Shown: positions 1 through 64,000 of the stretch, in pieces
Layout of the letters: every line of letters starts with the position of its first letter
Numbering within the stretch: the stretch's first letter is position 1
Source: Octopus sinensis
Taxonomy: Eukaryota
NCBI RefSeq assembly: GCF_006345805.1
Contig: NC_043006.1
Span: forward strand, 95,418,001 to 95,482,000
DNA: 64,000 nt
Direction: 5' to 3'
Made by a program: the position numbers and the translations under genes
Notes under the pieces: model-generated
Told to the model about the DNA's origin: nothing
What the model saw: the letters and a program-made list of their open reading frames with translations, nothing else
The model's database searches: none

Positions 1-164
1 AGTACACACTCTGCAAAAAAATATTTCTCTTCGACGATCCTATACAACATACGCCATCTCTGGGATAAGTGGCCAAACCATTCTATTCGTATGGCATATT
101 ACGGTCAGGAACAGCTTATTCTCGAGTCTGTGTTAAGGAGTGTTTTTCAAGGTCGTCCACGTCC

Positions 165-525
165 TGGTGGTGGTGGTGGTGGCGGAGGCGGTGGTGGCGA
201 TGTTGTTGGTGGTGGTTATAGTGGTGGCCGTGGTGGTGTGGGAACGGCGGTGGCAGCGTGTTGATGGTGGTGGTGGTGGTGATGGTAGTGATGGTCGTCG
301 TAGTAGTAGTATTAGTGGTAGTAGTAGTAGTGGTGGTAGTAGTAGTGGTTGTATTGGTAGTAGTAGTTGTAGTTGTAGTAGTAGTGGTGGTGGTGGCGGT
401 GGTATTAGTGGTGGTGGTGGTGATGGTAGGAGGAGGAAATGGGTAGTAGTAGTAGTAGTAGTAGTAGTAACAGTAGCAGCAGTAGTAGTAGTTGATGTTG
501 CTGTTCGCTATTGTTGTGTGAATTG
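165..525. repeat. Compound (GGT)n/(GTA)n trinucleotide microsatellite
   Basis: Direct reading; it explains the poly-Val/Thr/His ORFs in the track. Confidence 0.95.
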
Positions 526-1796
526 ACGAAACACAAACAAATGTCACAGTTTGTCAGTCTGCCTGGCGGCATATCTTTCCGACCTGACGAGTGGAATGTG
601 TTGGCAGATACTAAGAACGGAATCCCATCAACGAACAATGACCAACGAGGGTGGTATCCCCAGTAAAATCGTCCGCAAGTCAAAGGATTTACATCAATGA
701 ACGTCTCGTATCAATGTTCCAGTGATTCTGTGCCACGAAGACCCTCACGGCAGAGAGTCTTTTTTCACGACAGTGGCTCCTCCTCCACGCATATCAGGAG
801 ACGAATCTTTATATCTTCCCCCAGATTTTGCTATGCGCTGTTTAGAAAGTCCAGCAAGGGAGATAACTCCCTATCAATAAAATCCGCAGCGCACCTCAGA
901 ATATCATAACCATGTTTTTAAAGGTGACTGGATTATCGAGTGAGGGATACAAAGATGTAATTTTTAGTAAGTAGATTGACAACGTAGAACAACGGTTCCC
1001 AAAGTGGACGGCCCCCTGTGTAAAGATCAAGACGGGCGTTGAAGAAAAGTGGGACAATAATAGAGTGGCCAAAAGGGGTCGATAGATGTAACCCCCCACC
1101 CAAAATAATAGTTTAATAATTAGGTTATGTTTTATTTGTGAAATACCGTTGTTTTGAATGTGCGAAGGTGATGAAGAGTGGGGGAGGTGCTAGGGGTGTG
1201 GCTCGAATATGAAGGGGACGGCTGCCCGAAAAATCTTGGGAATCACTGGCATAGAGGCTTCTGATGACGTTTACTCTTGATGGGGATAGTTCTCAGTTGG
1301 TGTGATTTGAATGGTAGACATCCCGAAGTAGTGACTGTGCTGGTATGAAAGTGTTTTGTTGATATTGTTCATGTTGCTGTTAGTGACATATTTGCGCTGG
1401 CTGTAGCAGCGTGTTCGTAGCGATGGTTGTTTGAATGAAAGCGGTGGTTAAAGGAGTAATGATGTTGAGGATGAGAAATGCAACGTTCGATGTTTAACGC
1501 GTTGATGTTGCTGGCTTTATGGCTGTTGAACGTGGCTTTTTGTTGCTTTGTTATTGCCGCTGGTGTTACTGTTGCCGCAGCTGATGATGATGGTGGTGGT
1601 GGGGAGGCGGCGGCGGCGGCGGTGGTGGTTGCAGATGTGTATAAAGTGATGGAAGAGGTCCGGTAGTTGTGGTAGATGTTGAGATTCTGTAATGCGACTT
1701 TTAATGAACGCTTGACATTTTTTCTTCTCAGTTATTTTCATAGTTTTTCCTTTATACATGATCAGAATATTTTCTTATGTAGAAATGAAGTTGTTT

Positions 1797-1831
<35 letters not shown>

Positions 1832-2642
1832 GATGATGATGATGATGATGATGTGATGATGATGATGATGATGTTTTTATTTACCTTCCTTTTTTTCTGT
1901 CTAAATCTCTTTGAATAAATCGCATGGAGAACAGCACACTTCGTAATCCTGTCTTGCTAACTAAGGATTTTCTCAAAAGAAAGTCCGCCAGAATTCCCCA
2001 AAGAAAATGTTCACCTCAAAAGTGCAACATAACTAAGGATTTCTTTTGAAGTTGTATAATTAAAAAGAGTTTTTGATTAATGGCCGTGTTAATTACGTTA
2101 TTTGATTAGGTTTCACTGAGATCTCGTTCAAATCCCGCCAGAAGAGACTTCGCATTTCACTCTCTTTCGTACCCATGAGAGAAAAACTTAAAACGAAGAA
2201 AACCCATTTGACAGCAACCAATTACTGATCATAATGTTTCACACAGCATTCTCTATACTTTCATATTTGAACATTATTATAGATTAGTTTGTTAGTTCTT
2301 GTCAAAGAAATAATCATAGAATATTCATCTTCGTCAGCGTTACATTTCTGAACAGCAATACGTCACCAGTCATAAGGAGGAATACCTACGCAGCGTTGCA
2401 ACCACCAATTCCAGTTTTCAGTTCCTGAAAATTGCATTATGAAGATTATCATTTACTGCTCCCTCGGAGAATATTTTGATACAAGTGCAGGTAAAAGTCA
2501 ATCGAAATTTTACGATTTTCCACAACATGGCAAAGTATCAACATAGAAGCAACCTTCATAATCAAATACCGACGATGTTTAAATAACTGTGAGAAAGAAA
2601 TGGAGACATAAAACGCCAGTCCTGCTGAAGCTGTTGCTACTA

Positions 2643-3136
2643 CCGGAAATCCTCGAGTATAATCCGCATTTATTCCCCAAATTTTGAAGGTCAAAATCCC
2701 TAGTGAGTACTCTATACGAGGTTAAAAATGAAAAATATTTTCAAGCAATGTCCAAGTCTCTATTTGCTGTCCGCCAATGTTTATTCAGACGCATTTTGTG
2801 ATGTCGGGCGCGAAATTACCTTAAGCTAAGCCTGAGAGCAATGAAGTCATAAAAGGATCATCCACAACTTGCAGCAAGCAACATTTATTAAACGTTATTA
2901 CTGTTATTTCTTTATTTTCTTCAAAGAAAATGCACAAAAAAGCTCCACGCTTGCATTATGTTATATATACAATAATAATAAAGGACATTACCGTATACAT
3001 TTTTACAAACCATGGACGTTATATAGACCTCCTTGACTCAAGTTAGAGAAGGGGTGCGTATTGTACACATGGTTTAGATTTTTCAGAAGAACAGCCCCCT
3101 AAAAATCACCTGCGGACTATACTCGAGGATTTACGG
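2643..3136. mobile_element. Non-autonomous Tc1/mariner-superfamily MITE
   Basis: 26-bp TIRs CCGGAAATCCTCGAGTATAATCCGCA (2643-2668) and TGCGGACTATACTCGAGGATTTACGG (3111-3136), 2 mismatches, flanked by TA on both sides (2641-2642, 3137-3138). Confidence 0.85.
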
Positions 3137-4849
3137 TATTACTGCTGTTGTTAGCTTAGCAAACCACGATCACTAAAGCCAGTGGCAAGGCTACTGCTGC
3201 TGCTACTACTGCTGCTAATAGCCATATACTGTTGCTGTACGTGTGGCTGCCGCTGCTGTGTTTGACGGAGCTTTTGATGCTTCTACTATTTCTGCTGTTG
3301 CTGCTGCTGCCGCTACTAAGAGCCAATAGCAATCAAACGAAATTTCAGCATCTTGCGATTTTTGTAAGGTGAAACTTGAACTTCCAGAACGGAAATTATG
3401 AACGTTTAATATAATTTATTGTACTTCAATCAATTTTCTCTGTTATTTGATCATAACTAAATCGTTTTATGCTTTGCTAAGAGATTGAAACCTGTAGCAT
3501 ATTTGAAAGGAATGTAAAAACTTTCTTTTATCTATGATAAAGTCCACAATGCATTTTTCTTTTTGTTCTATATATATATAGATGGTAAGAGGGATATGAT
3601 ATTCAGGTAGATATCATATATTATATTATATTTTATTATATTATATTAAATTCTTTCTACTTCTGTTGTATTTACTGGAACTTTATTTAACCGGAGAATC
3701 TTTGGTGTACAAGTGAATAAATTATTCCTTGTAATATCTGGTTGTAAGTATATGTTGTTGATGAGGCCCAACTAGGTGGAAATCTATCTGGCATACTTGA
3801 TTGCCTCTGCTGGGAAGATTTCTCGTTCCCCCACCTGTTATGTATTGTGTTTTCCACACACTCCCTATGTTCATAAATTTTCTCGGAAGAAAACTGCAAA
3901 GATCTGTCAACGACGTATACGCAATAAGTGTGATATATACAGAGCGACTTTGATTTAATTCAAAAGTGACTCAATTCCACATACTCGATGCTTCTTCTGG
4001 GCGGTTATCCTCAACACCTGATAATGTTTTATTCACTGTCTGCTATACCAGAGAATACACATCTCGTCTATATTTGGAACATACAATATTGATAAGCCCA
4101 GTGAGGCTAAAATATATCTAGTGTTCTCCCTATCCACTTCTGTGTCAATATTTCATGTTTCATGTCGCCTCAATATATGGTGGAATTTAACTTATGACCG
4201 AAAGGATAAATTCCTAAATTTAAAAAGTGAATATAAATGTTCCGAGACTCAAAGAAGTTTCTGTGAATGGATTTGTTTAGAGTGGATATAAGTTGCACAG
4301 CAGTGAACTCACCTTTCCGCAGAATCAGTTATAACACCAGTGGCACAACGCAGGTTGATACAACCACATATCAACTGCATTTTTCATGCGAGCTTATCTC
4401 CTCCTCGAAGGAAGTAAAAGAAGAACTAGGGCACCTTCTCTCTCAGTGGTACATATGCTAGCTAACCCATAGCTGGAACCCTAACAGGCGCTACTAGTTC
4501 GGGATAACAGGTGGTTCAACAATTCTCAAAATGTTATTATTTCGATACCATAATTTAATACTATGCCCAAGACACAATATATATTGCACAGCACATCGAC
4601 AATAGATCGTCACTCAAACGAATACCCAGGAATTTGCGTTACAACGATGTATGTACATTGAATATGGTACACATGTTTAGTTCTCCAGCTGGGGTCGAGC
4701 TAGCAGAAAGTTCAGTGATTAAGTTTGCAGGCAATTTAAAATGCAGGAAACACGATGCTCACAGAGTTCAGCGCATGCTCCTTAACCGCAAATTTATGTC
4801 TGCCGATCGCCAGAAATACTATCAAAAGCAAAAAGAAAACTGGTTCTTG

Positions 4850-5155
4850 GACTGTTAGGATGACGAGTGTACCAGTTGATCCTGAACAACCTAATCGCGA
4901 AACTAACGTTTAAGTGTTTGAGTATTAGAGACGAGTGTAGTCTTCACGTAGTTCTCAAAGAGATTTCCTGTGACATAGGATGTGACAAGACTGGCCCTTT
5001 TAAATACAGGTACAACTTCTACTTTCCGGCTGAGTGAACTGGTGCGACGTGATATAAAGTGTCTTGCTGAATGACACAGCGTACCACCGTGGATTGACCT
5101 GACGACACTACGATCGTGAGACGAACACCGTTAGCACTAAGCCACGTATCTTCAC
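4850..5155 (-). mobile_element. Degenerate tRNA-derived SINE
   Basis: Minus strand begins CGTGGCTTAGTGCTAACGGTGTTCGTCTCACGATCGTAG and contains a CAGCAAGACACTTTATATCACG core, similar to the copies at 6625, 8683 and 60115. Confidence 0.6.
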
Positions 5156-5854
5156 AATCCAATCAATTCCCAGACTAAAATTTTCATCATCACAACCAAT
5201 ATTACCATTCACACCCAGAACCACAACGGTTTCTTTCACCATTTCCCATTTCCCAAGAGGAAGACAATGAAATGCAGAGGAGAAATGTGTGTGGGGTTTA
5301 TAACGCTTTATTAATCCATGTCTCGGTTTTTTGATTAAAATCATCTTATTGTTTTATCGAAGACTTATAAGTGATTAAGAATGAGGATTAATACGAAAGA
5401 ACTAAATATATTTGCCGCTTCACACTCCTTCTCCTCCCACAAGCATTTATCACTCTCTTTCTCTGTTTCTCTGTTTCTCTGTTTCTCCAACCACTTTCCA
5501 TGTCAGTGTGTGTATATATATACACATATCTGTGTGTGTCTGTGTTTGTGTGTCTGTGTCGTCCCCCAACATCGCTTGACAACCCCATATTTTGACGGTT
5601 CAGCAAAAATAATCGACAGAAGTACTAGGTTAACAAAGAATGAATTCTGGGGTCTACTATATCCTCATCTAAAGGCGGTGTTTCAATCAAATGACTGAAA
5701 AACAAATAAAACAACATATATATATATATATATACATATATGTATATACATGTGCGTGTCTGTCTATCTATCTATATATGCATATATATGTATTTGTGTG
5801 TACATGTTATATACATACATACACAAATGTACGTGCGTATATGTATGTATATAT

Positions 5855-6055
5855 ACCCACAAAGACACGCACACACACACACGCAAAAGACGAAGACTGG
5901 CAGTATAGACAACAGACAGATGTATTAGTTTAACGGTCGGGAAGTGAAAAAGTCCTTAAAGTTTCGAGCCTACGCTCTTCCTCAGAAAGGAACACAGAGA
6001 GAAACAAGGAGAGAAAATAAAGAATATGTAGTGGTTAGCCATCTATGATGGCGAA
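5855..6055 (-). mobile_element. Penelope-like pseudo-LTR remnant with a hammerhead-like motif (5955-5990)
   Basis: Minus strand reads CCTTT-CTGAGGA-A-GAGC-GTAG-GCTC-GAAAC. Same family as 15258-15450, 34455-34630 and 36445-36560. Confidence 0.6.
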
Positions 6056-6624
6056 TGCCGTACAGAGGGGTAAAAGGAGGGAGAGAGGGGCAAGGTAACA
6101 GGTGCGGATTAGAGAAAATTAGTAAGAACAACCATAGTAGGAAGGAACGACAAATGGGATAAGCTGAAAGTCGTGGTGTATTGGAGCGATTTATCATCAA
6201 CAGAGGAGTCCAGTATAGTCCATGGACAGGAGAGGTGTAGCTGAAGTGTACGAGAGTAGAAAAACCAGGTAGAAGATCAAGGTGGAGAATCCAGGTAGAA
6301 TAGTCCAGTATAGATGTGTGCCAGTGTGCGTGTGCGTCTTTGTCCACACGCAGAGTGAAAAACACACACATATGAAATATAATCCCCTTCGTCTTTCTCT
6401 GTTTGAATTTTTTCTCCTTCGATCTTCCAATTTTCCATTGAAATTTTATTTTCCGATTCTTCACTGAACAAAAATACACATTTATGATTTATGTTGCTTC
6501 TTTTGCTTTTGTGTAAATATGCGCAAGTCTGTGAAGCCATGCCCATATGTAAAGGTATTTCTAAGAATATATGTTTGCGTGTGTATGCCTGTATGTGTTT
6601 ATGTATGTATGTATGCATATTTAC

Positions 6625-6953
6625 GCATGGCTGAGTGGTTAGAGCGTCGAGCTTACGATCGTGAGGTTGTGAGCTCGAATCCCGGATTGGGCTGCGTGTT
6701 GTGTTCTTGAGCAAGACACTTTATTTCACGTTGCTCCAGTTCACTCAGCTGTAGAAATGAGTTGCGACGTCACTGGTGCCAAGCTATATCGACCTTTGTC
6801 ATTCCCTTGGATAACACTGGTGGCGTGGAGAGGGGAGGCTGGTATGCATGGGCGACTGCTGGTCTTCCATAAACAACCTTGCCCGGACTTGTGTCTAGGA
6901 GGGTAACTTTCTAGGTGCAATCCCATGGTCATTCATGACCGAAGGGGGTCTTT
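6625..6953 (+). mobile_element. tRNA-derived SINE
   Basis: Box A TGGCTGAGTGG and box B-like GCTCGAATCC, followed by a TTGAGCAAGACACTTTATTTCACG core repeated elsewhere in the window. Confidence 0.85.
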
Positions 6954-6965
6954 ATGCATATTTAC

Positions 6966-7009
<44 letters not shown>

Positions 7010-8128
7010 TATAGATACATACATACATACATATATATATATGCATATATATATATAGATATATACATACGTAATATGTGCGTATATACATGTGTGTGTA
7101 TAGATGTAGATACACATCGACACACACACACACTCACACACGCTCTCTCTCTCTGTCGCTCTCTCTCTCTCTCTCCCTCTCTCTCCCTCACACACACACA
7201 CACACTCACACACACACGTGTATATATGATTTATAGAGCATATATCCGTACATATATAAGCAAAGAAATCTATACACAGAGATGAAAGAATTAAAGATTT
7301 AAACAATAAAAGATAGAGGCATGGGTGGAGAGTCCCTAAAGTTAAATGTTTACCCATTTTCTTGTGTACCTTTGGCCGTGTTCATTCAGTCCTTTCATGG
7401 AGTTTATCGTTTCAAAGTGGATCTCCATTACACCATCCTTATGACACGAAGCTATAGAGCGCACAATATACGCATGTGTCGGCGGCAGCATATTAGATGT
7501 TTGCACACGTGCTTGATGCCGTAGGTGTAGGCATGTGGGTATATGTATGGCGGGAAATATATTTATGCGCTTGGAAATGTGCATGTATGGAATTATGTAT
7601 GCTTTTGTGTGTGTATGTGTGTATGTATGTGTGAGATAGTGAGAGAGTGTATGTATATATATATATATAAAAGAAAGAAACGTGCGTATACATATAAATA
7701 ATATACATATCTATATATGGCTGTACCTAATATATAGATATATATTAGCACATTATATGTATATATGTGTATGTATATAAGTATATATATATACACACCT
7801 ATATGTACATACATATGTATAATATATTATACATATATATATAGGGAGATGTACTTGCATAGCGAGTGACTTGATCTGAGATCGTGTGCTGGAACGAAAA
7901 CAATTGCAGCGTGGAAGGTGTTTATAAGCCATCTAGGAAACACGCAAAACCGTTCGATTCACTTCAACATTTAAGTTTAATTTGTCGAAATATTTTCATC
8001 TCTTTGAGACCGCAACCTGTTCACTGACAATGCTTCGTGCTGTATTCATATATATATTATATATATATATGTATGTATATATATATATATATATATATCG
8101 CGAGATAGACACATAGATAGATAGATAT

Positions 8129-8171
<43 letters not shown>

Positions 8172-8682
8172 TAGAGAGAGAGATACACACATGTATATAT
8201 GCATACATGGTGCTGAAATGTATACAATGAATGAATAAGCCGTTAAAATCGGCTTACTCAATCAACACAGTACACACGATGTGTGTGTGTGTGTGTGTGT
8301 GTGTTTGAATCATTCGAAGATTACAAGATGATTTCTCTCTCTGACTCTATGAAAAGTAAATCCGAAAACAGAAACCCCCCCCCTGAAAAGTGAAAGTTCG
8401 TTTCTTTAGACCTAGAAGAGACACGAATAGATAATTAGATGGCAAAAGCACATCGAGTACCCTAAACCTTCAACTTGCTCGCCACATAATCTGCCTTTGA
8501 CAGAATTTACAGAAAAGCTGTATGGAAGGCGACGATAGAAATAGATGTAGTCCTCAGGATGGTGCGAATCCCTGCGTTGCTATAAAACGCCTCTGAGTAT
8601 ACTGTGATTGTAGATGATAAACCAACGGAGTAATTTGAGGAACACATGCTCCTAGCACAACGTTACAGGCTTTCCTGTAAAG

Positions 8683-8920
8683 GCACCTGGCTTACTGGTT
8701 AAAGCATTCGGCTTACGATCGTAAGAGTGAGAGTTCGATCTCTGACGGCGCGTTGTTTCCTTGAGCAAGATTCATTACTTCACGTAGCTCCAGTTCACTC
8801 CGCGAGCAAAAATAGGTTATACCTCAAATTCAAATGGGCCAGCCTTGTCTCAGGCTGTTCCGTTGATCGGATCAATATGAACCTTTGCCCCAGTAACCGT
8901 CAAAGTACCAGATTACGTGC
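8683..8920 (+). mobile_element. tRNA-derived SINE (related to 6625 and 60115)
   Basis: TGGCTTACTGG ... GTTCGATCTC ... CTTGAGCAAGA core. Confidence 0.7.
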
Positions 8921-8924
8921 CATC

Positions 8925-9297
8925 TTTTATGACCTCCGCTTTCGCTAAAGCGGAGGTTTTATTTTCAATCGCATTTGTTTGTTTGACCGTGCACAATATA
9001 TCTCAAGAACCGCGGGATGGATTCGAATGAAACTTTCAGGGTTGTTTGGCCTCGTAACTAGTATGAACTGATTAGATTTTGGCATCGCTCCAGTACCGGA
9101 GAAGGATCCTGGAATATTTTTCCTATTTTTTAGCTTCATTTTTAAGAGCGGTTGGGTTTATTTCTAGTATTCTCGTTTGTGAGAGCAAACTACTTTATTT
9201 CAGATATTCTCATTTTAAAACTCATCTCTGGTTAATCGTTGAGAGGACGTTGGTGTTGCCTTGGCGGAGGTTTGCGGTCTCTGGGTGCACTTGTTTT
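8925..9297 (+). mobile_element. Helentron-associated non-autonomous element (HINE/DINE-1-like)
   Basis: 5' subterminal ACCTCCGC (8932-8939) with a nearby inverted copy GCGGAGGT (8950-8957), 3' subTIR GGCGGAGGT (9263-9271), then a short stem-loop, with T-rich termini. This is the HINE architecture. Confidence 0.65.
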
Positions 9298-9525
9298 ACC
9301 TGTTTACATCACTGTATTGTGATCCTGCTTGTGTACGAAACAAATCAACCCCAGTTTTTAATCTTTTCTTAAAACCCTTTACTTATATTTCTGCTCACAT
9401 TTGCTCAACAACTTAAATTACGGGGAAGTGAACAATAATTCTCTGGCGATGCTGTGGACCAACAGAGAAACAAACACCAAACACACACACATATGTATGT
9501 ATGTGTGTTTATATATATATATATA

Positions 9526-9913
9526 CTAGCAGTATCGCCCGGCGTTGCTCGGGTTTGTAAGGGAAATAACTATATAAGCATTTTTAGAGATGTAAAGTAT
9601 AATAGCCATCTCAATATGGCTAACCACAAAGGGGGGGGGGGTGCTACTGTAGCTTTTTACGTTCTGAGATTTAATAATAAATTTTTAGAGTTATATATGC
9701 CAAAAATGCATTAAAAATGGGAAAAATTGATGGTAATTTTTTTTTAAATCGTAGACTCATCGTAGACGCGTGCTATTACCCAGAAGGGCTCGATATGAAT
9801 CACGACTATAAGATACCCGGTTTTGGTTAAACTGCACCGCAAAATGTGGGAGTAGTTAGGAATCTAAATCATAGGAGACAGGCAGCACACAACCTCACTT
9901 TTATACATAAAGA
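9526..9913 (-). mobile_element. Non-autonomous Helitron
   Basis: Minus strand starts A|TC (9913) and ends with hairpin CCCGAGCAACGCCGGG, 8 nt and CTAG|T (9529-9526). No TSD; inserted between A and T. Confidence 0.85.
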
Positions 9914-10464
9914 TATCTGAAATTAGGTAATGGAGAAGATGAAATCTAGGCTACATGTTTAATACCCCATTGTACTCATTCCTTACTTTTGCATATCTAT
10001 TTGCATACACAGCAACCCTGCTGTTAATTACAAGCTATTATGTCATCTTATCGAACTTCTATACGTGGAAAATGCACTGGTTTATACGTTCCTGAAAGTA
10101 GAAAGTTGTTTTTTTATATCTTCTATGAACTGCTTGGAAGCTTACTACCTCCCTACATCTTGATCCCTGGATTTTACCTAAAGAACGACCCTTCATCAGT
10201 TGCTGGCTGTTTCTCCAGTCTCGTATTTCGAACATTAAACAACAATATACGCTTTCGATAAAACAGTTGCTTCCGCAAAGCAATTTAAATAAAATTTGGG
10301 ATTTTGCGGATGGTCAAAATAGATAACACAAACAGGACAGTGAAAACAAGAAGGAAGGGCTGCTAAGTTTAAAGAAGTTTGTGGTGGCGAATGCGTAAAC
10401 CAAGCTAGGGCGCATACATACATAGAGACAGACAGGCGGACAAACAGACATACGGAAAGACACG

Positions 10465-10516
10465 CAGACTGACAGACAGATAGACTGATAGTTAGATAGA
10501 TAGATAGGTAGATAGG

Positions 10517-10571
<55 letters not shown>

Positions 10572-10650
10572 TTAGATAGATAGATAGGTAGATAGATAGA
10601 TAGATAGATAGATAGAAGATAGATAGATAGATAGTTAGATAGATAGATTC
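10465..10650. repeat. (GATA)n/(GACA)n microsatellite
   Basis: Direct reading. Confidence 0.95.
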
Positions 10651-11040
10651 ATGAATAAAACTTAATGTATAGGTACCTTTCAAAATTTCCGATTGTGTCG
10701 TTTGTGTCTTTTACATTTTAATAAAGCTTTATTCATATATTTCTTCTGCTTCTGGAAATTGTGCAGGAAAAGAGTCCGGAACTGCGCAAAATACACAACT
10801 ACATCCACATATGCAGAATACATTCACTCTATAGAACATGTTCTTTTGCGTGACTCTGTTTAACACTTTTATTTCCTATATGAATACATACACGTGGACA
10901 CATACATCTGCATGTGTACATACTTATGATGCGCGTGTGTGTACGCTTGCGGCCGTGCACGCAGAGATAGTCGTACAGCTGTATATATTCACAAATGCAT
11001 GTATTTATACACATATGTTGCAGTATTTAGACATGCATGC

Positions 11041-11074
<34 letters not shown>

Positions 11075-11183
11075 TTGTTTTGAAAGATTTTTGATGTATA
11101 TATTATACAACAATATATATATATATATATTATTTTATAGATAAACCGCTATTTAGTTATTATTACATTCCCTAACTGTTAAT

Positions 11184-11221
<38 letters not shown>

Positions 11222-12530
11222 ATATATATATTATATATATATATATATTATTCGTATCCATATATAGTTGTGGAGATGTATATACACCTACAGATACACG
11301 CACATATAATCCGCATGAGCACAGAGAACCATTTCACCCGTGCTTAGCTTTCAAAATAGTAGTATAATTCTCAGCGAACAATAAAAGAGTTAACTCCATA
11401 TCTGATCTTCGTTTGTTTCCTTTCGCCCATTCTTTCTATTTATTGTTCCTTTATTCCCTTCATTTCGTTTTTGAATTTCTACTATTTTTCTTACCCTTTC
11501 AAATATTTTTAGTTTTATCGATTGATTGAAATCATTATCCTTGTGGGTTTTTTTTTTTAGTTATTGTTTTATTTGTATTTTAAAGTCTTGTGTTTTTCGT
11601 TTGTGCTATTTATGCTTAGTATTGTTATGAGATTGCTAAGTCTGTGAGTACGTGTTTTACTTTCACTTTCGAAATAAAATGAAAACGCGTTGAAAACGCT
11701 TAACTCGTACACTGATAAAGACTCAAAGAGCTAAACTAAAAGTAACAGAAATCTTTGAAGTGTCATCTATAAAATCTCTGGGTTTTTTGCTTTTTAAGTA
11801 TTTATTTTCTTAACATTTTCTATTGCTTATTTTCTGAACGTTTCCTATTATCTTTTAAAATAGTGTTCATCCTTTATATGCTACCTAAATCTCCTCCCAC
11901 ATTCTACAATAAGTTTTAATGGGTAGCGTAGGATTACATAGAAAAACATGAAAGTAATCCGTTTATTATTAACAACAGGGGTATATATGTTTAATAATAA
12001 CGTAAAATATGTTGCGCAAAAGCTGTTACAAAACATGTGGATATGTGCATGCATTGCAACGCACTCTTTCACGATGTGTAGCGATTAAGTAATAATAGAA
12101 TATATTGATGCGAGTCAAAAATATGGCACATGGAGCAAATACAGATACAGGTAACATGCCCACAATGGGATTAGTATCTGCCAATTATTTACCTTCAGTG
12201 CAACCCTCGAACTTGTCCGTTTTCTGCTGTAAGAAATTTATGGGAACTATCTGCTCGTCATTGAAATTGCCCCTTATAATTTTCAGCTTGCTCTGAATAA
12301 CATCTCTTCCTCTGGCCAGCAATTCCTGAACTGTTCGTGACACCTGCTTTACTACTTAAGAAATGTCTTCTAGTCAGAATTTTGACGAATTCTTGTCCGA
12401 AATACGTTAGACAACCAGGAACATCTTTTGAAGGTAAAATCATTTCTTTTTAATTGAAGAAGTTTGAACGATTGTCTCTCGCATAAATGTGCACATATTT
12501 CGGAAGGAAAGATAAAATATGTACACAAAT

Positions 12531-12830
12531 AGGAGCAGGCATAGGTGTTTGTTGAGAAACTCCCTTCCGGCCGAATGGTTCCGGGTGCAGTCCCACTTCG
12601 TGGTACCCTGAGCAAGTGTGTTCTATTATAGCCTTGGACCCACCAAAGCCTTGTGAGTGGACGTGATAAAAGGTAACTGAAAGAAGCCCGTCGTATATAT
12701 ATGTGTGCATGTGTGTGTGTGCGTGTGTGTCTGTTTTTGTGCGTTTATGTTTATCTCCTACTACCTTTTGGCAACCGGTGCTGGTGTGTTTACACCCTCT
12801 TAATATTAATAGCATGACAGCATTCTAATG
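12531..12830 (+). mobile_element. tRNA-derived SINE (same family as 39964-40370)
   Basis: ATGGTTCCGGGTGCAGTCCCAC ... GAGCAAGTGTGTTCTATTATAGCC ... GAAAGAAGCCCGTCGTATAT matches the reverse complement of the 40.2-40.37 kb copy. Confidence 0.8.
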
Positions 12831-13073
12831 CCTGAAAGAGGTAAAAGATAAAAGAGGAAAGAAGCTGGATTTTGTTTGTCCATCGGCAGCGGCCGCGGTG
12901 GGGTTGGTTTGAAACAATGGCGTCACCAATACCATCGACAACAAAACAAAAATGGACCCAGGGAGGATTCTCGCGGCCCCCACCTGGTCTGCGAGAAAAA
13001 ATAACGATTTATTTAGGGCAGGAATGCCTTTTCGACGTTGAATTAGTCAATTGCGATTGAAGTAGAGCTAAAC

Positions 13074-13330
13074 CAATGATTCTCAGACATTCTTCTGCCT
13101 ATATATCCCTTTGATTTCGATTTTAATCCCCTGGGTCCCCATAGCCATTCCATGATTTAAATATTTCTGTTATATTTATGTAATTAAATATTTTTAAGAA
13201 TTATAAAAAAATTGTTTCAAAATATTTTGTGTATCGTAGAATTATAGTCAATTTATTGAAGATAAAATTCAAATAACAAAATCTGTTAAGGAAACTCCGG
13301 GGTCATATGGCCCCTGGTTGAGAAGCACTG
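13074..13330. mobile_element. hAT-superfamily (Charlie-like) MITE
   Basis: TIRs CAATGATTCTCA / TGAGAAGCACTG and an 8-bp TSD, AGCTAAAC (13066-13073) / AGCTAAGC (13331-13338). Confidence 0.8.
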
Positions 13331-15257
13331 AGCTAAGCGATTTCTGTTACTTTTAGTTTAGCTCTTTGAGTCTTTATCAGTGTACGAGTTAAGCGTTTTC
13401 AACGCGTTTTCATTTCATTTCGAAAGTGAAAGTAAAACACGTGCTCACAGACTTAGCAATCTCATAACAATACTAAGCATAAATAGCCCAAACGAAAAAC
13501 GCAAGACTTTAAAATACATAAACATCAAAAGAAAGAAGAACAGCAAATTTAGAGGAATCTAGTTGAACTGAAATACGGTATGATGCAGGACTTTGAAGCA
13601 CATTGTGAAATTTCCAAAAATAAATTCTGCGTAATTTTCTCCGAAATAATTCATTGGTAATTTGAATGTCACAAGTGCAAATGTCTTTAGTAGAAAATAA
13701 AAAAAATAAAAGATTATAAAAGCTGCTGCCCTCTGTTTTCAGTTTTACTCTAAGTAAAGTATCTATAAGGATATTTGCACCAACGACATCACATTTGATT
13801 GGTTCTTAACATTTTACTATGCATCCTTCTGTTGAGTTCGTTAATACAAAAACCCAATTTCGTTTATCATAGATGTTTATAGCGTGACAATACCTATATA
13901 ACAAAAGTAACATTTCCATGCAAGACTAGGACTCTTGGCTGGCAAATAACTATGCCGTTTCAATATTATCAACTGATTTCGCTAAGCAAAAGCATTAAAA
14001 CGTATTTTGCTTTGCCAAATATAACAAGCGAAGTAGAGGAAGTGAAGCTCGAGAGGGGAGAGGAGGTCGATATGTCGTGTCTGTCGTGTGATTTGCTGCA
14101 CTACGAAGGGAAATTCAACAGGAAACGAGGTCTATGTTCTACGGCTTACGTAGACATAGATAAATCGATGTGTATGTCTGCCGCTGTTTGTGTAAATGAG
14201 TGTGTGCTTGCTTGCTTGCTAGCATGCGTGTATGTTTACGTGTGGAGATGTTTGTCTAAATATGAGTGTTGCTATTAATGTTATTTATTTAGCCCTAGGT
14301 CACTTCTAATCCAGTATGATTAAATGCATTACTTCTATGGTCATCCCGTCTTTACTATTGGGACATAGGCGTGCATTATCAAGTAAATTTCATATGTCTA
14401 CTTAAAACGTTCAAATGTGTCTGACGGAAATCTCTGTTGTTTGTTATTTCTAGCAAAGTGAAAGGTAACACATTTTCTCCAGCCAGATAATCCTGGTGTT
14501 AAACAACAACAAAAGCAACGGCATGAACAACAGCAATACAAATACAAAAAATCTGCAGGAGTCTACAATATATACTGTTTATTGTAAGAAAACCATTGCA
14601 ATTTTTCTAATAATGTATTTTCGCCTGAATATGAGGAAACAAAGATCAAACATTTTAGCGTAGATTTGCTAAATTTTAGTTCTTCTCCTCTGATATTTAT
14701 ACATATACACGAGAATGGGTATAAATCCTTTAGATACAGCTGGGCGATGCCCCCTCCCTATGCAAAGTAATGTGTATGGTTCCTTTTTATTCCCAGCAAC
14801 CCAGTAAAAAATAGCAAAATGAACTTGTGAAATTTGTAGAGACCAAATTGATTTTAAGAACTGGATGGACTTTTTGGCGAGGCAAACTTGCCCAGGATTA
14901 TCTGCACGTAAGGAATCTCTCTCGCTCTTTCTCTCTCACTCTCTCTTCTCTATTGCTGAACAAATAACGATCTAGGATGTGAAGAAATCAGGAATGCTTT
15001 TTAAACTATAAACTGTCTTCTCTTTATGAGAAATGTTTAACTCTGTAACGAGTTGAATTTATCTTCATTTGTCTCATTTTTCATGTTGTATGTATTTATG
15101 TATGTATGAATGTATGAATGTATGTATGTATGCATGTATGTATGTATACATGTATGTATGTATGTATGTATGCATGTATGTATGCATGTATGTATGTATC
15201 TATGTATGCATGTATGCATGCATGTATGCATGTATGTATGTGTATATGTATGTATGT

Positions 15258-15450
15258 ATGATCGCTAGCCACTAAACCTTTTTCTATTTTCTCTCCCTGT
15301 TTCTTTCTGCGTTCCTTTCTGTTGAAGAGCGTAGGCTCGAAACGTAAAAGATTTTCTCACTTCCCGAGAGTTAAACTAATACATCTGTTTGTGGTTTACA
15401 CACCCGTCTTCGTCTTTTGTTTTGTTTAGTTTTTTTATGTAAATTCCAAC
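15258..15450 (+). mobile_element. Penelope-like pseudo-LTR remnant with a degenerate hammerhead motif
   Basis: CTTT-CTGTTGA-A-GAGC-GTAG-GCTC-GAAACGTA-AAAG at 15315-15350; homologous to 5855-6055. Confidence 0.55.
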
Positions 15451-16735
15451 TATGTATGTAGAGATGTATGCCCAGTATTTTGCACAATAAAATAGTTGTC
15501 GGAAATACTTATAACCAAACATGAAGCTATGGAAGTTCCCATTATTGTCAAGTGTTTCCGGCAAGTGTATTCAGATGAAATCCATGCGGGTTATAACCAG
15601 CACATTTGTCCGAGTGTCAAAACACGTGGATTTGGATTCAGCCTCACTATGGCACCTTAAGTATCTTCTACTGTAGCCCCGGACTGACCAATGACTGTGA
15701 GAGAATTTGCTTCGAGGAACCGTAGCGAATCTGTTGTGTGTGTGAGTATGTGTGTGTGTTTGTGTGTGTGTATGTGTTTGTATGTATGAGTCTCTCTTTC
15801 ACTGTCTCTCTCTCTCTCTCTCTGCATATATATATATACATATATGTATTTATGTATGTGTGTGTGTTTGTTTGCGCGTATGTTTTCGTGCATGTGTCTG
15901 TCCCTACCGCTTGATAAGAGATTTTGATTTCTTACACACCCCATAACTTAACGACTTGTCAAAAGATAATCAATACAATAAATACCAGCATTCAGGAAAA
16001 ATAACTATTGGGGTCGAATTGTTTAAACAAACCTCACAATTAAAAGATAAAAGAGTTTGAAACTTATTCAAATTTGATAAACTTGACATCAAAAATATAT
16101 TATTTCAAAGTCAGTTGATGGAATGAGCATTAAATCTTAACATTGGAAAATACTTTTTACGACACCTGCAAAATATTAGATTAGCAAAGAGATATAAAAG
16201 ATATGAATGGAGGTATACAAGAATATAATTTATGCCTGTGTAACGATATCAATAGCAAGGATATAATAATATTCCAGTCCATATTCTCTGAGTTCTCCGA
16301 AATCCCATCACGTATAGAATTATTTTCCTGCAATATAAGAGATATAAGTTTCCCAGCATTATTATGTAGATGCCACACACACAAACAGACATACGTGCAC
16401 AGTTACAACATAAATCAGTATGAGATTCATACCACACGAAAGAGATCGATATAGAATCAATTCTAAAGTCAATATAATAGATACTAGCGCCTGTGGCTAT
16501 AGGCTATTCCTTAAACCTGAGCAATTTATGCCGACCTCAAGATATTTGTCGTTGCGCCAATGGTTAAAATGGTAACGTTTCGAGTTCAAATTCCGCCGAG
16601 CGCACTTTACCTTTCATTCTTTTGAGGTCGATGAAATACGAACCACCTTAGCGCTGGTAGTGATATAATCGACTAACGTCCCACTAAATTTTCTGACCTT
16701 GCACCAATATTTCCTAACATTATTATTATTAATAA

Positions 16736-17794
16736 CTAGCATTATGACCCGTCGTTGCCGGGTCATAGTGCTAGTGCATGTATATATGTGATAACAATAC
16801 TCAAAATATATAACAGACTGGAATTGTAAGCCCGTCTCTTGCAATTTCGATCAATTGTATCTTGTCCTCCCCCTTGTATAGAAGTGTGGCTACAATCCAG
16901 CCTACCTCTACTTCTGGGGGGAGGGCATTTTTAATTTTCATCTGGCACGTCCAACGACCCAGATATATAGGTAAAAATAAGATATTTCCACTTTGCAAGG
17001 TTCGAGTCGAGTACTCCCTTGCACGCTGCGTTGACTCGAACCTTGCTTCTATTGTGGCGAATTTACCGCCTCTGGTTAGATATCTTTCATAGTCGCACCA
17101 AGACACTTTTCGATGGTGCTTTCCTCCAGGTGTTCAAATCTTCTTTTTTCTCTACATTGTATACCTTATAGACAATAGTCTTTTCTTTAATTTAATTTTT
17201 TATTATCCATCTCGACTATTCCATTTCTGCACGCTAATTTTATTTTTAATTTATTCCCATTCATGTGAAACCACTTATTCAAGTTCAAATCATTGATGCA
17301 ATTTTATACTAATTGGTATTTTTACTTTTGCTATGTTACGATTATATTATACTTTAGTTTGATTTTAATTATTACTTACTACATATAATTCAATTGTTAT
17401 TATTTTTATTGTTAAATTGAAAATAGAGAAGCGTTTTTGTTTCACTTTTAACACGTGATACTGAAATAGTGGAGAAGATATGATATTGCTATGGGCTCGC
17501 TCTAGGCATGAAGTTGAACATTTTTTCTCATGAAACTACATGGACCCTAAGTAAGGCATGTGTAAAATTTGAATGGAATTGGTTGTGTAGTTCTCAAGTT
17601 TTAGGGAATCGTAGTGGAGAAGATATGATATTGCTGTGGGCTCGCCCTAGGCAAAAATTTAAATTTATTTGCCGATGACACTCCCCGGACCTTAAGTAAG
17701 GCATGTGTAAAATTTGAATGAAATTGGTTGTGTAGTTCTCAAGTTTTAGGGAAACACACAGACAGGCACACATTCTCAGTTTTATGTATAGAGA
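16736..17794 (-). mobile_element. Non-autonomous Helitron carrying a captured Tx1 ORF1 fragment (empty-site copy)
   Basis: Minus-strand 5' TC at ~17794 and 3' hairpin plus CTAG|T at 16739-16736. Internal ~148-bp tandem duplication at 17465-17752. Colinear with 22248-22736 plus 33159-33843. Confidence 0.85.
16830..17200 (-). pseudogene. Frameshifted fragment of a Tx1-type ORF1 (RRM-like region) inside the Helitron
   Basis: Across frameshifts it reads KTIVYKVYNVEKK..RFEHLEESTIEKCLGATMKDI..YLTRGGKFATIEARF..LFLPIYLGR..LPPEVEVGWIVATLL. This aligns with LINE ORF1 KRIIYKTYDTTKKMIQKIEEKKIEFCLKPFMDKITYINRGKRYGTVEVRF..LLPLYKGK..IPPEADAECLVAAV. Confidence 0.8.
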
Positions 17795-17811
17795 GGTAGT
17801 ATTGGTTGTTG

Positions 17812-18139
17812 CTGTTGTTTGTTTGTTTGTTGAGCGAAGCGGTCTTCGTCCCAGAGCTCGCAGTGGGAGAAGTCCGAAACGCGGTCCTTTGCTATTCGTA
17901 AGACTCGCTGAAGAGAACGCATGTCAATGCGCATCGAGGGTCAGCGTTTGAAACGAGAAGAAAGAGCGAGAGAAAGTTGGGGCGAAAGAGTACAATAGGG
18001 ACCGCCACCATCCCCTGCCGGAGCCTCGTGGAGCTTTAGGTGTTTTCGCTCAATAAACACACACAACGCTCGGTCTGGGAATCGAAACCGCGATGCTGCG
18101 ACCGCGAGTCCGCTGCCCTAACCACTGGGCCATTGCGCC
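17812..18139 (-). mobile_element. tRNA-derived SINE with an (AAAC)n tail
   Basis: Minus strand starts GGCGCAATGGCCCAGTGGTTAGGGCAGCGGACTCGCGG..GGTTTCGATTCCC (boxes A and B) and ends in (AAAC)n. Confidence 0.8.
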
Positions 18140-18744
18140 ATCACTGTTGCTGTTACTCATGCAGCCTTATTAAGTATAGCAGCAGAATGCTTTCCGATGC
18201 TGCGAAGCTGATCGATGACGGGTTCAACATTTGAGCTGTCCTCCAAAATGCTTCATTTCCCAAGTTAATGAATTTGTAATGAGCAGGAAAGTCTTTAGCG
18301 CACCTTCTTCTGTTTTTTCTTCTTTCTCCTGAACTCTTATTCTCACAAATCAAGATTTTATATGAGAATTTCTATTTTGCTATGCAAATGTAATTAGCAT
18401 TTTTCAATTAACCATAATTAATGGCGTCTTCTAAATTGATATTTTCGTCAACCGCCGTGCTACTGCGAAATAACAATTTATTACCAATGCCGAGACCGTT
18501 ATGTTAAGAACCGATAGGTGGCGCTTCTACAGCTCATACTATTAAGTAGAGCAGTGGTGGTGGGTGATCGTTGACACAAAATAGCCGTCAACATTTTCTT
18601 TGCTTGTAGTAGTAGTAGTAGTAGTAGTAGTAGTTTTAGGTGGTGTGGTGGTAGCTGCAGCAGCAGCAGTAGCAGCAAAAATTGTTGGTGTTACAATCTT
18701 GTAGAAGGCGTGGTTATGGTAGATGTTGTAGTGGTAATGTTATC

Positions 18745-19200
18745 AGCATAGTAGTAGTAGTAGAAATAGTAGTGATGGTAGTAGTAGTAGTAGTAGTAGT
18801 AGTGATGGTGGTGGTGGTAGAAGTAGCGATGGTGGTGGTGGTGTTGCTGTTGGTGGTGGTGGTATTGCTGTTGGTGGTGTTGGTAGTCGTGGTGGTGTTA
18901 GTAGTAGTAGTAGCGATGGTGGTGGTGGTAGTAGTAGCGGTGGTGGTGGTGGTGTTGCTGTTGGTGGTGGTGGTATTGCTGTTGGTGGTGTTGGTAGTCG
19001 TGGTGGTGTTAGTAGTAGTAGTAGTAGTAGTAGTAGTAGCGATGGTGGTGGTGGTAGTAGTAGCGGTGGTGGTGGTGTTGCTGTTGGTGGTGGTGTTGTT
19101 GCTGTTGGTAGTGGTGGTGTTGCTGTTGGTGGTGTTGCTGTTGATGGTGGTGGTGTTGCTGTTGGTGGTGTTGGTAGTGGTGGTGGTGGTAGTAGTAGAA
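18745..19200. repeat. Compound (GGT/GTA/GTT)n microsatellite with internal higher-order duplication
   Basis: Direct reading; the block GTGTTGCTGTTGGTGGTGGTGGTATTGCTG..GTCGTGG occurs twice. Confidence 0.9.
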
Positions 19201-19254
19201 ATTGTAATCGGTTTCCAAATTGATTTATGACTCATACGATGAATAACATTTACA

Positions 19255-19465
19255 TTGGTTTCAAATTTGGCTACAGGGGGGGGGCAGAAGGTTTGGGGAA
19301 GGAGCACTGGGATCGATTAATTCCATCCTTGTGTTCGATTGGTACTTTTTTTTTATCGAAAGCAAAGTCGATCTTGGACGCATTTGAATTCAGATCGTAA
19401 AGACGGACGAAATGCCGCTAAGCATTTCATCCGGAGGACAGACATTTCTGCCAGTTTGCCACCTT
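19255..19465 (-). mobile_element. SINE (family starting GGYGAGCTGGCAGAA)
   Basis: Reverse complement matches 40473-40682 and 61008-61190. Confidence 0.65.
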
Positions 19466-20595
19466 AATGAATAAAATTGATACTGAAATGTCTATTGTGC
19501 ATCTGTGTGTGTATGTGTGTATGTATGTGTGTGTGTACATACACATATACATACATATATGTATGCACATATGTATGTATTTATGTATAACTGACGCACT
19601 AACGTCATTCGATGCGAACTAGCAACGAGACAGGTCCTACTTTGCATGCTTCAGATAACCCTGAAAAAGAAGAACCATCTGTTCCTTGTTCATTTTTTGT
19701 TTGTTTTTCATTTTGTTTTTCATGCTATAAAATATGTTAAAAGCTATTATAAGTCAATACCGTGTTCTACTGTGTTAGCAGTGCTATTACATTACTTGTT
19801 AAGGCTATTTCTACAGATACCTATACAAATTAATAATCAGAACTGATTTTTTTCTACGACGTTCCTTATCAATCTGTGAGATCGAAGATGAAAAATGGGT
19901 GATGTGTGTATGTGCCATATTTCGGGAGGTTTTGATCTTTCATCACTACCTGTTTAACCCATTAATCCTCCACGCAAACATTGCTTAAACAACCACCCAC
20001 AAATAAAGCGGAGCAAGGACATTGGCTATACCAATTTTACATATGCACTTTACTGGAAACTGGTGTGTTAATATTAGTGATTTGTGGGGAAACGATATTT
20101 CGTTCGTTATGCCACCGTAAATACGCTAACACGGTAGAAGAGAGTATTGGCTTATAGAGACGATTAATATAATTTTTAGGATATTATGGCTGCATAGCGA
20201 AATACCGCGTCGCTATTATGTGGATGTTATTTACAGGATTGTAAACGCGACGCCGTATAAATAACCATTCGTACCGAAAGCATATAGAAAGTTTGTTTGC
20301 ATAAAAGCAAACACGGACTATTATAGTTTTTAAATTTGACAGAAATGGAGAGGCTAACTCCCTGGTGTAAAATTAACACACTTAGTCATGTTAACAAAGG
20401 GATGTGGGTTCGACTCCCACACGAATAGGAAAGCCTTCTTTCTTTCTGTCGAGACCTTATATGTCCCTTTATTTGATTATTTTCCTTAGTCATTGCACGG
20501 TGATCGCCATAAGCTTTGAGCTTATATAAAAACACCAATATTATCATTTGCAGGATTGTAAACTCGACACTGTATAAAGAACGATTCGCACCGTC

Positions 20596-20635
<40 letters not shown>

Positions 20636-20649
20636 GTGTGTGTGTGTGA

Positions 20650-20850
20650 CCAGTGTGTACACTTGGCGATTTTTTCTCCGTCTTCCCTTCCTTGGATCTT
20701 TCATTTTCCTATGTTTCTGAGGAAGAGCTCCGCTCGAAACGTTAAATCCTCCTTCTTTCCTTCCTTTCCTGAGCGTCCAATAACACTATACCTGTTCCAC
20801 GTCCTCGCGTTGTTGTGTTTTCTCTTTGTGTTTTCATGTCTGGATTAACT
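20650..20850 (+). mobile_element. Penelope-like pseudo-LTR remnant with a hammerhead-like motif (20713-20747)
   Basis: GTTT-CTGAGGA-A-GAGC-TCC-GCTC-GAAACGTT-AAAT; near-identical copy at 59290-59466. Confidence 0.65.
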
Positions 20851-21478
20851 AAATATATATTTATATATATGCATGTATGTATATGTATGCATACAAACAA
20901 ACCCCCAAACACCCGTCCAGTACAAATACATATGCATAATCAAACATGTAGATAGATAGACAGATAGATAGATAGATTGATTGATAGAGAGTGACCAAGA
21001 GATAGATAGATAGACAGACAGATGGTGAGAGAGAAAATAGGGAGAGAAAAGGAGAGAGAGAGAGAGAAAGAAAGGGAGGAGAGAGACATAGATAATAAGG
21101 TAATGTGTAAATATGCACAGTAGATTGTACACTATAAGCTTGTTTGAAAGACTCTCAGCGATCGCTTTTGTTCCTTTTTTCGTGTTGAGTGTAGAATCTC
21201 TGCAAAACAGAATTGAGTGGATGGGAGTAAAACATTGATTCTTTTCCGTCATTTAAAACATTGGAAACGTAATACGCAAACACACACCGTCAAAATAGCT
21301 TAAAACATCGTCATCGGCATCATAATATATACATACGTGCGCGCATGTGTGTGCGTGTGTGTATGTGTATGTGTATGTGTGTGACTTTGCTTGTATACCC
21401 CAGCAGGGCCGCAGTCTAGTGTCTAAAAGAAACAAAAGATAAGAAAAGGTAAAAGTTAAATAGATAGCTAGATAGATA

Positions 21479-22140
21479 AGTTTCTTTATTGGCCACACAG
21501 GGCTGCACACAGATGGGACAAATTACGAGGTAGAGCTTTTCTTTCGGGGGATGAGAAAGAAAAAGTGGCGTAGTTTTCGATGAAAAGGGATCGTAAAATG
21601 GAAAAAAGAAAAAAAAGAAAAAAAGACAAAAAAGGAAAAGAAACAAAAGAAAAGAAAAAAGAAAAAAGAAGAACAAAGAGGGGAAAAAGGGGAAAAGGAA
21701 AAAAAAAATATCAATAGGGATCGTGTATCACAGTGTCATGATGTACAGTGTAAAGAGGTAAGCAGATAAGGTTTATCCGTGGGAAGAAAAGCCTACAAAA
21801 AAAGACCACGGTAACCGCGGCTAATATTGTTATATGTTACCACATTTGTTTGCAAGTGGGTAACCCTCTGTTTTCAATTTCCGGGTTCATAGGATTATGC
21901 TCAAGATCGCTTCGTCATTCATACGTGCCATCCTTGCTACATTCACCCATCTGTTTTTTAAAACGTTCGCTAGACAAAACTTGCCTCTCTACTCTCACTT
22001 TCCTTTTCAAGTGGTACTTGAAGAAGTTGATTAGAGATTGACCAGAGAGGAAATTGTTTGTCTCCAATCCTTTCAGACGCGTCCACCAGATACATTCTTT
22101 CGCCATAGCCACAAGGATGATGAAAATAGCTCTTCCTTCC
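21479..22140 (-). mobile_element. 5'-truncated Tx1-like LINE (ORF2 C-terminus plus 3' UTR) inserted in (GATA)n
   Basis: AMAKECIWWTRLKGLETNNFLSGQSLINFFKYHLKRK aligns with LINE ORF2 AIAKEVIWKTRMKGLQSGKFISGPGLMNYFIFHLKRK. It has the same 3' tail motif and an 11-bp TSD CTAGATAGATA (21468-21478, 22141-22151). Confidence 0.85.
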
Positions 22141-22141
22141 C

Positions 22142-22190
<49 letters not shown>

Positions 22191-22983
22191 GGTTCGATGG
22201 ATGCATAGATAGATATCGAATTCATCTGTTTTTATTTATATAACTGACTAGCATTAAAGACCCGGCGTTGCCGGGTCATAATGATAGTGCATATATATAT
22301 GTGTGTATATATGTGTACACATTACATTGACATCTATATATATACACATCTACACATAATATACAAAATGCGAATTATATCTTGATATCGCTAGTGATAA
22401 CAATACTCAAAATATATAACAGACTGGAATTGTTAGCTCGTCTCTTATAATTTCGATCAATTGTATCTTGTCCTCCCTTTTGTATAGAAGTGTGGCTACA
22501 ATCCAGCCTACCTCTACTTCTGGGGTGGGGGGGCATTTAAATTTTTTTCCGATACGTCCTACGTCCCAGCTATAAAGGTAAAAATAAAATATTTCCACTT
22601 TGCAAGTTCGAGTCGGGTACTCCCTTGCACGCTCCGTTGACTCGAACCTTGCTTCTATTGTGGCGAATTTACCGCCTCTGGTTAGATATCTTTCATAGTC
22701 GCACCAAGACACTTTTCGATGGTGCTTTCCTCCAGGTTGTTTTATTACTACCCACAAGGGGCGAACATAGATGGGACAATACAATCTGATGATGGGGTCA
22801 GACAAACGAGTGGGTTTTTACAATAAATCGGATTTAAAAATTTTCATGAATTACAATAAATGGACAGAAATCGAATGATGGGACAGACCGGAAGACATTA
22901 CGGGTGGAGTGGGTGCGGGTTTAGCTCGGACCCTACGAGCCCCGCCTCCCCACTGATACTTTTGGTTGCGCTTGGTATTACAT

Positions 22984-25900
22984 TTATGTTGTATCTTTCA
23001 CTCGCAACTTTCGTGCTACATCCTTCCATCGTTCTTCATACACTCTCCTAGTCAGGCATATTCTCCCCAGCCCTATCTTCCTTTTCAGGTGAAAGATGAA
23101 ATAATTCATCAAACCAGGGCCGGAGATGAACTTGCCTGACTGTAAACCTTTCATTCTCGTCTTCCATATCACCTCTTTCGCAATTGCTACTACAACGAGA
23201 AAACGAAAGTTACCGTCATTCACGAGGAAATCCGGTGGGTCAATTTTTGTAATCGACTCAGTCGACAGCTGTACTCTTCGTGTACCTGACAACAGGTGTT
23301 CGGCATAAACCCACACCTCAGACACGTCCGGACAATGAACAATAGCGTGCGGGACGGTTTCCCTATCCCGCCCGCATCTTGGACATATCGGACTGTCTTG
23401 GCCACCGTGCCTTGCGAGTTTATCCCGAACAGGTAGAGCTCCTCTGTAGCATTGCCATGCCAGAGACTTCTGGAAGTTGTCCAGTGTCCTCGGCTCGAAC
23501 GTACGTCGGAACAGACTGGCCAGCTGATTATCGTCGAGACCTAGGGTTTCCCCCAAGGTATCTTCACATTCCGCCTCTACCAACCCTCTATAGAAGAATG
23601 TGGTGGAACCCCCACCGCAGGCGTTGCCCGAGCGACGGAATAGCAGGAGAGCCTTGCGACACTCCGTGTACAAGTACCAAGTTTCGATCTACGATTCAGC
23701 CAGGTTTCCCATCCACCGAAACTAGTGAACTTGGGAAACATCAGTTTTGCTAGCGAAGACCACACCCATTCACCATCCAGGTAGAGCCACAGATGTCTTA
23801 ACCTCAGCGCATGTCTGCGCATCATCAGCCAAGGCATCCCTAGCCCACCCTTTAACGGTTGTTGACAGCAAGTAGAGCGTTTCACAAGTGGTTTCCCGCC
23901 CTTCCACAAGAAGTAGAAGAGCTGTCTTTCCAACTTGATCAACCACGAATCAGGGCAAGGAACGACGGAAAGGCGGTAGGTGATAACCGATGCGATAAAC
24001 ACATTGGCCACCTCAGCCCTCCCTTTCAGGGATAGCCACCGCCAAGACCAGGTCTTGGCTACTGCAGCCACCTTGCTCGTTACCTCGCCCCAATTCTTCT
24101 CTATTTGGAGGTCTGGACCGAACCAGACCCCTAGCAGTTTAATCGGACCCTCCGTCCAACGTCCCACGACGCTGTCAGGAGGCATCGACTTGCCTCTCCA
24201 GGTGCCGAGTTGCAAGCCGACTGACTTTTCGCGATTAACTTTTGCTCCTGTCACCGTCTCGTAAACCTCTATGGCCTTGCCTACTTTACATAGGTGGTCC
24301 CTTTCGGTTACGATGATGGTGATGTCATCCGCGTACGCTGACACTGATTTTCCATTACCTGGCTGTCTCGGGATGCTGCTCAGTTTTCGCAGTAATGGCT
24401 CGAGAGCCATCACGTACAAAAGCGGGGAGAGCGGACACCCTTGACGAACCGAGCGTTTGATTTTGAACGGCTTCGACAAGAAGCCGTTCACCCGAACTAC
24501 CGAGTCGATGTTATCATAAATTTGGATAATCCACCTGAGGAAGCCAAGGCTCAGCCCGAACTGTGCCAGGGCAGATACCAGGTAACGATGGTCGACCCTA
24601 TCAAAAGCTTTAGATTGGTCTAATTGGACCAGTGCCCCACCCTTGCCAGAATCACTATTAAACCCCTCTATAGTGTACCGCATTAGATGGAGATTATCCT
24701 GAATGGATCTGCCCGGAACGGCACATGTCTGTGCCTCTCCGATCAGACCATCCGCGACACGCGCCAATCTTTTCGATAACACTTTGGCCAAAATCTTCAA
24801 CTCTGTGTTTAGTAGAGTGATGGGCCTGAAATTATCAATGCACTCCCCCTTGCTCGGGTCCTTTCTGACGAGAGTCACTACTCCCCGGCGCACAGATCTG
24901 GGTATAAGCCCGTTCTGCTGCCAGTTCGCATAGACCTCCGCCAGTAGGTGCCCGAACAAGTCTGGCATACTCTTATATAACTCATAGGGTAGACCATCCA
25001 AACCCGGCGCCTTGCCCGCGCCGCAGTCCGCCATTGCCTCAACCACCTCCTCAGGCGTGATTGGCCCTTCACAGCCCTCCGCATCTCGCCCCGATAAGCG
25101 CGGCAGCCCGTCGAGTAGCTCCGTAAAGGCCCTCCTCCTATCCAGTCCGCCGCACTCACCGAAAAGCTGAGCGAAGTGCTCCTGAAAGGCCTCACACATC
25201 TCCTCGGGTTCGTTTATCAACTCACCTTGTTGGTTCGTCAAAGATCGAATCGTGGCATCGTTACCATGCCGAGCTTCCACCACTCGGGCCCATCTCACGG
25301 CGTTGATTCCTTCACATCCCATATGGCGGATTCTAGCCCTGACAATGCAGCCCATGTGTTTGGCCTCGAGGTGCTGGTTTAACACCAGTCTCTTGGACGC
25401 CACCTGAGCCGCAGAGCCAGTTTTCATGGCTTCCTCTAATTCCTTAACTAGAGTAGTTTCCCTTCTAGCCTCTCTAGCCACTACTCCTATGCTATATCTA
25501 ATAGACTCAAACTTGATGGCTCGTTTGAGGGCGTACCACCATTTGTTATTAATGATGGTACCAGATAGTGCCCTCTGAATTATATTCCTAATCCGGTCTT
25601 TGTACTCCTTAATCGCCAAAAGGGACGTATTAAGTTTCCAGTAACCGGATCCTCTATTTTTAACCTTATCTATGTCAAGCTTACAAGTGACCATTTTATG
25701 ATCACTGTAGCTGATCGGGTAAAACTGTGGACACTTAGCTATTTTACTGTCTACTTTTCTAATTAGTATTCTATCTAAATATGACCTGGAAGATCCGTCG
25801 CTGTTTGACCATGTCCACAATGGAGCGTTCGGAAATTCCAGCCTATAAGGATCTGCTAGCTCAAAGCGGCTTAGCAGTTCCATGAAGCCACTGTTGCCTT

Positions 25901-26365
25901 TTCTATCTGGACACGAGCCAACATAATCTACATCCGCTTTGCAAGTTGTGTTAAAGTCTCCTAGCACCACTAATGAATGCGAAGTACCAAGAAAGTTTTC
26001 TAGTTCACGAAAATAATCACTTTGCCCTGTATGGTTGGGTGCGTAAATTGCAACCAGTCTGATAACTTTACCAAATCCATGACGACCAGCCTACCTTCTG
26101 GATCTGCAAAAATTAACTTTTTCTCAGAAACCCGGTTTCTTTTTAATAGGACCAACACCCCACTCCCGCCTGTAGGACTGCCAGGAGAGAAAAAACTCTC
26201 GTAGCCGTCAAACAGCGGGAGTAGACCTCTTGGCCCCTCTAACCGGGTTTCTGTAGCAACAATAACATCTAAATTACGCGACCTGATATCATGCAGGAAG
26301 CGACCTTGCTTCCAGCCTGCTCCCAGGCCGCGCACATTCAAACAACCAACATAAATGTAATCCAT
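22984..26365 (-). pseudogene. ORF2 of element A: AP endonuclease, reverse transcriptase and CCHC zinc finger; two frameshifts (~26075, ~23672)
   Basis: APE motifs CLNVRGL, ATET, (V)AIYAP, VLGDFN, YLDRIL, SDH. RT motifs KAPGLDGLP, FRPITLLN, LDQSKAFDRVDH, VRQGCPLSPLLY, AYADDIT. C-terminal CPRC..ETVPHAIVHC. Confidence 0.92.
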
Positions 26366-26373
26366 TACTTACC

Positions 26374-27754
26374 TTATATCAGTGGTTCGGTTTTCTCTTG
26401 TTCTTCTAACTCTTTTTCTGGGCCTCGTGGGGGAGTCTGACGTAGGCCCTCGAATATATGTGGAGATGTCACATCCAATCTAAGTGGGCCTACGTCATGG
26501 AAGAATTCTGACTTTATCCGCCCGTAATCCTTCCGACCTATTCTGTAAATTACAAAGTCGTTTTTTTTCACTACTTTCTCCACTTTGGCCATGGCTGCCA
26601 ACACGTTTCCGAGTCTGCTATTTGCTGCCTTTACGGCCATATACGAGTTCATTGACTCTTTTTTCTTTTTTAAAATTACTCTGGGAGGGGTGGTTTCCGT
26701 TTTTCTTTTTTTTTTTCCGGTAATTTTTGCCCACCCCTCCTCATTTATCTTTTCCTCGCTCTTTTTTTTCCTCCGCCGCTGGTTCTGCTGTCACCGTCAC
26801 CTCCACACCTTCAGTCTTCCCTTCTGGGCCGTCCGACGCTGCTTCTGGTGACACATTATCTTCTTTTTCTTTTGGCTTAGGTGCTTCCTGCGGTTTGGGT
26901 TGGGGTTGGCATTCCGCCCTTACATGACCCTTCTTGCCGCAGCCGAAGCACCTCGGCTTTCTGCCCTCCACGAAAACTGTTATTTTCTCGTCTTCACTAA
27001 TCTTTACCGTTTCTGGAATTTCTTCCAGTGTTTGCACCTCCGCCTGAATGGCTATCACTATTTTTTGCCCTTTCCAAAACTCCTCTTCCTCCACTGTGGC
27101 CTGGAGGATGTTTATTTTTTCCTCCAGACCTACCATCACTGCTGCCACCAGACATTCAGCATCTGCCTCTGGCGGTATGTTGTTCATTGAAATTTTCGAC
27201 GTCCTTTTTCCTTTATACAATGGTAGTAAGACAATGTTTTCCGCTTTGATTGGCTCCATCGATAGTTTCTTCGCTATCTCCTCCGTAGTAAAACGCACCT
27301 CCACTGTGCCGTATCTTTTTCCTCTGTTTATATACGTTATTTTATCCATAAAAGGTTTTAGACAAAACTCTATTTTTTTTTCTTCAATTTTTTGGATCAT
27401 TTTTTTCGTTGTGTCGTAAGTTTTATATATTATTCTTTTTTTTTCTATATCGTCATGTATTTGTATGTTTGTGGCCACAGTCACTTCTGTGCCTTCTTTT
27501 TTTTACGCAGTCTGCAAATTTTTTAAAATTTTCTATATTTATTTTTTTGATCTTTTTCCAGCCACTTCAGCGAATTTTTTTGCTGGAGTTGATGCTGGTA
27601 CTGGTTTTTCCATTTTCTTGGGCGACGCCGCCTCTTTTTTCTTCGGCGACAGCGCCTCTTTTTTTCTTGGCGACAACGCCTCTTTTTTACTTGGCGACAA
27701 CGCCGGGTATTCATCCTCGCTCGTCACGGGCGAATAAGAGATGGGGGACTCCAT
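26374..27754 (-). pseudogene. ORF1 of element A (RRM-like region plus CX2CX4HX4C knuckle); breaks fall in or near homopolymer runs
   Basis: Pieces 27754-27539, 27484-26741 (CFGCGKKGHVRAEC) and 26652-26374. The breaks lie in A-tract-rich sequence and may be assembly errors. Confidence 0.8.
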
Positions 27755-27983
27755 CTTGAACAAATGGCTTTAACAAGCCTTTGGTAAATCCAAAATAAAT
27801 TGTAGTTTTCCCCCACTGAGGGGGGAACACCAACGCGAAGTCTTCGCGCGAAGGCTGACTTCGTCAGTTAGACAACAATAGACAAAACAGGTAGACCAAC
27901 AGTATATAATAACAGAGATAATAGTACGAGAGCAAAAATATATCAACTTACTAATAACGCAAAAAATTGATTTCCTCCAGGTT

Positions 27984-29656
27984 ATTTCTTTATTACCCAC
28001 CAGGGGCTACGAAGAATGCCGGACATAACAAAACATGGGGGACATAGAACAATATGATTAAATTTATGAGCAAATGAAAATGAAAAAATGATAATATGAA
28101 AGCGATGCTAACGGCCCCCTCCGCCAGCATCACTTACCTGTCCTTTTGTTTTCACTGTCACCTGAATGTTCATTCTCAATACGAAGACCATCCATATCCA
28201 TTCTTACTCCGAAACTGTCCTCCATATATTCCACGAATTCATCGCTCATTCTTGTATCTTTCACCTCCCAATTCTCCCTTTCAAACCTCAACACAAACTC
28301 ATCTATATTCTTCTTTTCCAGCACTGCATATCTGGTCCCATCCATTTCATACCATTCATACTCCTCCATTACCCTTTCAACCTCTTTCTGTTCAGTCACA
28401 ATATAAATGTTCGGCCTGGGTTCGTTTTCAAACTCTTGTCTGTCTGTATTGTTATTTTTCTTTTGTTTTCTTGTTGGAGGGGAGCGGGTGGGTTCACTGT
28501 CTGCAGGGGAAGGGTGGGATTCAGAGGGTGCGGGTGGTGTTGGGGTGGGTTGGGGCTTCGCACAGTTTTTCTTTTTCTTTCTTTTTCTCTTTTTTCTTCC
28601 TTCTTCCCACTCTTGTTGCATCTCCTCTTCTTCTGTCGTTTCTTTTTCCCTTTGGTTCTCTTTGGTTTCTTCCTCTTTTGGGGCTTCCGCGACGATTTCC
28701 TTTTCTTTTTCCTTTAGTGGTGGAGGGCAGTAGGCTCTTATGTGACCCCTCATGCCACACTTGTAGCACCTGGGCGCCCTACCCTCCACCCACACTCTCA
28801 TAATAATATTTCCAGTTTTTATACTGTCCGTAAGCTTTTCTATAACTTCCGCCTCCGTCTGTATGTTCATTACTAGTGTGGCACCTCTCACGCCTTCATA
28901 TTTCATAATGGCGTGGAGGATGTCCACTTTATCTTCATTTCCTTTGATAACCGCAGCCGTTATTAATTCGCCCTCTAGGTGTGGAGGTATTCCTTCCACC
29001 CTAATTCTGGTGGTCCTTCTATTCAAATACGAGGGGAACAAGTAAAACTTTTCTGTACTCACCACATTGGCTGCTATATTCCTGGCTGCTTTCTCACTTT
29101 TAAATTGTACCGTTATGATTCCATATTCTAATCCTTTTGTCATGTACACAATTTCTTCTCCTGTCCGTTTGAAAGCCTCTTCAATTGCTTCCATGTTAAT
29201 CACTTCCATTTTTCTACCTCCATTCATAAATACTTTATATTTAATGGTTCTACGATGGAACCAGTCTCCGCGCCCTGCTAGAGGCAACAGCTCAACCTCT
29301 CCGTTCTCCTCCTCCTTCATGAACTCCTGGAAGTCCGTCAACTTAGCCAGGTCTATCTCTTTTTCTGTTGACTTCTTCGTTATACCTGCATAGGTGCTTT
29401 CCATTTTTTTCACCGCCAACTCCTCCTCAGATGTCGACGAATTTTCAGAGAAATTTCTCCCTTCCATCTCATCCGTTTGGTAGAGGCGGCTCATAGTCGC
29501 CTCAGACCGAAAAACGGCCTCCCGAACAGAAAACGTGCGACGCACAGAACCAGTGCGACGCGAAACCGCACCAACCGACGTTCCAATTCCGCAACCACAA
29601 TTCACTTTTTGTTGTTTTTCTTTTTTAACCGAATTTTACAGAGCGCAAAAAAACGC
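27984..29656 (-). mobile_element. ORF1-only non-autonomous Tx1-derived retroelement (element B); its last 5' bases are displaced to 33155-33158
   Basis: Intact ORF1 followed directly by a ~145-bp 3' UTR ending in the stem-loop/AATAAA tail shared with element A; no ORF2 sequence. Confidence 0.85.
28130..29494 (-). CDS. Intact ORF1 protein of element B (454 aa from the first ATG; RRM-like, zinc knuckle CYKCGMRGHIRAYC, basic NLS-like tract)
   Basis: Open frame, homologous to the ORF1s of A and D (RIRVEGIPP, RVWVEGRAPRC, ends KRTGK*). Confidence 0.85.
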   Translation of the reverse strand: MSRLYQTDEMEGRNFSENSSTSEEELAVKKMESTYAGITKKSTEKEIDLAKLTDFQEFMKEEENGEVELLPLAGRGDWFHRRTIKYKVFMNGGRKMEVINMEAIEEAFKRTGEEIVYMTKGLEYGIITVQFKSEKAARNIAANVVSTEKFYLFPSYLNRRTTRIRVEGIPPHLEGELITAAVIKGNEDKVDILHAIMKYEGVRGATLVMNIQTEAEVIEKLTDSIKTGNIIMRVWVEGRAPRCYKCGMRGHIRAYCPPPLKEKEKEIVAEAPKEEETKENQREKETTEEEEMQQEWEEGRKKRKRKKKKNCAKPQPTPTPPAPSESHPSPADSEPTRSPPTRKQKKNNNTDRQEFENEPRPNIYIVTEQKEVERVMEEYEWYEMDGTRYAVLEKKNIDEFVLRFERENWEVKDTRMSDEFVEYMEDSFGVRMDMDGLRIENEHSGDSENKRTGK

Positions 29657-31395
29657 TATTTCTTTATTACCCACTAAGGGGCTACGAAGAATGGCGGACA
29701 TAACAACACATGGGGACATAGAACATTATAATTAAACTTTATGAACATGAATTGTTAAACGAAAAAAATGATAAAATGAAAGCGATACCAACGGCCCCGT
29801 CCGTCAGCATCACTTACCTGTCCTTTGTTTTTCATAGTCACTTGAATGTTCCTTGCCAATACGAACAAATTCCATATCCATTCTTACTCCGAAATACTCA
29901 TCCATATTTTCCACGAATTCATCGCTCATTCTTATATCTTTCACCTCCCAATTCTCGCATTCACACATCACCATAAAGTCACCTATGTTCTTCTTTTCAA
30001 TCACAGCATACCTAGTCTCACCAACATCATACCATTTATACTCTTCCATTAGACTTTTAACTTCTTTCTGTTCAGTCATAGTACAAATGTACGGCCTGGG
30101 TTCGATTTCAATCTCTTGTGTGTGTGTATTCTTTTTTTTCTTTTGTTTTCTTGTTGGGGGGGAGCGGGTGGGTTCAATGTCTGCATGGATAGGGTGGGAC
30201 TCAGAGGGTGTGGGTGGTTTTGGGGTAGATTGGAGTTCCATATTATTTTCTTTTTTTCCACGTATTCTTCTCTTCCTCTTACTTCCAGCTTCCTTCCATT
30301 TCTGTGTATTCTCTTCCTCTGTTTCCTTCTCCTCTGGTTTCTGCTTCTCTCTCTCTGGTTCGGGATCCATTTCTTTCCCTGGGGGAGGGCAGAAGGCTCT
30401 TATGTGACCCCTCAGGCCACACTTGTAACAACGTGGAGCCCTGCCCTCCACCCACACTCTCATGATCACTTCTCCCAGTCTGATGCTTTCCGTCAGGTCC
30501 ACCAGTACCTCGGTCTCTGCCTGTACGTTCAGCTCCACTGTTATGCCTCTCCAGCCCTCGGACTTAACCGAGGCATGGAGAATATCCACTTCGTCCTCGT
30601 GGCCGCTGATCACAGCCGCCACAATCCATTCTGCCTCCACGTTTGGTGGCACTCCTCCACCCTTATTCGTGTAATCCTCCTGTTTAAATACGTAGGTAAC
30701 AGTGTTACCTTTTCCGACTTCACCGCCTTCGCTGCCATCTTCCTCGCTGCAGATTCACTTTTAAAGTGCACAACTACGGTCCCGTACTTGGATCCTCGAG
30801 TCAGAAAATTTATTTCCTCCTCAGTTCTTCGCAGGGCTTCCTCTATCCATTCCATGGATACAACTTCTACCCTCTTCCTTTCGTTTGCGCACACCCTGTA
30901 AACAATGGTCCTCTTATCATACCATTCTTTTCTCCTGGGTGTCGGTGATAGTTCCACCTCACCGCTTTCCTTTTTCATGTATTTCTGGTAACTTGGCAAC
31001 TTGGCCATGTCGACCCCTTTCTCTTCCGCCTTCTTGGTTACACCGGCATAGGTATAACTCAGCTTGTCTTCCAATTTCCTTGCTGCCATTTCTAGCTCCT
31101 TCTCAGACGCAGACAAGTCTGATAAAGACTCAAAAACTCCAGCCTTTTCCTCCATCAGCTTCACTGCAATTGCCTGTTCCAGTTCCTCATCCGTCGTGGA
31201 CAAGTCTGTTAGAGACTCATAGTCCATTTCCTTCTGTCTGACAGACCGAAAACGGCCGCCAAAACAGAAAAAGTGTAACGCGCTGAACGAGCGAAACGCG
31301 AAACCGCGTCAACGCCGTTCAGAATTTCCACAACAACAACAACTCTTTCTTATCCTTTTTTACCGAATTTTACGAGCGTAAAAAACACGGAGCCG
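29657..31395 (-). mobile_element. ORF1-only element C (1739 bp)
   Basis: Flanked by AAAAAAACGC at 29647-29656 and 31396-31405; nearly identical to element D. Confidence 0.85.
29810..31227 (-). pseudogene. ORF1 of element C with a single 1-bp frameshift at ~30655
   Basis: ACTCCTCCAC in C versus ACTCCCTCCAC in D; otherwise it encodes almost the same 472-aa protein. Confidence 0.85.
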
Positions 31396-31405
31396 AAAAA
31401 AACGC

Positions 31406-33145
31406 TATTTCTTTATTACCCACTAAGGGGCTACGAAGAATGGCGGACATAACAACACATGGGGACATAGAACATTATAATTAAACTTTATGAACATGAA
31501 TTGTTAAACGAAAAAAATGATAAAATGAAAGCGATACCAACGGCCCCGTCCGTCAGCATCACTTACCTGTCCTTTGTTTTTCATAGTCACTTGAATGTTC
31601 CTTGCCAATACGAACAAATTCCATATCCATTCTTACTCCGAAATACTCATCCATATTTTCCACGAATTCATCGCTCATTCTTATATCTTTCACCTCCCAA
31701 TTCTCGCATTCACACATCACCATAAAGTCACCTATGTTCTTCTTTTCAATCACAGCATACCTAGTCTCACCAACATCATACCATTTATACTCTTCCATTA
31801 GACTTTTAACTTCTTTCTGTTCAGTCATAGTACAAATGTACGGCCTGGGTTCGATTTCAATCTCTTGTGTGTGTGTATTCTTTTTTTTCTTTTGTTTTCT
31901 TGTTGGGGGGGAGCGGGTGGGTTCAATGTCTGCATGGATAGGGTGGGACTCAGAGGGTGTGGGTGGTTTTGGGGTAGATTGGAGTTCCATATTATTTTCT
32001 TTTTTTCCACGTATTCTTCTCTTCCTCTTACTTCCAGCTTCCTTCCATTTCTGTGTATTCTCTTCCTCTGTTTCCTTCTCCTCTGGTTTCTGCTTCTCTC
32101 TCTCTGGTTCGGGATCCATTTCTTTCCCTGGGGGAGGGCAGAAGGCTCTTATGTGACCCCTCAGGCCACACTTGTAACAACGTGGAGCCCTGCCCTCCAC
32201 CCACACTCTCATGATCACTTCTCCCAGTCTGATGCTTTCCGTCAGGTCCACCAGTACCTCGGTCTCTGCCTGTACGTTCAGCTCCACTGTTATGCCTCTC
32301 CAGCCCTCGGACTTAACCGAGGCATGGAGAATATCCACTTCGTCCTCGTGGCCGCTGATCACAGCCGCCACAATCCATTCTGCCTCCACGTTTGGTGGCA
32401 CTCCCTCCACCCTTATTCGTGTAATCCTCCTGTTTAAATACGTAGGTAACAGTGTTACCTTTTCCGACTTCACTGCCTTCGCTGCCATCTTCCTCGCTGC
32501 AGATTCACTTTTAAAGTGCACAACTACGGTCCCGTACTTGGATCCTCGAGTCAGAAAATTTATTTCCTCCTCAGTTCTTCGCAGGGCTTCCTCTATCCAT
32601 TCCATGGATACAACTTCTACCCTCTTCCTTTCGTTTGCGCACACCCTGTAAACAATGGTCCTCTTATCATACCATTCTTTTCTCCTGGGTGTCGGTGATA
32701 GTTCCACCTCACCGCTTTCCTTTTTCATGTATTTCTGGTAACTTGGCAACTTGGCCAAGTCGACCCCTTTCTCTTCCGCCTTCTTGGTTACACCGGCATA
32801 GGTATAACTCAGCTTGTCTTCCAATTTCCTTGCTGCCATTTCTAGCTCCTTCTCAGACGTAGACAAGTCTGATAAAGACTCGAAAACTCCAGCCTTTTCT
32901 TCCATCAGCTTCATTGCAATTGCCTGTTCCAGTTCCTCATCTGTCGTGGACAAGTCTGTTAGAGACTCATAGTCCATTTCCTTCTGTCTGACAGACCGAA
33001 AACGGCCGCCAAAACAGAAAAAGTGTAACGCGCTGAACGAGCGAAACGCGAAACCGCGTCAACGCCGTTCAGAATTTCCACAACAACAACAACTCTTTCT
33101 TATCCTTTTTTACCGAATTTTACGAGCGTAAAAAACACGGAGCCG
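31406..33145 (-). mobile_element. ORF1-only element D (1740 bp)
   Basis: Flanked by AAAAAAACGC (31396-31405) and AAAAAACGC (33146-33154). Confidence 0.85.
31559..32977 (-). CDS. Intact ORF1 protein of element D (472 aa; RRM-like, knuckle CYKCGLRGHIRAFC)
   Basis: ATG-to-TGA open frame, homologous to the ORF1s of A and B. Confidence 0.88.
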   Translation of the reverse strand: MDYESLTDLSTTDEELEQAIAMKLMEEKAGVFESLSDLSTSEKELEMAARKLEDKLSYTYAGVTKKAEEKGVDLAKLPSYQKYMKKESGEVELSPTPRRKEWYDKRTIVYRVCANERKRVEVVSMEWIEEALRRTEEEINFLTRGSKYGTVVVHFKSESAARKMAAKAVKSEKVTLLPTYLNRRITRIRVEGVPPNVEAEWIVAAVISGHEDEVDILHASVKSEGWRGITVELNVQAETEVLVDLTESIRLGEVIMRVWVEGRAPRCYKCGLRGHIRAFCPPPGKEMDPEPEREKQKPEEKETEEENTQKWKEAGSKRKRRIRGKKENNMELQSTPKPPTPSESHPIHADIEPTRSPPTRKQKKKKNTHTQEIEIEPRPYICTMTEQKEVKSLMEEYKWYDVGETRYAVIEKKNIGDFMVMCECENWEVKDIRMSDEFVENMDEYFGVRMDMEFVRIGKEHSSDYEKQRTGK

Positions 33146-34412
33146 AAAAAACGCGACCTTTTTTCCTCTACATTGTATACTTTATAGACAATAGTCTTTT
33201 CTTTAATTTAATTTTTTATTATCCATCTCGACTATTCCATTTCTGCACGCTAATTTTATTTTTAATTTATTCACATTCATGTGAAACCACTTATTCAAGT
33301 TCAAATCATTGATGCAATTTTATACCAATTGCTATTTTTACTTTTGTTATGTTACGATTATATTATACTTTAGTTTGATTTTAATTATTACTTACTACAT
33401 ATAATTCAATTGTTTTTATTATCTCTAGTTTTTATTGTTAAAGTATCTGACATAAAATAGAGAAATGTTTTTGTTTCATTTTTAACACGTAATACTGAAA
33501 TAGTGGAGAAGATATGATATTGCTATGGGCTCGCTCTAGGTTAGAAGTTGAACAGTTTGTTTGCCCATGAAACTACATGAGCCCTAAGTAAGGCATGTGT
33601 AAAATTTGAATGAAATTGGTTGTGTAGTTCTCAAGTTTTAGGGAATCGTAGTGGAGAAGATATGATATTGCTGTGGGCTCGCGCTAGGCAAAAAGTTCAA
33701 AATTCTTTTGCCGATGACATTCCCCGGACCCTAAGTAAGGCATGTGTAAAATGTCAATGAAATTGGCTGTGTAGTTCTCAAGTTTTAGGGAAACACACAG
33801 ACAGACAGACAGACACACATTCTCAGTTTCATATATATAAACATAATCGCATAATGAGGAAAATTTGTTGCATTCGATCTGGAGCTGCGTCTTACGAGAT
33901 GTTTTGCAGTTAATCTGGATACACGAAAAAGTGTGTTTGACACATTGATTAACAATTGTTAAGATTGAAATCTTTATGGATGACCTATCGCCACATTTAC
34001 ATTTTCTGCAGAAACATTGTTTTTTTTTCTGGAGAATAAACGCTTAAGGCATATTCGAACCCGGAAAGCAATAAATTTCTCACTGTAAGCACACTAAAAG
34101 CTGCACATAGTGCCACCTATCTAGGCTGTGAAATGCATGGAGAGTAACTCACCTTTAGTCACAGAAAACGGATGCTTTGTTAGCTGATTAAAGAGACTAT
34201 CTCTCTTATGATACTTATCATTCTACGACGAGGAGAATATCTCTTTTATCTCCCTGATCATCTCGCAACGCATCCTGTCCAGTTTCTGTATCTGAGAGGA
34301 GATAACCCTTGCATCTCACAGTTAGGGTAAGTGGCGCTGCGAGCTGATTTTGGTGTGTTCTCAACACTCGTCTACAGCGACAATTCTTCTCCGTGACAAA
34401 ACCCAATGAATG

Positions 34413-34445
<33 letters not shown>

Positions 34446-34864
34446 ATATATATAGGGAGCGTTTACGAAAAAAACAACAGAAGACGAAGACAGGTGGTGT
34501 ACAAAACAAACAGATGTATTAGTATAACGCTCAGGAATAGAAAACTCTTTTACGTTTCGAGCCTACAGAAAGGGACACAGAAAACAAGGAGAGAAAAAAT
34601 GTGTGTAGTCGCTAACGATCTATCATGGCGTCTATATATATATTTATATAAAATTAGAATTAAGGGTATCAAAAGAGATACCGCCATGCTAGGTAGAGCA
34701 GTCAAAACCTGACTATAAAACCACATTATGTGTTCATACAACACAGGGGAAAGGACAAATAAACTGGCAAATGTTAACGGATAATCCACTAATAATTATC
34801 TATAAGGTTTTTTCCCAAACTTGCAACTCGATATGAACATTATTTTCAATAACGGTCTTATCCT

Positions 34865-34902
<38 letters not shown>

Positions 34903-35931
34903 TGTTGTGTCTGGGGAGAGTCATTTTCTTTTTGTGGCTTATAATCTAACACATTCGCCAGTAAAATTAGGGTTAGGGTGTGTAAAATTGTAAGGCACAA
35001 AAAGAAAATAACTCTCTCCAGACACAACAGAATATGCTTCAACACACGAACTCACATAAAGAATCTTGCAAACCAAATCCCAAAACGAAATATATATATA
35101 TATATATATATTCTTACACCTGCTAATTTATAGCTAAATAATGCTATTTGCCTGCGGACCATTAATGTTACTACTGTTGATGTCATCAATTTTAAATTTA
35201 TATTACCAGTAGTGACATCTTATTTCAAATCTTAGTATTTGAATGTTTTGCATATAAATATTTCTGCACCATGTGCTGTGTTTTTTTGGAAAAACAAAAC
35301 CAGTACCCTAGCGGAGTAGTACTCGGTAGTCCACACTGAAAAGGCTCAAGGATTAAATTTCTAAAAGCTGAAACCCGAGCATGTGGATGTCCTAAACCGC
35401 ATAATCTTTTTTACTTGTGCTTTTGAATGTATTAATTCTTTCTGTTTCCTCGCCTACTATTATTTCTCTATCTTGGTGATTTAAGACTTTAGCTCTTATA
35501 TATAAATATATATATAAAATTAAATAAGGGTAGAAATTGATATTAATCGATTAAAACCAGTGGCATAGCAATATTTAAAAAATCCGAAGATTAAAAATTT
35601 TTTTACATACAAAATTTAGAGGATTGACCACTAAAAGGAGACAGCCTATATGCTAGATATAGACGTCAAAATCGCCATTTTCCACGGAGAATGTGTTCTC
35701 AAGGAAAAATTCAACAAAAAACCAAAGCGTAAAAATAAGCAAGACAAATGAAAATATACGAAATAAAAAACAATTACCTATGTACTAATTGGTTTCACTT
35801 GTTAATAATTTACGTATATAAATACATAAACATCTGCAAGATCATCAGCATAATCTGTGGTTTACGAAACACAATTTCTAGAACTAGTTACAGGGCACTC
35901 GCCCGAAATCCAGCATTGTATAAAGTTCCTC

Positions 35932-35962
<31 letters not shown>

Positions 35963-36196
35963 CTGTCGGGCATGTGGAAGAGAGTGTAATTCGGCAGGAG
36001 GACTTAAACGACATGCAAAGGTACATGAAGCCCAGTTACAACTACAACCAGCTATTACTGGTAAAGGTATTAGTTGCCAATTCTGTACAAGACATTGTAG
36101 ATATTTAGCTGGGCTAAGAGGTCACATACGATCACAGCACTAGTAACAGTTAAGCTTCGTGCAATGGCCATACTCAATAACGAGGGGGCAGCCATA
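35963..36196 (+). mobile_element. 3' end of an RTE-type LINE (two C2H2-like fingers plus short 3' UTR) inside (TA)n
   Basis: CRACGRECNSAGGLKRHAKVH and CQFCTRHCRYLAGLRGHIRSQH*, followed by GGCCATACTC..CGAGGGGGCAGCCAT, and bounded by TA repeats. Confidence 0.65.
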
Positions 36197-36212
36197 ATAT
36201 ATATATATATAA

Positions 36213-36563
36213 TATAGGACAATCAGTAAGTTGTCATAATAATACCCAGAATTTCAAATACCAGACCTGAGAATAAAGGGAAGTTTCTCCGTGGAAAATA
36301 AAAGTAAAATATATAAAATATAAAATACATAAAAAATATAAAAATACACGTAGCCACATACTCATAAAGATAAAAATCTTCGTTCATAAACTCTATATAC
36401 ATACACATGTATATATACATACATGTACACACATACGCACATATGTATAGGCTCGAAACGTAAAAGACTTTTTCTATTCCTGAGCGCTATACTAATACAA
36501 TTGCTTGTTTGTACTCCACCTACCTTCGTCTTTTGTTTATTTTCGTAAGCTTCCCCTTTACAT

Positions 36564-36596
<33 letters not shown>

Positions 36597-36605
36597 CACA
36601 CACAT

Positions 36606-36683
<78 letters not shown>

Positions 36684-37076
36684 TCTTAGGGTAGTAAGAA
36701 TATTCATAGAAAAATTCTTAGTTACCAGTGGTCTAGCGAGAAAGAAAAAATTAGTCAAAAGACTATATATTATTCAAAGAAGAATAGAGTGTACGTTCAA
36801 ACACAAAAGAGATACTCGAAGAAGAGGATATCTGACTCGCTAGAAAGAGCAGTTAAACTCCAAGCCACCAATTGTTGTAATTCCGAAAGCGATTGGAAAA
36901 TAAAACCTTTTACCTTAATCCTAGACCCTGCAAGGTTTCTGCAGACTGAAATAAAATAACTTCAGATATAGGCCGAAGTTACAATTGGTGGGTTGGAGTT
37001 TAACTGCTCTTTCTAGCGAGTCAGATATCCTCTTCTTCGGGTATTTCTTTTGTGTTTGAACGTACACTGTATTCTT

Positions 37077-37115
<39 letters not shown>

Positions 37116-37424
37116 GCACACACATATACACACATACATATGTGGGTATGTGTCTACGTGTGTACGTATATAGAGTTTATGAACGAAGACTTCTATCTTT
37201 ACGAGTATGTGGTGGCGTGTACTTTTATAATTTCTTATATATTTTATATTTTATATCTTTTACTTTTAACCACACCTATTAGAGTAACTTCCCTTTATTC
37301 AATGTTTTTTTTTTCATAGCGTTTTTGTCTTAATAATTGATAATAAAAAAACGCATAGAAGCCCCCAGCTCTGGTATTTGAAATTCTCAGTATTATTATG
37401 ACAACTTACTGATTGTCCTATATA
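36213..37424. repeat. Nested inverted repeats (outer ~36213-36440 / ~37140-37424; inner 36780-36872 / 36982-37078)
   Basis: GGACAATCAGTAAGTTGTCATAATAATAC pairs with GTATTATTATGACAACTTACTGATTGTCC, and GGATATCTGACTCGCTAGAAAGAGCAGTTAAACTCC pairs with its reverse complement. Confidence 0.85.
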
Positions 37425-37498
37425 ATATATATAGATAAAATCTATTTACATAATATCGAGGTCTCATTCATTCTTTTGTTGTCTTATTGTTGTTGTTG

Positions 37499-37537
<39 letters not shown>

Positions 37538-37546
37538 TATTATTAT

Positions 37547-37610
<64 letters not shown>

Positions 37611-39914
37611 GATAATTACTAGGCTTACAAAGAATAAGTCTTGGTTCCGGTTTGCTCGACTAAAGGCGGTGCTCCAGCATGGGCACAGTCAAATGACTGA
37701 AAAAAACTCAAAGAATGTATATAGTTTACTGTACAGTTGTATGTAGGTTTAAGATAAAAAATCCTCTCGATTCAGAGAGATAAATTTCACTGAATATACA
37801 CATTATCTAATTAAGAGCTATCAACAGTTTCATGCTCTGGTGTCTCGAAGCAACAGACACAAGGTCAGTGTTGCAGAGCAACTCCAAATGAACCGGAATA
37901 CCACTTAGAGGTATCTTCAGCAACTTGGTTACTATGAGAGATCAGCTGAAAAGAAACATCTTCCACCAGGAAAGTAGCGAATCATTAAAACATGACAATG
38001 TCTATCTACTTTTGATATGTGAGTGCGTTTGCGCGCACATGCACTCACACACACATAAGTGTATGTATGTATGTATGTATGTATGGATGGATGTATGTAT
38101 GTATGTATGTATGTATGTATGTATGTATGTATGTATGTATGTATGTATGTATATGTGTGTGTGTAATATTTAGTATATAATATTTAATATTATGTAATAT
38201 ATATGTAGACAGAGGGACAGACAACAGACAGACAGACTGACAGATGGATAGATAAATAGACAGATAGATAGACTGATAGATAGACAGACAGACAGATAAA
38301 TACACTACACTGCTATTGTGAACAGCAAATTTAACTCCTCTTTCATGAAGCGTTGCTGCACCTATGATGAATTCAACCTCCATTTCTCAATAATAGCGAA
38401 AGCAATGACTTTACCATTCACACACCAGAATTGATGCCAGACATTAAATTAAATGTTAAAAAAAATAATAAAATTGACAGCACTACTTTCATTATGTTAT
38501 CTATTTAGTGTATTTAGTCTCGTATTGGTTTCGACTAGTTTCTGATTTTAGATTCTCTAATTAAGATTCTTGATATAATGGGTTGTCGCCACTAGTGGGT
38601 TGGTTTTAATTGGAAAAATATCTTAAAAGGAGATGAAAATTCGAAATTACTGTGCGTCCAATAGAAATCGATAGGTACCCTTTAATCATTTCTATTTAGT
38701 TTATAAATCTAAAATTATTTGTCCATCAATATCATCTCCTTCAATTACACCCATCAACCTACCATTCTTACATCCAACCATCCATCCATCCATAAGTGCA
38801 TGCATGCATACATACATACAAACATACATACATACATACAAACATAGCATACGTACATACATATATACATACATATGTACGTACGTAACTACATACGCAA
38901 ATTCAAAGAAACAGTCACATATGCAGAGAGACAGATAGAGTCATGAAAGACAGCCAAGCAGCCAGTCAGTTTGTTAGCCAAGTATCTATTCAAATTCTTT
39001 ATTCAACCAGCTAGACATCAAATAGCGACGCCAGCCACGTCAGCCAACGATTTTCCCAGTCACTCATTCCATTAACTCAACTAAACACACACTTGTCAAT
39101 TCACCAATTCTGTTGAAACAATAAAAGCAATGATGGGAATATAATTTAACTCTAGGGTCAATTGATGGTTCCCGTTAAGGAATAGTGCTGAGAACGAAAT
39201 GTCCCTGTAAATTTAAAGAAATTGACACACTATACATTAAAATGTTTGTCCCTTTCTTTAAGACAATAATGGCTGTTATTGGGTTTAATAGGTTTGAAAG
39301 TGCGATTTGAACCGAACAGCCATCTGCACAACAGCCACAAACACGGATACGTCCATTCAATGTTCTTTTGTTTTATTTATTATTTTTGGCGGGGTGGTTA
39401 CGATGAAGTGAGGGTGGAAATGCTAATTCATACAGCTCTATATTTATCCAGAAAGGTCTGCCAACTGGCAGAATTATTGGCACGCAGGAGAGAATGATTA
39501 CCGGTATTTCTTCTGATTCTTTACGTTTTGAGTTCAAATACTGCCGTGCTCAATGTTGCTTTTTCATCAATTAAGGTTCGATAAAATAATTACCAGACAA
39601 GTAAGGGCAGATTAAACCGACTTACTCCCGACACTCTAAAAGTGTTTGTAAGAATAATCACCATCATCACCATCATCCTCTTCATCATAACTTGTGGTCT
39701 ATTTTTTGTTTTCGATTTGCGCAGTAATGTTAACAATGGATCGTTTAATTGACTCCCTATCAAAAGGTGTAACCTCAATTAGAAAGCACTTTCCGCGAGA
39801 TATTTGCTGTTCCTATAGTGTCAAGATGTTTATGACGGTTTCAAATCACAAATGGTACCGCATTTGCTTTCAAATCCCACGTTCTCTCGACATCAATATT
39901 AAAAAATATCATCA

Positions 39915-39963
<49 letters not shown>

Positions 39964-40370
39964 CTCTTTACTCTTTTACTTGTTTCAGTCATTTGACTGC
40001 AGCCATGCTGGAGCACCACATTTAGTCGAGCAAAACGACCCCGGGAATTATTCTCTGTAAGCCCAGTACTTATTCTATCGGTCTCTTTTTGCCGAACCGC
40101 TAAGTGACGGGGACGTAAACACACCAGCATCGGTTGTCAAGCAATGCTAGGGGCACAAACACAGACACACAAACACACACATACACACATATATATATAC
40201 ATATATACGACAGGCTTCTTTCAGATTCCGTTTACCAAATCCACTCACAAGGCATTGGTCGGCCCGGGGCTATAGCAGAAGACAGTTGCCCAAGATGCCA
40301 CGCAGTGGGACTGAACCCGCAACCATGTGGTTTGTTAGCAAGCTACTTACCACACAGCCACTCTTGCGCC
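39964..40370 (-). mobile_element. Near full-length tRNA-derived SINE of a very abundant family
   Basis: Minus strand GGCGCAAGAGTGGCTGTGTGGTAAG..GGTTCAGTCCCACTGCGTGGCA..; partial copies near 5500, 12531, 15660, 37620, 42497, 50150, 60560 and 62460. Confidence 0.9.
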
Positions 40371-40388
40371 TATTATTATTATTATTAC

Positions 40389-40424
<36 letters not shown>

Positions 40425-40472
40425 CATCATTACTACTACTATTGTTGTTGTTGATGCTGCTATTAGTAATGC

Positions 40473-40682
40473 AGTGAGCTGGCAGAATCGTTAGCACGCC
40501 AGGCGAAACGCTTTCCGATGTTTCGTTTGCCGCTTCGTTCTGAGTTCAAATTCCGCCGAGGTAGACTTTGCCTTTCACCCTTTCAGGGTCGATAAATTAA
40601 ATAGCTGTTGAACATTAGAGTCGGTGAAAGAGACGCTTCCCCTCACCCCAAATGGCTACCCTTCCTGCAAAATTTGAAACCA
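40473..40682 (+). mobile_element. tRNA-derived SINE
   Basis: GAGCTGGCAGAATCGTTAGCACGCC..GAGTTCAAATTCCGCCGAGG..CTTTGCCTTTCA core; related copies near 16570, 19255, 39460 and 61008. Confidence 0.8.
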
Positions 40683-40687
40683 TTATC

Positions 40688-40738
<51 letters not shown>

Positions 40739-40744
40739 CATCAT

Positions 40745-41140
40745 TGCCTTTGCACAGCTTCTAACGCTGGACATGTACTACAGTGTCAGCTGTTCACTAC
40801 CAGTGAACTAAGATAACTCTTTATTTTTCGAGCACCCTCCGATGTATTCGGGCGGTTCCAAGCAGTGCTGTTTTCTGCAAGTGCTCTACCCTTATTGCAT
40901 CCCCTATTTGTACCATGTACTTCACAAGATTTTTACTCACTGTTCCCAAGGCTTCGACAATTATTAGTGCTATCACCACCTTGTCCAGCGACCACAACTG
41001 CTTAAACTTCCAAGTTAACCTGTCATACCTACCGACTTTTCTTTCTTCTTTATCTCATACCTTGTTGTCAGCTGAGCATGCTATATCAATGATCCAGCAT
41101 AGTTTGTTTTCTTTCTTAATTAAGACTATGTCCGGGTTCC
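40745..41140 (-). mobile_element. 5'-truncated Dong/R4-clade LINE (REL endonuclease C-terminus), subfamily 1
   Basis: Minus strand NPDIVLIKKENKLCWIIDIAC..DNKV..KEERKV.RYDRL..QKTALLGTARI, embedded in (TAA)n. Confidence 0.75.
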
Positions 41141-41157
41141 TATTCTATTATTATTAT

Positions 41158-41779
41158 TCAGAAGTTTTATTTTTATAACGTGCTTTCATTTCACTGCCGA
41201 GCGCAGCTCTGCGTGCCTTAGGTATGTGCTGTGGCTTGCTGTGATGTTCTTATGGTTTCTGTATTGAAAGTGTTTTGCGTAGGATGTGTGTAGTGCCCAG
41301 TTGTGCAATTTTCTGTATGTTGTATATATTTGTAAGTCCTGGTGTTTTTTGTTATGTACTTGTCTGAATAATTTTTTTCATCATACCTAATGCGCATATT
41401 ATGATAGGAATTGTTTTTGTTTTTTGATTCCACATTCGAGTTACCTCTACTTCCAGGTCTTTGTATTTTGAGAGTTTCTCCATTTCTTTTAGAGAAATGT
41501 TGTCATCTGCTGGTATTGATACATCAATTAGAAAGCACTTTTTCTTCATGATCTCTGACAACTATATCTGGCATATTGGCCTTAATTTCTCTATCTGTGT
41601 GTGTTGGCATATCCCATAGTATGGTTGCTCTCTCGTTTTTCTGTGACCTTCTCTGACGTTTGATCATACCATCTTTTTTCTGTTGTTATTCCATAGTGTT
41701 GGCATAACTTCCAGAGTATGTAAGTCACAACTCTGTCGTGTCTGTGAATATATTCCTTCTTCGTGTCTGTGAATATATT
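41158..41779 (-). mobile_element. 5'-truncated Dong/R4-clade LINE (REL domain plus 3' UTR), subfamily 2
   Basis: EYIHRHD..ILWKLCQHYG..TILWDMPTHTDREIKANMPDIVV..CFLIDVSIPADDNISLKEMEKLSKYKDLEVEVTRMW (RHD and PD..D..K motifs), flanked by (TAA)n. Confidence 0.85.
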
Positions 41780-41786
41780 ATTATTA

Positions 41787-41880
<94 letters not shown>

Positions 41881-41883
41881 TAT

Positions 41884-42495
41884 TGCCTTTGCACAGCTTA
41901 TAACGCTTGAGATGTACTACGGTGTCAGCTGTTTACTACCAGTGAACTAAGGTAACACCCCTTTTTTTTCGAGCACCATCATGAGTATTCGAGCAGTTCC
42001 ACGTAGTGCTGTTTTCTGCAAGTGCTCTTAGTTCCTTCGTTGCAGGGAAGTTTATAAAATCATTGATTTTATATTTTTGCTTGATTTTTCTAGCTTGTTT
42101 CGTTTTAACATTTACTCCTCTAGTAAGTCCATCGAGAACTGATACATCCGCCCGCAAAATTTCGATCTCTTTTCGTATTGCAGCTTTCTGCTTAGGAGGT
42201 CTATTGACATGGTTGGCCCTTTTATGTGTCGTCCTGATAGACAATTGAGCAGTTACAGCTTTAGCAGTGGAATAGACGAGGTTATTTATGATTGTCAGGT
42301 CATTTCCCTTATTTCTTAAGATCTGTCCAATATTATACATCATGATTATGTTGTTATTCTCCATATTGTCTGAAAGCTTTGGTAGCGGTTCTCTACTGAT
42401 CCTGTTATTAAATTCAGTCTTGCTTAATTCTCTCATAATATCTTCTTTTGCTTCCATGATCTTCGCTTTATTATCCACCTCTTCATTTTCCATCT
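41884..42495 (-). mobile_element. Internally deleted Dong/R4-clade element (N-terminal ORF piece fused to the 3' tip of subfamily 1)
   Basis: 41884-42028 matches 40745-40888. The upstream part encodes REPLPKL..IINNLVYSTAKAV..PPK..IRKEIEILRADVSVL. Confidence 0.65.
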
Positions 42496-44926
42496 AGCAA
42501 ATCCACTCACAAGTCTTGGATCGGTGGAAGACACTCGCCCAAGATGCCACGCAGAGGGACTGAACCCGGAACCATATTGATGGTTGGTAAGCTACTTACA
42601 ACACAGCCACTCCTTCACCTATATCCTACATTTTCCCAAATTAACCTCTAATAACTGACATATCTAAAGACCTGAAAACAATTATGGACGTTTGAAAATG
42701 TTTCTGAAAGGCAAACGGTTAAGGGAAGATTCTCAGCAGATGTTTAACATTCTCTTGTTAAATGTTGACTGGATGTATGCATCGGTCTTTAATTTGGAAT
42801 ATATAAGTGCGCGTATTCGACTGTCTACCAAAAATGCATAGAATTATATGTTTACACATCTAATAAAAAGCATCATCAAAACTTTATTTTTTATGCGAGA
42901 AACTTCAATGGAAATATATTTGGGTTTATAAAAAATAATTACGGTGTTTACACTGTTACCGTCGATGGTGTGGTTGCAGATTTGCATTTTATAAACCGTA
43001 AAATTCATCTGATCTTTCTGCTTCGATTAAAAACTGGGTGCAGAAAAATGCAAGCGCTCTTCGTAATAGTGAAATAGTGTGTGTGTGTGTGTGTTTGTGC
43101 GTGTGAGTGTGTATGTGAATATGTGCGTGCGCGCGCGAACACGGGTATAAAATCTATATTATTAATTTCGCACAAACACGTATACATACATGCAAACACT
43201 CACATACAAATATATATATATATTATATATTATATATATATATATTATATATTATATATATATATATACACACGCATATAATTATTTTGTACTGTATATA
43301 ATTACCCACTGATACAGTAACCGTACTCACATACACATACCATAATACAATAATACATATAGACATAGATATATATTTATATATATATATATATAATTCT
43401 TAATATATGTATTTATATGTATGCATATATATATACATATATCAATATATTCATATACATATATATATATTCATATATTTATATGTATATTGACTTATAT
43501 ATAGACATATATATACATACATATGTATATATGAGTGTGTGTGCGTTGATGCATATATATAAATTGATCTGTATATATAGAGAGTGAGAAAGTGAAACAG
43601 TCTGTCAGAGAAAATATATAGATTTTTGATAGACGCACGAGGCCTCACAATCATACATACAAACACAAGCACACATTTACGTGTGTATATATAAATATAT
43701 TGTGTCTCCTTTGTGTACAAATAGATCATAAACATATGCTTATCGTAAACTCTTTTATGTATTAATGCGTGTGTACGTGAATGTATGCACGTATGTAAAT
43801 ACATGCTAGTAGATCAACGGATATATGCACACACACACACATATATATATGTATATATATATATGTACTGTATATATATATACATATATATATACATATA
43901 CATACGTATATATAAGCATATATATATATGCGCATGTATATACATACATATATATATATATATGCATATATATATTATGTACATATGTACGTATGCATAT
44001 AGAGTTTCGCCATGGGCTCTTAGGAGCATAGTTCGATTTGTTTTTGCTCCGCCTCTGTTCTGTTTTTGTTTTTCCAACGGATTTCCTATTTTCTTCCTGA
44101 AGAGAAAGACACAATATGGTCCCATTATTCAATCGGATTTTGGTAATTTGTGCCTTTCGAAACACGTGTAGAATGAAATAAAACGATTTCTGTTCAATCT
44201 GCGTTCAGCTCCATTTCTTCAATTCACCAATAATGTTATATATATATATATATGCATATATATATATGTATATATATATATGCATATATATATATATATG
44301 TATACACATACATATATATATATATATAAAATTATATATATATATATTATTATATATATATATATTATACATATGTATGTATGTGTGTATGTATGTATGT
44401 ATATGAGAGGATTATATAGAGTCATATATATAGTACGTGTGATAGATGTAGTAGGTATGATAAATTTTAATTTGGCCTAAAAGCATGAATGATATATATA
44501 TTTATAAATTCCATAGAAATCATTGATTTGCGCGAACGTATCTATCGTTATGCTACTTTCTTGCTAAAGAAACTTTTTCTCTTAGACTTATACATGCATA
44601 CACACATACACACATACATACATATATACATACATACATACATACACACACATATATATGTGTGTGTGTGTGTGCGTGCGTATATATATATACTTTTTTG
44701 GAATTTGTATGTTACGTGTTCAATTGTAGCGAGCCACACCCACAGAGGATAGAGATACACTCCATATTGTTATATATATGTTGCGGCATATAACCGCAGA
44801 CATGCGAAGACACAGACACATATACACACAAATATGTAAATATATGTCGAAATATCATTATACGTGTGTGTGTTTACGCGTGAAAGTATACATACATACC
44901 TCCATACATATACATACATACATACA

Positions 44927-44965
<39 letters not shown>

Positions 44966-45657
44966 ATACAGTTATGTATACATAAATATATACACACACA
45001 CTCGCATATGTATATATATATATATATATTTATATATACATATATATTTATATATGTATATATATATAGGGAGATTACTTTTATTATTGTTGTTATTATT
45101 ATTGTTAGTATCAGCATAATCATCTCCATCACCATCAACATCATCATTATTATATGTCTGCTATGTAGCCCCTCACGTTAGCCTAAGGGCGAAAGCAAAC
45201 GCTCCTTAAACGCTCCACTGAGTTATGTCCAATGTAATCAGTTTTTATGAACGCCTCGCTAAGCGTACATCGATATATTTCAACACAGAACTACATCCAT
45301 CAACTACAAACCAAAACACCCAGGCACACAGCCGTGCACACACGAACACATTTCTGTGAATACATACGTGTGTATACAGTGATATATTATACCTGTGATT
45401 GTTTATGAATTCGTTTGGAAACAAGACGGCATCCTTCGATGTGCAATAATTTTTTTGTATCGTTATCATTGGTTGTTTATTACTCACAAACTTAATGATT
45501 CCCTGCTAAACGTCTTATGGTTGAGTTTACACTCGTATATGTGTATACGCACTCACACACACACACACCACACATATACATGTATATATCGTATATTACA
45601 TATATACATATATATATGTATACTCATATATATATATATATACATACACACACTCAC

Positions 45658-45692
<35 letters not shown>

Positions 45693-45989
45693 TGTATGTA
45701 TGTATGTATGTATGTATGTATGTATGTATGTATGTATGTATGTTCACATACGTATATATGTATGTGTGTGTGAGCGTGTGTAGGTATATATATATATCTC
45801 ATAATTAAGGCAAGTTAGGCTAAAATATTTGAAAGGAGTGCTTCGGTCGTCAAAGATCGTATAGATGCTTCCCTCTTTTAAAACGTTCAAATTGACAATA
45901 GGTTACGTTACAATGTGCGCAATGGGCATAAAATAGTCTGTATGACGTGTAGATCCCATTTCCATCATTCCCTATGATCACCTTGTATT

Positions 45990-46650
45990 TAGCCCTGGCT
46001 CCTTCGTAGCCAGGGAGCTACATGCGGTGGACGAAGTGTTGTATGTGTTTTCTCGAAGTCCGCTATTAGGCCATGGGTTTGCCATAGTGAGAATGAAGGA
46101 TCTGAATCTTATTGCCCTTAGTTCCCAACCAGTGTTCCCTGTCTAAGACCGGTAGCCTATGTTTAGGGTGCTTGCTAGGGTAATCTACTTCTTTCTTATT
46201 CTTAGCTTATTTCCTGGATGCTCTCCATAGTGCTAGCTTCTAGTTCATAGACCCTGTCTTGTGGGGGTGCTTTAGCTACTATGTTGGCATAATTCACATA
46301 GCGGAATACATGGTTATGGTTATGGTTGCGGAGCTCTCTGCTAATCTTTCTTTAAATCTCCTATCCCACCAAACCATAAATACGTTGGCCACATCGCAAG
46401 TGATACTAACACCGATGGTTGCACCTTCTACTTGGGCGTATATCTTGTTATTCAGCTTGAACCTGTGACCCTTTAATGTGACTCTGGCACTCGCACCTTC
46501 CACATGTGCGACCATTTTTTTCTTAATCTGAACGTAGTTTTCGGGTGTCCGTATGACTCTGGTCCACCTGTTCCTTCTCTCTCTAGGGGTGTTTTTGACC
46601 ATTGAAGTTACTGTAGGGATCTCTTTCTTACTTATCTAGTGGGATCAGAA
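45990..46650 (-). pseudogene. Degenerate Penelope-like reverse transcriptase fragment
   Basis: FKLNNKIYAQVEGATIGVSITCDVANVFMVWWD, then frameshifted RYVNYAN (a YVDD remnant), EVDYPSKHPKHRLPVLD and HYGKPMA. Confidence 0.75.
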
Positions 46651-46899
46651 TCAGCTAAGGTCCTGTTCATCTAAGTACTCCTTGCCACATGTAAGTTTAA
46701 GGAGGAGGCCCAGTCCTTCTGTGCCCACACTATGAAATTCTTCGTCGCCTTCGCTGATCATCTCTACACATTTCTCCACAGCAAAATTAACATCAATGAA
46801 TGGGTATGGGGGTTCTACATCCATACTGCCTATTATGCATCACGTCAGGCTGCAAACGGGGCTGCGTTCACTGATTCCGCTGAGGAGGTCTTCTGTGTT

Positions 46900-47300
46900 G
46901 TTACACACGTCCAAGGACATTTTGATCAGAGGGCGTACGATCATAGAGAGGCAGTAGATTCTGTAGTTGCTGGAGAAGTTGGCCCCGCAGACCGGTATTT
47001 TCGGTGATCCTATCACCAGATCAATGGTCGCTTTATAATCCTTGCAAATACTACACAGAGCCGGGATATCGTTTTTTTTTGTGAGATCAAAGATGCTGGC
47101 CGTGCGCTTCTTGCTCACAGGATATTTGAGCACCTCATCGTATCAACATTGAGGATATTTTCTCATTCCCCATAATCCTGTACTGTTGATTTCCTCATGC
47201 TGGCGATGTGGGGATACATTACCTGGATGGAGTTTGGTAGGGTTTCTATCGACGGCTGCCGGATTTATCGTTGAAGATGTCATAGATGTGTGACGAAAGA
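46900..47300 (-). pseudogene. Possible highly degenerate LINE C-terminal zinc-finger remnant (Dong/R4-like)
   Basis: KNDIPALCSICKDYKATIDLV resembles the CxxC..ETIDH motif; weak. Confidence 0.35.
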
Positions 47301-47445
47301 TTTCCAGATCATGCGCATGAAACAGGAAGAGAAATAAACACGAGCGTGTGTTTATTTGGCAAGAAAAAAAAATTATCCCGAAATATACAAGAGCTGTTTC
47401 AACACACAATTTCACATCAGCATCAGGAATCTTACAAAACAAATC

Positions 47446-47506
<61 letters not shown>

Positions 47507-47534
47507 TAATAATAATAATATATGTATGTATATA

Positions 47535-47573
<39 letters not shown>

Positions 47574-48265
47574 TGCACACACACATATATATATACACAC
47601 ACATATATATACACACACCACATATATATATATATAGATATATCGAATGAATATATATGTAAATATTGATATATATATATATATGCATATACATACATAT
47701 GCATAAATGTGTATGTTCAAATATATGCATATATATAGAGAGAGAGGGGGAGAGGCAGAGAAAGAAAGAGAGAGATCTTTAGACACACTCACAAATACAT
47801 GTGTTTATATCTTTATTTACTCTCGCTGTTTCTAGCGCAACTTATTGGAATCTGGACAGATGATATTATTCTATTTCCTTATCCCAGTTTCGCTCTTTTA
47901 ATTTCCTAATATTCCACGCTGCATTATAGCAGAATGGTAAATACTAATCTTAAGATATTAGTTTCGAGTACATTTTATTTTATTTTATTTTGCTTTTTGC
48001 GGCGAAAATATCGTCATTCTTAGAAGCAATAAAAATATGAAAGCTTTCATGTCAGAAAAATTTCTTTTAAACCTCTGAAACATAATTGAGGCAAGAAACA
48101 TTGATTAGAAACGAACATGCTTAATCTGGGCTTCCAACCGCCATCCTCTCAATCCGTTCCGGTTCCCGCAACTCGCCCGTTAACTTCACTTACATAATTA
48201 AATCTCTTGTGATAAGCAATTATTGAGTTATGTGGTAAACACTTATCCCCCTATATAGTTGGGTG

Positions 48266-48323
<58 letters not shown>

Positions 48324-48393
48324 CGGTGTGTGTGTGTATGTATGTATATTTACATGCAAGCACTCACACATATATGTATACATCTATATATAT

Positions 48394-48439
<46 letters not shown>

Positions 48440-48492
48440 GTGTATATATATATATATATCACACACACACAGACATATATATATATAATATA

Positions 48493-48533
<41 letters not shown>

Positions 48534-48645
48534 TAAGCAGATGGAGAAAGAAATAGTTGAAATATTTCTGAAGGAGAACTTGTCTGTTATAGAGAAGTTT
48601 TCTTTTATTGTGTTCTGTATGTATGTATGTATGTATGTATGTGTG

Positions 48646-48684
<39 letters not shown>

Positions 48685-49549
48685 TATATATATATATATA
48701 TATATGTGTAATGAAACCGACTCTAAAATGGGTGGCGTGTGTGTTTGCGTCGGAATGACATATCATTTACTAAAATCGATAAAATTAGTACAGTGAACCT
48801 GCTGCATGCAGTTGAAAATCCAACGTCTCGAAAAGATCCTTTCTCAAGCGCAGATTTGAAACGAGAGAAATTAGAGGCAGCTAAATTTTTCATCCCCTAA
48901 TTTAAAATATTTGTTGCCATTTCCTTGATTTAGAAGATGATGCAAAAGTGCTTCTCTCTCTGTCTGCATCTCTCTCTTTCTTTCTTTCTCAACACGAATT
49001 CCTGTTGAATATAAAAATCTGAGTTTATGTCAATTTACTGACAGAATAATATTCATTAAAGAAATTGTCCGCATTACAAATTAGATATATATCCTCTAAC
49101 GAACTATTTGTTAATTTCCACATTTGCAATGATAGTTATCCAATAGTTGATTTTCATTGAAACACCTTATCATCGGAAGACAAAAAAAGCTTTTTCATTT
49201 TTGTTTCTAACTTTTATTTAAGGCTATATTTTGTGTAATGATCGTTTATCAGACCATATATGTTCAGCTATCGGAATCAAACATATGTTAAATGTCACAC
49301 TTTGTTTAATACTGTTATATCACTGAGTTTGACGGCCTTATTTCCAATAATAATCCTGTTGAATGGAGACTCATTACTGTACATTGTGGATTACTTTACT
49401 TAAATATACGTTGAAAACACATTTTGCGTTTCTCTACAAGGTGATTCAAGTCATGTATTTTAAAATCAGGGTTTCTAACCCAGCTAATATGTTGTGTAAC
49501 CTTGGTTTCTTACAAGACTTCTCGGACGATGTCTAAAACATTTATTCTG

Positions 49550-50099
49550 CGACTCGTGAATCTTTTTTCCTACGAGAGTTCCGGACCCCAGTAACGAACT
49601 CATTTGCATACAGCCAATCAGAGCTCTTCTTGACCATGTCAAGTTAACGAACACACTCTACCAGTAAACTCAAAACGAAGAACGGTGTTGTAAGTGACCG
49701 ATCGCCAAGTTATGCCTGATTTTAGAAGGAGATAAGTAATTAGATAGATTTGCATCTATACATATTATCGGATTTTGTTAGGGTCCCATATGGTAAAGAT
49801 GTGGATGGGACAAATGTGGGTTGAAGGTGATGTGCTAGCAACTTACTGTTTAACCAAGTAAACTACAACAAAGATAACTACGCAGAGGCAGCCATGGTTG
49901 AAACAAGAACAAGAACATCATGCATTCTTGAAAGAGAAAAGAAGCATGGTTGTTCCTAACACAAGTGACCTCATCTTATCGCCCATCATTTGTTATTCGC
50001 TAATAAATTAGTTTGATAATTGAGCTCTGATTGGCTGTATGCAAATGAGTTCATAACTTAGTCCGTATCACTCGTGGGGAAAAATTTGGCCTGCGAGAC
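49550..50099. mobile_element. Unclassified MITE with ~77-bp imperfect TIRs
   Basis: GAACTCATTTGCATACAGCCAATCAGAGCTC (49596-49626) pairs with GAGCTCTGATTGGCTGTATGCAAATGAGTTC (50022-50052); weaker similarity continues outward. Confidence 0.65.
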
Positions 50100-50149
50100 A
50101 TCTATTTACCGTTTTAATTATTTTTTCAGTTAATAGAGTGCGACCTGCA

Positions 50150-50670
50150 GGGTTTTAGCCGAACAAATCGACTTGAAGAACTTAATGGATTTATTTTCTA
50201 TTTTCTTAGAGTTTGGTACTTATTCACATGGTCTCGTCTAACGAACCGCTTATGAACGGAGACGTAAACAAACAAACAGTTGTGTCAAGCGGTGGAAGTG
50301 AACAAACATAAAGACATACGCACACACACACACACACATGTCGATATGTATATTTGTGTATTCACACACACGCACACACATACATATATTGGTCCCATTC
50401 CCGAGTCGCTCTTTTAAGGAGACGTAAACACACCAACACAGTTTGTTAAGCGGTGATGGAGGACAGATACAAATACAAAAACACACCCACAAGTAATATA
50501 TAAATACGACGGAGGACTTCTTTCTGCTTCCGTCTACCGAATCTACTCACAAGTCATTGGTTGGCCCTGAGTGAAAGTAGAAGACACTTGCCCAAGGTCC
50601 CAGTCGGTGGGACTGAACTCAGAACCATATGGTTGGGAAGCAAGCTTCTTACCATACAGCCACTCCTGCG
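50150..50670 (-). mobile_element. tRNA-derived SINE (39964 family) with an internal duplication
   Basis: Minus strand CGCAGGAGTGGCTGTATGGTAAGAAGCTTGC..GAGTTCAGTCCCAC; the GAGACGTAAACA..ACAGT..AAGCGGTG block occurs twice. Confidence 0.75.
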
Positions 50671-50722
50671 GTTGTATCATATTTACATCTAACAAAGGCT
50701 CAACGTGGTATCTTATGAACTA

Positions 50723-51038
50723 AAGTAATCCCTCGCCATATGGTGGTTCACCTATCGCGATTCACCTATCACGGTACACTATCGCGTTTCACCTATCGCG
50801 ATTCACCTATCGGGGTTAACCTATCGCGGTTTACCTATCGTGGTTCACCTATCGTGGTTTATTATTTAAGCTTACGACGATTCCTCCATGCTCTTGTTTT
50901 GCATTTATAATAAAATTAATGTATATAAATTATAAAAAAATTTTTTAAAAATATACAGTACTGTTTCTATTTCGCGGATTTTCACCCATCGCGGCGGGTG
51001 GTTGGGACTTAACACACGCGATAGTCAAGAGATTAATT
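50723..51038. mobile_element. Tigger/pogo-like MITE with ~7 tandem 15-bp TTCACCTATCGCGG-type units
   Basis: Left end TA|AAGTAATCCCTCG, degenerate right end CAAGAGATTAATT, subterminal 15-mer array at 50747-50858. Confidence 0.6.
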
Positions 51039-51480
51039 TCTACCAAAGCCATATATAATATCATATCTAGTGCGGATTTTTAACAGAAGTGGGAGACCTG
51101 TGATTTTGAGTATGATATAGTGCAAAGAAAACAACAGTAATATTTTGGGAGTGAATAATATAGTTATCTGTCTCAGGAAAGAACAAAAGGCTCTTTCGAT
51201 CACTGAAAGGCATTGTACACGGGAGAGTAAAACAGCGTAAGTAGATGCAGCAAAGTAACTTACGCAATGTTCTTATGATTATAACAGTCCAGCGCTTGTT
51301 ATATAGTTTCCCGTATTAATAACATTACAGATGGCATTTTTTAAAACATTAAACCTGAAGATATTAATGCTGCATTCTATGTAGGCGTAAAAAGAATCAC
51401 AGCACCCTGTACATACACACAAGCATGCACACACACGTACACACAAACACACACAGAGGTACATGTAAACAGATATATGC

Positions 51481-51535
<55 letters not shown>

Positions 51536-51772
51536 TACATAAACACAGGCACGCACACATGTCATTTGTGTTATCTTTCATTCTCTCGCCATTCTTATCT
51601 CTTATTCTATCCACAAATCGCCATTTCAGAGTAATGACATGCATTCAAGCAAATATACACACATATACGTATTTCAGTGTATGTATGTGTGCATGTATAT
51701 TTATATACACACGCATATTCCTATATATGCAGACAGACACCCATATATTCATATATACGCATATACATGCAC

Positions 51773-51817
<45 letters not shown>

Positions 51818-51879
51818 CATGTATACACGTATATATATTTATATATATACAGAGAAACAAATACATATATATATATTAA

Positions 51880-51911
<32 letters not shown>

Positions 51912-52204
51912 GCATGTGTGTGTGTATGTATGTATACGTGTGCGTATTTGTTTGTGAGTGTGTGTATTAGCATATTGTATTCCCATTATTCACTGTCTCT
52001 CTGTTCTCTTCATCTCTCATATATATACACAAATATATGAATATACATTCCTTGCAAAGATATATATATATATATTAATAAATCATGTATACGGTGGATA
52101 CACTATGCGTTTGTTCTGCGTATATGTAGTTGTGTGTCTGTGTTTCGCTGAGTATGTCTGTAAGCCGTATGTCTGTAAGTACGTGTGTTTATGTACATGT
52201 GTGT

Positions 52205-52238
<34 letters not shown>

Positions 52239-52669
52239 TTGCATGCGCGTAATAGTATAAAAGTATTAAAGTAGAGGAGACGTAGAGTAAATTAAGAGGC
52301 AGATTGGATAACTGTAAGATTTTCAAACAGCAGGTGTCCATTATTGATAAGATACTTCCGAGTGGATAGCATTTCGCTATACGGCTTACAGTGGAAAGTA
52401 TTACGTAAACTCACCTCATACACATATTATATATACACCGTTGCCACGAACACTTTATATACACACCATGCCCACTTACGTAGGCAGACACATATTTGCA
52501 TACATCATCAAACTTATACATTGGTATACAGATTTCCTTGCATTTTTCCCTCTTTCGTTCTCTCTGTATCTCCCGATATCTCGATTTCTGTGAATTTGAA
52601 CGTGCGTGCGTTTACGTATGTATATATATACATACATACATACATACATGCATATATATATATATATAT

Positions 52670-52706
<37 letters not shown>

Positions 52707-53594
52707 CACATATATGTATGTATGTGTATGTATGTATGTGTTGGTGAGAGAGAGAGCGAGGAAGAGAGAGTAGAGTCAGTAGAGAGAGTGTATGTATGAG
52801 TGCTTATGTGTCTGCGTGTGTAGATAGATGCATATAAGTACGTATATGTATACATATGTATAAAGTTATGCATGTGTGTATATTCACATATATATATCCT
52901 AAATACTATATTCCTTATTTTATTCATTCATACATACGTACATACACCCACATACATATATATATATGAGTACATGCATACAATCATACATACACTCACA
53001 TAATACATATATACATGCATACAAACATACATACAACCACGTACATACATACATACATGCGTACATACATACTTTGATCTTGATCTCAGAACAATTTCCG
53101 TTTTATTTTGTTAGATTGTTATTTCTTGTATTCTTTTTTATGTTTTTACTTTTCTTCATCTTCTATTCATTTATGTGCTGTAAATCCTTTCGCGGGTTGT
53201 GCCAAGTTTTAACTAAATTCCTTGTAAATTCTCTATCGAACGACGTAAAAGCAACGTAAGGAAGCAATGAAAGGACGCAAATCCACCCTGCTGTATTATT
53301 GTAAAGCTGGGTAACTTGATTAGGTTTTACTAGGCATATAGCCATAAATATGCCGACTGATTCGCAAGCATACAGCTATGTAGACCGCCATATATACAGC
53401 TACACGTAGTCACAAATGTACTTGTGTGTCAATATATTGCATACATATACATATTTAACTATATATGTGTGTGCGTGTGCATGTGTGCTAGTATGTATGT
53501 GTTTGCACGTATGTGTGTATGTACTTGCGTGTTCCTATAGGTCTGTATATACATGTGTGTGTGTGTGTATGTGTGTGCATGTATATGTATATAT

Positions 53595-53716
<122 letters not shown>

Positions 53717-54398
53717 CTACATTTATGTATGCATATATATATATATATATATGTATATATTATACATATGTATATATACGTATAAATTTCTGTCAGCTCT
53801 TCTGGTGACGTCGATGTTCGCCTGGGGCTAAATGCATCAGTAATACCCCCACCACCCCGCCCTGACCCTAGCCACATTCAGGTGGCTGATCCCTCTTATG
53901 TTATAGAGCAGTTACTGTTTATATCTCGCCCAGAGATTTATATTGGTTTCGAACAGATTTTCTACGCCAGTGACTGTGGTTACTGTGTGAAAATCTATAT
54001 ATATCCAGCCTGTAGAGGGAGTCCTCAACGAAGAGCGGTGCTTACCATACGTTGACAAGAGCAATAACTTCGAACCGGTCCGTGTGTAGTATCCGTATCT
54101 TCGGGGAGGCTGATCTCCCTTTGCTGGCTGGCAAGGACACCGAAATGGTGTCAGCTCTTCTGGTGACGTCGATGTTCGCCTAGGGCTAATGCATCAGTAA
54201 CACCCACCACCCCGCCTGACCCTAGCCACATTCAGATGGCTGATCCCTCTTATGTTATAGAGCAGTTACTGTTTATATCTCGCCCAGAGATTATTATTGG
54301 TTTCGAACAGATTTTCTACGCCAGTGACTGTGGTTACTGTGAAAATCTATATATATCCAGCATGTAGAGGGAGTCCCTCAACGAAGAGCGGTGCTTAC

Positions 54399-54440
54399 CA
54401 TACGTTGACAAGAGGCAATAACCTCGAAACCGGTCGTGTG
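54399..54440 (+). ncRNA. Minimal type I hammerhead ribozyme, copy 2
   Basis: CATACG-TTGACAA-GAGG-CAATAA-CCTC-GAAA-CCGG-TC-GTGTG. Stem II pairs perfectly; one C is missing next to the cleavage site. Confidence 0.7.
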
Positions 54441-54756
54441 TAGTATCCGTATCTTCGGGGAGGCTGATCTCCCTTGCTGGCTGGCAAGGACACCGAGATG
54501 GTGTCAGCTCTTCTGGTGACGTCGATGTTCGCCTGGGGCTAAATGCATCAGTAACACCCCCACCACCCCGCCCTGGCCCTAGCCACATTCAGATGGCTGA
54601 TCCCTCTTATGTTATAGAGCAGTTACTGTTTATATCTCGCCCAGAGATTTATTATTGGTTTCGAACAGATTTTCTACGCCAGTGACTGTGGTTACTGTGA
54701 AAATCTATATATATCCAGCCTGTAGAGGGAGTCCCTCAACGAAGAGCGGTGCTTAC

Positions 54757-54799
54757 CATACGTTGACAAGAGGCAATAACTTCGAAACCGGTCCGTGTG
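54757..54799 (+). ncRNA. Minimal type I hammerhead ribozyme, copy 3 (intact; predicted cleavage after C54793)
   Basis: Stem I CATACG/CGTGTG, core UUGACAA (U3-A8 in place of C3-G8), stem II GAGG/CTTC, GAAA, palindromic stem III ACCGGT, GUC cleavage triplet. Confidence 0.8.
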
Positions 54800-55029
54800 T
54801 AGTATCCGTATCTTCGGGGAGGCTGATCTCCCTTTGCTGGCTGGCAAGGACACCGAGATGGTGTCAGCTCTTCTGGTGACGTCGATGTTCGCCTGGGGCT
54901 AAATGCATCAGTAACACCCCCACCACCCCGCCCTGACCCTAGCCACATTCAGATGGCTGATCCCCCTTATGTGATATTTGTATTATTATACACCTATTAT
55001 GTATATTCATTTTTAATCTGTAAGACGAA

Positions 55030-57000
55030 GGTTATCTATATATATTGTTAGATGCCAGAGATGCTAGTAGAATCGGCCACATATTTATAATTTTCAGCCA
55101 GAGGAAGGAATCGCGGATCCGCTTTTATTCCAGGCTTGTATAAGTTCGTTACAGCCTCGTAAATAAGAGATAGAGAAATTTTCCGTTTCCAGCGTTCAGG
55201 CCACATGATATTCCACTCCCACCTGTTCTACCTTGCGCAGGATCCTTCAGATAAACATACCAAGATTTCAAGCCATTCTTCTCCAAGTGTTTAACCTCAT
55301 CTCGCCTCACGCCATCCTTTCGCTTTGCGTCTACTTTCTCCGATTGATAGAAGTGAGTGGTTCAAAGTCCACGTCAAACTCTATACGGATTCGAGATGTT
55401 GCCTTTTAATTTCTCAACCATGCCACTTATTTCTCATCTCTTTGCGTACATTCTAATCTGGTCTTTATGTCTCTATGCCTCATGCTCTCATTGCCACTTT
55501 CGCTTATTGCAAACTTACTCTTTCCGAACATCAAGATTTCGACCATTTGCGATAGCGATAGCTCTAATTATGCTCAACTGATGCCTTGCTTTACTGATCT
55601 AAATATTGCTGAAATTCCATGTTACATGTGGCTATACTTCTTTGCACGCCTCTCCCCCACTTCACAGATGTCATAGGCACTTCATATATTATTTGGAGCT
55701 ACATGAGTGTAAAGAGCCTTCGGTGGAGGAAAACGGAAACCTTGAAGTTATTTCGTAAACGTGATCCCAAGCCTGTTTCCATGATCTAAACTTGTATTCG
55801 CTATATGTAAAGGAAGCATCACGACATTTCGTAAGACATTCTTTTGTACTTTCCTTAATAGATGGAATGGCTTCATCTCGTGCAAGCAGCTGGATTTTGC
55901 TGGTTACTCTCTAGCTTCATAAAACTCCTGGATATTTTTAGCATGCAGTTCCACTTGTTACATGTTACCGCATTAACATTTGCTATCAGGTTTGGCTTGT
56001 TTGTACGTTTGTTAAAATCCTGCACTTGCCTCATCCATGAGACTACGCAATGGCCGGTGATGGGTCCTGACTGCAGTATTGGCCCTCCGATTCCTTCCTT
56101 TATGATCGCATTCACCCCTATAAGAAACAAGATGGTGGACATAACACAACCGGTTATATTGCTATTTCGAGTCAGGAAATGACCGGTGATGAGTAGCAGC
56201 TTTATTCCCCTAAAGTTGCTGATGATCGTTGTCCTGAATTGATAAGGAATACGGTTGTGTTCCATAGCTGCATTGATGATGACGCAAGCGGCCGAGCCTG
56301 TCGCGATTATCAAAGTTTCAGAGGAACCAGGGAAATATATTGATACATTCTGGGTGAAGGTGTCAACATATTTCTCAACATGGAGGTCGTCTTAAACAGG
56401 ACTGAAAAGAATGTATTCGCCTGAATACCCAGAAAAGGGAGATTGTAAGGAATTGGTCAAGCTCAGTAGAATCTGCTTCCTTTGGTAAGCACTTTTGTAG
56501 GATGGTGAAATTGAGCCAGTTCCTCATATTCTCCGCAAAATCTCCAGTGTACACAACAATATTAAGCCTTCTTACATAATTTGCAAGCTATACTGTTTGG
56601 TCCTGAGACAGATGACCGTTGATCTCTCGGTAGAATACCTTGGGCGTCTAGCCATCTTCAGGTCTATCAACCAGGATTGCAGTTAGCTCTTCTACCTAAG
56701 AATGTTATTTTATGGCTTTTTTTTTTGAGGAATTCTACATCATACTGCTGATCAATCTCCCAAGGCTTCTCCCAATAGGGCTTTGGTAAATTTGTGCGGT
56801 CCTTTATAAACTGAGCTCTTTGCACTTCCTCCTGCGTTCATTCTTTTCGAAAACTCTCCATTGCTCTTCAAGTCCTCTGCTCAAGCCTTTTACGCATTCT
56901 GTTTCCTCAAAACTTGCCCCTTTGAAGAATTCTTCTCTACTTTTGCACATTAGCATATCAAACAAGAGATTCTCTCTCTGGTCGCACAGGTTACTATGTA
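55030..57000 (-). pseudogene. Heavily degraded non-LTR retrotransposon RT region (HERO/NeSL-like)
   Basis: GCVMSTILFLIGVNAII (a QGC.SP.LF motif) and downstream LRNNFKV..IIYEVPMTSV; many stops and frameshifts, so boundaries are approximate. Confidence 0.5.
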
Positions 57001-57129
57001 AAGCAACCGAATTTCTATTTATTCATAGCCTATAATATTAAAATGGCATATGGTTTTCAATATTTCATAGACTAATGCTACCTGAAAACACAAAACTATA
57101 TCCCCTGCCCAGTAAGAGTAACCATCATA

Positions 57130-57192
57130 GAGAGACAGACAGAGACAGAAAAACAGATATATATAGATAGATAGATATATATATATAGATAG

Positions 57193-57223
<31 letters not shown>

Positions 57224-57231
57224 GATAGATG

Positions 57232-57269
<38 letters not shown>

Positions 57270-57375
57270 CAGGCAGATAGACAGACAGACAGACACAGAC
57301 AGACACAGACAGGCAAACAGAAAGATATAGATAGATAGATATATATATAGATAGATAGATTAGATAGATAGATAA

Positions 57376-57436
<61 letters not shown>

Positions 57437-57493
57437 CAGGCAGATAGACAGACAGACAGACACAGACAGACACAGACAGGCAAACAGAAAGAT

Positions 57494-57545
<52 letters not shown>
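57130..57545. repeat. (GATA)n/(GACA)n microsatellite with a duplicated higher-order block
   Basis: The block GACAGGCAGATAGACAGAC..GGCAAACAGAAAGATATAG occurs twice. Confidence 0.9.
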
Positions 57546-57546
<1 letters not shown>

Positions 57547-58785
57547 GTCGTATATTATTACAGTAATATACCTATATCGGTTGCAATTCTTGGTGCAACT
57601 GCATCTGTGTGTATATATACTCTGATGCACACATACACACAATGTTTTTTTTTTATTTAATTTTGTTTTGGTTTATAAAACTTTTGAGACAAAAAAACAA
57701 TAAATCTTAAAAAGATAACCAACACACACAACATTTGTGATAAATTCCTCGGCAAGTATCGATTCAACTCGCATATGAATCTTCAGCGATTTATGTTTTA
57801 TATTAAATGAAACTTTTATAATATAACTCTTCATTAATTTAAACGGAGAGATTTCAAATGAATTGAGATATTTTCTCAATAGTAACCCATTTAGGGAGTT
57901 TATATATTTCAAGGCAAGCATACCCATACCTTGTTTCCGTCTTCCTCAATATATTTGATTTGCGTCTGTAAGATAACCCTGTTTAAAAAAGCAAAACCTA
58001 ACCCCAGCAATGAAGTTTTACTTGCGTCAGAATTGAACCCCCTTACAGTTTCATTCAAGCACATATGTCATTGTTCCATTCGCATTTCAAAGGAGGGAAA
58101 CAAGTGCATTTTTTTCTAATTTATTCTCCTATAGGAATGCAGCCATTCGAGGACGACTTGTGGGACGCTTCAACTCGTCTAGTAACTCGACGCCCATACT
58201 TATTCTTTTTAAGCTTGGAGACTTTTCTGTCGCTCGGACTTTGCCAAATTGGTGTGATATGGAGATGTAAACAAAAATTTACCGATCGTCAAGGACATGC
58301 AACACATTTACCACAAACACACTTGCACCATACACACACATATACACATATACACATAATGGTGCCTATATATATATATATATTTATATATGTATATATA
58401 TATATACCGGAGTAAATACATAAATGTGAAACAAGGTGGAAAAAAAGAGTACTCAAATACCAGGGGTAGAGTAATATGCTTTATTTAAAAGCAGTAGAAA
58501 TTCAACAAAACCATGACAACCACACACACTTGACAAACATACGCCATCTGACCAAATACTACAGACACACAGACACATCTATTCACACCACATGTATGTG
58601 TATGCACGGACACCTACACGCAGAGAGACACACATATTCACCTCATCCTAACCCCAAAATCATTGATGCTTGAAGGAAAGCCAAAAAAAGAAAAAAACGG
58701 GTACATCTTTTTCAATTCTACATTTCTGCTAAAACGGACAACCTCGCCTTGAATTCATAATATTCTGTACTGACCCTGAGATGTA

Positions 58786-59170
58786 TAATATATTTGTTTT
58801 AATCTTTTCTGCCCATTTTTTCAAATATTCTCATCATACTGTTGTACTTTCTTATGTCCTTAACATGTCCCTGTTACCAAAGACTGTATATATACATGTA
58901 ATGTGGCAATTTGCAATAACCAATAATTAACGCAACCAAACTTCCAATAATATATTTGTTTTATTCTTTTCTGCCCATTTTTTCAAATATTCTCATCACA
59001 CTGTTGTACTTCTTTATGTCCTGAACATGTCCCTGTTACCAAAGACTGTATATATACATGTAATGTGGCAATTATGTAAATTTTTTTGAATTCATAATGT
59101 TCTATGTTACTTTTGACAAACTTTTTCCAAAGAGTGAAAACCGGTTGAGTAAATAAACATCATTTAATTG
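58786..59170 (+). repeat. ~126-bp direct duplication (58786-58911, 58947-59073) followed by a hammerhead-like motif (59107-59152); probable Penelope-type terminus
   Basis: The duplication is read directly; the motif is TTACTT-TTGACAA-ACTTTT..AGAGT-GAAAACCGGTT-GAGTAA. Confidence 0.6.
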
Positions 59171-59188
59171 CATTTTCAAACCTTCTTC

Positions 59189-59233
<45 letters not shown>

Positions 59234-59289
59234 ATATATTATATATATATATATATGTATGTATGTATGCATGTATATATGTATATATG

Positions 59290-59466
59290 TGTTTTCATCT
59301 TTCCTTCTTTGGATCTTTCCTTTTCCTATGTTTCTGACGAAGAGCTCCACTCGAAACGTTAAACCCTCCTTGTTTCCTTCTTTCCTTAGCGTCCAATAAC
59401 ACTATACTTGTTCCACGTCCTCGCGTTGTTGTGTTTTCTCTTTGTGTTTTCATGTTTGGATTGACT

Positions 59467-59497
<31 letters not shown>

Positions 59498-59588
59498 ATA
59501 TATAAAAATATATATAGTCAATCCAATCATGAAAACACAAAGAGAAAACACTACAACGCGAGGACGTGGAACAAGTATAGTGTTATTG

Positions 59589-59591
<3 letters not shown>
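59290..59591 (+). mobile_element. Penelope-like pseudo-LTR remnant with a hammerhead motif (59330-59364) and a 76-bp inverted copy (59391-59466 / 59516-59591) around (TA)n
   Basis: GTTT-CTGACGA-A-GAG-CTCCA-CTC-GAAACGTT-AAAC; the inverted arms are nearly perfect. Confidence 0.7.
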
Positions 59592-59628
<37 letters not shown>

Positions 59629-60114
59629 ATATTGTATATATATATATATATAATATAATATATCAACACACTACATACATACTCACTCACATGCATACAT
59701 TTACATTGATACAAACGACGGATAGATCGCAGTTCTGTTATAAAACAGGAAAAGAAAAATAACGTTGAAAAGGAACTTTGAAGCGCACCAGTTTCTCTCA
59801 AAAACTGTTTACAGCTCTACTCTTATAACCTGGCAACTATCTTCATATAAACCGATACATCAGCAACACTCTACAACTCTACTGCTATGCCGCCATGTCT
59901 CTCCACTTTTTATCCTACACAATGTAAACAAATAGTTCATAAAGCACGTCCATGCATACAAAATTAACTGCGGACTCAATATCCTTATTAAACGCAGAGT
60001 AACGTTAACTGTTAACCATTAAATGAGATTTCTTGCCTGCTTTCACAGTTTCTCCGCCCCCATCCATAGGGGCAATGAAATACATTGGGCACTTATGACA
60101 AATGCCAGTGACAG

Positions 60115-60430
60115 TGCGTGGCTTAATGGTTAGGATATTTGACTCACAATCGTATGGACGTGAGTTCGATTCCCGTTGACCAGTTAGTCCTTGAGCAAGA
60201 TACTTTAATTCACGTTTCTGCAGTTTATTGAGCTGGCAAAACTGAGTTGTAACTGTAACTGAAAGGGTGCCAACCTTTTCATATTCTGTATGATAATGAA
60301 TCTCACTGAGAACTACAGTGAGGGTCCGCGTGTCTGTAGGGTTCTCCGTCACTGGCCCGTTGATTTCACGAGCAGGCTGTTCTGTTGATCGGATCAACTG
60401 GAATCAACTGTCATCGTAACCGACGGTGTG
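60115..60430 (+). mobile_element. tRNA-derived SINE
   Basis: CGTGGCTTAATGGTTAGG..GAGTTCGATTCCC..CTTGAGCAAGATACTTTAATTCACG. Confidence 0.75.
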
Positions 60431-61007
60431 CAAGTTGATGACAGATGCATGTTATAATGTCACGCATAGAATAGGAAATAAATTTCGGAGTTTTCTATAA
60501 GTTCTATGAGCCTTTTTCTTTCATAGCTCCAGGCTAAGAAATGCCTTGTGCGTAGATGGAAACGTTGCGTGTGTGCCTGTGTGTGTGCCTTTGTGTTGGT
60601 GATTTTGCTTGTCTTCTGCCATTACTGGACAACCGTGTTGGTTTGCTTATGTCCCCATCACTTAGCGTTTCAACCAAGGAGTCGACAGATTTACGACTAA
60701 ATCCTTCAATGCGATGCCCCAATATAGCCACAGACCAATGAATCAGACCAATAAAAGATAAAAGAAGGTAATACGTGTTATGTGGACACAAGACATAAAG
60801 GGAGATGTGTGAAAGGGATCTAGTCATTTAAATTCGGGACCTAAATATCGCAGATTTCTTCAGTGGAGGTTGAGAATGGAGCACAAAGTATAAACGATCA
60901 CAAGTTAAGCAGAAATATTCAATGCTGACTCAGACCACATAAGATTTCTCTTATCATCAGAGAATATCTGGAATTGCTGTCAAACATTATCAGCGACCGA
61001 TCTCAGT

Positions 61008-61190
61008 CGGTGAGCTGGCAGAATCGTTCGCTCGTCTGTTAATTGCTAAGAGTTCAATCTCAGCCTAGGTCGAAGTTGATTCTCACTCTTTCCGGTTCAA
61101 TAAAAGATACAAGTACTGGCATAGATGTAATCGACTGACCCGTTCCCCATAAAATTAATGGCCTTGGGCCAAAATCAGAAGCAATTATTT
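61008..61190 (+). mobile_element. Degenerate SINE (40473 family)
   Basis: GGTGAGCTGGCAGAATCGTT..GAGTTCAATCTC. Confidence 0.6.
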
Positions 61191-62093
61191 GTGACAGTTC
61201 TACAACCAACCAAAAAACCGTTGCGATGTAGCTGAGATGTGACTTCGTCAAATTAGCCTATTTGCTTTGGTACATGAAAGATATTAACCACTAAAACAAT
61301 TCACGTTTGAAAGTCAATAAAACAAACGGCTTTGTTTACATAATATTTCAATGCGGGGGAAGAAAATTTTTTAAATAAACCAAAAAGTTTGTTTATTGAA
61401 AATTCGTAAAACAGGAAGTTTCTTGAAGTTAGCAATTAAAGCTGTCGCATGAGACTAGCTGAATTAAAATGATAGCGTGTGGCGTTTCCATTACGATGCG
61501 ATTTCATTTTTCCTTTCCTTTTGCGTGATTTGGAACTAATTTCGATCTCCAGTTGGAGCCATTCATAATTTTATCATCTCATTTAACTTTGTTAATTTGA
61601 TTTGACAACGACTTTCCTTTCGTTTTAGTTTTGTTTATAATCTTTCTCTCTTCTTCTTCATCTGATCAGCAGGTGTCATTTATTACATCTTTTGTTTTCT
61701 CTGTATATCACTATATATATATGTGTGTTTGTGTGTGTGAGTGCGTGTGTGTGTGAGTGTGTATGTGTGTGTGTGTGTGGTGTGTGTGTGTGTGTGTGTG
61801 TGTCTAAATGCGAATGTGACAGTGATGTTGTTGCATTTTAATATTTTGTATTGTTCCTTATTTTAATTATAAATATGAAACAAAAAAAAATTCTGCCTTT
61901 TTCAAAGAATATTTCATGTGGACATATTTAGATAAACAGCGACGAAGAAAGTCAAGATTACAATGTCTCATCTGCAGTTTTGTTATTTCTTTGATTAGAA
62001 GCCGTATACGATGAAATGCCTGTCTACAGGAGTGGAGTCAACATGAAATTATGAATAGGATACATTAATATATACATAAATATGTTTAAATAT

Positions 62094-62142
<49 letters not shown>

Positions 62143-62260
62143 GTGGGGAGTGTCTATATATATATATATATAATATATTATTATATATGTATACATATAT
62201 ATACATGCGCAACTGTGTGTATACATATTCACACATATATTTGTCTGTGTATGTGTATGT

Positions 62261-62313
<53 letters not shown>

Positions 62314-62507
62314 GCATGTATGCATACACATGTGCATGAATGTGTATGAATATAATAGATTGATCAATAGAAGAGAAATGTTACGCCTGCCGCACACAGA
62401 CAGACAGACACACACACCACACACTTACATATATATAGAATACATATCTTCTATAATTTAGTTGTTTCAGTCATTAGACTGTGGCCATGCTGGGGCACTG
62501 CCACTTG

Positions 62508-62539
<32 letters not shown>

Positions 62540-62753
62540 ATTATATATTATATATATATATATAATAGAGAGAGAATGTGTTTATATATACATATAATAT
62601 ATATATATGTATATGTATAAATATGTGTTTGTGTATATATATATATAAGTATATATGTATATATATATATATATGTATGTATATATGCCAATATATGTAT
62701 ATATATATATTATATATATAAGTATGCATATAATTATATATATATATATATAT

Positions 62754-62791
<38 letters not shown>

Positions 62792-63516
62792 TATCTATAT
62801 GTTTACGTATTTGAAATGTATCTATCATATATAAGTGTGTGTGCCTGTGTGTGTAAATAAAGATATTGTTGTTATTAATAAATATTATCAACAATAATAT
62901 AAGTGGGAAGTGAGCATTAAAGCAAAAATTAAACCAAAACAGGCAAATTTACAAATTTCCAATTGATTTTAAATAATAATTGAGGGTACACGAAGTACAT
63001 TTGTTGCTAGAAATAAGCGTCGAAACATACTAAATAAGCCATCATTTTACTGGACGTTCGAAATCACGTGTTATATGTATATCAGTGATACTCATTTGCA
63101 ACTTTCAGCCGCTATGGTAAGTTAAATTTTGCTCGCCCCTAAAGTTTCGCCAGCCTGCCGGCTCATTTGAGTGTTTTTCGACTATTATTTCTAGCAACGC
63201 TCGCTCTTCGTTTACCCTCAAATATAGAGTAAACAAGAGAGACAGTCAGAAACAAGGTAAATGCCCTTTGTATTTGAATACTATGCAAATATTCTTTTAA
63301 AAACTTTTCTTGTATTTTTTCCAAAATTTAATTTCTTTCCATATTTACAGTTGAAAAAGTCTCAATGATGAAACCGTTACCGAAATGTTTTTTATAAGAT
63401 TATTTTAGCATTTTCTAACTTGACTTTTTTTCAATATATCTCAACTCATGTGTTTCTTTTCAAACTTCTACGTATATATATGCATACATACCTACAAAAC
63501 ACATATATATAGATAT

Positions 63517-63553
<37 letters not shown>

Positions 63554-63708
63554 TGTTTGCATGTATATATTATATATCTATATATGTATATATATATGTA
63601 TATATATAATATAATATATATATATATATATTATATACACACATATATGTATACCTATGCATGTATACATACAGACAATATATATATATGTATATGTGTG
63701 TGTGTGTG

Positions 63709-63761
<53 letters not shown>

Positions 63762-64000
63762 ATATATATATACATATCTTGTTTTATCAGATATGTAGTG
63801 GAAGAAAAACATGCTGATCTGGAGGCGAGCAACCATATGAATCATAAAAAGGGAAATGTAGTATTTGCCTCATATTTCCTCATCTCATAACAACATAAAA
63901 CTGAGCTATTCTATTCCTCGCCAACACCAATGACGGCATCTACACCAGTTGTGTCGTATATCTCTGTCTATGTCTGCATAATTATATAAATATACATGTG

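What the first reader, a model, noticed from the sequence alone, without database searches (positions are those of the whole stretch)
16736..22738. A Helitron captured a Tx1 ORF1 fragment, and that fragment is the landing site of the Tx1 train
Seen: both Helitron copies (16736-17794; 22248-22736 plus 33159-33843) carry ~370 bp encoding a frameshifted ORF1 segment from another subfamily. The A/B insertion point lies inside it, at the codons for HLEES (minus strand CACCTGGAGGAAAGC). Known: Helitrons capture and multiply gene fragments. Inference: if these retroelements recognise ORF1 sequence of relatives, the Helitron spreads ready-made target sites. It could also be a source of piRNA against the family. 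The two sister copies 5.5 kb apart give a filled/empty comparison.
Basis: partly seen in the sequence, partly recalled or inferred. Interest (0 to 1): 0.7.

Follow-up and report, generated by a model that had tools for sequence, protein, structure and literature searches.

The report
Retrotransposons homing into a Helitron-borne site
A family of copy-and-paste jumping genes and its three stripped-down dependants insert again and again at one exact nucleotide inside a common small DNA transposon, in a stretch that the transposon likely took from another retrotransposon, and their RNAs carry short pieces of that landing site that likely help the insertion close.

Summary
Confirmed and extended. 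Both window copies belong to a high-copy non-autonomous Helitron that carries an L1/Tx1-type ORF1 piece (E 4e-23). A longer variant also holds that donor's putative 5'UTR and ORF1 start. The site is a genome-wide target: 124 filled against 998 empty exact junctions, and 29 of 59 sampled loci with an A-type 3' end sit at this nucleotide. A full LINE (A) and three ORF1-only dependants (B, D, E) use it. Most insertions are independent, not hitchhiking: elements are 1.3-2.2% diverged, their Helitron flanks 3.6-6.8%. One Helitron subfamily (CATGT allele) is about 9-fold preferred. Element RNAs carry target-derived 5' leaders, seen at off-target copies and as A-to-G edits running into Helitron sequence. 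On-target copies are nearly all full length (37 of 40, against 5 of 22 dispersed). Not supported: recognition of relatives' ORF1 (no insertion at the homologous codon of B) and piRNA against the train (no DNA similarity). The donor was not found. Tx1 elements targeting other transposons are known; I found no Helitron target in print. The scan noted these trains before on other DNA.

The parts
16736..17794 (-). Non-autonomous Helitron, copy 1 (short form, G allele), empty target
   Evidence: family of at least 998 empty exact sites
16736..16775 (-). 3' hairpin and CTAG terminus, followed by T
   Evidence: fold -15.0 kcal/mol with DNA parameters; T follows CTAG in 64 of 66 copies whose end was found, of 70 examined
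16840..17204 (-). Captured L1/Tx1-type ORF1 fragment, frameshifted; about 570 bp of upstream donor sequence present in long Helitron copies is deleted here
17120..17143 (+). Empty target: TTTCCTCCAGGT (17120-17131), insertion point between 17131 and 17132
16811..16824 (+). Second, minor insertion site (GGAAT) used by a diverged A clade in other Helitron copies
   Evidence: L173, L174
22248..22737 (-). Helitron copy 2, 3' half, ending at the first target copy (22726-22737)
22738..27970 (-). Element A: full-length LINE, ORF1 with CCHC knuckle, ORF2 with APE endonuclease, RT and zf-RVT; both ORFs frameshifted in this copy; ends in AATAAAAC without a poly(A) tail
27971..27982 (+). Second target copy (12-bp duplication, locus G allele)
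27983..29656 (-). B1: ORF1-only element, open 501-codon frame
29657..31405 (-). B2: ORF1-only element, one frameshift, 8 mismatches from B3; joined without a target duplication
31406..33158 (-). B3: ORF1-only element, open 499-codon frame; 5' end GGTCGC replaces 12 target bases
33159..33843 (-). Helitron copy 2, 5' half

Best explanation
A full-length LINE (A) and three ORF1-only dependants (B, D, E) insert at one nucleotide of a high-copy non-autonomous Helitron, inside a likely captured 5' end of another L1/Tx1-type element; A's endonuclease likely picks the site, and target-derived leaders on the RNAs likely pair with the Helitron to seal the 5' junction. Shown: the site, its repeated independent use, the allele bias, and the leaders. 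Inferred steps: (1) The Helitron took up a donor 5'UTR plus about 190 ORF1 codons, and a 570-bp deletion later gave the short form. (2) A's ORF2p nicks after CAYGT; extra contacts in the upstream flank raise the Helitron site far above generic CAYGT sites. (3) Copies inside Helitrons are transcribed with 10-35 nt of flank. A, D and E leaders resemble the duplicated 12-mer, so these elements stack with a duplication between them. B's leader matches the sequence upstream and replaces 12 target bases. (4) New D and E copies often enter at the upstream-most junction; B then removes the canonical site, which explains the usual order A, D/E, B. (5) That the target codes for ORF1 is most likely incidental: the lineage adapted to an abundant, harmless repeat.
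For: 124 filled vs 998 empty exact junctions, reversed-pattern controls 0. 29 of 59 loci from the first 100 of 414 A-type 3' ends are anchored at the site (hand-clustered). Independence: element divergence 1.4/2.2/1.3% vs flank 3.6/5.5/6.8% for B1/A/D; flank no more diverged than element in 1 of 66, 16 of 231 and 0 of 6 pairs; Helitron indel variants are shared across A-, B- and D-filled loci. Allele bias 34 T/6 G filled vs 379/619 empty, odds ratio 9.3, p 3.5e-9, with distal markers still linked to the allele. Dispersed A, E and B copies have 14-21 bp duplications and mostly end at YAYGT or YATGT. Leaders: E copies L168 and L182 carry the Helitron site at their 5' end away from any Helitron; in L236, 137 of 166 differences are T>C on the cDNA strand and run 10 nt into Helitron sequence; 33 of 34 B 5' junctions are identical. 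A locus-specific variant junction is repeated after different elements in L117, L119 and L125. Two A clades with other sites both change the two residues after YAPN in the endonuclease, HT to SK or QK.
Against: About half of A-type loci lie elsewhere: 22 dispersed, 4 in another repeat, 2 at a second Helitron site, 2 unresolved of 59. No biochemical test was possible. The hairpin loop known to tune L1 and Tx1L specificity (PMC1950540, passages) is unchanged in the switched SK clade, and the residue argument rests on two clades (3 and 1 sequences with the endonuclease). The T allele marks a whole subfamily, so the bias may reflect age or chromatin rather than base reading. B-B junctions with 13-25 nt of Helitron sequence also fit shifted nicks with ordinary duplications. 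Junctions that repeat the canonical 12-mer cannot give the order of arrival. No transcript was seen directly.
Confidence: 0.72

Rival explanations
1. The A lineage first evolved to parasitise the ORF1 of the donor retrotransposon, and Helitron capture multiplied a target that already existed.
For: The target lies in ORF1-coding DNA in sense orientation. The preferred T allele reads H-M-E, like N-M-E and S-M-E in B1 and B3, whose DNA holds CCATG at the same codon. Tx1 families that target LTR retrotransposons exist (PMC4494074, section 15).
Against: 0 insertions at the homologous B codon genome-wide (exact pattern only) and 30 of 30 sites intact. A, D and E show no such core at that position. 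The long Helitron form that keeps most donor sequence mostly has the disfavoured G allele: 0 of 28 filled loci with a visible flank were long, against 13 of 19 G-allele empties. Sister clades use non-ORF1 sites. No donor was found.
Confidence: 0.12
2. Specificity is mainly RNA-guided: read-through transcripts carry target sequence at the 3' end that pairs with the nicked primer, so each lineage inherits the target of its master copy.
For: AATAAA lies only 2-4 nt from the 3' junction and no poly(A) is inserted, so transcripts would likely end in the target. 5' leaders show flank co-transcription. Clades only 3-10% apart use different repeats. On-target copies are full length.
Against: Use of the G allele is not clustered on the A tree (6 changes vs 6.7 shuffled, 125 of 500 as low). 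No allele conversion at junctions. No 3' transduction among 40 filled loci. Target switches coincide with endonuclease substitutions.
Confidence: 0.1
3. A few insertions were amplified as cargo by the Helitron or by gene conversion between Helitron copies (hitchhiking).
For: 33 of 34 identical B 5' junctions; the high share of full-length copies; one B1 pair has equal flank and element divergence (L091/L111); an earlier scan note (e1-9543651) favoured it.
Against: Flanks are 2.5-5 times more diverged than the elements. The same element sits in different Helitron indel variants and in both alleles. Four element families and many train compositions occur.
Confidence: 0.06

Closest known systems
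Tx1-Mar LINEs with SINEU-3 in Mariner-N4_AMi, crocodilians (PMC4494074; passages and sections 15 and 20 read)
   Same: Target is a fixed site in an abundant DNA transposon; non-autonomous partners share it; tandem insertions sandwich a duplication; 5' extensions from the flanking transposon are reported; hitchhiking was considered there too.
   Different: Here the host is a Helitron, the site lies in captured retrotransposon ORF1 DNA, and the partners are three ORF1-coding families rather than snRNA-headed SINEs. The word Helitron does not occur in that paper's main text.
Tx1L in Tx1D (piggyBac type, Xenopus); Tx1-9_AMi in Harbinger; Tx1-8_Crp and Tx1-4_AMi in LTR retrotransposons (as summarised in PMC4494074 and PMC1950540, passages; the original Tx1L paper was not held)
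   Same: APE-endonuclease LINE aimed at another transposon.
   Different: Tx1L is described as stringent; this family puts about half of its loci elsewhere. No Helitron host is listed.
ORF1-present bipartite non-autonomous LINEs: HAL1, HeT-A, Ag-Sponge (PMC5786205, passages)
   Same: B, D and E keep only ORF1 plus a shared 3' tail; B and E use A's nick motif at dispersed sites.
   Different: They are not simple deletions of A: outside the last 50 nt they have no DNA match to A, and they stack at a sequence-specific site.
Non-autonomous HLE1 Helitrons with captured fragments (PMC11417382, passages)
   Same: 5' TC, 3' hairpin plus CTAG, A-T insertion, captured coding DNA.
   Different: The cargo is the 5' end of a LINE and serves as an insertion target.
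R2 co-transcription with 28S rDNA (as cited in PMC4494074 section 20; 5' joining by pairing is recalled, not read)
   Same: RNA carries target sequence at its 5' end.
   Different: R2 has a restriction-like endonuclease and targets a host gene.

Membership tests
HLE1 (canonical Helitron), non-autonomous | 3' hairpin followed by CTRR | tested here: met
   CTAG end found in 66 of 70 copies; hairpins fold at -15.0 and -12.9 kcal/mol in the two window copies
HLE1 (canonical Helitron), non-autonomous | 5' TC and insertion between A and T | tested here: met
   T after CTAG in 64 of 66. At the 5' end A|TC was matched in 17 of 27 copies in which the end motif was located, of 70 examined; the rest mostly run into TA repeats
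HLE1 (canonical Helitron), non-autonomous | Dispersed copies with precise ends and unrelated flanks | tested here: met
HLE1 (canonical Helitron), non-autonomous | Termini shared with an autonomous RepHel element | not tested
   no search for a RepHel partner was run
Tx1 clade LINE (element A) | ORF2 with APE endonuclease, RT and C-terminal zinc-binding domain; ORF1 with CCHC knuckle | tested here: met
   PF03372, PF00078, PF13966 above cut-off; PF00098 below cut-off; endonuclease aligns to human L1 EN, E 2e-8
Tx1 clade LINE (element A) | RT phylogeny groups with named Tx1 families rather than L1 proper | tested here: inconclusive
   99 homologues returned, none named as Tx1; no reference tree was built, so Tx1 is a working label
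Target-specific Tx1 family (criterion of PMC4494074: more than 20% of flanks in one repeat) | More than 20% of insertions in one repeat at one site | tested here: met
   29 of 59 loci
Target-specific Tx1 family (criterion of PMC4494074: more than 20% of flanks in one repeat) | Endonuclease cleaves the target sequence-specifically | not testable with these tools
   needs a nicking assay
ORF1-present bipartite non-autonomous LINE (HAL1-like; B, D, E) | ORF1 only, no ORF2, 3' tail shared with an autonomous LINE | tested here: met
ORF1-present bipartite non-autonomous LINE (HAL1-like; B, D, E) | Derived by internal deletion from the autonomous partner | tested here: not met
   No DNA match to A beyond about 50 nt of tail; B ORF1s 33-36% identical to A ORF1; they work like HAL1 but come from other lineages

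The most novel reading that the evidence does not exclude
A retrotransposon lineage preyed on the ORF1 of a relative; a Helitron captured that relative's 5' end and spread over a thousand landing pads, and the colonists now carry pieces of the pad as RNA leaders that help choose or seal the site, so that targeting is partly inherited through RNA and can switch with two endonuclease substitutions.
Probability: 0.15. Interest if true: 0.8.

Novelty: new variant of a known kind. Interest (0 to 1): 0.56.

Why it matters
It is a three-layer transposon ecosystem that can be counted: a rolling-circle element spreads a target, one LINE supplies the enzyme, three ORF1-only families ride along. It adds Helitrons to the hosts of target-specific APE-type LINEs, as far as my searches reach. 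It also makes an open question testable, namely how such elements change target: clades only a few percent apart use different sites and differ at two residues beside the catalytic YAPN motif, and two target alleles differ about 9-fold in use. The edited leader is direct sequence evidence that flank RNA writes the 5' junction, which could explain why on-target copies are full length.

Tried and rejected
Donor search: the protein database gave no hit for the 96-aa fragment (longer proteins only). The own-genome protein search had 12,389 candidates, 150 scored; of the 30 fetched all were Helitron copies. Pfam found nothing in the fragment. An apparent similarity of the long Helitron's 5'UTR to A's 5'UTR was not significant (88 of 300 shuffles as high); E scored 4 of 300 and one B variant 16 of 300, weak with six tests. 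A loose 3'-end pattern caught 21,853 copies of a different tailed repeat and was useless for A/B. In one search my first letter excluded direct Helitron junctions, so it gives no target fraction for B. My hand count of alleles (36/64) misread at least one row and was replaced by the exact count. Allele memory and RNA-templated conversion were tested and not seen. Expression: no RNA holder listed; contigs of four runs cover both Helitron and A tail but show nothing on transcripts. Small RNAs were not examined. Not in print as far as searched: listings only; Helitron + Tx1 + preferentially inserted: 0 papers. PMC13282606 (passages) counts L1-Tx1 and Helitron families in an octopus and has no mention of targets. 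Repbase Reports, subscription papers and supplements were not seen and may list such a family.
Full report
What is in the window. Two copies of one 1-kb repeat lie on the minus strand: 16736-17794, and 22248-22737 plus 33159-33843. The family has the marks of a non-autonomous canonical Helitron as defined in PMC11417382 (passages): a 3' hairpin and CTAG followed by T in 64 of 66 copies whose end was found, of 70 examined, A|TC at the 5' end in 17 of 27 copies where the end motif was located, and unrelated flanks. The window lies in G000, a 2.7-Gb animal genome. Earlier scan notes call it an octopus; I did not test this. Copy 2 is split by a 10.4-kb train in the same orientation: a full LINE, A (22738-27970; APE endonuclease, RT, zf-RVT), a 12-bp repeat of the target (27971-27982), and three ORF1-only units B1, B2, B3 (27983-33158).

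The captured piece is real and larger than reported. The fragment matches A and B ORF1 at E 1e-12 and 3e-12. A profile of five ORF1s hits the Helitron consensus in three successive frames (E 8e-7, 9e-4, 4e-23). Among 29 other top protein hits, 21 had more than 400 extra bases just upstream of the fragment. These hold a putative 5'UTR, an ATG and the ORF1 N-terminus, continuous with the fragment. The Helitron therefore took up the 5' end of an L1/Tx1-type element, about 190 codons, and the window's copies are a deletion form. The donor is none of the train families: 26-44% amino-acid identity and no significant DNA match. I could not find it. Whether capture was by terminator bypass or by insertion and later deletion is not resolved.

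The site is a genome-wide target. Exact patterns give 124 filled junctions and 998 empty sites, controls 0. Both are lower bounds, and the filled pattern misses ends like this window's own. A-type 3' ends number 414 (one flank position constrained). The first 100 in coordinate order fall by hand into 59 loci. After fetching the 32 not visibly anchored and two further stretches, 29 are at the Helitron site, 2 at a second site in the same Helitron, 4 in another repeat, 22 dispersed and 2 unresolved. By my arithmetic, about 1,100 to 12,000 sites among 5.4 billion strand positions would catch a few per million by chance. The first 40 of the 124 filled loci contain A, B and two further ORF1-only families, D (1.9 kb) and E (1.8 kb), all at the same nucleotide.

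The insertions are mostly independent. Pairwise substitution is 1.4% in B1 against 3.6% in its Helitron flanks, 2.2% against 5.5% for A, 1.3% against 6.8% for D. Flanks were no more diverged than elements in 1 of 66, 16 of 231 and 0 of 6 pairs. Helitron indel variants cut across element families. This argues against the hitchhiking reading of an earlier scan note (e1-9543651) as the main mode, though single cases are possible.

What is recognised. Dispersed A, E and B copies have ordinary 14-21 bp duplications and mostly end at YAYGT or YATGT on the primer strand, which ties B and E to A's enzyme. The Helitron has two alleles, CCATGT and CCAGGT. Empty sites are 379 to 619, filled ones 34 to 6 of 40: odds ratio 9.3. 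The T allele marks a short subfamily and stays linked to distal markers in filled loci, so it is not written in by RNA; age or chromatin could also cause the bias. None of 28 filled loci with a visible upstream flank was of the long form, against 13 of 19 G-allele empties. A five-base core is far too common to explain half of all insertions, so more is read. In L117, L119 and L125 a locus-specific variant of the 12-mer is repeated after different elements. I infer that new copies entered at the upstream-most junction and that upstream sequence matters. On a tree of 54 A copies, G-allele use is not clustered, but one clade (100/99) ends at CAGTT and another (100/100) at the second Helitron site. 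Both change the two residues after YAPN, to SK and QK, a motif that aligns with the L1 endonuclease. The hairpin loop studied in PMC1950540 (passages) is unchanged in the SK clade. This is a lead from two clades, not a result.

RNA leaders. E copies L168 and L182 lie away from any Helitron yet begin with the Helitron site or a variant, in L182 outside a true duplication. In L236 the last B unit is A-to-G hyper-edited (137 of 166 differences from its nearest comparison) and the edits run 10 nt into Helitron sequence, so that stretch passed through RNA. B's 5' junction is identical in 33 of 34 cases and replaces 12 target bases, as in this window. First elements reach their 5' end in 37 of 40 on-target loci but only 5 of 22 dispersed loci, even by a looser criterion (hand tallies; p 3e-8). 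The two samples come from different searches and some very short dispersed tails may belong to other families. I infer that leaders pair with the target to finish the insertion. For this locus the likely history is: A inserted with a true 12-bp duplication carrying the rare G allele, B1 at one copy of it, and B2/B3 (8 mismatches apart) were joined end to end.

B ORF1s do hold CCATG at the homologous codon, so the idea was testable. All 30 such sites in fetched loci are intact and an exact genome-wide pattern found none filled. Of 39 non-control flanks only two train neighbours were ORF1-like. The ORF1 nature of the target is thus probably incidental, though without the donor an ancestral stage cannot be excluded. 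piRNAs from the fragment could not pair with A, B, D or E outside the short leaders; this follows from the lack of DNA similarity and was not tested with small RNAs.

Comparison with what is known. Tx1 families aimed at piggyBac, Mariner, Harbinger and LTR elements, with tandem insertions and flank-derived 5' extensions, are described in PMC4494074 (passages, sections 15 and 20). ORF1-only dependants are described in PMC5786205 (passages). My searches found no Helitron host and no target inside captured LINE sequence (listings only), but Repbase and subscription papers were out of reach. PMC8869645 (passages) and PMC7265360 (abstract and outline) added nothing specific. Membership of A in Tx1 proper was not shown by phylogeny. 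The scan had already noted such trains in another genome and on other pieces of this one. Verdict: a real, quantified, new variant of a known kind.

Noticed in passing
window 21478-22140: 5'-truncated piece of another LINE family (45% identical to the A ORF2 C-terminus) inserted in a (GATA)n microsatellite, possibly a microsatellite-targeting relative.
   Followed up: no
G000, 21,853 matches: A very abundant repeat shares B's 3' tail and mostly follows TACC, often at one spot in a common short repeat; probably a tailed SINE moved by another member of the family.
   Followed up: partly
L240:1502 and L241:1552 as oriented, plus three more matches: A relative 80% identical to A sits at one position in a different repeated sequence ending GATTTTTGCGA: another target-specific family.
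   Followed up: partly
L179, L183, L185, L189: An unidentified repeat is the target of the SK clade of A; three of the loci also share a Mariner-like end nearby, and L185 has an ORF1 remnant of yet another family about 500 bp away.
   Followed up: partly
L236:1479-3260: A-to-G hyper-edited B copy fixed in the genome (137 of 166 differences), edits extending into the flank-derived leader.
   Followed up: yes
L191, L243, L244 (G000:C1 about 69.52-69.56 Mb): A Helitron-anchored train of one A, about ten D units and several E-type units over 30 kb, all joined by the same variant 12-mer.
   Followed up: partly
L096, L125: Head-to-tail tandem Helitron copies.
   Followed up: no
window 17132-17171 (minus strand): A TATA-like hexamer lies about 40 nt upstream of the insertion point in the family consensus, which would put a start site near where some leaders begin; untested.
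   Followed up: no
window 28128-28140, 29808-29820, 31557-31569: Each B unit has a perfect splice-donor-like CAG|GTAAGT at the ORF1 stop codon.
   Followed up: no
window 20627-20850 and 59298-59681: A 170-bp interspersed repeat present twice at 93%, the second copy part of an inverted repeat.
   Followed up: no

What the first reader, a model, noticed from the sequence alone, without database searches (positions are those of the whole stretch)
27984..33145. Two diverged subfamilies of ORF1-only (HAL1-like) non-autonomous retroelements that keep an intact ORF1
Seen: B (454 aa) and D (472 aa) have uninterrupted ORF1s with an RRM-like region and a CCHC knuckle, a 5' UTR, a ~150-bp 3' UTR and no trace of APE or RT. 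B and D differ substantially in protein sequence yet both stay open, and C/D have TSDs, so these move as units. Known: half-L1 (HAL1) elements encode only ORF1 and borrow ORF2. Inference: these are Tx1-derived equivalents in a probable cephalopod, where ORF1 is needed in cis (RNP formation or targeting) and ORF2 comes in trans from A-like LINEs. I cannot tell whether they are already catalogued.
Basis: partly seen in the sequence, partly recalled or inferred. Interest (0 to 1): 0.75.

Follow-up and report, generated by a model that had tools for sequence, protein, structure and literature searches.

The report
ORF1-only retroelements nesting at one site
The window holds real, multi-copy 1.7-kb retroelements of an octopus-like genome that encode only the RNA-binding ORF1 protein, sit head to tail with a full LINE at one fixed site of a 1-kb host repeat, and are likely copied by that LINE's reverse transcriptase, a known lifestyle (HAL1, HeT-A, TRE5-A.2) that my paper searches did not find described for cephalopods.

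Summary
Confirmed on the minus strand: D (33158-31406, ORF 472 aa), C (31405-29657, a 99.6% copy of D with a 1-bp frameshift) and B (29656-27984, ORF 454 aa), with no endonuclease or RT.

They lie directly upstream of a dead full-length LINE, A.

- **Mobility:** B has 41 near-full-length copies at 90-100% identity on many contigs. D has 26 at 93-100%. None of these 56 units runs into an ORF2.
- **Target:** the array sits at one nucleotide (…GAAC|ACATGG…) of a ~1-kb (TA)n-tailed repeat. The empty site exists (385 exact 23-mers). B bodies are 98.8% alike, their flanks 94-96%, so insertions were independent.
- **Selection:** B/D dN/dS is 0.23. The tandem-RRM + CCHC core is strongly constrained. 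The C-terminal ~100 aa evolves fast and is swapped between subfamilies.
- **Partner:** the A family has copies with an intact 1131-aa APE-RT-zf ORF2. It uses the same nick site and shares a ~45-nt 3' box.
- **Breadth:** at least five B/D subfamilies and a third deep ORF1-only lineage (F) exist.

Not confirmed: TSDs for C/D (their junctions are direct); Tx1 membership was not testable. Trans-mobilisation and the cis need for ORF1 are inferred.

Verdict: a new variant of a known kind.

The parts
33159..33845 (-). Upstream half (HU) of the host repeat. It includes 147-148-bp tandem repeats (33501-33792) and ends …TATAAAGTATACAATGTAGAGGAAAAAA just before D.
   Evidence: families D6, D8; the same ~500-700 bp lies upstream of most B copies elsewhere; it is contiguous with HD in empty copies.
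31406..33158 (-). Element D, an ORF1-only retroelement: 5' GGTC GCG…, 181-nt 5' UTR, intact 472-aa ORF at 31559-32977, 153-nt 3' UTR ending …GGGTAATAAAGAAATA.
29657..31405 (-). Element C, a 99.6% copy of D joined directly to D's 3' end. A 1-bp deletion near 30653-30655 splits the ORF (30610-31227 and 29810-30463).
27984..29656 (-). Element B, an ORF1-only retroelement of a second subfamily: 162-nt 5' UTR, intact 454-aa ORF at 28130-29494, 146-nt 3' UTR.
28133..28438 (-). Coding region of B's C-terminal domain (about residues 353-454). It is a predicted small alpha/beta domain, fast-evolving and exchanged between subfamilies, with no known fold match.
27984..28030 (-). Shared 3' terminal box (…TGTC..CC.TCT..GT..GCCCCTNGTGGGTAATAA…). 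It is also present at D 31406-31452, C 29657-29703 and A 22739-22785.
   Evidence: (D11); conserved in 14 of 14 aligned 3' ends from A, F and B/D-type elements.
27971..27983 (-). Upstream copy of the 13-nt target-site duplication AACCTGGAGGAAA of LINE A, followed by TCA and A's 5' end.
22739..27967 (-). LINE A, 5.2 kb, a dead copy here. Its ORF1 has in-frame stops and a frameshift (the largest piece is 26741-27400). APE piece at 26000-26365; RT ORF at 23577-25883.
   Evidence: intact relatives elsewhere have a 456-459-aa ORF1 and a 1131-aa ORF2.
22726..22738 (-). Downstream copy of A's 13-nt target-site duplication AACCTGGAGGAAA.
22247..22725 (-). Downstream half (HD) of the host repeat (GCACCATCGAAAAGTG … GGGTCTTTAATGCTAGT).

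Best explanation
B, C and D are copies of 1.7-kb non-LTR retroelements that encode only an ORF1 protein and are likely copied in trans by the endonuclease-reverse transcriptase of A-type LINEs.

Shown directly:
- Each unit has a 5' UTR, a 454-472-aa ORF1 (tandem RRM, CCHC knuckle, lysine-rich linker, small C-terminal domain) and a ~150-nt 3' UTR. None has an ORF2.
- They are dispersed on many contigs as young copies.
- They sit at one fixed nucleotide (…TTTGAAC|ACATGGAGGAAAGC…) of a ~1-kb (TA)n-tailed host repeat, and that site also exists empty.
- Repeated insertions there build head-to-tail arrays of ORF1-only units and LINEs.
- The ORF1 core is under purifying selection across subfamilies.

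Inferred:
- ORF1p would coat its own RNA in cis.
- The ORF2p of an A-type LINE would recognise the shared ~45-nt 3' box, nick the host repeat at the common site and reverse-transcribe the RNA there.
- Transcripts would start in the upstream flank, because some copies carry 17-28 nt of it. That carried sequence would help form the uniform 5' junction.
- The fast-evolving, swappable C-terminal domain would mediate a partner or host interaction.
For: 1. Mobility as a unit.
- The B DNA search gave 41 rows covering at least 1615 of 1677 nt at 90-100% identity on many contigs, the window's own included. There were 667 first-look candidates, of which 40 were scored.
- D has 26 units at 93-100% identity.
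- Between-array identity of D units reaches 99.4%.

2. Independent insertions.
- In 11 loci, B bodies are 98.8% alike on average, but their 450-bp flanks are 95.7% and 94.2% alike.
- The 25 unit-to-unit junctions examined differ. Some are direct, some have 5' truncations, some carry 17-28 nt of upstream host sequence, and some carry a 24-50-nt longer 5' UTR.

3. Site specificity.
- Of the 30 best matches to the downstream host half, 20 are empty sites, 4 carry a B-type 3' end and 6 an A-type 3' end. All ten filled sites join at the same nucleotide.
- Genome-wide exact 23-mers: 385 empty, 27 B/D-tail|host and 66 A-tail|host. The reversed-pattern control gave 0 each time.

4. No ORF2.
- Pfam finds no APE or RT in B or D.
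- None of the 56 B and D units continues past the 3' motif.

5. Selection.
- dN/dS for B versus D is 0.23.
- Core pN/pS is 0.20-0.33, with p from 3e-7 to 7e-33, in 5 pairs.

6. A plausible partner.
- Of the 30 best A copies (97-100% identical to the window's A over the ORF2 region), 11 have a 1131-aa ORF2 and 3 have a 456-459-aa ORF1.
- That ORF2 has Exo_endo_phos, RVT_1 and zf-RVT domains.
- A's ORF1 has the same architecture as B and D.
- A has the same 3' junction nucleotide and the same 3' box.

7. Precedent. ORF1/gag-only partners of LINEs are described for:
- HAL1 (PMC5753468, passages read);
- HeT-A/TART (PMC2173066, abstract read);
- TRE5-A.2, which is mobilised in trans by TRE5-A.1 ORF2p (PMC5633606, passages read).
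In addition, Tx1 LINEs and their SINEs share a target inside another transposon (PMC4494074, passages read).
Against: - No experiment or RNA data here shows trans-mobilisation or translation of ORF1.
- B/D ORF1 is only 31-36% identical to A's ORF1. Outside the CCHC codons and the 3' box, B shows no nucleotide similarity to A. A closer, unseen LINE could therefore be the real partner or parent.
- Most copies are broken: 23 of 30 B and 20 of 26 D. Intactness of single copies is what young neutral copies would show anyway.
- The C-terminal domain shows no purifying selection in the B/D pair (pN/pS 1.11, p = 1).
- C and D are closer to each other (99.6%) than to any other D copy (at most about 97%). 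That pair may be a local duplication rather than two insertions.
- The 21 of 30 B copies with an identical 5' junction could in principle mean co-amplification with flank. The flank divergence argues against it.
Confidence: 0.8

Rival explanations
1. The ORF1 units are not separate elements. They are 5' modules carried along when a long read-through transcript (units plus LINE A) is retrotransposed as one composite.
For: - B is directly followed by an A-type 5' end in 5 of 30 copies, and by some other element in 9 more.
- A D-type unit, a B-type unit and an A-type LINE lie in that order at two further loci as well, L092 and L093.
- Some units carry upstream flank sequence, so read-through transcription does occur.
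Against: - 16 of 30 B copies sit alone between the two host-repeat halves with no LINE.
- Every unit ends in the same 3' box.
- Junctions between units differ in 5' truncation.
- A is flanked by its own 13-nt TSD inside the array.
- F units have their own 12-17-nt TSDs, even at off-target sites.
Confidence: 0.06
2. The arrays, and the C/D pair in particular, arose by local tandem duplication or unequal crossing-over and not by repeated insertion.
For: - C and D are 99.6% identical, while other D copies are at most about 97% identical to them.
- Their junction is direct.
- Within-array identity averages 98.2% against 96.3% between arrays.
Against: - In other arrays the neighbouring units have different 5' ends and fillers.
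- The best partner of several units lies on another contig, for example the three C2 units.
- Arrays mix subfamilies: D, then B, then A in the window, and up to five types in L091.
- This reading can explain the C/D pair but not the system as a whole.
Confidence: 0.1
3. A-type LINEs are not the helper. Another LINE, extant or extinct, with a B/D-like ORF1 supplies ORF2p, and B/D are its deletion derivatives.
For: - ORF1 identity to A is only 31-36%.
- The B/D 3' UTR is unlike A's except for the last ~45 nt.
- F and the class-ii units carry an A-like tail at 91-100% identity, whereas B and D have their own tail variant.
Against: - No such LINE was seen in any of the loci examined.
- A is young and has intact copies.
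- A uses exactly the same nick site.
- The search tools score only the best 40 candidates, so a rarer LINE could have been missed.
Confidence: 0.2
4. B and D are members of a domesticated host gene family derived from a LINE ORF1 (as L1TD1 is), not mobile elements.
For: - Purifying selection on the core.
- Intact ORFs in several copies.
Against: - There are dozens of 94-99% copies on many contigs, most of them broken.
- They always lie at the same site of a repeat, with LINE-type 5' truncations and a LINE 3' box.
Confidence: 0.02

Closest known systems
HAL1 (half-L1) of mammals
   Same: A non-autonomous LINE derivative that encodes only ORF1p and depends on a LINE's ORF2p. HAL1s arose several times (PMC5753468, passages read; the Bao and Jurka 2010 reference was seen only in that paper's reference list).
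   Different: - HAL1 derives from mammalian L1. As I recall (not checked in any call here), L1 has a coiled-coil/RRM/CTD ORF1p, inserts with little site preference and ends in poly(A).
- The octopus-like units have tandem RRM + CCHC + a novel C-terminal domain and no poly(A) tail.
- They insert at a single target nucleotide in a host repeat, forming arrays.
HeT-A / TART telomeric retrotransposons of Drosophila
   Same: A gag-only element (HeT-A) lives with an RT-encoding partner (TART). Both transpose to one kind of site, and successive insertions build head-to-tail arrays (PMC2173066, abstract read).
   Different: - The target here is an internal site in a dispersed 1-kb repeat, not chromosome ends.
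- No host function is evident.
- HeT-A's lineage is, as I recall, the Jockey clade; the A ORF2 here has an APE + RT + zf-RVT make-up.
TRE5-A.2 of Dictyostelium discoideum
   Same: A variant of a site-specific LINE that lacks ORF2. It is shown by experiment to be mobilised in trans by the ORF2p of the autonomous TRE5-A.1 (PMC5633606, passages read).
   Different: - TRE5-A.2 is a recent deletion variant of its helper and targets tRNA genes.
- B and D are deeply diverged from A (31-36% in ORF1) and have radiated into several subfamilies.
Tx1-clade LINEs and their non-autonomous partners (Tx1L in Tx1D; Tx1-Mar with SINEU in Mariner-N4_AMi)
   Same: LINEs with a target preference for a site inside another transposon. 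Non-autonomous partners share that target and often lie next to LINE copies (PMC4494074, passages read). RRM/zf-CCHC ORF1p variants are described as consistent with Tx1 (PMC5203782, passages read).
   Different: - The partners described there are SINEs without coding capacity; here they keep a selected ORF1.
- Clade membership of A was not tested by RT phylogeny.

Membership tests
ORF1-only non-autonomous LINE derivative (the functional kind that includes HAL1, HeT-A and TRE5-A.2) | Encodes a protein homologous to a LINE ORF1p | tested here: met
   BLASTP of the intact A-type ORF1 (459 aa, L102) against B, D and other subfamilies gave 31-38% identity over 182-276 residues, E 1e-35 to 9e-48. 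The tandem-RRM fold is supported and the CCHC motif is present in the sequence.
ORF1-only non-autonomous LINE derivative (the functional kind that includes HAL1, HeT-A and TRE5-A.2) | No endonuclease or reverse transcriptase in the unit | tested here: met
   Pfam gives no APE or RT hit in B or D. None of the 30 B and 26 D units extends beyond the 3' motif at ~1.7 kb.
ORF1-only non-autonomous LINE derivative (the functional kind that includes HAL1, HeT-A and TRE5-A.2) | Amplified as a unit by retrotransposition: dispersed copies, 5' truncations, own ends, insertions younger than their flanks | tested here: met
   Classical 12-17-nt TSDs were seen for the sister lineage F but not for B or D themselves.
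ORF1-only non-autonomous LINE derivative (the functional kind that includes HAL1, HeT-A and TRE5-A.2) | Mobilised in trans by a LINE ORF2p | not testable with these tools
   Only circumstantial: the same nick site, a shared 3' box, and young intact A copies.
HAL1 in the strict sense | Derived from mammalian L1 (L1-type ORF1 and L1 UTRs) | tested here: not met
   The best protein hits of the window's ORFs are cephalopod. The ORF1 is tandem RRM + CCHC. The element works like HAL1 but is not a member.
Tx1 clade of non-LTR retrotransposons (for LINE A) | RT-domain phylogeny places the element with Tx1 references | not testable with these tools
   No Repbase or RTclass1 references were available. 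The homologues found carry no clade names.
Tx1 clade of non-LTR retrotransposons (for LINE A) | ORF2 with APE, RT and a C-terminal zinc-binding motif | tested here: met
   Intact A ORF2 (L102, 1131 aa): Exo_endo_phos E 1.5e-13, RVT_1 E 9.5e-31, zf-RVT E 6e-9.
Tx1 clade of non-LTR retrotransposons (for LINE A) | Target-sequence preference, often inside another transposon (PMC4494074) | tested here: met
   A-type 3' ends join the host repeat at one nucleotide in 6 of 6 filled A-type sites. There are 66 exact junction 23-mers genome-wide and a 13-nt TSD in the window.
HeT-A/TART telomeric system | Insertion only at chromosome ends | tested here: not met
   Copies lie inside a dispersed repeat at internal positions of many large contigs.

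The most novel reading that the evidence does not exclude
The ORF1-only elements are specialised partners that have co-radiated with the LINE at a private 'nest', not mere parasites of it. Their fast-evolving, exchangeable C-terminal domain would be the interface that captures the LINE's ORF2p, or that targets the host-repeat site as HeT-A Gag does for TART. The host repeat's upstream half would supply the promoter. On this reading one 1-kb retroposon feeds a three-tier ecosystem: host repeat, LINE, and at least three ORF1-only lineages.
Probability: 0.2. Interest if true: 0.7.

Novelty: new variant of a known kind. Interest (0 to 1): 0.5.

Why it matters
ORF1-only LINE derivatives are the cleanest natural test of whether ORF1p is needed in cis, because they keep ORF1 under selection after losing ORF2.

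This system has several features that make the question tractable:
- several deep lineages, all aimed at one known target nucleotide;
- young copies;
- candidate helper copies with intact ORFs;
- an empty site to assay.

It could show how a site-specific LINE recognises template and target, and what the extra C-terminal domain of this ORF1p does.

It also matters for annotation of cephalopod genomes. These 1.7-kb ORFs could be mis-called as genes; one search found only fragments of them in predicted protein sets.

Tried and rejected
- **RNA evidence.** No RNA holder was listed; the kinds shown there are guesses.
- **First read laying.** Contigs of four such runs cover B, C and D only in short pieces. 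They reproduce the common genomic HU-GGTC-B joint. One contig of run X5 carries 17 T before 31408, which is a poly(A) after a D-type 3' end. Without a proven RNA library this shows nothing firm.
- **Earlier notes.** The search of earlier findings returned nothing for this genome.
- **Homologues of B ORF1p.** Only three fragmentary Octopus vulgaris predicted proteins turned up, covering 7-21% of the query. I did not run the 'longer' or 'shorter' length searches or the representative library. I therefore make no claim that the protein is absent elsewhere.
- **C-terminal domain.** The Atlas gave no usable hit. The best Foldseek PDB hit had E 0.15. VIA-align against 48,161 chains gave a best Z of 5.1, which is within noise. 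No fold was assigned.
- **3' hairpin.** RNAalifold on 14 3' ends gives a 4-bp stem whose pairs show no change on both sides. There is no covariation evidence for or against it.
- **Parent LINE.** No unit with a B/D-type ORF1 followed by an ORF2 was seen in about 140 fetched loci. However, the genome searches score only the best 40 candidates, so this is not a census.
- **B versus A at DNA level.** Only a 64-nt CCHC stretch matched (72%), plus the 3' box.
- **Splice-donor-like stop.** I considered that the CAG|GTAAGTGATG at the ORF1 stop marks an intron. I found nothing to support this and dropped it.
- **Repbase and Dfam.** Neither could be searched, so the question 'already catalogued?' stays open. 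Paper searches for octopus, Tx1 and ORF1-only elements listed no paper whose title or abstract describes these elements.


Full report
**What is in the window.**

Everything lies on the minus strand, head to tail.
- An upstream block, HU (33845-33159).
- Element D (33158-31406), with an ORF of 472 aa.
- Element C (31405-29657), a 99.6% copy of D with a 1-bp loss that splits the ORF.
- Element B (29656-27984), with an ORF of 454 aa.
- The 13 nt AACCTGGAGGAAA plus TCA.
- A 5.2-kb LINE, A (27967-22739).
- The same 13 nt again (22738-22726).
- A downstream block, HD (22725-22247).

Domain content:
- Pfam finds RVT_1 (E 2.7e-32) and a weak APE piece in A.
- In B and D it finds nothing except a sub-threshold zinc knuckle.
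- A in the window is dead. Its ORF1 has in-frame stops and a frameshift, and its ORF2 is split.

Its claim of TSDs for C and D does not: D|C and C|B are joined directly (…AATAAAGAAATA|GCGTTTTTTT…).

**Are B and D mobile units?** Yes.
- The B unit has 41 rows at 90-100% identity, covering at least 1615 of 1677 nt, on many contigs of the 2.72-Gb genome. This count includes the window's own copy. There were 667 first-look candidates, and only 40 were scored.
- The D unit has 26 units at 93-100% identity.
- All 56 units end after ~1.7 kb in the same motif, …GCCCCTNGTGGGTAATAAAGAAAT. None runs into an ORF2.
- Intact ORFs are kept in 7 of 30 B copies and 6 of 26 D copies. The rest carry frameshifts or stops, as expected for decaying transposon copies.

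**A fixed nest in a host repeat.**

Most B copies share the same flanks as the window's array.
- At the 5' side, 21 of 30 have the HU sequence joined as …GAGAAAAAA|GGTC|GCG…. Seven follow another unit directly. One carries 17 nt of HU behind another unit. One keeps the whole target up to …TTTGAAC.
- At the 3' side, 16 of 30 run into HD, 5 into an A-type LINE 5' end and 9 into other elements.

Searching with HD gave 2999 first-look candidates. Among the 30 best:
- 20 are uninterrupted host repeats reading …TACAATGTAGAGAAAAAAGA(AGA)TTTGAACACATGGAGGAAAGCACC…;
- 4 carry a B-type 3' end;
- 6 carry an A-type 3' end.

Every filled site resumes the host sequence at the same nucleotide (…A|ACATGG…).

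The host repeat is about 1.0-1.2 kb. It has a variable number of 147-bp repeats at its 5' side and ends in (TA)n, so it looks like a retroposon itself.

Exact 23-mers across the junction, genome-wide:

| Junction type | Exact matches | Reversed-pattern control |
|---|---|---|
| Empty site | 385 | 0 |
| B/D-tail joined to host | 27 | 0 |
| A-tail joined to host | 66 | 0 |

In 11 loci the B bodies are 98.8% alike on average, while their upstream and downstream 450 bp are 95.7% and 94.2% alike. B therefore entered older host copies independently. It was not amplified together with them.

**Arrays come from repeated insertion.**

Ten 10-kb stretches around other copies show HU, then one to several ORF1-only units of different subfamilies, often an A-type LINE, then HD.

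The 25 unit-to-unit junctions I collected differ from one another:
- direct joins;
- 5' truncations of 10-17 nt;
- 17-28 nt of HU sequence plus GGTC carried in front of a unit;
- in one D subfamily, a 24-50-nt longer 5' UTR cut at different points.

These are the marks of separate LINE-type insertions. They also show that some template RNAs began in the upstream host flank.

D units in one array are on average closer to each other (98.2%) than to units elsewhere (96.3%). However, several have their best partner on another contig. The nearly identical C/D pair of the window may therefore be two insertions close in time or a local duplication. I cannot tell which.

**Selection.**
- B and D proteins are 60% identical, and Nei-Gojobori dN/dS is 0.23.
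- The core (N-terminus, RRMs, CCHC) has pN/pS 0.20-0.33 in five subfamily pairs, with Fisher p from 3e-7 to 7e-33.
- The lysine-rich linker has pN/pS 0.34-0.47.
- The last ~100 codons have pN/pS 0.66-1.11.

The history is mosaic.
- B and D are saturated at synonymous sites in the core, but have dS 0.16 in the C-terminal part. DNA identity is 80-94% from alignment column 1201 on, against 50-79% before it.
- B and its relative B' (L093) have dS 0.19 in the core but an unalignable C-terminal part.

Modules have therefore been exchanged between lineages, most simply by template switching.

The C-terminal part stays open in all subfamilies. It is predicted as a beta-alpha-beta-beta-alpha-beta-alpha-beta domain, with pLDDT 74-81 in its centre. 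It has no convincing match in the PDB: Foldseek best E 0.15, VIA best Z 5.1.

The intact A-type ORF1 (459 aa) has the same overall layout, including a C-terminal extension.

**The protein.**

The B model is poor overall (pLDDT 51). Residues 83-237 fold as two RRM-like domains that match tandem-RRM proteins (IMP3, HuR, Sxl). They are followed by CYKCGxRGHIRAxC.

This RRM plus CCHC make-up is what PMC5203782 (passages read) describes as variants of Type I ORF1p consistent with the Tx1 group.

**The likely helper.**
- The 30 best A-family copies are 97-100% identical to the window's A over the ORF2 region.
- 11 of these 30 have a 1131-aa ORF2, and 15 of 30 have an ORF2 of at least 1120 aa. Three have a 456-459-aa ORF1.
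- The intact ORF2 has Exo_endo_phos, RVT_1 and zf-RVT domains.
- A, B, D and the other lineages share the last ~45 nt: conserved columns in 14 of 14 aligned 3' ends.
- They also share the same nick site.

This is the usual signature of a LINE and its non-autonomous partners. It parallels what Kojima reported for Tx1-Mar and SINEU in a Mariner element (PMC4494074, passages read).

It remains an inference. B/D ORF1 is only 31-36% identical to A's, so B and D are old lineages and not recent deletions of A. A closer helper may exist that my capped searches did not show.

**More lineages.**
- Besides B, B', D, D' and D'' (ORFs of 442-472 aa), a third deep lineage, F, exists. Its ORF is 467 aa and 27% identical to B.
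- F has 65 rows at 89-100% identity, mostly full length (~1.76 kb), often in arrays of 3-5 units.
- 3 of 12 F copies are intact.
- F carries an A-like tail and shows classical TSDs of 12-17 nt, including at two off-target sites (L134, L142).
- A ~70% relative of F (class ii) also occurs.

**Comparison with what is known.**

ORF1- or gag-only partners of LINEs are known:
- HAL1 in mammals (PMC5753468);
- HeT-A with TART in Drosophila, with arrays from successive insertions (PMC2173066);
- TRE5-A.2 in Dictyostelium, which is proven to move with ORF2p supplied in trans (PMC5633606).

The octopus-like elements work like these but belong to none of them.

What is different here:
- the combination of a single-nucleotide target inside a dispersed retroposon;
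- several old, selected ORF1-only lineages sharing that target with the LINE;
- a fast, exchangeable C-terminal domain.

My paper searches listed no paper whose title or abstract describes them in cephalopods. Repbase and Dfam could not be searched.

**Verdict.**

It is a new variant of a known kind and of moderate interest. Trans-mobilisation, translation and the role of the C-terminal domain are untested.

Noticed in passing
window 22247-22725 and 33159-33845; loci L033-L060: The host of the array is itself an abundant ~1.0-1.2-kb repeat (2999 first-look hits). It has 147-bp tandem repeats near its 5' end and a (TA)n tail, and some copies are 5'-truncated, so it looks like a retroposon. A TATAAA lies 36 nt upstream of the insertion point, which might drive the inserted elements.
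   Followed up: partly
window 28127-28140 (B) and 31556-31569 (D): The ORF1 stop lies in CAG|GTAAGTGATG. That sequence is a perfect splice-donor look-alike, and the TGA overlaps an ATG. It is conserved in B, C, D and D'. It may be a remnant of an ORF1/ORF2 overlap in the lost parent.
   Followed up: no
L100:1818-3575 and loci L131-L142: Family F is a third ORF1-only lineage: ~1.76 kb, 467-aa ORF, A-like 3' tail. It often forms arrays of 3-5 units. Two copies (L134, L142) sit at off-target sites with 16-17-nt TSDs.
   Followed up: partly
window 31404-31408: One contig of run X5 (kind only guessed as RNA) continues after a D-type 3' end with 17 A (read as T on the plus strand). This could be a polyadenylated transcript or a tailed genomic copy.
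   Followed up: no
window 27613-27704: There are 24-nt tandem repeats in the N-terminal part of A's ORF1, coding repeated (K)KKEALSP units.
   Followed up: no
window 27984-29660: Runs under four different coded organism labels hold 0.4-0.7 of the sampled 31-mers of B. Near-identical B copies may therefore occur in more than one labelled species or sample set.
   Followed up: no
window 35748-36143 (+): A 131-aa ORF whose C-terminal half has C2H2 zinc-finger-like motifs (…CGRECNSAGGLKRHAKVH…, …CQFCTRHCRYLAGLRGHIRSQH). It lies outside the array.
   Followed up: no

Follow-up and report, generated by a model that had tools for sequence, protein, structure and literature searches.

A dispersed 360-nt tandem element with a predicted type I hammerhead in Octopus sinensis, probably copied by Penelope-like elements and most likely from circular RNA

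The window analyzed here is a 64,000-nt stretch of the Octopus sinensis genome, a 2.72-Gb genome in which microsatellites are abundant. Positions 53791-54976 of the window very probably represent an insertion of family A, a non-coding 360-nt tandem element that is dispersed through the genome, carries a predicted type I hammerhead, was likely copied by the machinery of a Penelope-like element (PLE), and most likely had circular RNA as its template. According to the mechanism that we propose, a multimeric transcript would pair two of its hammerheads via their ACCGGU palindromes and cut after GUC, and the resulting 360-nt monomer would be ligated into a circle. A PLE protein would then nick both strands of an AT-rich target, in most cases (TA)n, at positions about 7-14 nt from each other, and its reverse transcriptase (RT) would start at one position of the unit (E1) on one strand and at another (E2), about 41 nt downstream, on the other strand; for this step the insertion pattern is observed in the genome, and the enzyme is what we infer. 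As seen in the genome, the copies run back through the cut site for 0.2 to 3.3 turns and stop at scattered positions, giving single arms or inverted pairs; the window locus is a single E1-primed arm of 3.3 turns. The features of the locus are listed in Table 1.

Table 1. Features of the insertion and its surroundings (positions within the window).
Feature	Position	Strand	Remark
Whole insertion: single arm, 5'-truncated, 3.3 units, 3' end at E1	53791..54976	+	longest arm among 84 family-A insertions
Unit 1, 358 nt; four 1-nt deletions, each within a homopolymer run	53791..54148	+	
Unit 2, 353 nt; seven bases deleted, each within a homopolymer run	54149..54501	+	
Unit 3, 360 nt; no indels relative to the family	54502..54861	+	
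Partial unit 4 (unit positions 1-115); stops at E1	54862..54976	+	
(TA)n tract, 12 nt before the insertion; usual target context of family A	53582..53778	.	
Hammerhead copy 1: one stem II G and one GAAA A missing as assembled; palindrome and UC site (C54080) retained	54046..54086	+	
Hammerhead copy 2: core intact; one C absent at the cut site/stem I junction as assembled	54399..54440	+	
Hammerhead copy 3: complete type I with a U3-A8 core; cut predicted after C54793	54757..54799	+	
Extended stem I: outer helix 54748-54753 with 54801-54806, UAC/U internal loop	54748..54806	+	
GCCA..TGGC hairpin just upstream of E1, common to families B, D and E; candidate RT recognition element	54582..54598	+	
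E1, first fixed 3' end of the family (unit position about 113-115), internal here	54606..54616	+	71/135 outer ends
Tail of about 41 nt ending at E2 (unit position about 155-159); last 34 nt common to families A, B and D	54617..54657	+	54/135 ends

The array consists of 3.3 head-to-tail copies with a period of about 354-360 nt and 96% matches. An earlier note on this DNA had described tandem units of about 360 nt at 53791-54971; the units stand, and the true end lies at about 54976. Two hairpins described in the same place, GACACC-GAGAT-GGTGTC and CCTTTGC..GCAAGG, were also found in the sequence. The GC content of unit 3 is 49.7%, borderline under the 50% limit of retrozymes, and the coding capacity of the unit is small, the longest ATG frame being 43 aa in the sense and 84 aa in the antisense direction. 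No RT + GIY-YIG frame was found in the unit, in the window or continuous with any arm, and a 30-codon ATG frame spanning E1 was dropped as a candidate PLE ORF start because no copy extends it. Simple patterns revealed no Pol III A or B box, no tRNA gene lies nearby, and no target duplication is visible at this insertion.

Several other repeats were observed in the window. A decayed, frame-broken sequence that looks LINE-like by eye and has no PLE similarity adjoins the array (55000-57100, minus strand). At 22984-33058, also on the minus strand, lies a LINE whose endonuclease/RT frame is 837 aa long, with several tandem ORF1-like zinc-knuckle frames of 250-500 aa upstream of that frame. Tandems of two copies each, built from related units of 145-147 nt, lie at two separate places, 17467-17753 and 33501-33792, and an inverted repeat round a (TA)n core at 59386-59594 is possibly the remnant of another inverted insertion.

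Every unit of the array bears a type I hammerhead of the form UUGACAA...GAAA-CCGG-UC, which as assembled is intact in copy 3 only. Copy 3 reads CAUACG UUGACAA GAGG CAAUAA CUUC GAAA CCGG UC CGUGUG, and comprises stem I (CAUACG/CGUGUG), the core UUGACAA, stem II (GAGG/CUUC) with the loop CAAUAA, GAAA, the palindrome ACCGGU and a GUC site. The complete type I hammerhead proposed for this copy in the earlier note is thus present with all its parts at 54757-54799, and the 1-nt deletions that it reported in copy 1 (the stem II G and the A of GAAA) are real features of the assembly. It had also made use of copy 2 without noticing the C that is missing there from the UC/stem I junction (GGTCGTGTG). 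Its reading of stem II, in which G.U versus G-C would represent preserved pairing, does not hold up as covariation: the G.U is private to the locus, occurring in copies 1 and 3, in 1 of the 100 family matches listed and in none of 22 other full units. Nor is the hammerhead "minimal". In the canonical metazoan type I form (Cervera and De la Pena 2014, PMC4209133), helices I and II measure 6 and 4 bp and helix III is short and palindromic, exactly as here, whereas the min-HHR of PLEs has a helix II of 7-8 bp, a helix I of 4-5 bp and a poorly defined loop 1 (PMC4209133). Beyond its 4-bp helix II and 6-bp helix I, the unit possesses a conserved internal loop and an outer helix; this internal loop (UAC/U here, URY/U in sister families) likely makes the contact between loop I and loop II.

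Stems I and II were predicted by folding to form in both unit and dimer context, with two palindromes giving a 6-bp duplex. When the fold of unit 3 was compared with 60 shuffles, z was -2.9 for the sense strand and 0.0 for the antisense strand. The exact core pattern of the window subfamily had 115 matches in the genome and the wider family pattern 257, with no match to the reversed control in either case. Given these counts and the strand difference in folding, the hammerhead motif at the locus is not a chance occurrence. Copies of the unit at 94-99% identity are numerous (40 of 1832 candidates scored), and, besides copy 3, 19 of 22 other full units have a complete hammerhead. The hammerhead families of Rfam gave no hammerhead hit here at E up to 10, and none at four sister loci, three of which have C3-G8 cores; the Rfam models thus miss these hammerheads whatever the core.

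Two of the three hammerheads at the locus are broken as assembled, which, like the lack of a visible target duplication, counts against the proposed reading. The earlier note's proposal that this locus yields an RNA of about 360 nt is accordingly weaker than stated there. Dimer pairing could, as assembled, cut sites 1 and 3, yielding a 713-nt piece and not the monomer. Li et al. 2026 count an element as active if it has at least two consecutive complete hammerheads; the locus as assembled has only the one in copy 3, the breaks in the others resemble read errors, and two intact cores in tandem occur at other family loci. All 11 bases deleted in units 1 and 2 sit in homopolymer runs, compared with 7 of 25 in the 22 other full units, and for this reason we regard these deletions as probable read errors. 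Contigs of four larger runs, compared with 54030-54450, contain, at 54214 and after 54435, the additional C typical of the family; in the same comparison the deletions of hammerhead 1 were uncovered, a coverage hole that is uninformative. None of 24 runs is on record as RNA, and 14 are presumed to be so. Contigs of four of these 14, compared with 54600-55400, cover the unit but not the 3' flank of the locus, and all have C at 54781, where the locus has T. The longest pieces carry the variants and flanks of another copy (L047). Assembled contigs hold no information on RNA ends, strand or circles and weigh neither way. The L047 copy (L047:1205-1738, G000:C1319), which with its flanks dominates the presumed-RNA contigs, has C at core position 3 in runs X1 and X7 (organism A, two studies) where the assembly has T, giving C3.A8 by either polymorphism or editing. 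In all, the locus is an ordinary member of family A and may itself be inactive.

The insertion pattern of the family was read from 84 distinct family-A insertions with 135 outer 3' ends, a sample that favors long arms because loci were found via whole units, hammerheads or tails. Of these ends, 125 fell at one of two fixed sites, namely 71 at E1 (unit position about 106-115) and 54 at E2 (about 152-165), roughly 41 nt apart, and 10 fell elsewhere. Inverted pairs with their 3' ends facing outwards made up 50 of the 84 insertions. Such pairs followed a strict rule: 44 combined E1 with E2, six had one unclassified end, and none was E1+E1 or E2+E2. (TA)n flanked 57 of the 84 insertions; among the 27 others, 20 showed a duplication of 7-14 nt, a count made with no chance control and a length that may include 1-3 bases of the element. 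The LTR-unique-LTR layout was absent from all 84. The junction at the right flank of one insertion (L034) was also present in a contig of run X16 (organism C), and on that sequence match some insertions are common to the genome and organism C.

Family A is one of at least four related non-coding families (A, B, D and E) with units of about 350 nt. The members of this clan have in common the hairpin before E1 and the tail, to which exact matches numbered 738 (control, 0). The hammerhead families B and D (L142-L170, L173-L220) and E (L271-L279) are homologous to the unit, E being 67-80% identical to it, and show the same tail and two-end pattern as A. In all four families stem I extends past the URY/U internal loop into the outer helix. 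When 23 variants from the four families were compared, 95.9% of cells paired, versus 28-50% in slid controls, and 8 of 19 pairs had changed on both sides; the variants are hand-picked and related, and the shuffle figures overstate significance and are not probabilities. This is the covariation of core and stems across genomic copies that the earlier note had named as a check on its proposal. The note had also called U3-A8 compensatory, and positions 3 and 8 do covary across the family: a hand tally of the first 100 of the 257 family-A matches gave U-A 65, C-G 27, C.A 6, U.G 1 and A.A 1, that is, eight mismatched. Together, these patterns suggest that the predicted hammerhead is likely under selection and that its cleavage is likely what is selected.

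The core pair is C3-G8 in families B and D and U3-A8 in family E, from which it appears that the 3-8 pair has switched at least twice. A tree was built from 49 of 125 family-A rows (76 were dropped by random subsampling) and seven outgroup rows, with the root on B, D and E. In this tree, U3-A8 subfamilies formed basal grades of family A, C3 copies formed one nested clade (100/100), and C3.A8 copies, which are present at several loci, formed a supported clade inside it (97/95), which the tree did not place relative to the C3-G8 groups. By this topology U3-A8, which keeps the core 3-8 pair, is ancestral in family A, and C.A could be either an intermediate between U-A and C-G or the result of a later loss of the CpG type. 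The U3-A8 variant has been published before: it occurs in nature and is active in vitro (Perreault et al. 2011, PMC3088659), with about 1,300 hits in Schistosoma, in the min-HHRs of Cercyon PLEs (PMC4209133).

The two fixed ends, the E1+E2 inverted pairs and the (TA)n targets match the insertion signature of PLEs, and for this reason we consider PLEs the likely agents of mobilization. Partial tandems, inverted 5'-truncated copies and a tail are hallmarks of PLEs (PMC8557442). In vitro, purified Poseidon protein nicks both strands of AT-rich DNA, and its reverse transcription starts at two internal sites that bound a 30-40 nt tail (PMC11167929). Family A correspondingly has two 3' ends about 41 nt apart, partial tandems with inverted copies, and (TA)n targets. 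The family-wide pattern thereby supports the earlier proposal of a non-LTR retrozyme mobilized by a Penelope-like RT.

The nature of the template was examined in 118 arms of 78 family-A insertions. The first cut site was passed by 103 arms, and 69 were longer than one unit. Arm extents ranged from 0.2 to 3.3 turns with 5' breakpoints scattered round the unit, and those near the cut site (6 seen, 5.6 expected) formed no pile-up. This read-through argues that a cleaved linear monomer was not the template, and by the same pattern the template is either a circle or an uncut multimer. In 2434 diagnostic-site comparisons between repeated segments within a locus, 2406 agreed, whereas chance would give 982 disagreements. 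At 9 of 79 loci successive turns or both arms shared a variant absent from all other sampled loci. Such agreement fits one circular monomer copied round repeatedly. Internal discordance was seen in 16 of the 79 loci, including the window locus, where diagnostic position 104 distinguishes unit 4 from units 1-3; it could stem from post-insertion change, polishing error or a mixed multimer template.

An appreciable though minor chance attaches to the same PLE-driven insertion with an uncut linear transcript of a longer tandem array as template, the hammerhead only freeing the RNA from read-through or riding along. Arms across the cut site are equally compatible with an uncut multimer and with a circle, the discordance within 16 loci points the same way, the mismatched C3.A8 clade has amplified, and in sister family B at least six hammerhead units stand in one array (L220). 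Moreover, PLE insertion in vitro does not require hammerhead cleavage (PMC11167929), so that an uncut multimer could serve as template, and only one of nine Xenopus retrozyme dimers cleaved in vitro (10.64898/2026.07.22.740005). However, the recurrent compensatory change in the helices and the 3-8 pair makes it likely that cleavage is selected, read-through of the cut site would be explained by re-ligation, and the nine loci whose private variants are common to turns and both arms suggest that a single monomer was copied. The 84 insertions included no long family-A array, the longest arm being the 3.3 units of the window locus. We therefore keep to the circle as the most likely template. A bolder version of the circle reading, which we rate at somewhat short of even, is that a PLE RT rolls round a ribozyme-made circle and both nicked strands are primed on one molecule at different sites, with no likeness to PLE ends seen, and that the 3-8 pair switched at least twice, once through a mismatched C.A subfamily that spread nonetheless.

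It is quite improbable that a single monomer was inserted and then expanded locally to a short satellite by slippage or unequal crossover. Units 1-3 do share a private substitution at unit position 157 that none of 22 other full units has, and units 1 and 3 share a second; but one shared private base is also expected from the copying of one circle, and local expansion is superfluous because insertions across the family are typically partial tandems of 1-3 units that stop at E1 or E2.

PLEs of the genome have RT and C-terminal GIY-YIG domains with a CxxC linker of the Neptune/Nematis type, and some are intact and near-identical. Four autonomous families, two of them with intact RT+GIY-YIG frames of 775-781 aa, had readable 3' ends, which occur both with and without a tail, and three autonomous families also bear U3-A8 hammerheads. 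The tails of the four families showed no homology to the unit, which counts against mobilization of family A by a PLE, as non-autonomous elements in Chlamys generally resemble the 3' ends of their partners (PMC8557442). No tail sequence was seen for at least four further families. An intact-frame search and two 3'-end searches revealed no PLE with a homologous tail, and neither did a GIY-YIG scan (150 of 5029 candidates scored) or two patterns taken from contig loose ends, one of which led to family E and the other to nothing. Two candidates were rejected: a CTCG..GAG..TTATTAT likeness of the unit to one PLE family was not significant (p = 0.43), and a hammerhead beside an intact PLE frame in L123 was a separate family-B insertion.

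That the unit is the pseudo-LTR of an autonomous PLE and its copies 5'-truncated PLE insertions is very improbable and, judged by the arms, largely refuted for the 84 insertions: although ends, inversions and targets resemble those of PLEs, Xenopus retrozymes have homology to the pLTRs of PLEs (10.64898/2026.07.22.740005) and U3-A8 hammerheads occur in those three autonomous families, every arm passes from unit position 1 back into position 360 and none enters an RT frame, PLE fragments near some copies are separate neighbors, the window has no PLE similarity, and the hammerhead of the unit is canonical with tertiary loops whereas those of the genome's PLEs are minimal.

The PLE ribozymes themselves are diverse. 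Several families (L121-L132, L104, L105, L134, L140) have minimal U3-A8 hammerheads near the 3' end, and U3-A8 looks common among the genome's PLE ribozymes. Another autonomous-type family (L109, L178, L326-L355) has a 3' hammerhead with AUGAAUA, that is A3-U8, a very short stem II and a 54-nt tail. Young families (L125:674-4374, L129, L280-L293) carry a separate upstream frame that overlaps the RT-endonuclease frame; in L125 this frame is 479 aa long and gave no informative Pfam hit. The L280-L293 copies, tandem and inverted at 4.27 kb, mostly have CCGAAGA instead of CUGAAGA in the ribozyme core. A type I hammerhead-like motif, CUGACGA..GAAAUCGGUC, was seen at L125:80-135 in a 650-nt segment duplicated on both sides of the PLE. 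At L205, L178, L317 and L337, clan members lie inside a (TA)n tract at or near a PLE 3' end, a co-location that probably reflects a shared target preference.

Elements of this kind are already known. At the family level, family A has every sequence-testable feature of the non-LTR retrozymes described in PMC7229834, which include mussel units of 350-390 bp (Cervera and de la Pena 2020). Its unit lies within the size range of such retrozymes, about 170-400 nt. Like these mussel repeats above all, it has a non-coding tandem unit of about 350 nt, GC just under 50%, a canonical type I hammerhead whose helix III is short and palindromic, and target duplications of more than 4 bp, and it shares its genome with PLEs. 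In contrast to them, family A is mostly U3-A8, occurs as dispersed insertions of 1-3 units and inverted pairs, and has two mapped RT start sites; RNA circles have been shown for the retrozymes of PMC7229834, and family A is known from genomic sequence. Neptune/Nematis-type PLEs and Poseidon PAc (PMC11167929, PMC8557442) share with family A two RT starts, a tail, AT-rich/(TA)n targets, partial tandems, inverted 5'-truncated copies and a type I hammerhead near the 3' end, but family A is 360 nt long, as against 3-4 kb, with a canonical and not a minimal hammerhead and no RT or GIY-YIG frame. Non-autonomous PLEs of Chlamys such as MRC1 (PMC8557442) are likewise non-coding, head-to-tail multicopy and PLE-made; unlike family A, they are described in that account as having no canonical hammerheads and as generally resembling the 3' end of an autonomous partner. 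The compensatory U3-A8 pair is the same as in the Schistosoma Cercyon min-HHRs (PMC4209133) and in the hammerheads of Perreault et al. 2011 (PMC3088659), whereas in family A it sits in a canonical fold of the retrozyme type, and U-A, C-G and C.A subfamilies coexist within the one family.

In 2020, the mobilizing enzyme and the circle as a transposition intermediate were put forward as a hypothesis (PMC7229834). A 2026 preprint (Li, Clavereau and Pollet, 10.64898/2026.07.22.740005) files animal retrozymes as non-autonomous PLE derivatives. The Xenopus and other vertebrate retrozymes that it treats are also non-autonomous tandem hammerhead elements thought to be PLE-powered; there, the PLE link is argued from co-occurrence and pLTR homology, and in family A it comes from insertion anatomy, with no homologous pLTR found. 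In the available text of that preprint, the word "tail" is absent and "inverted" occurs in one reference title only. The literature searched contained no mapping of PLE tails or inverted arms onto a retrozyme family, though one may be in print. To this question family A adds exact RT start sites, target duplications and the strict one-of-each rule for inverted arms, and on this genomic evidence the case for PLE mobilization is unusually clear in family A. The question of the enzyme and the circle becomes testable with a purified PLE protein and the 360-nt circle, and the U-A, C.A and C-G subfamilies constitute a natural series on whether cleavage matters for the mobility of retrozymes.
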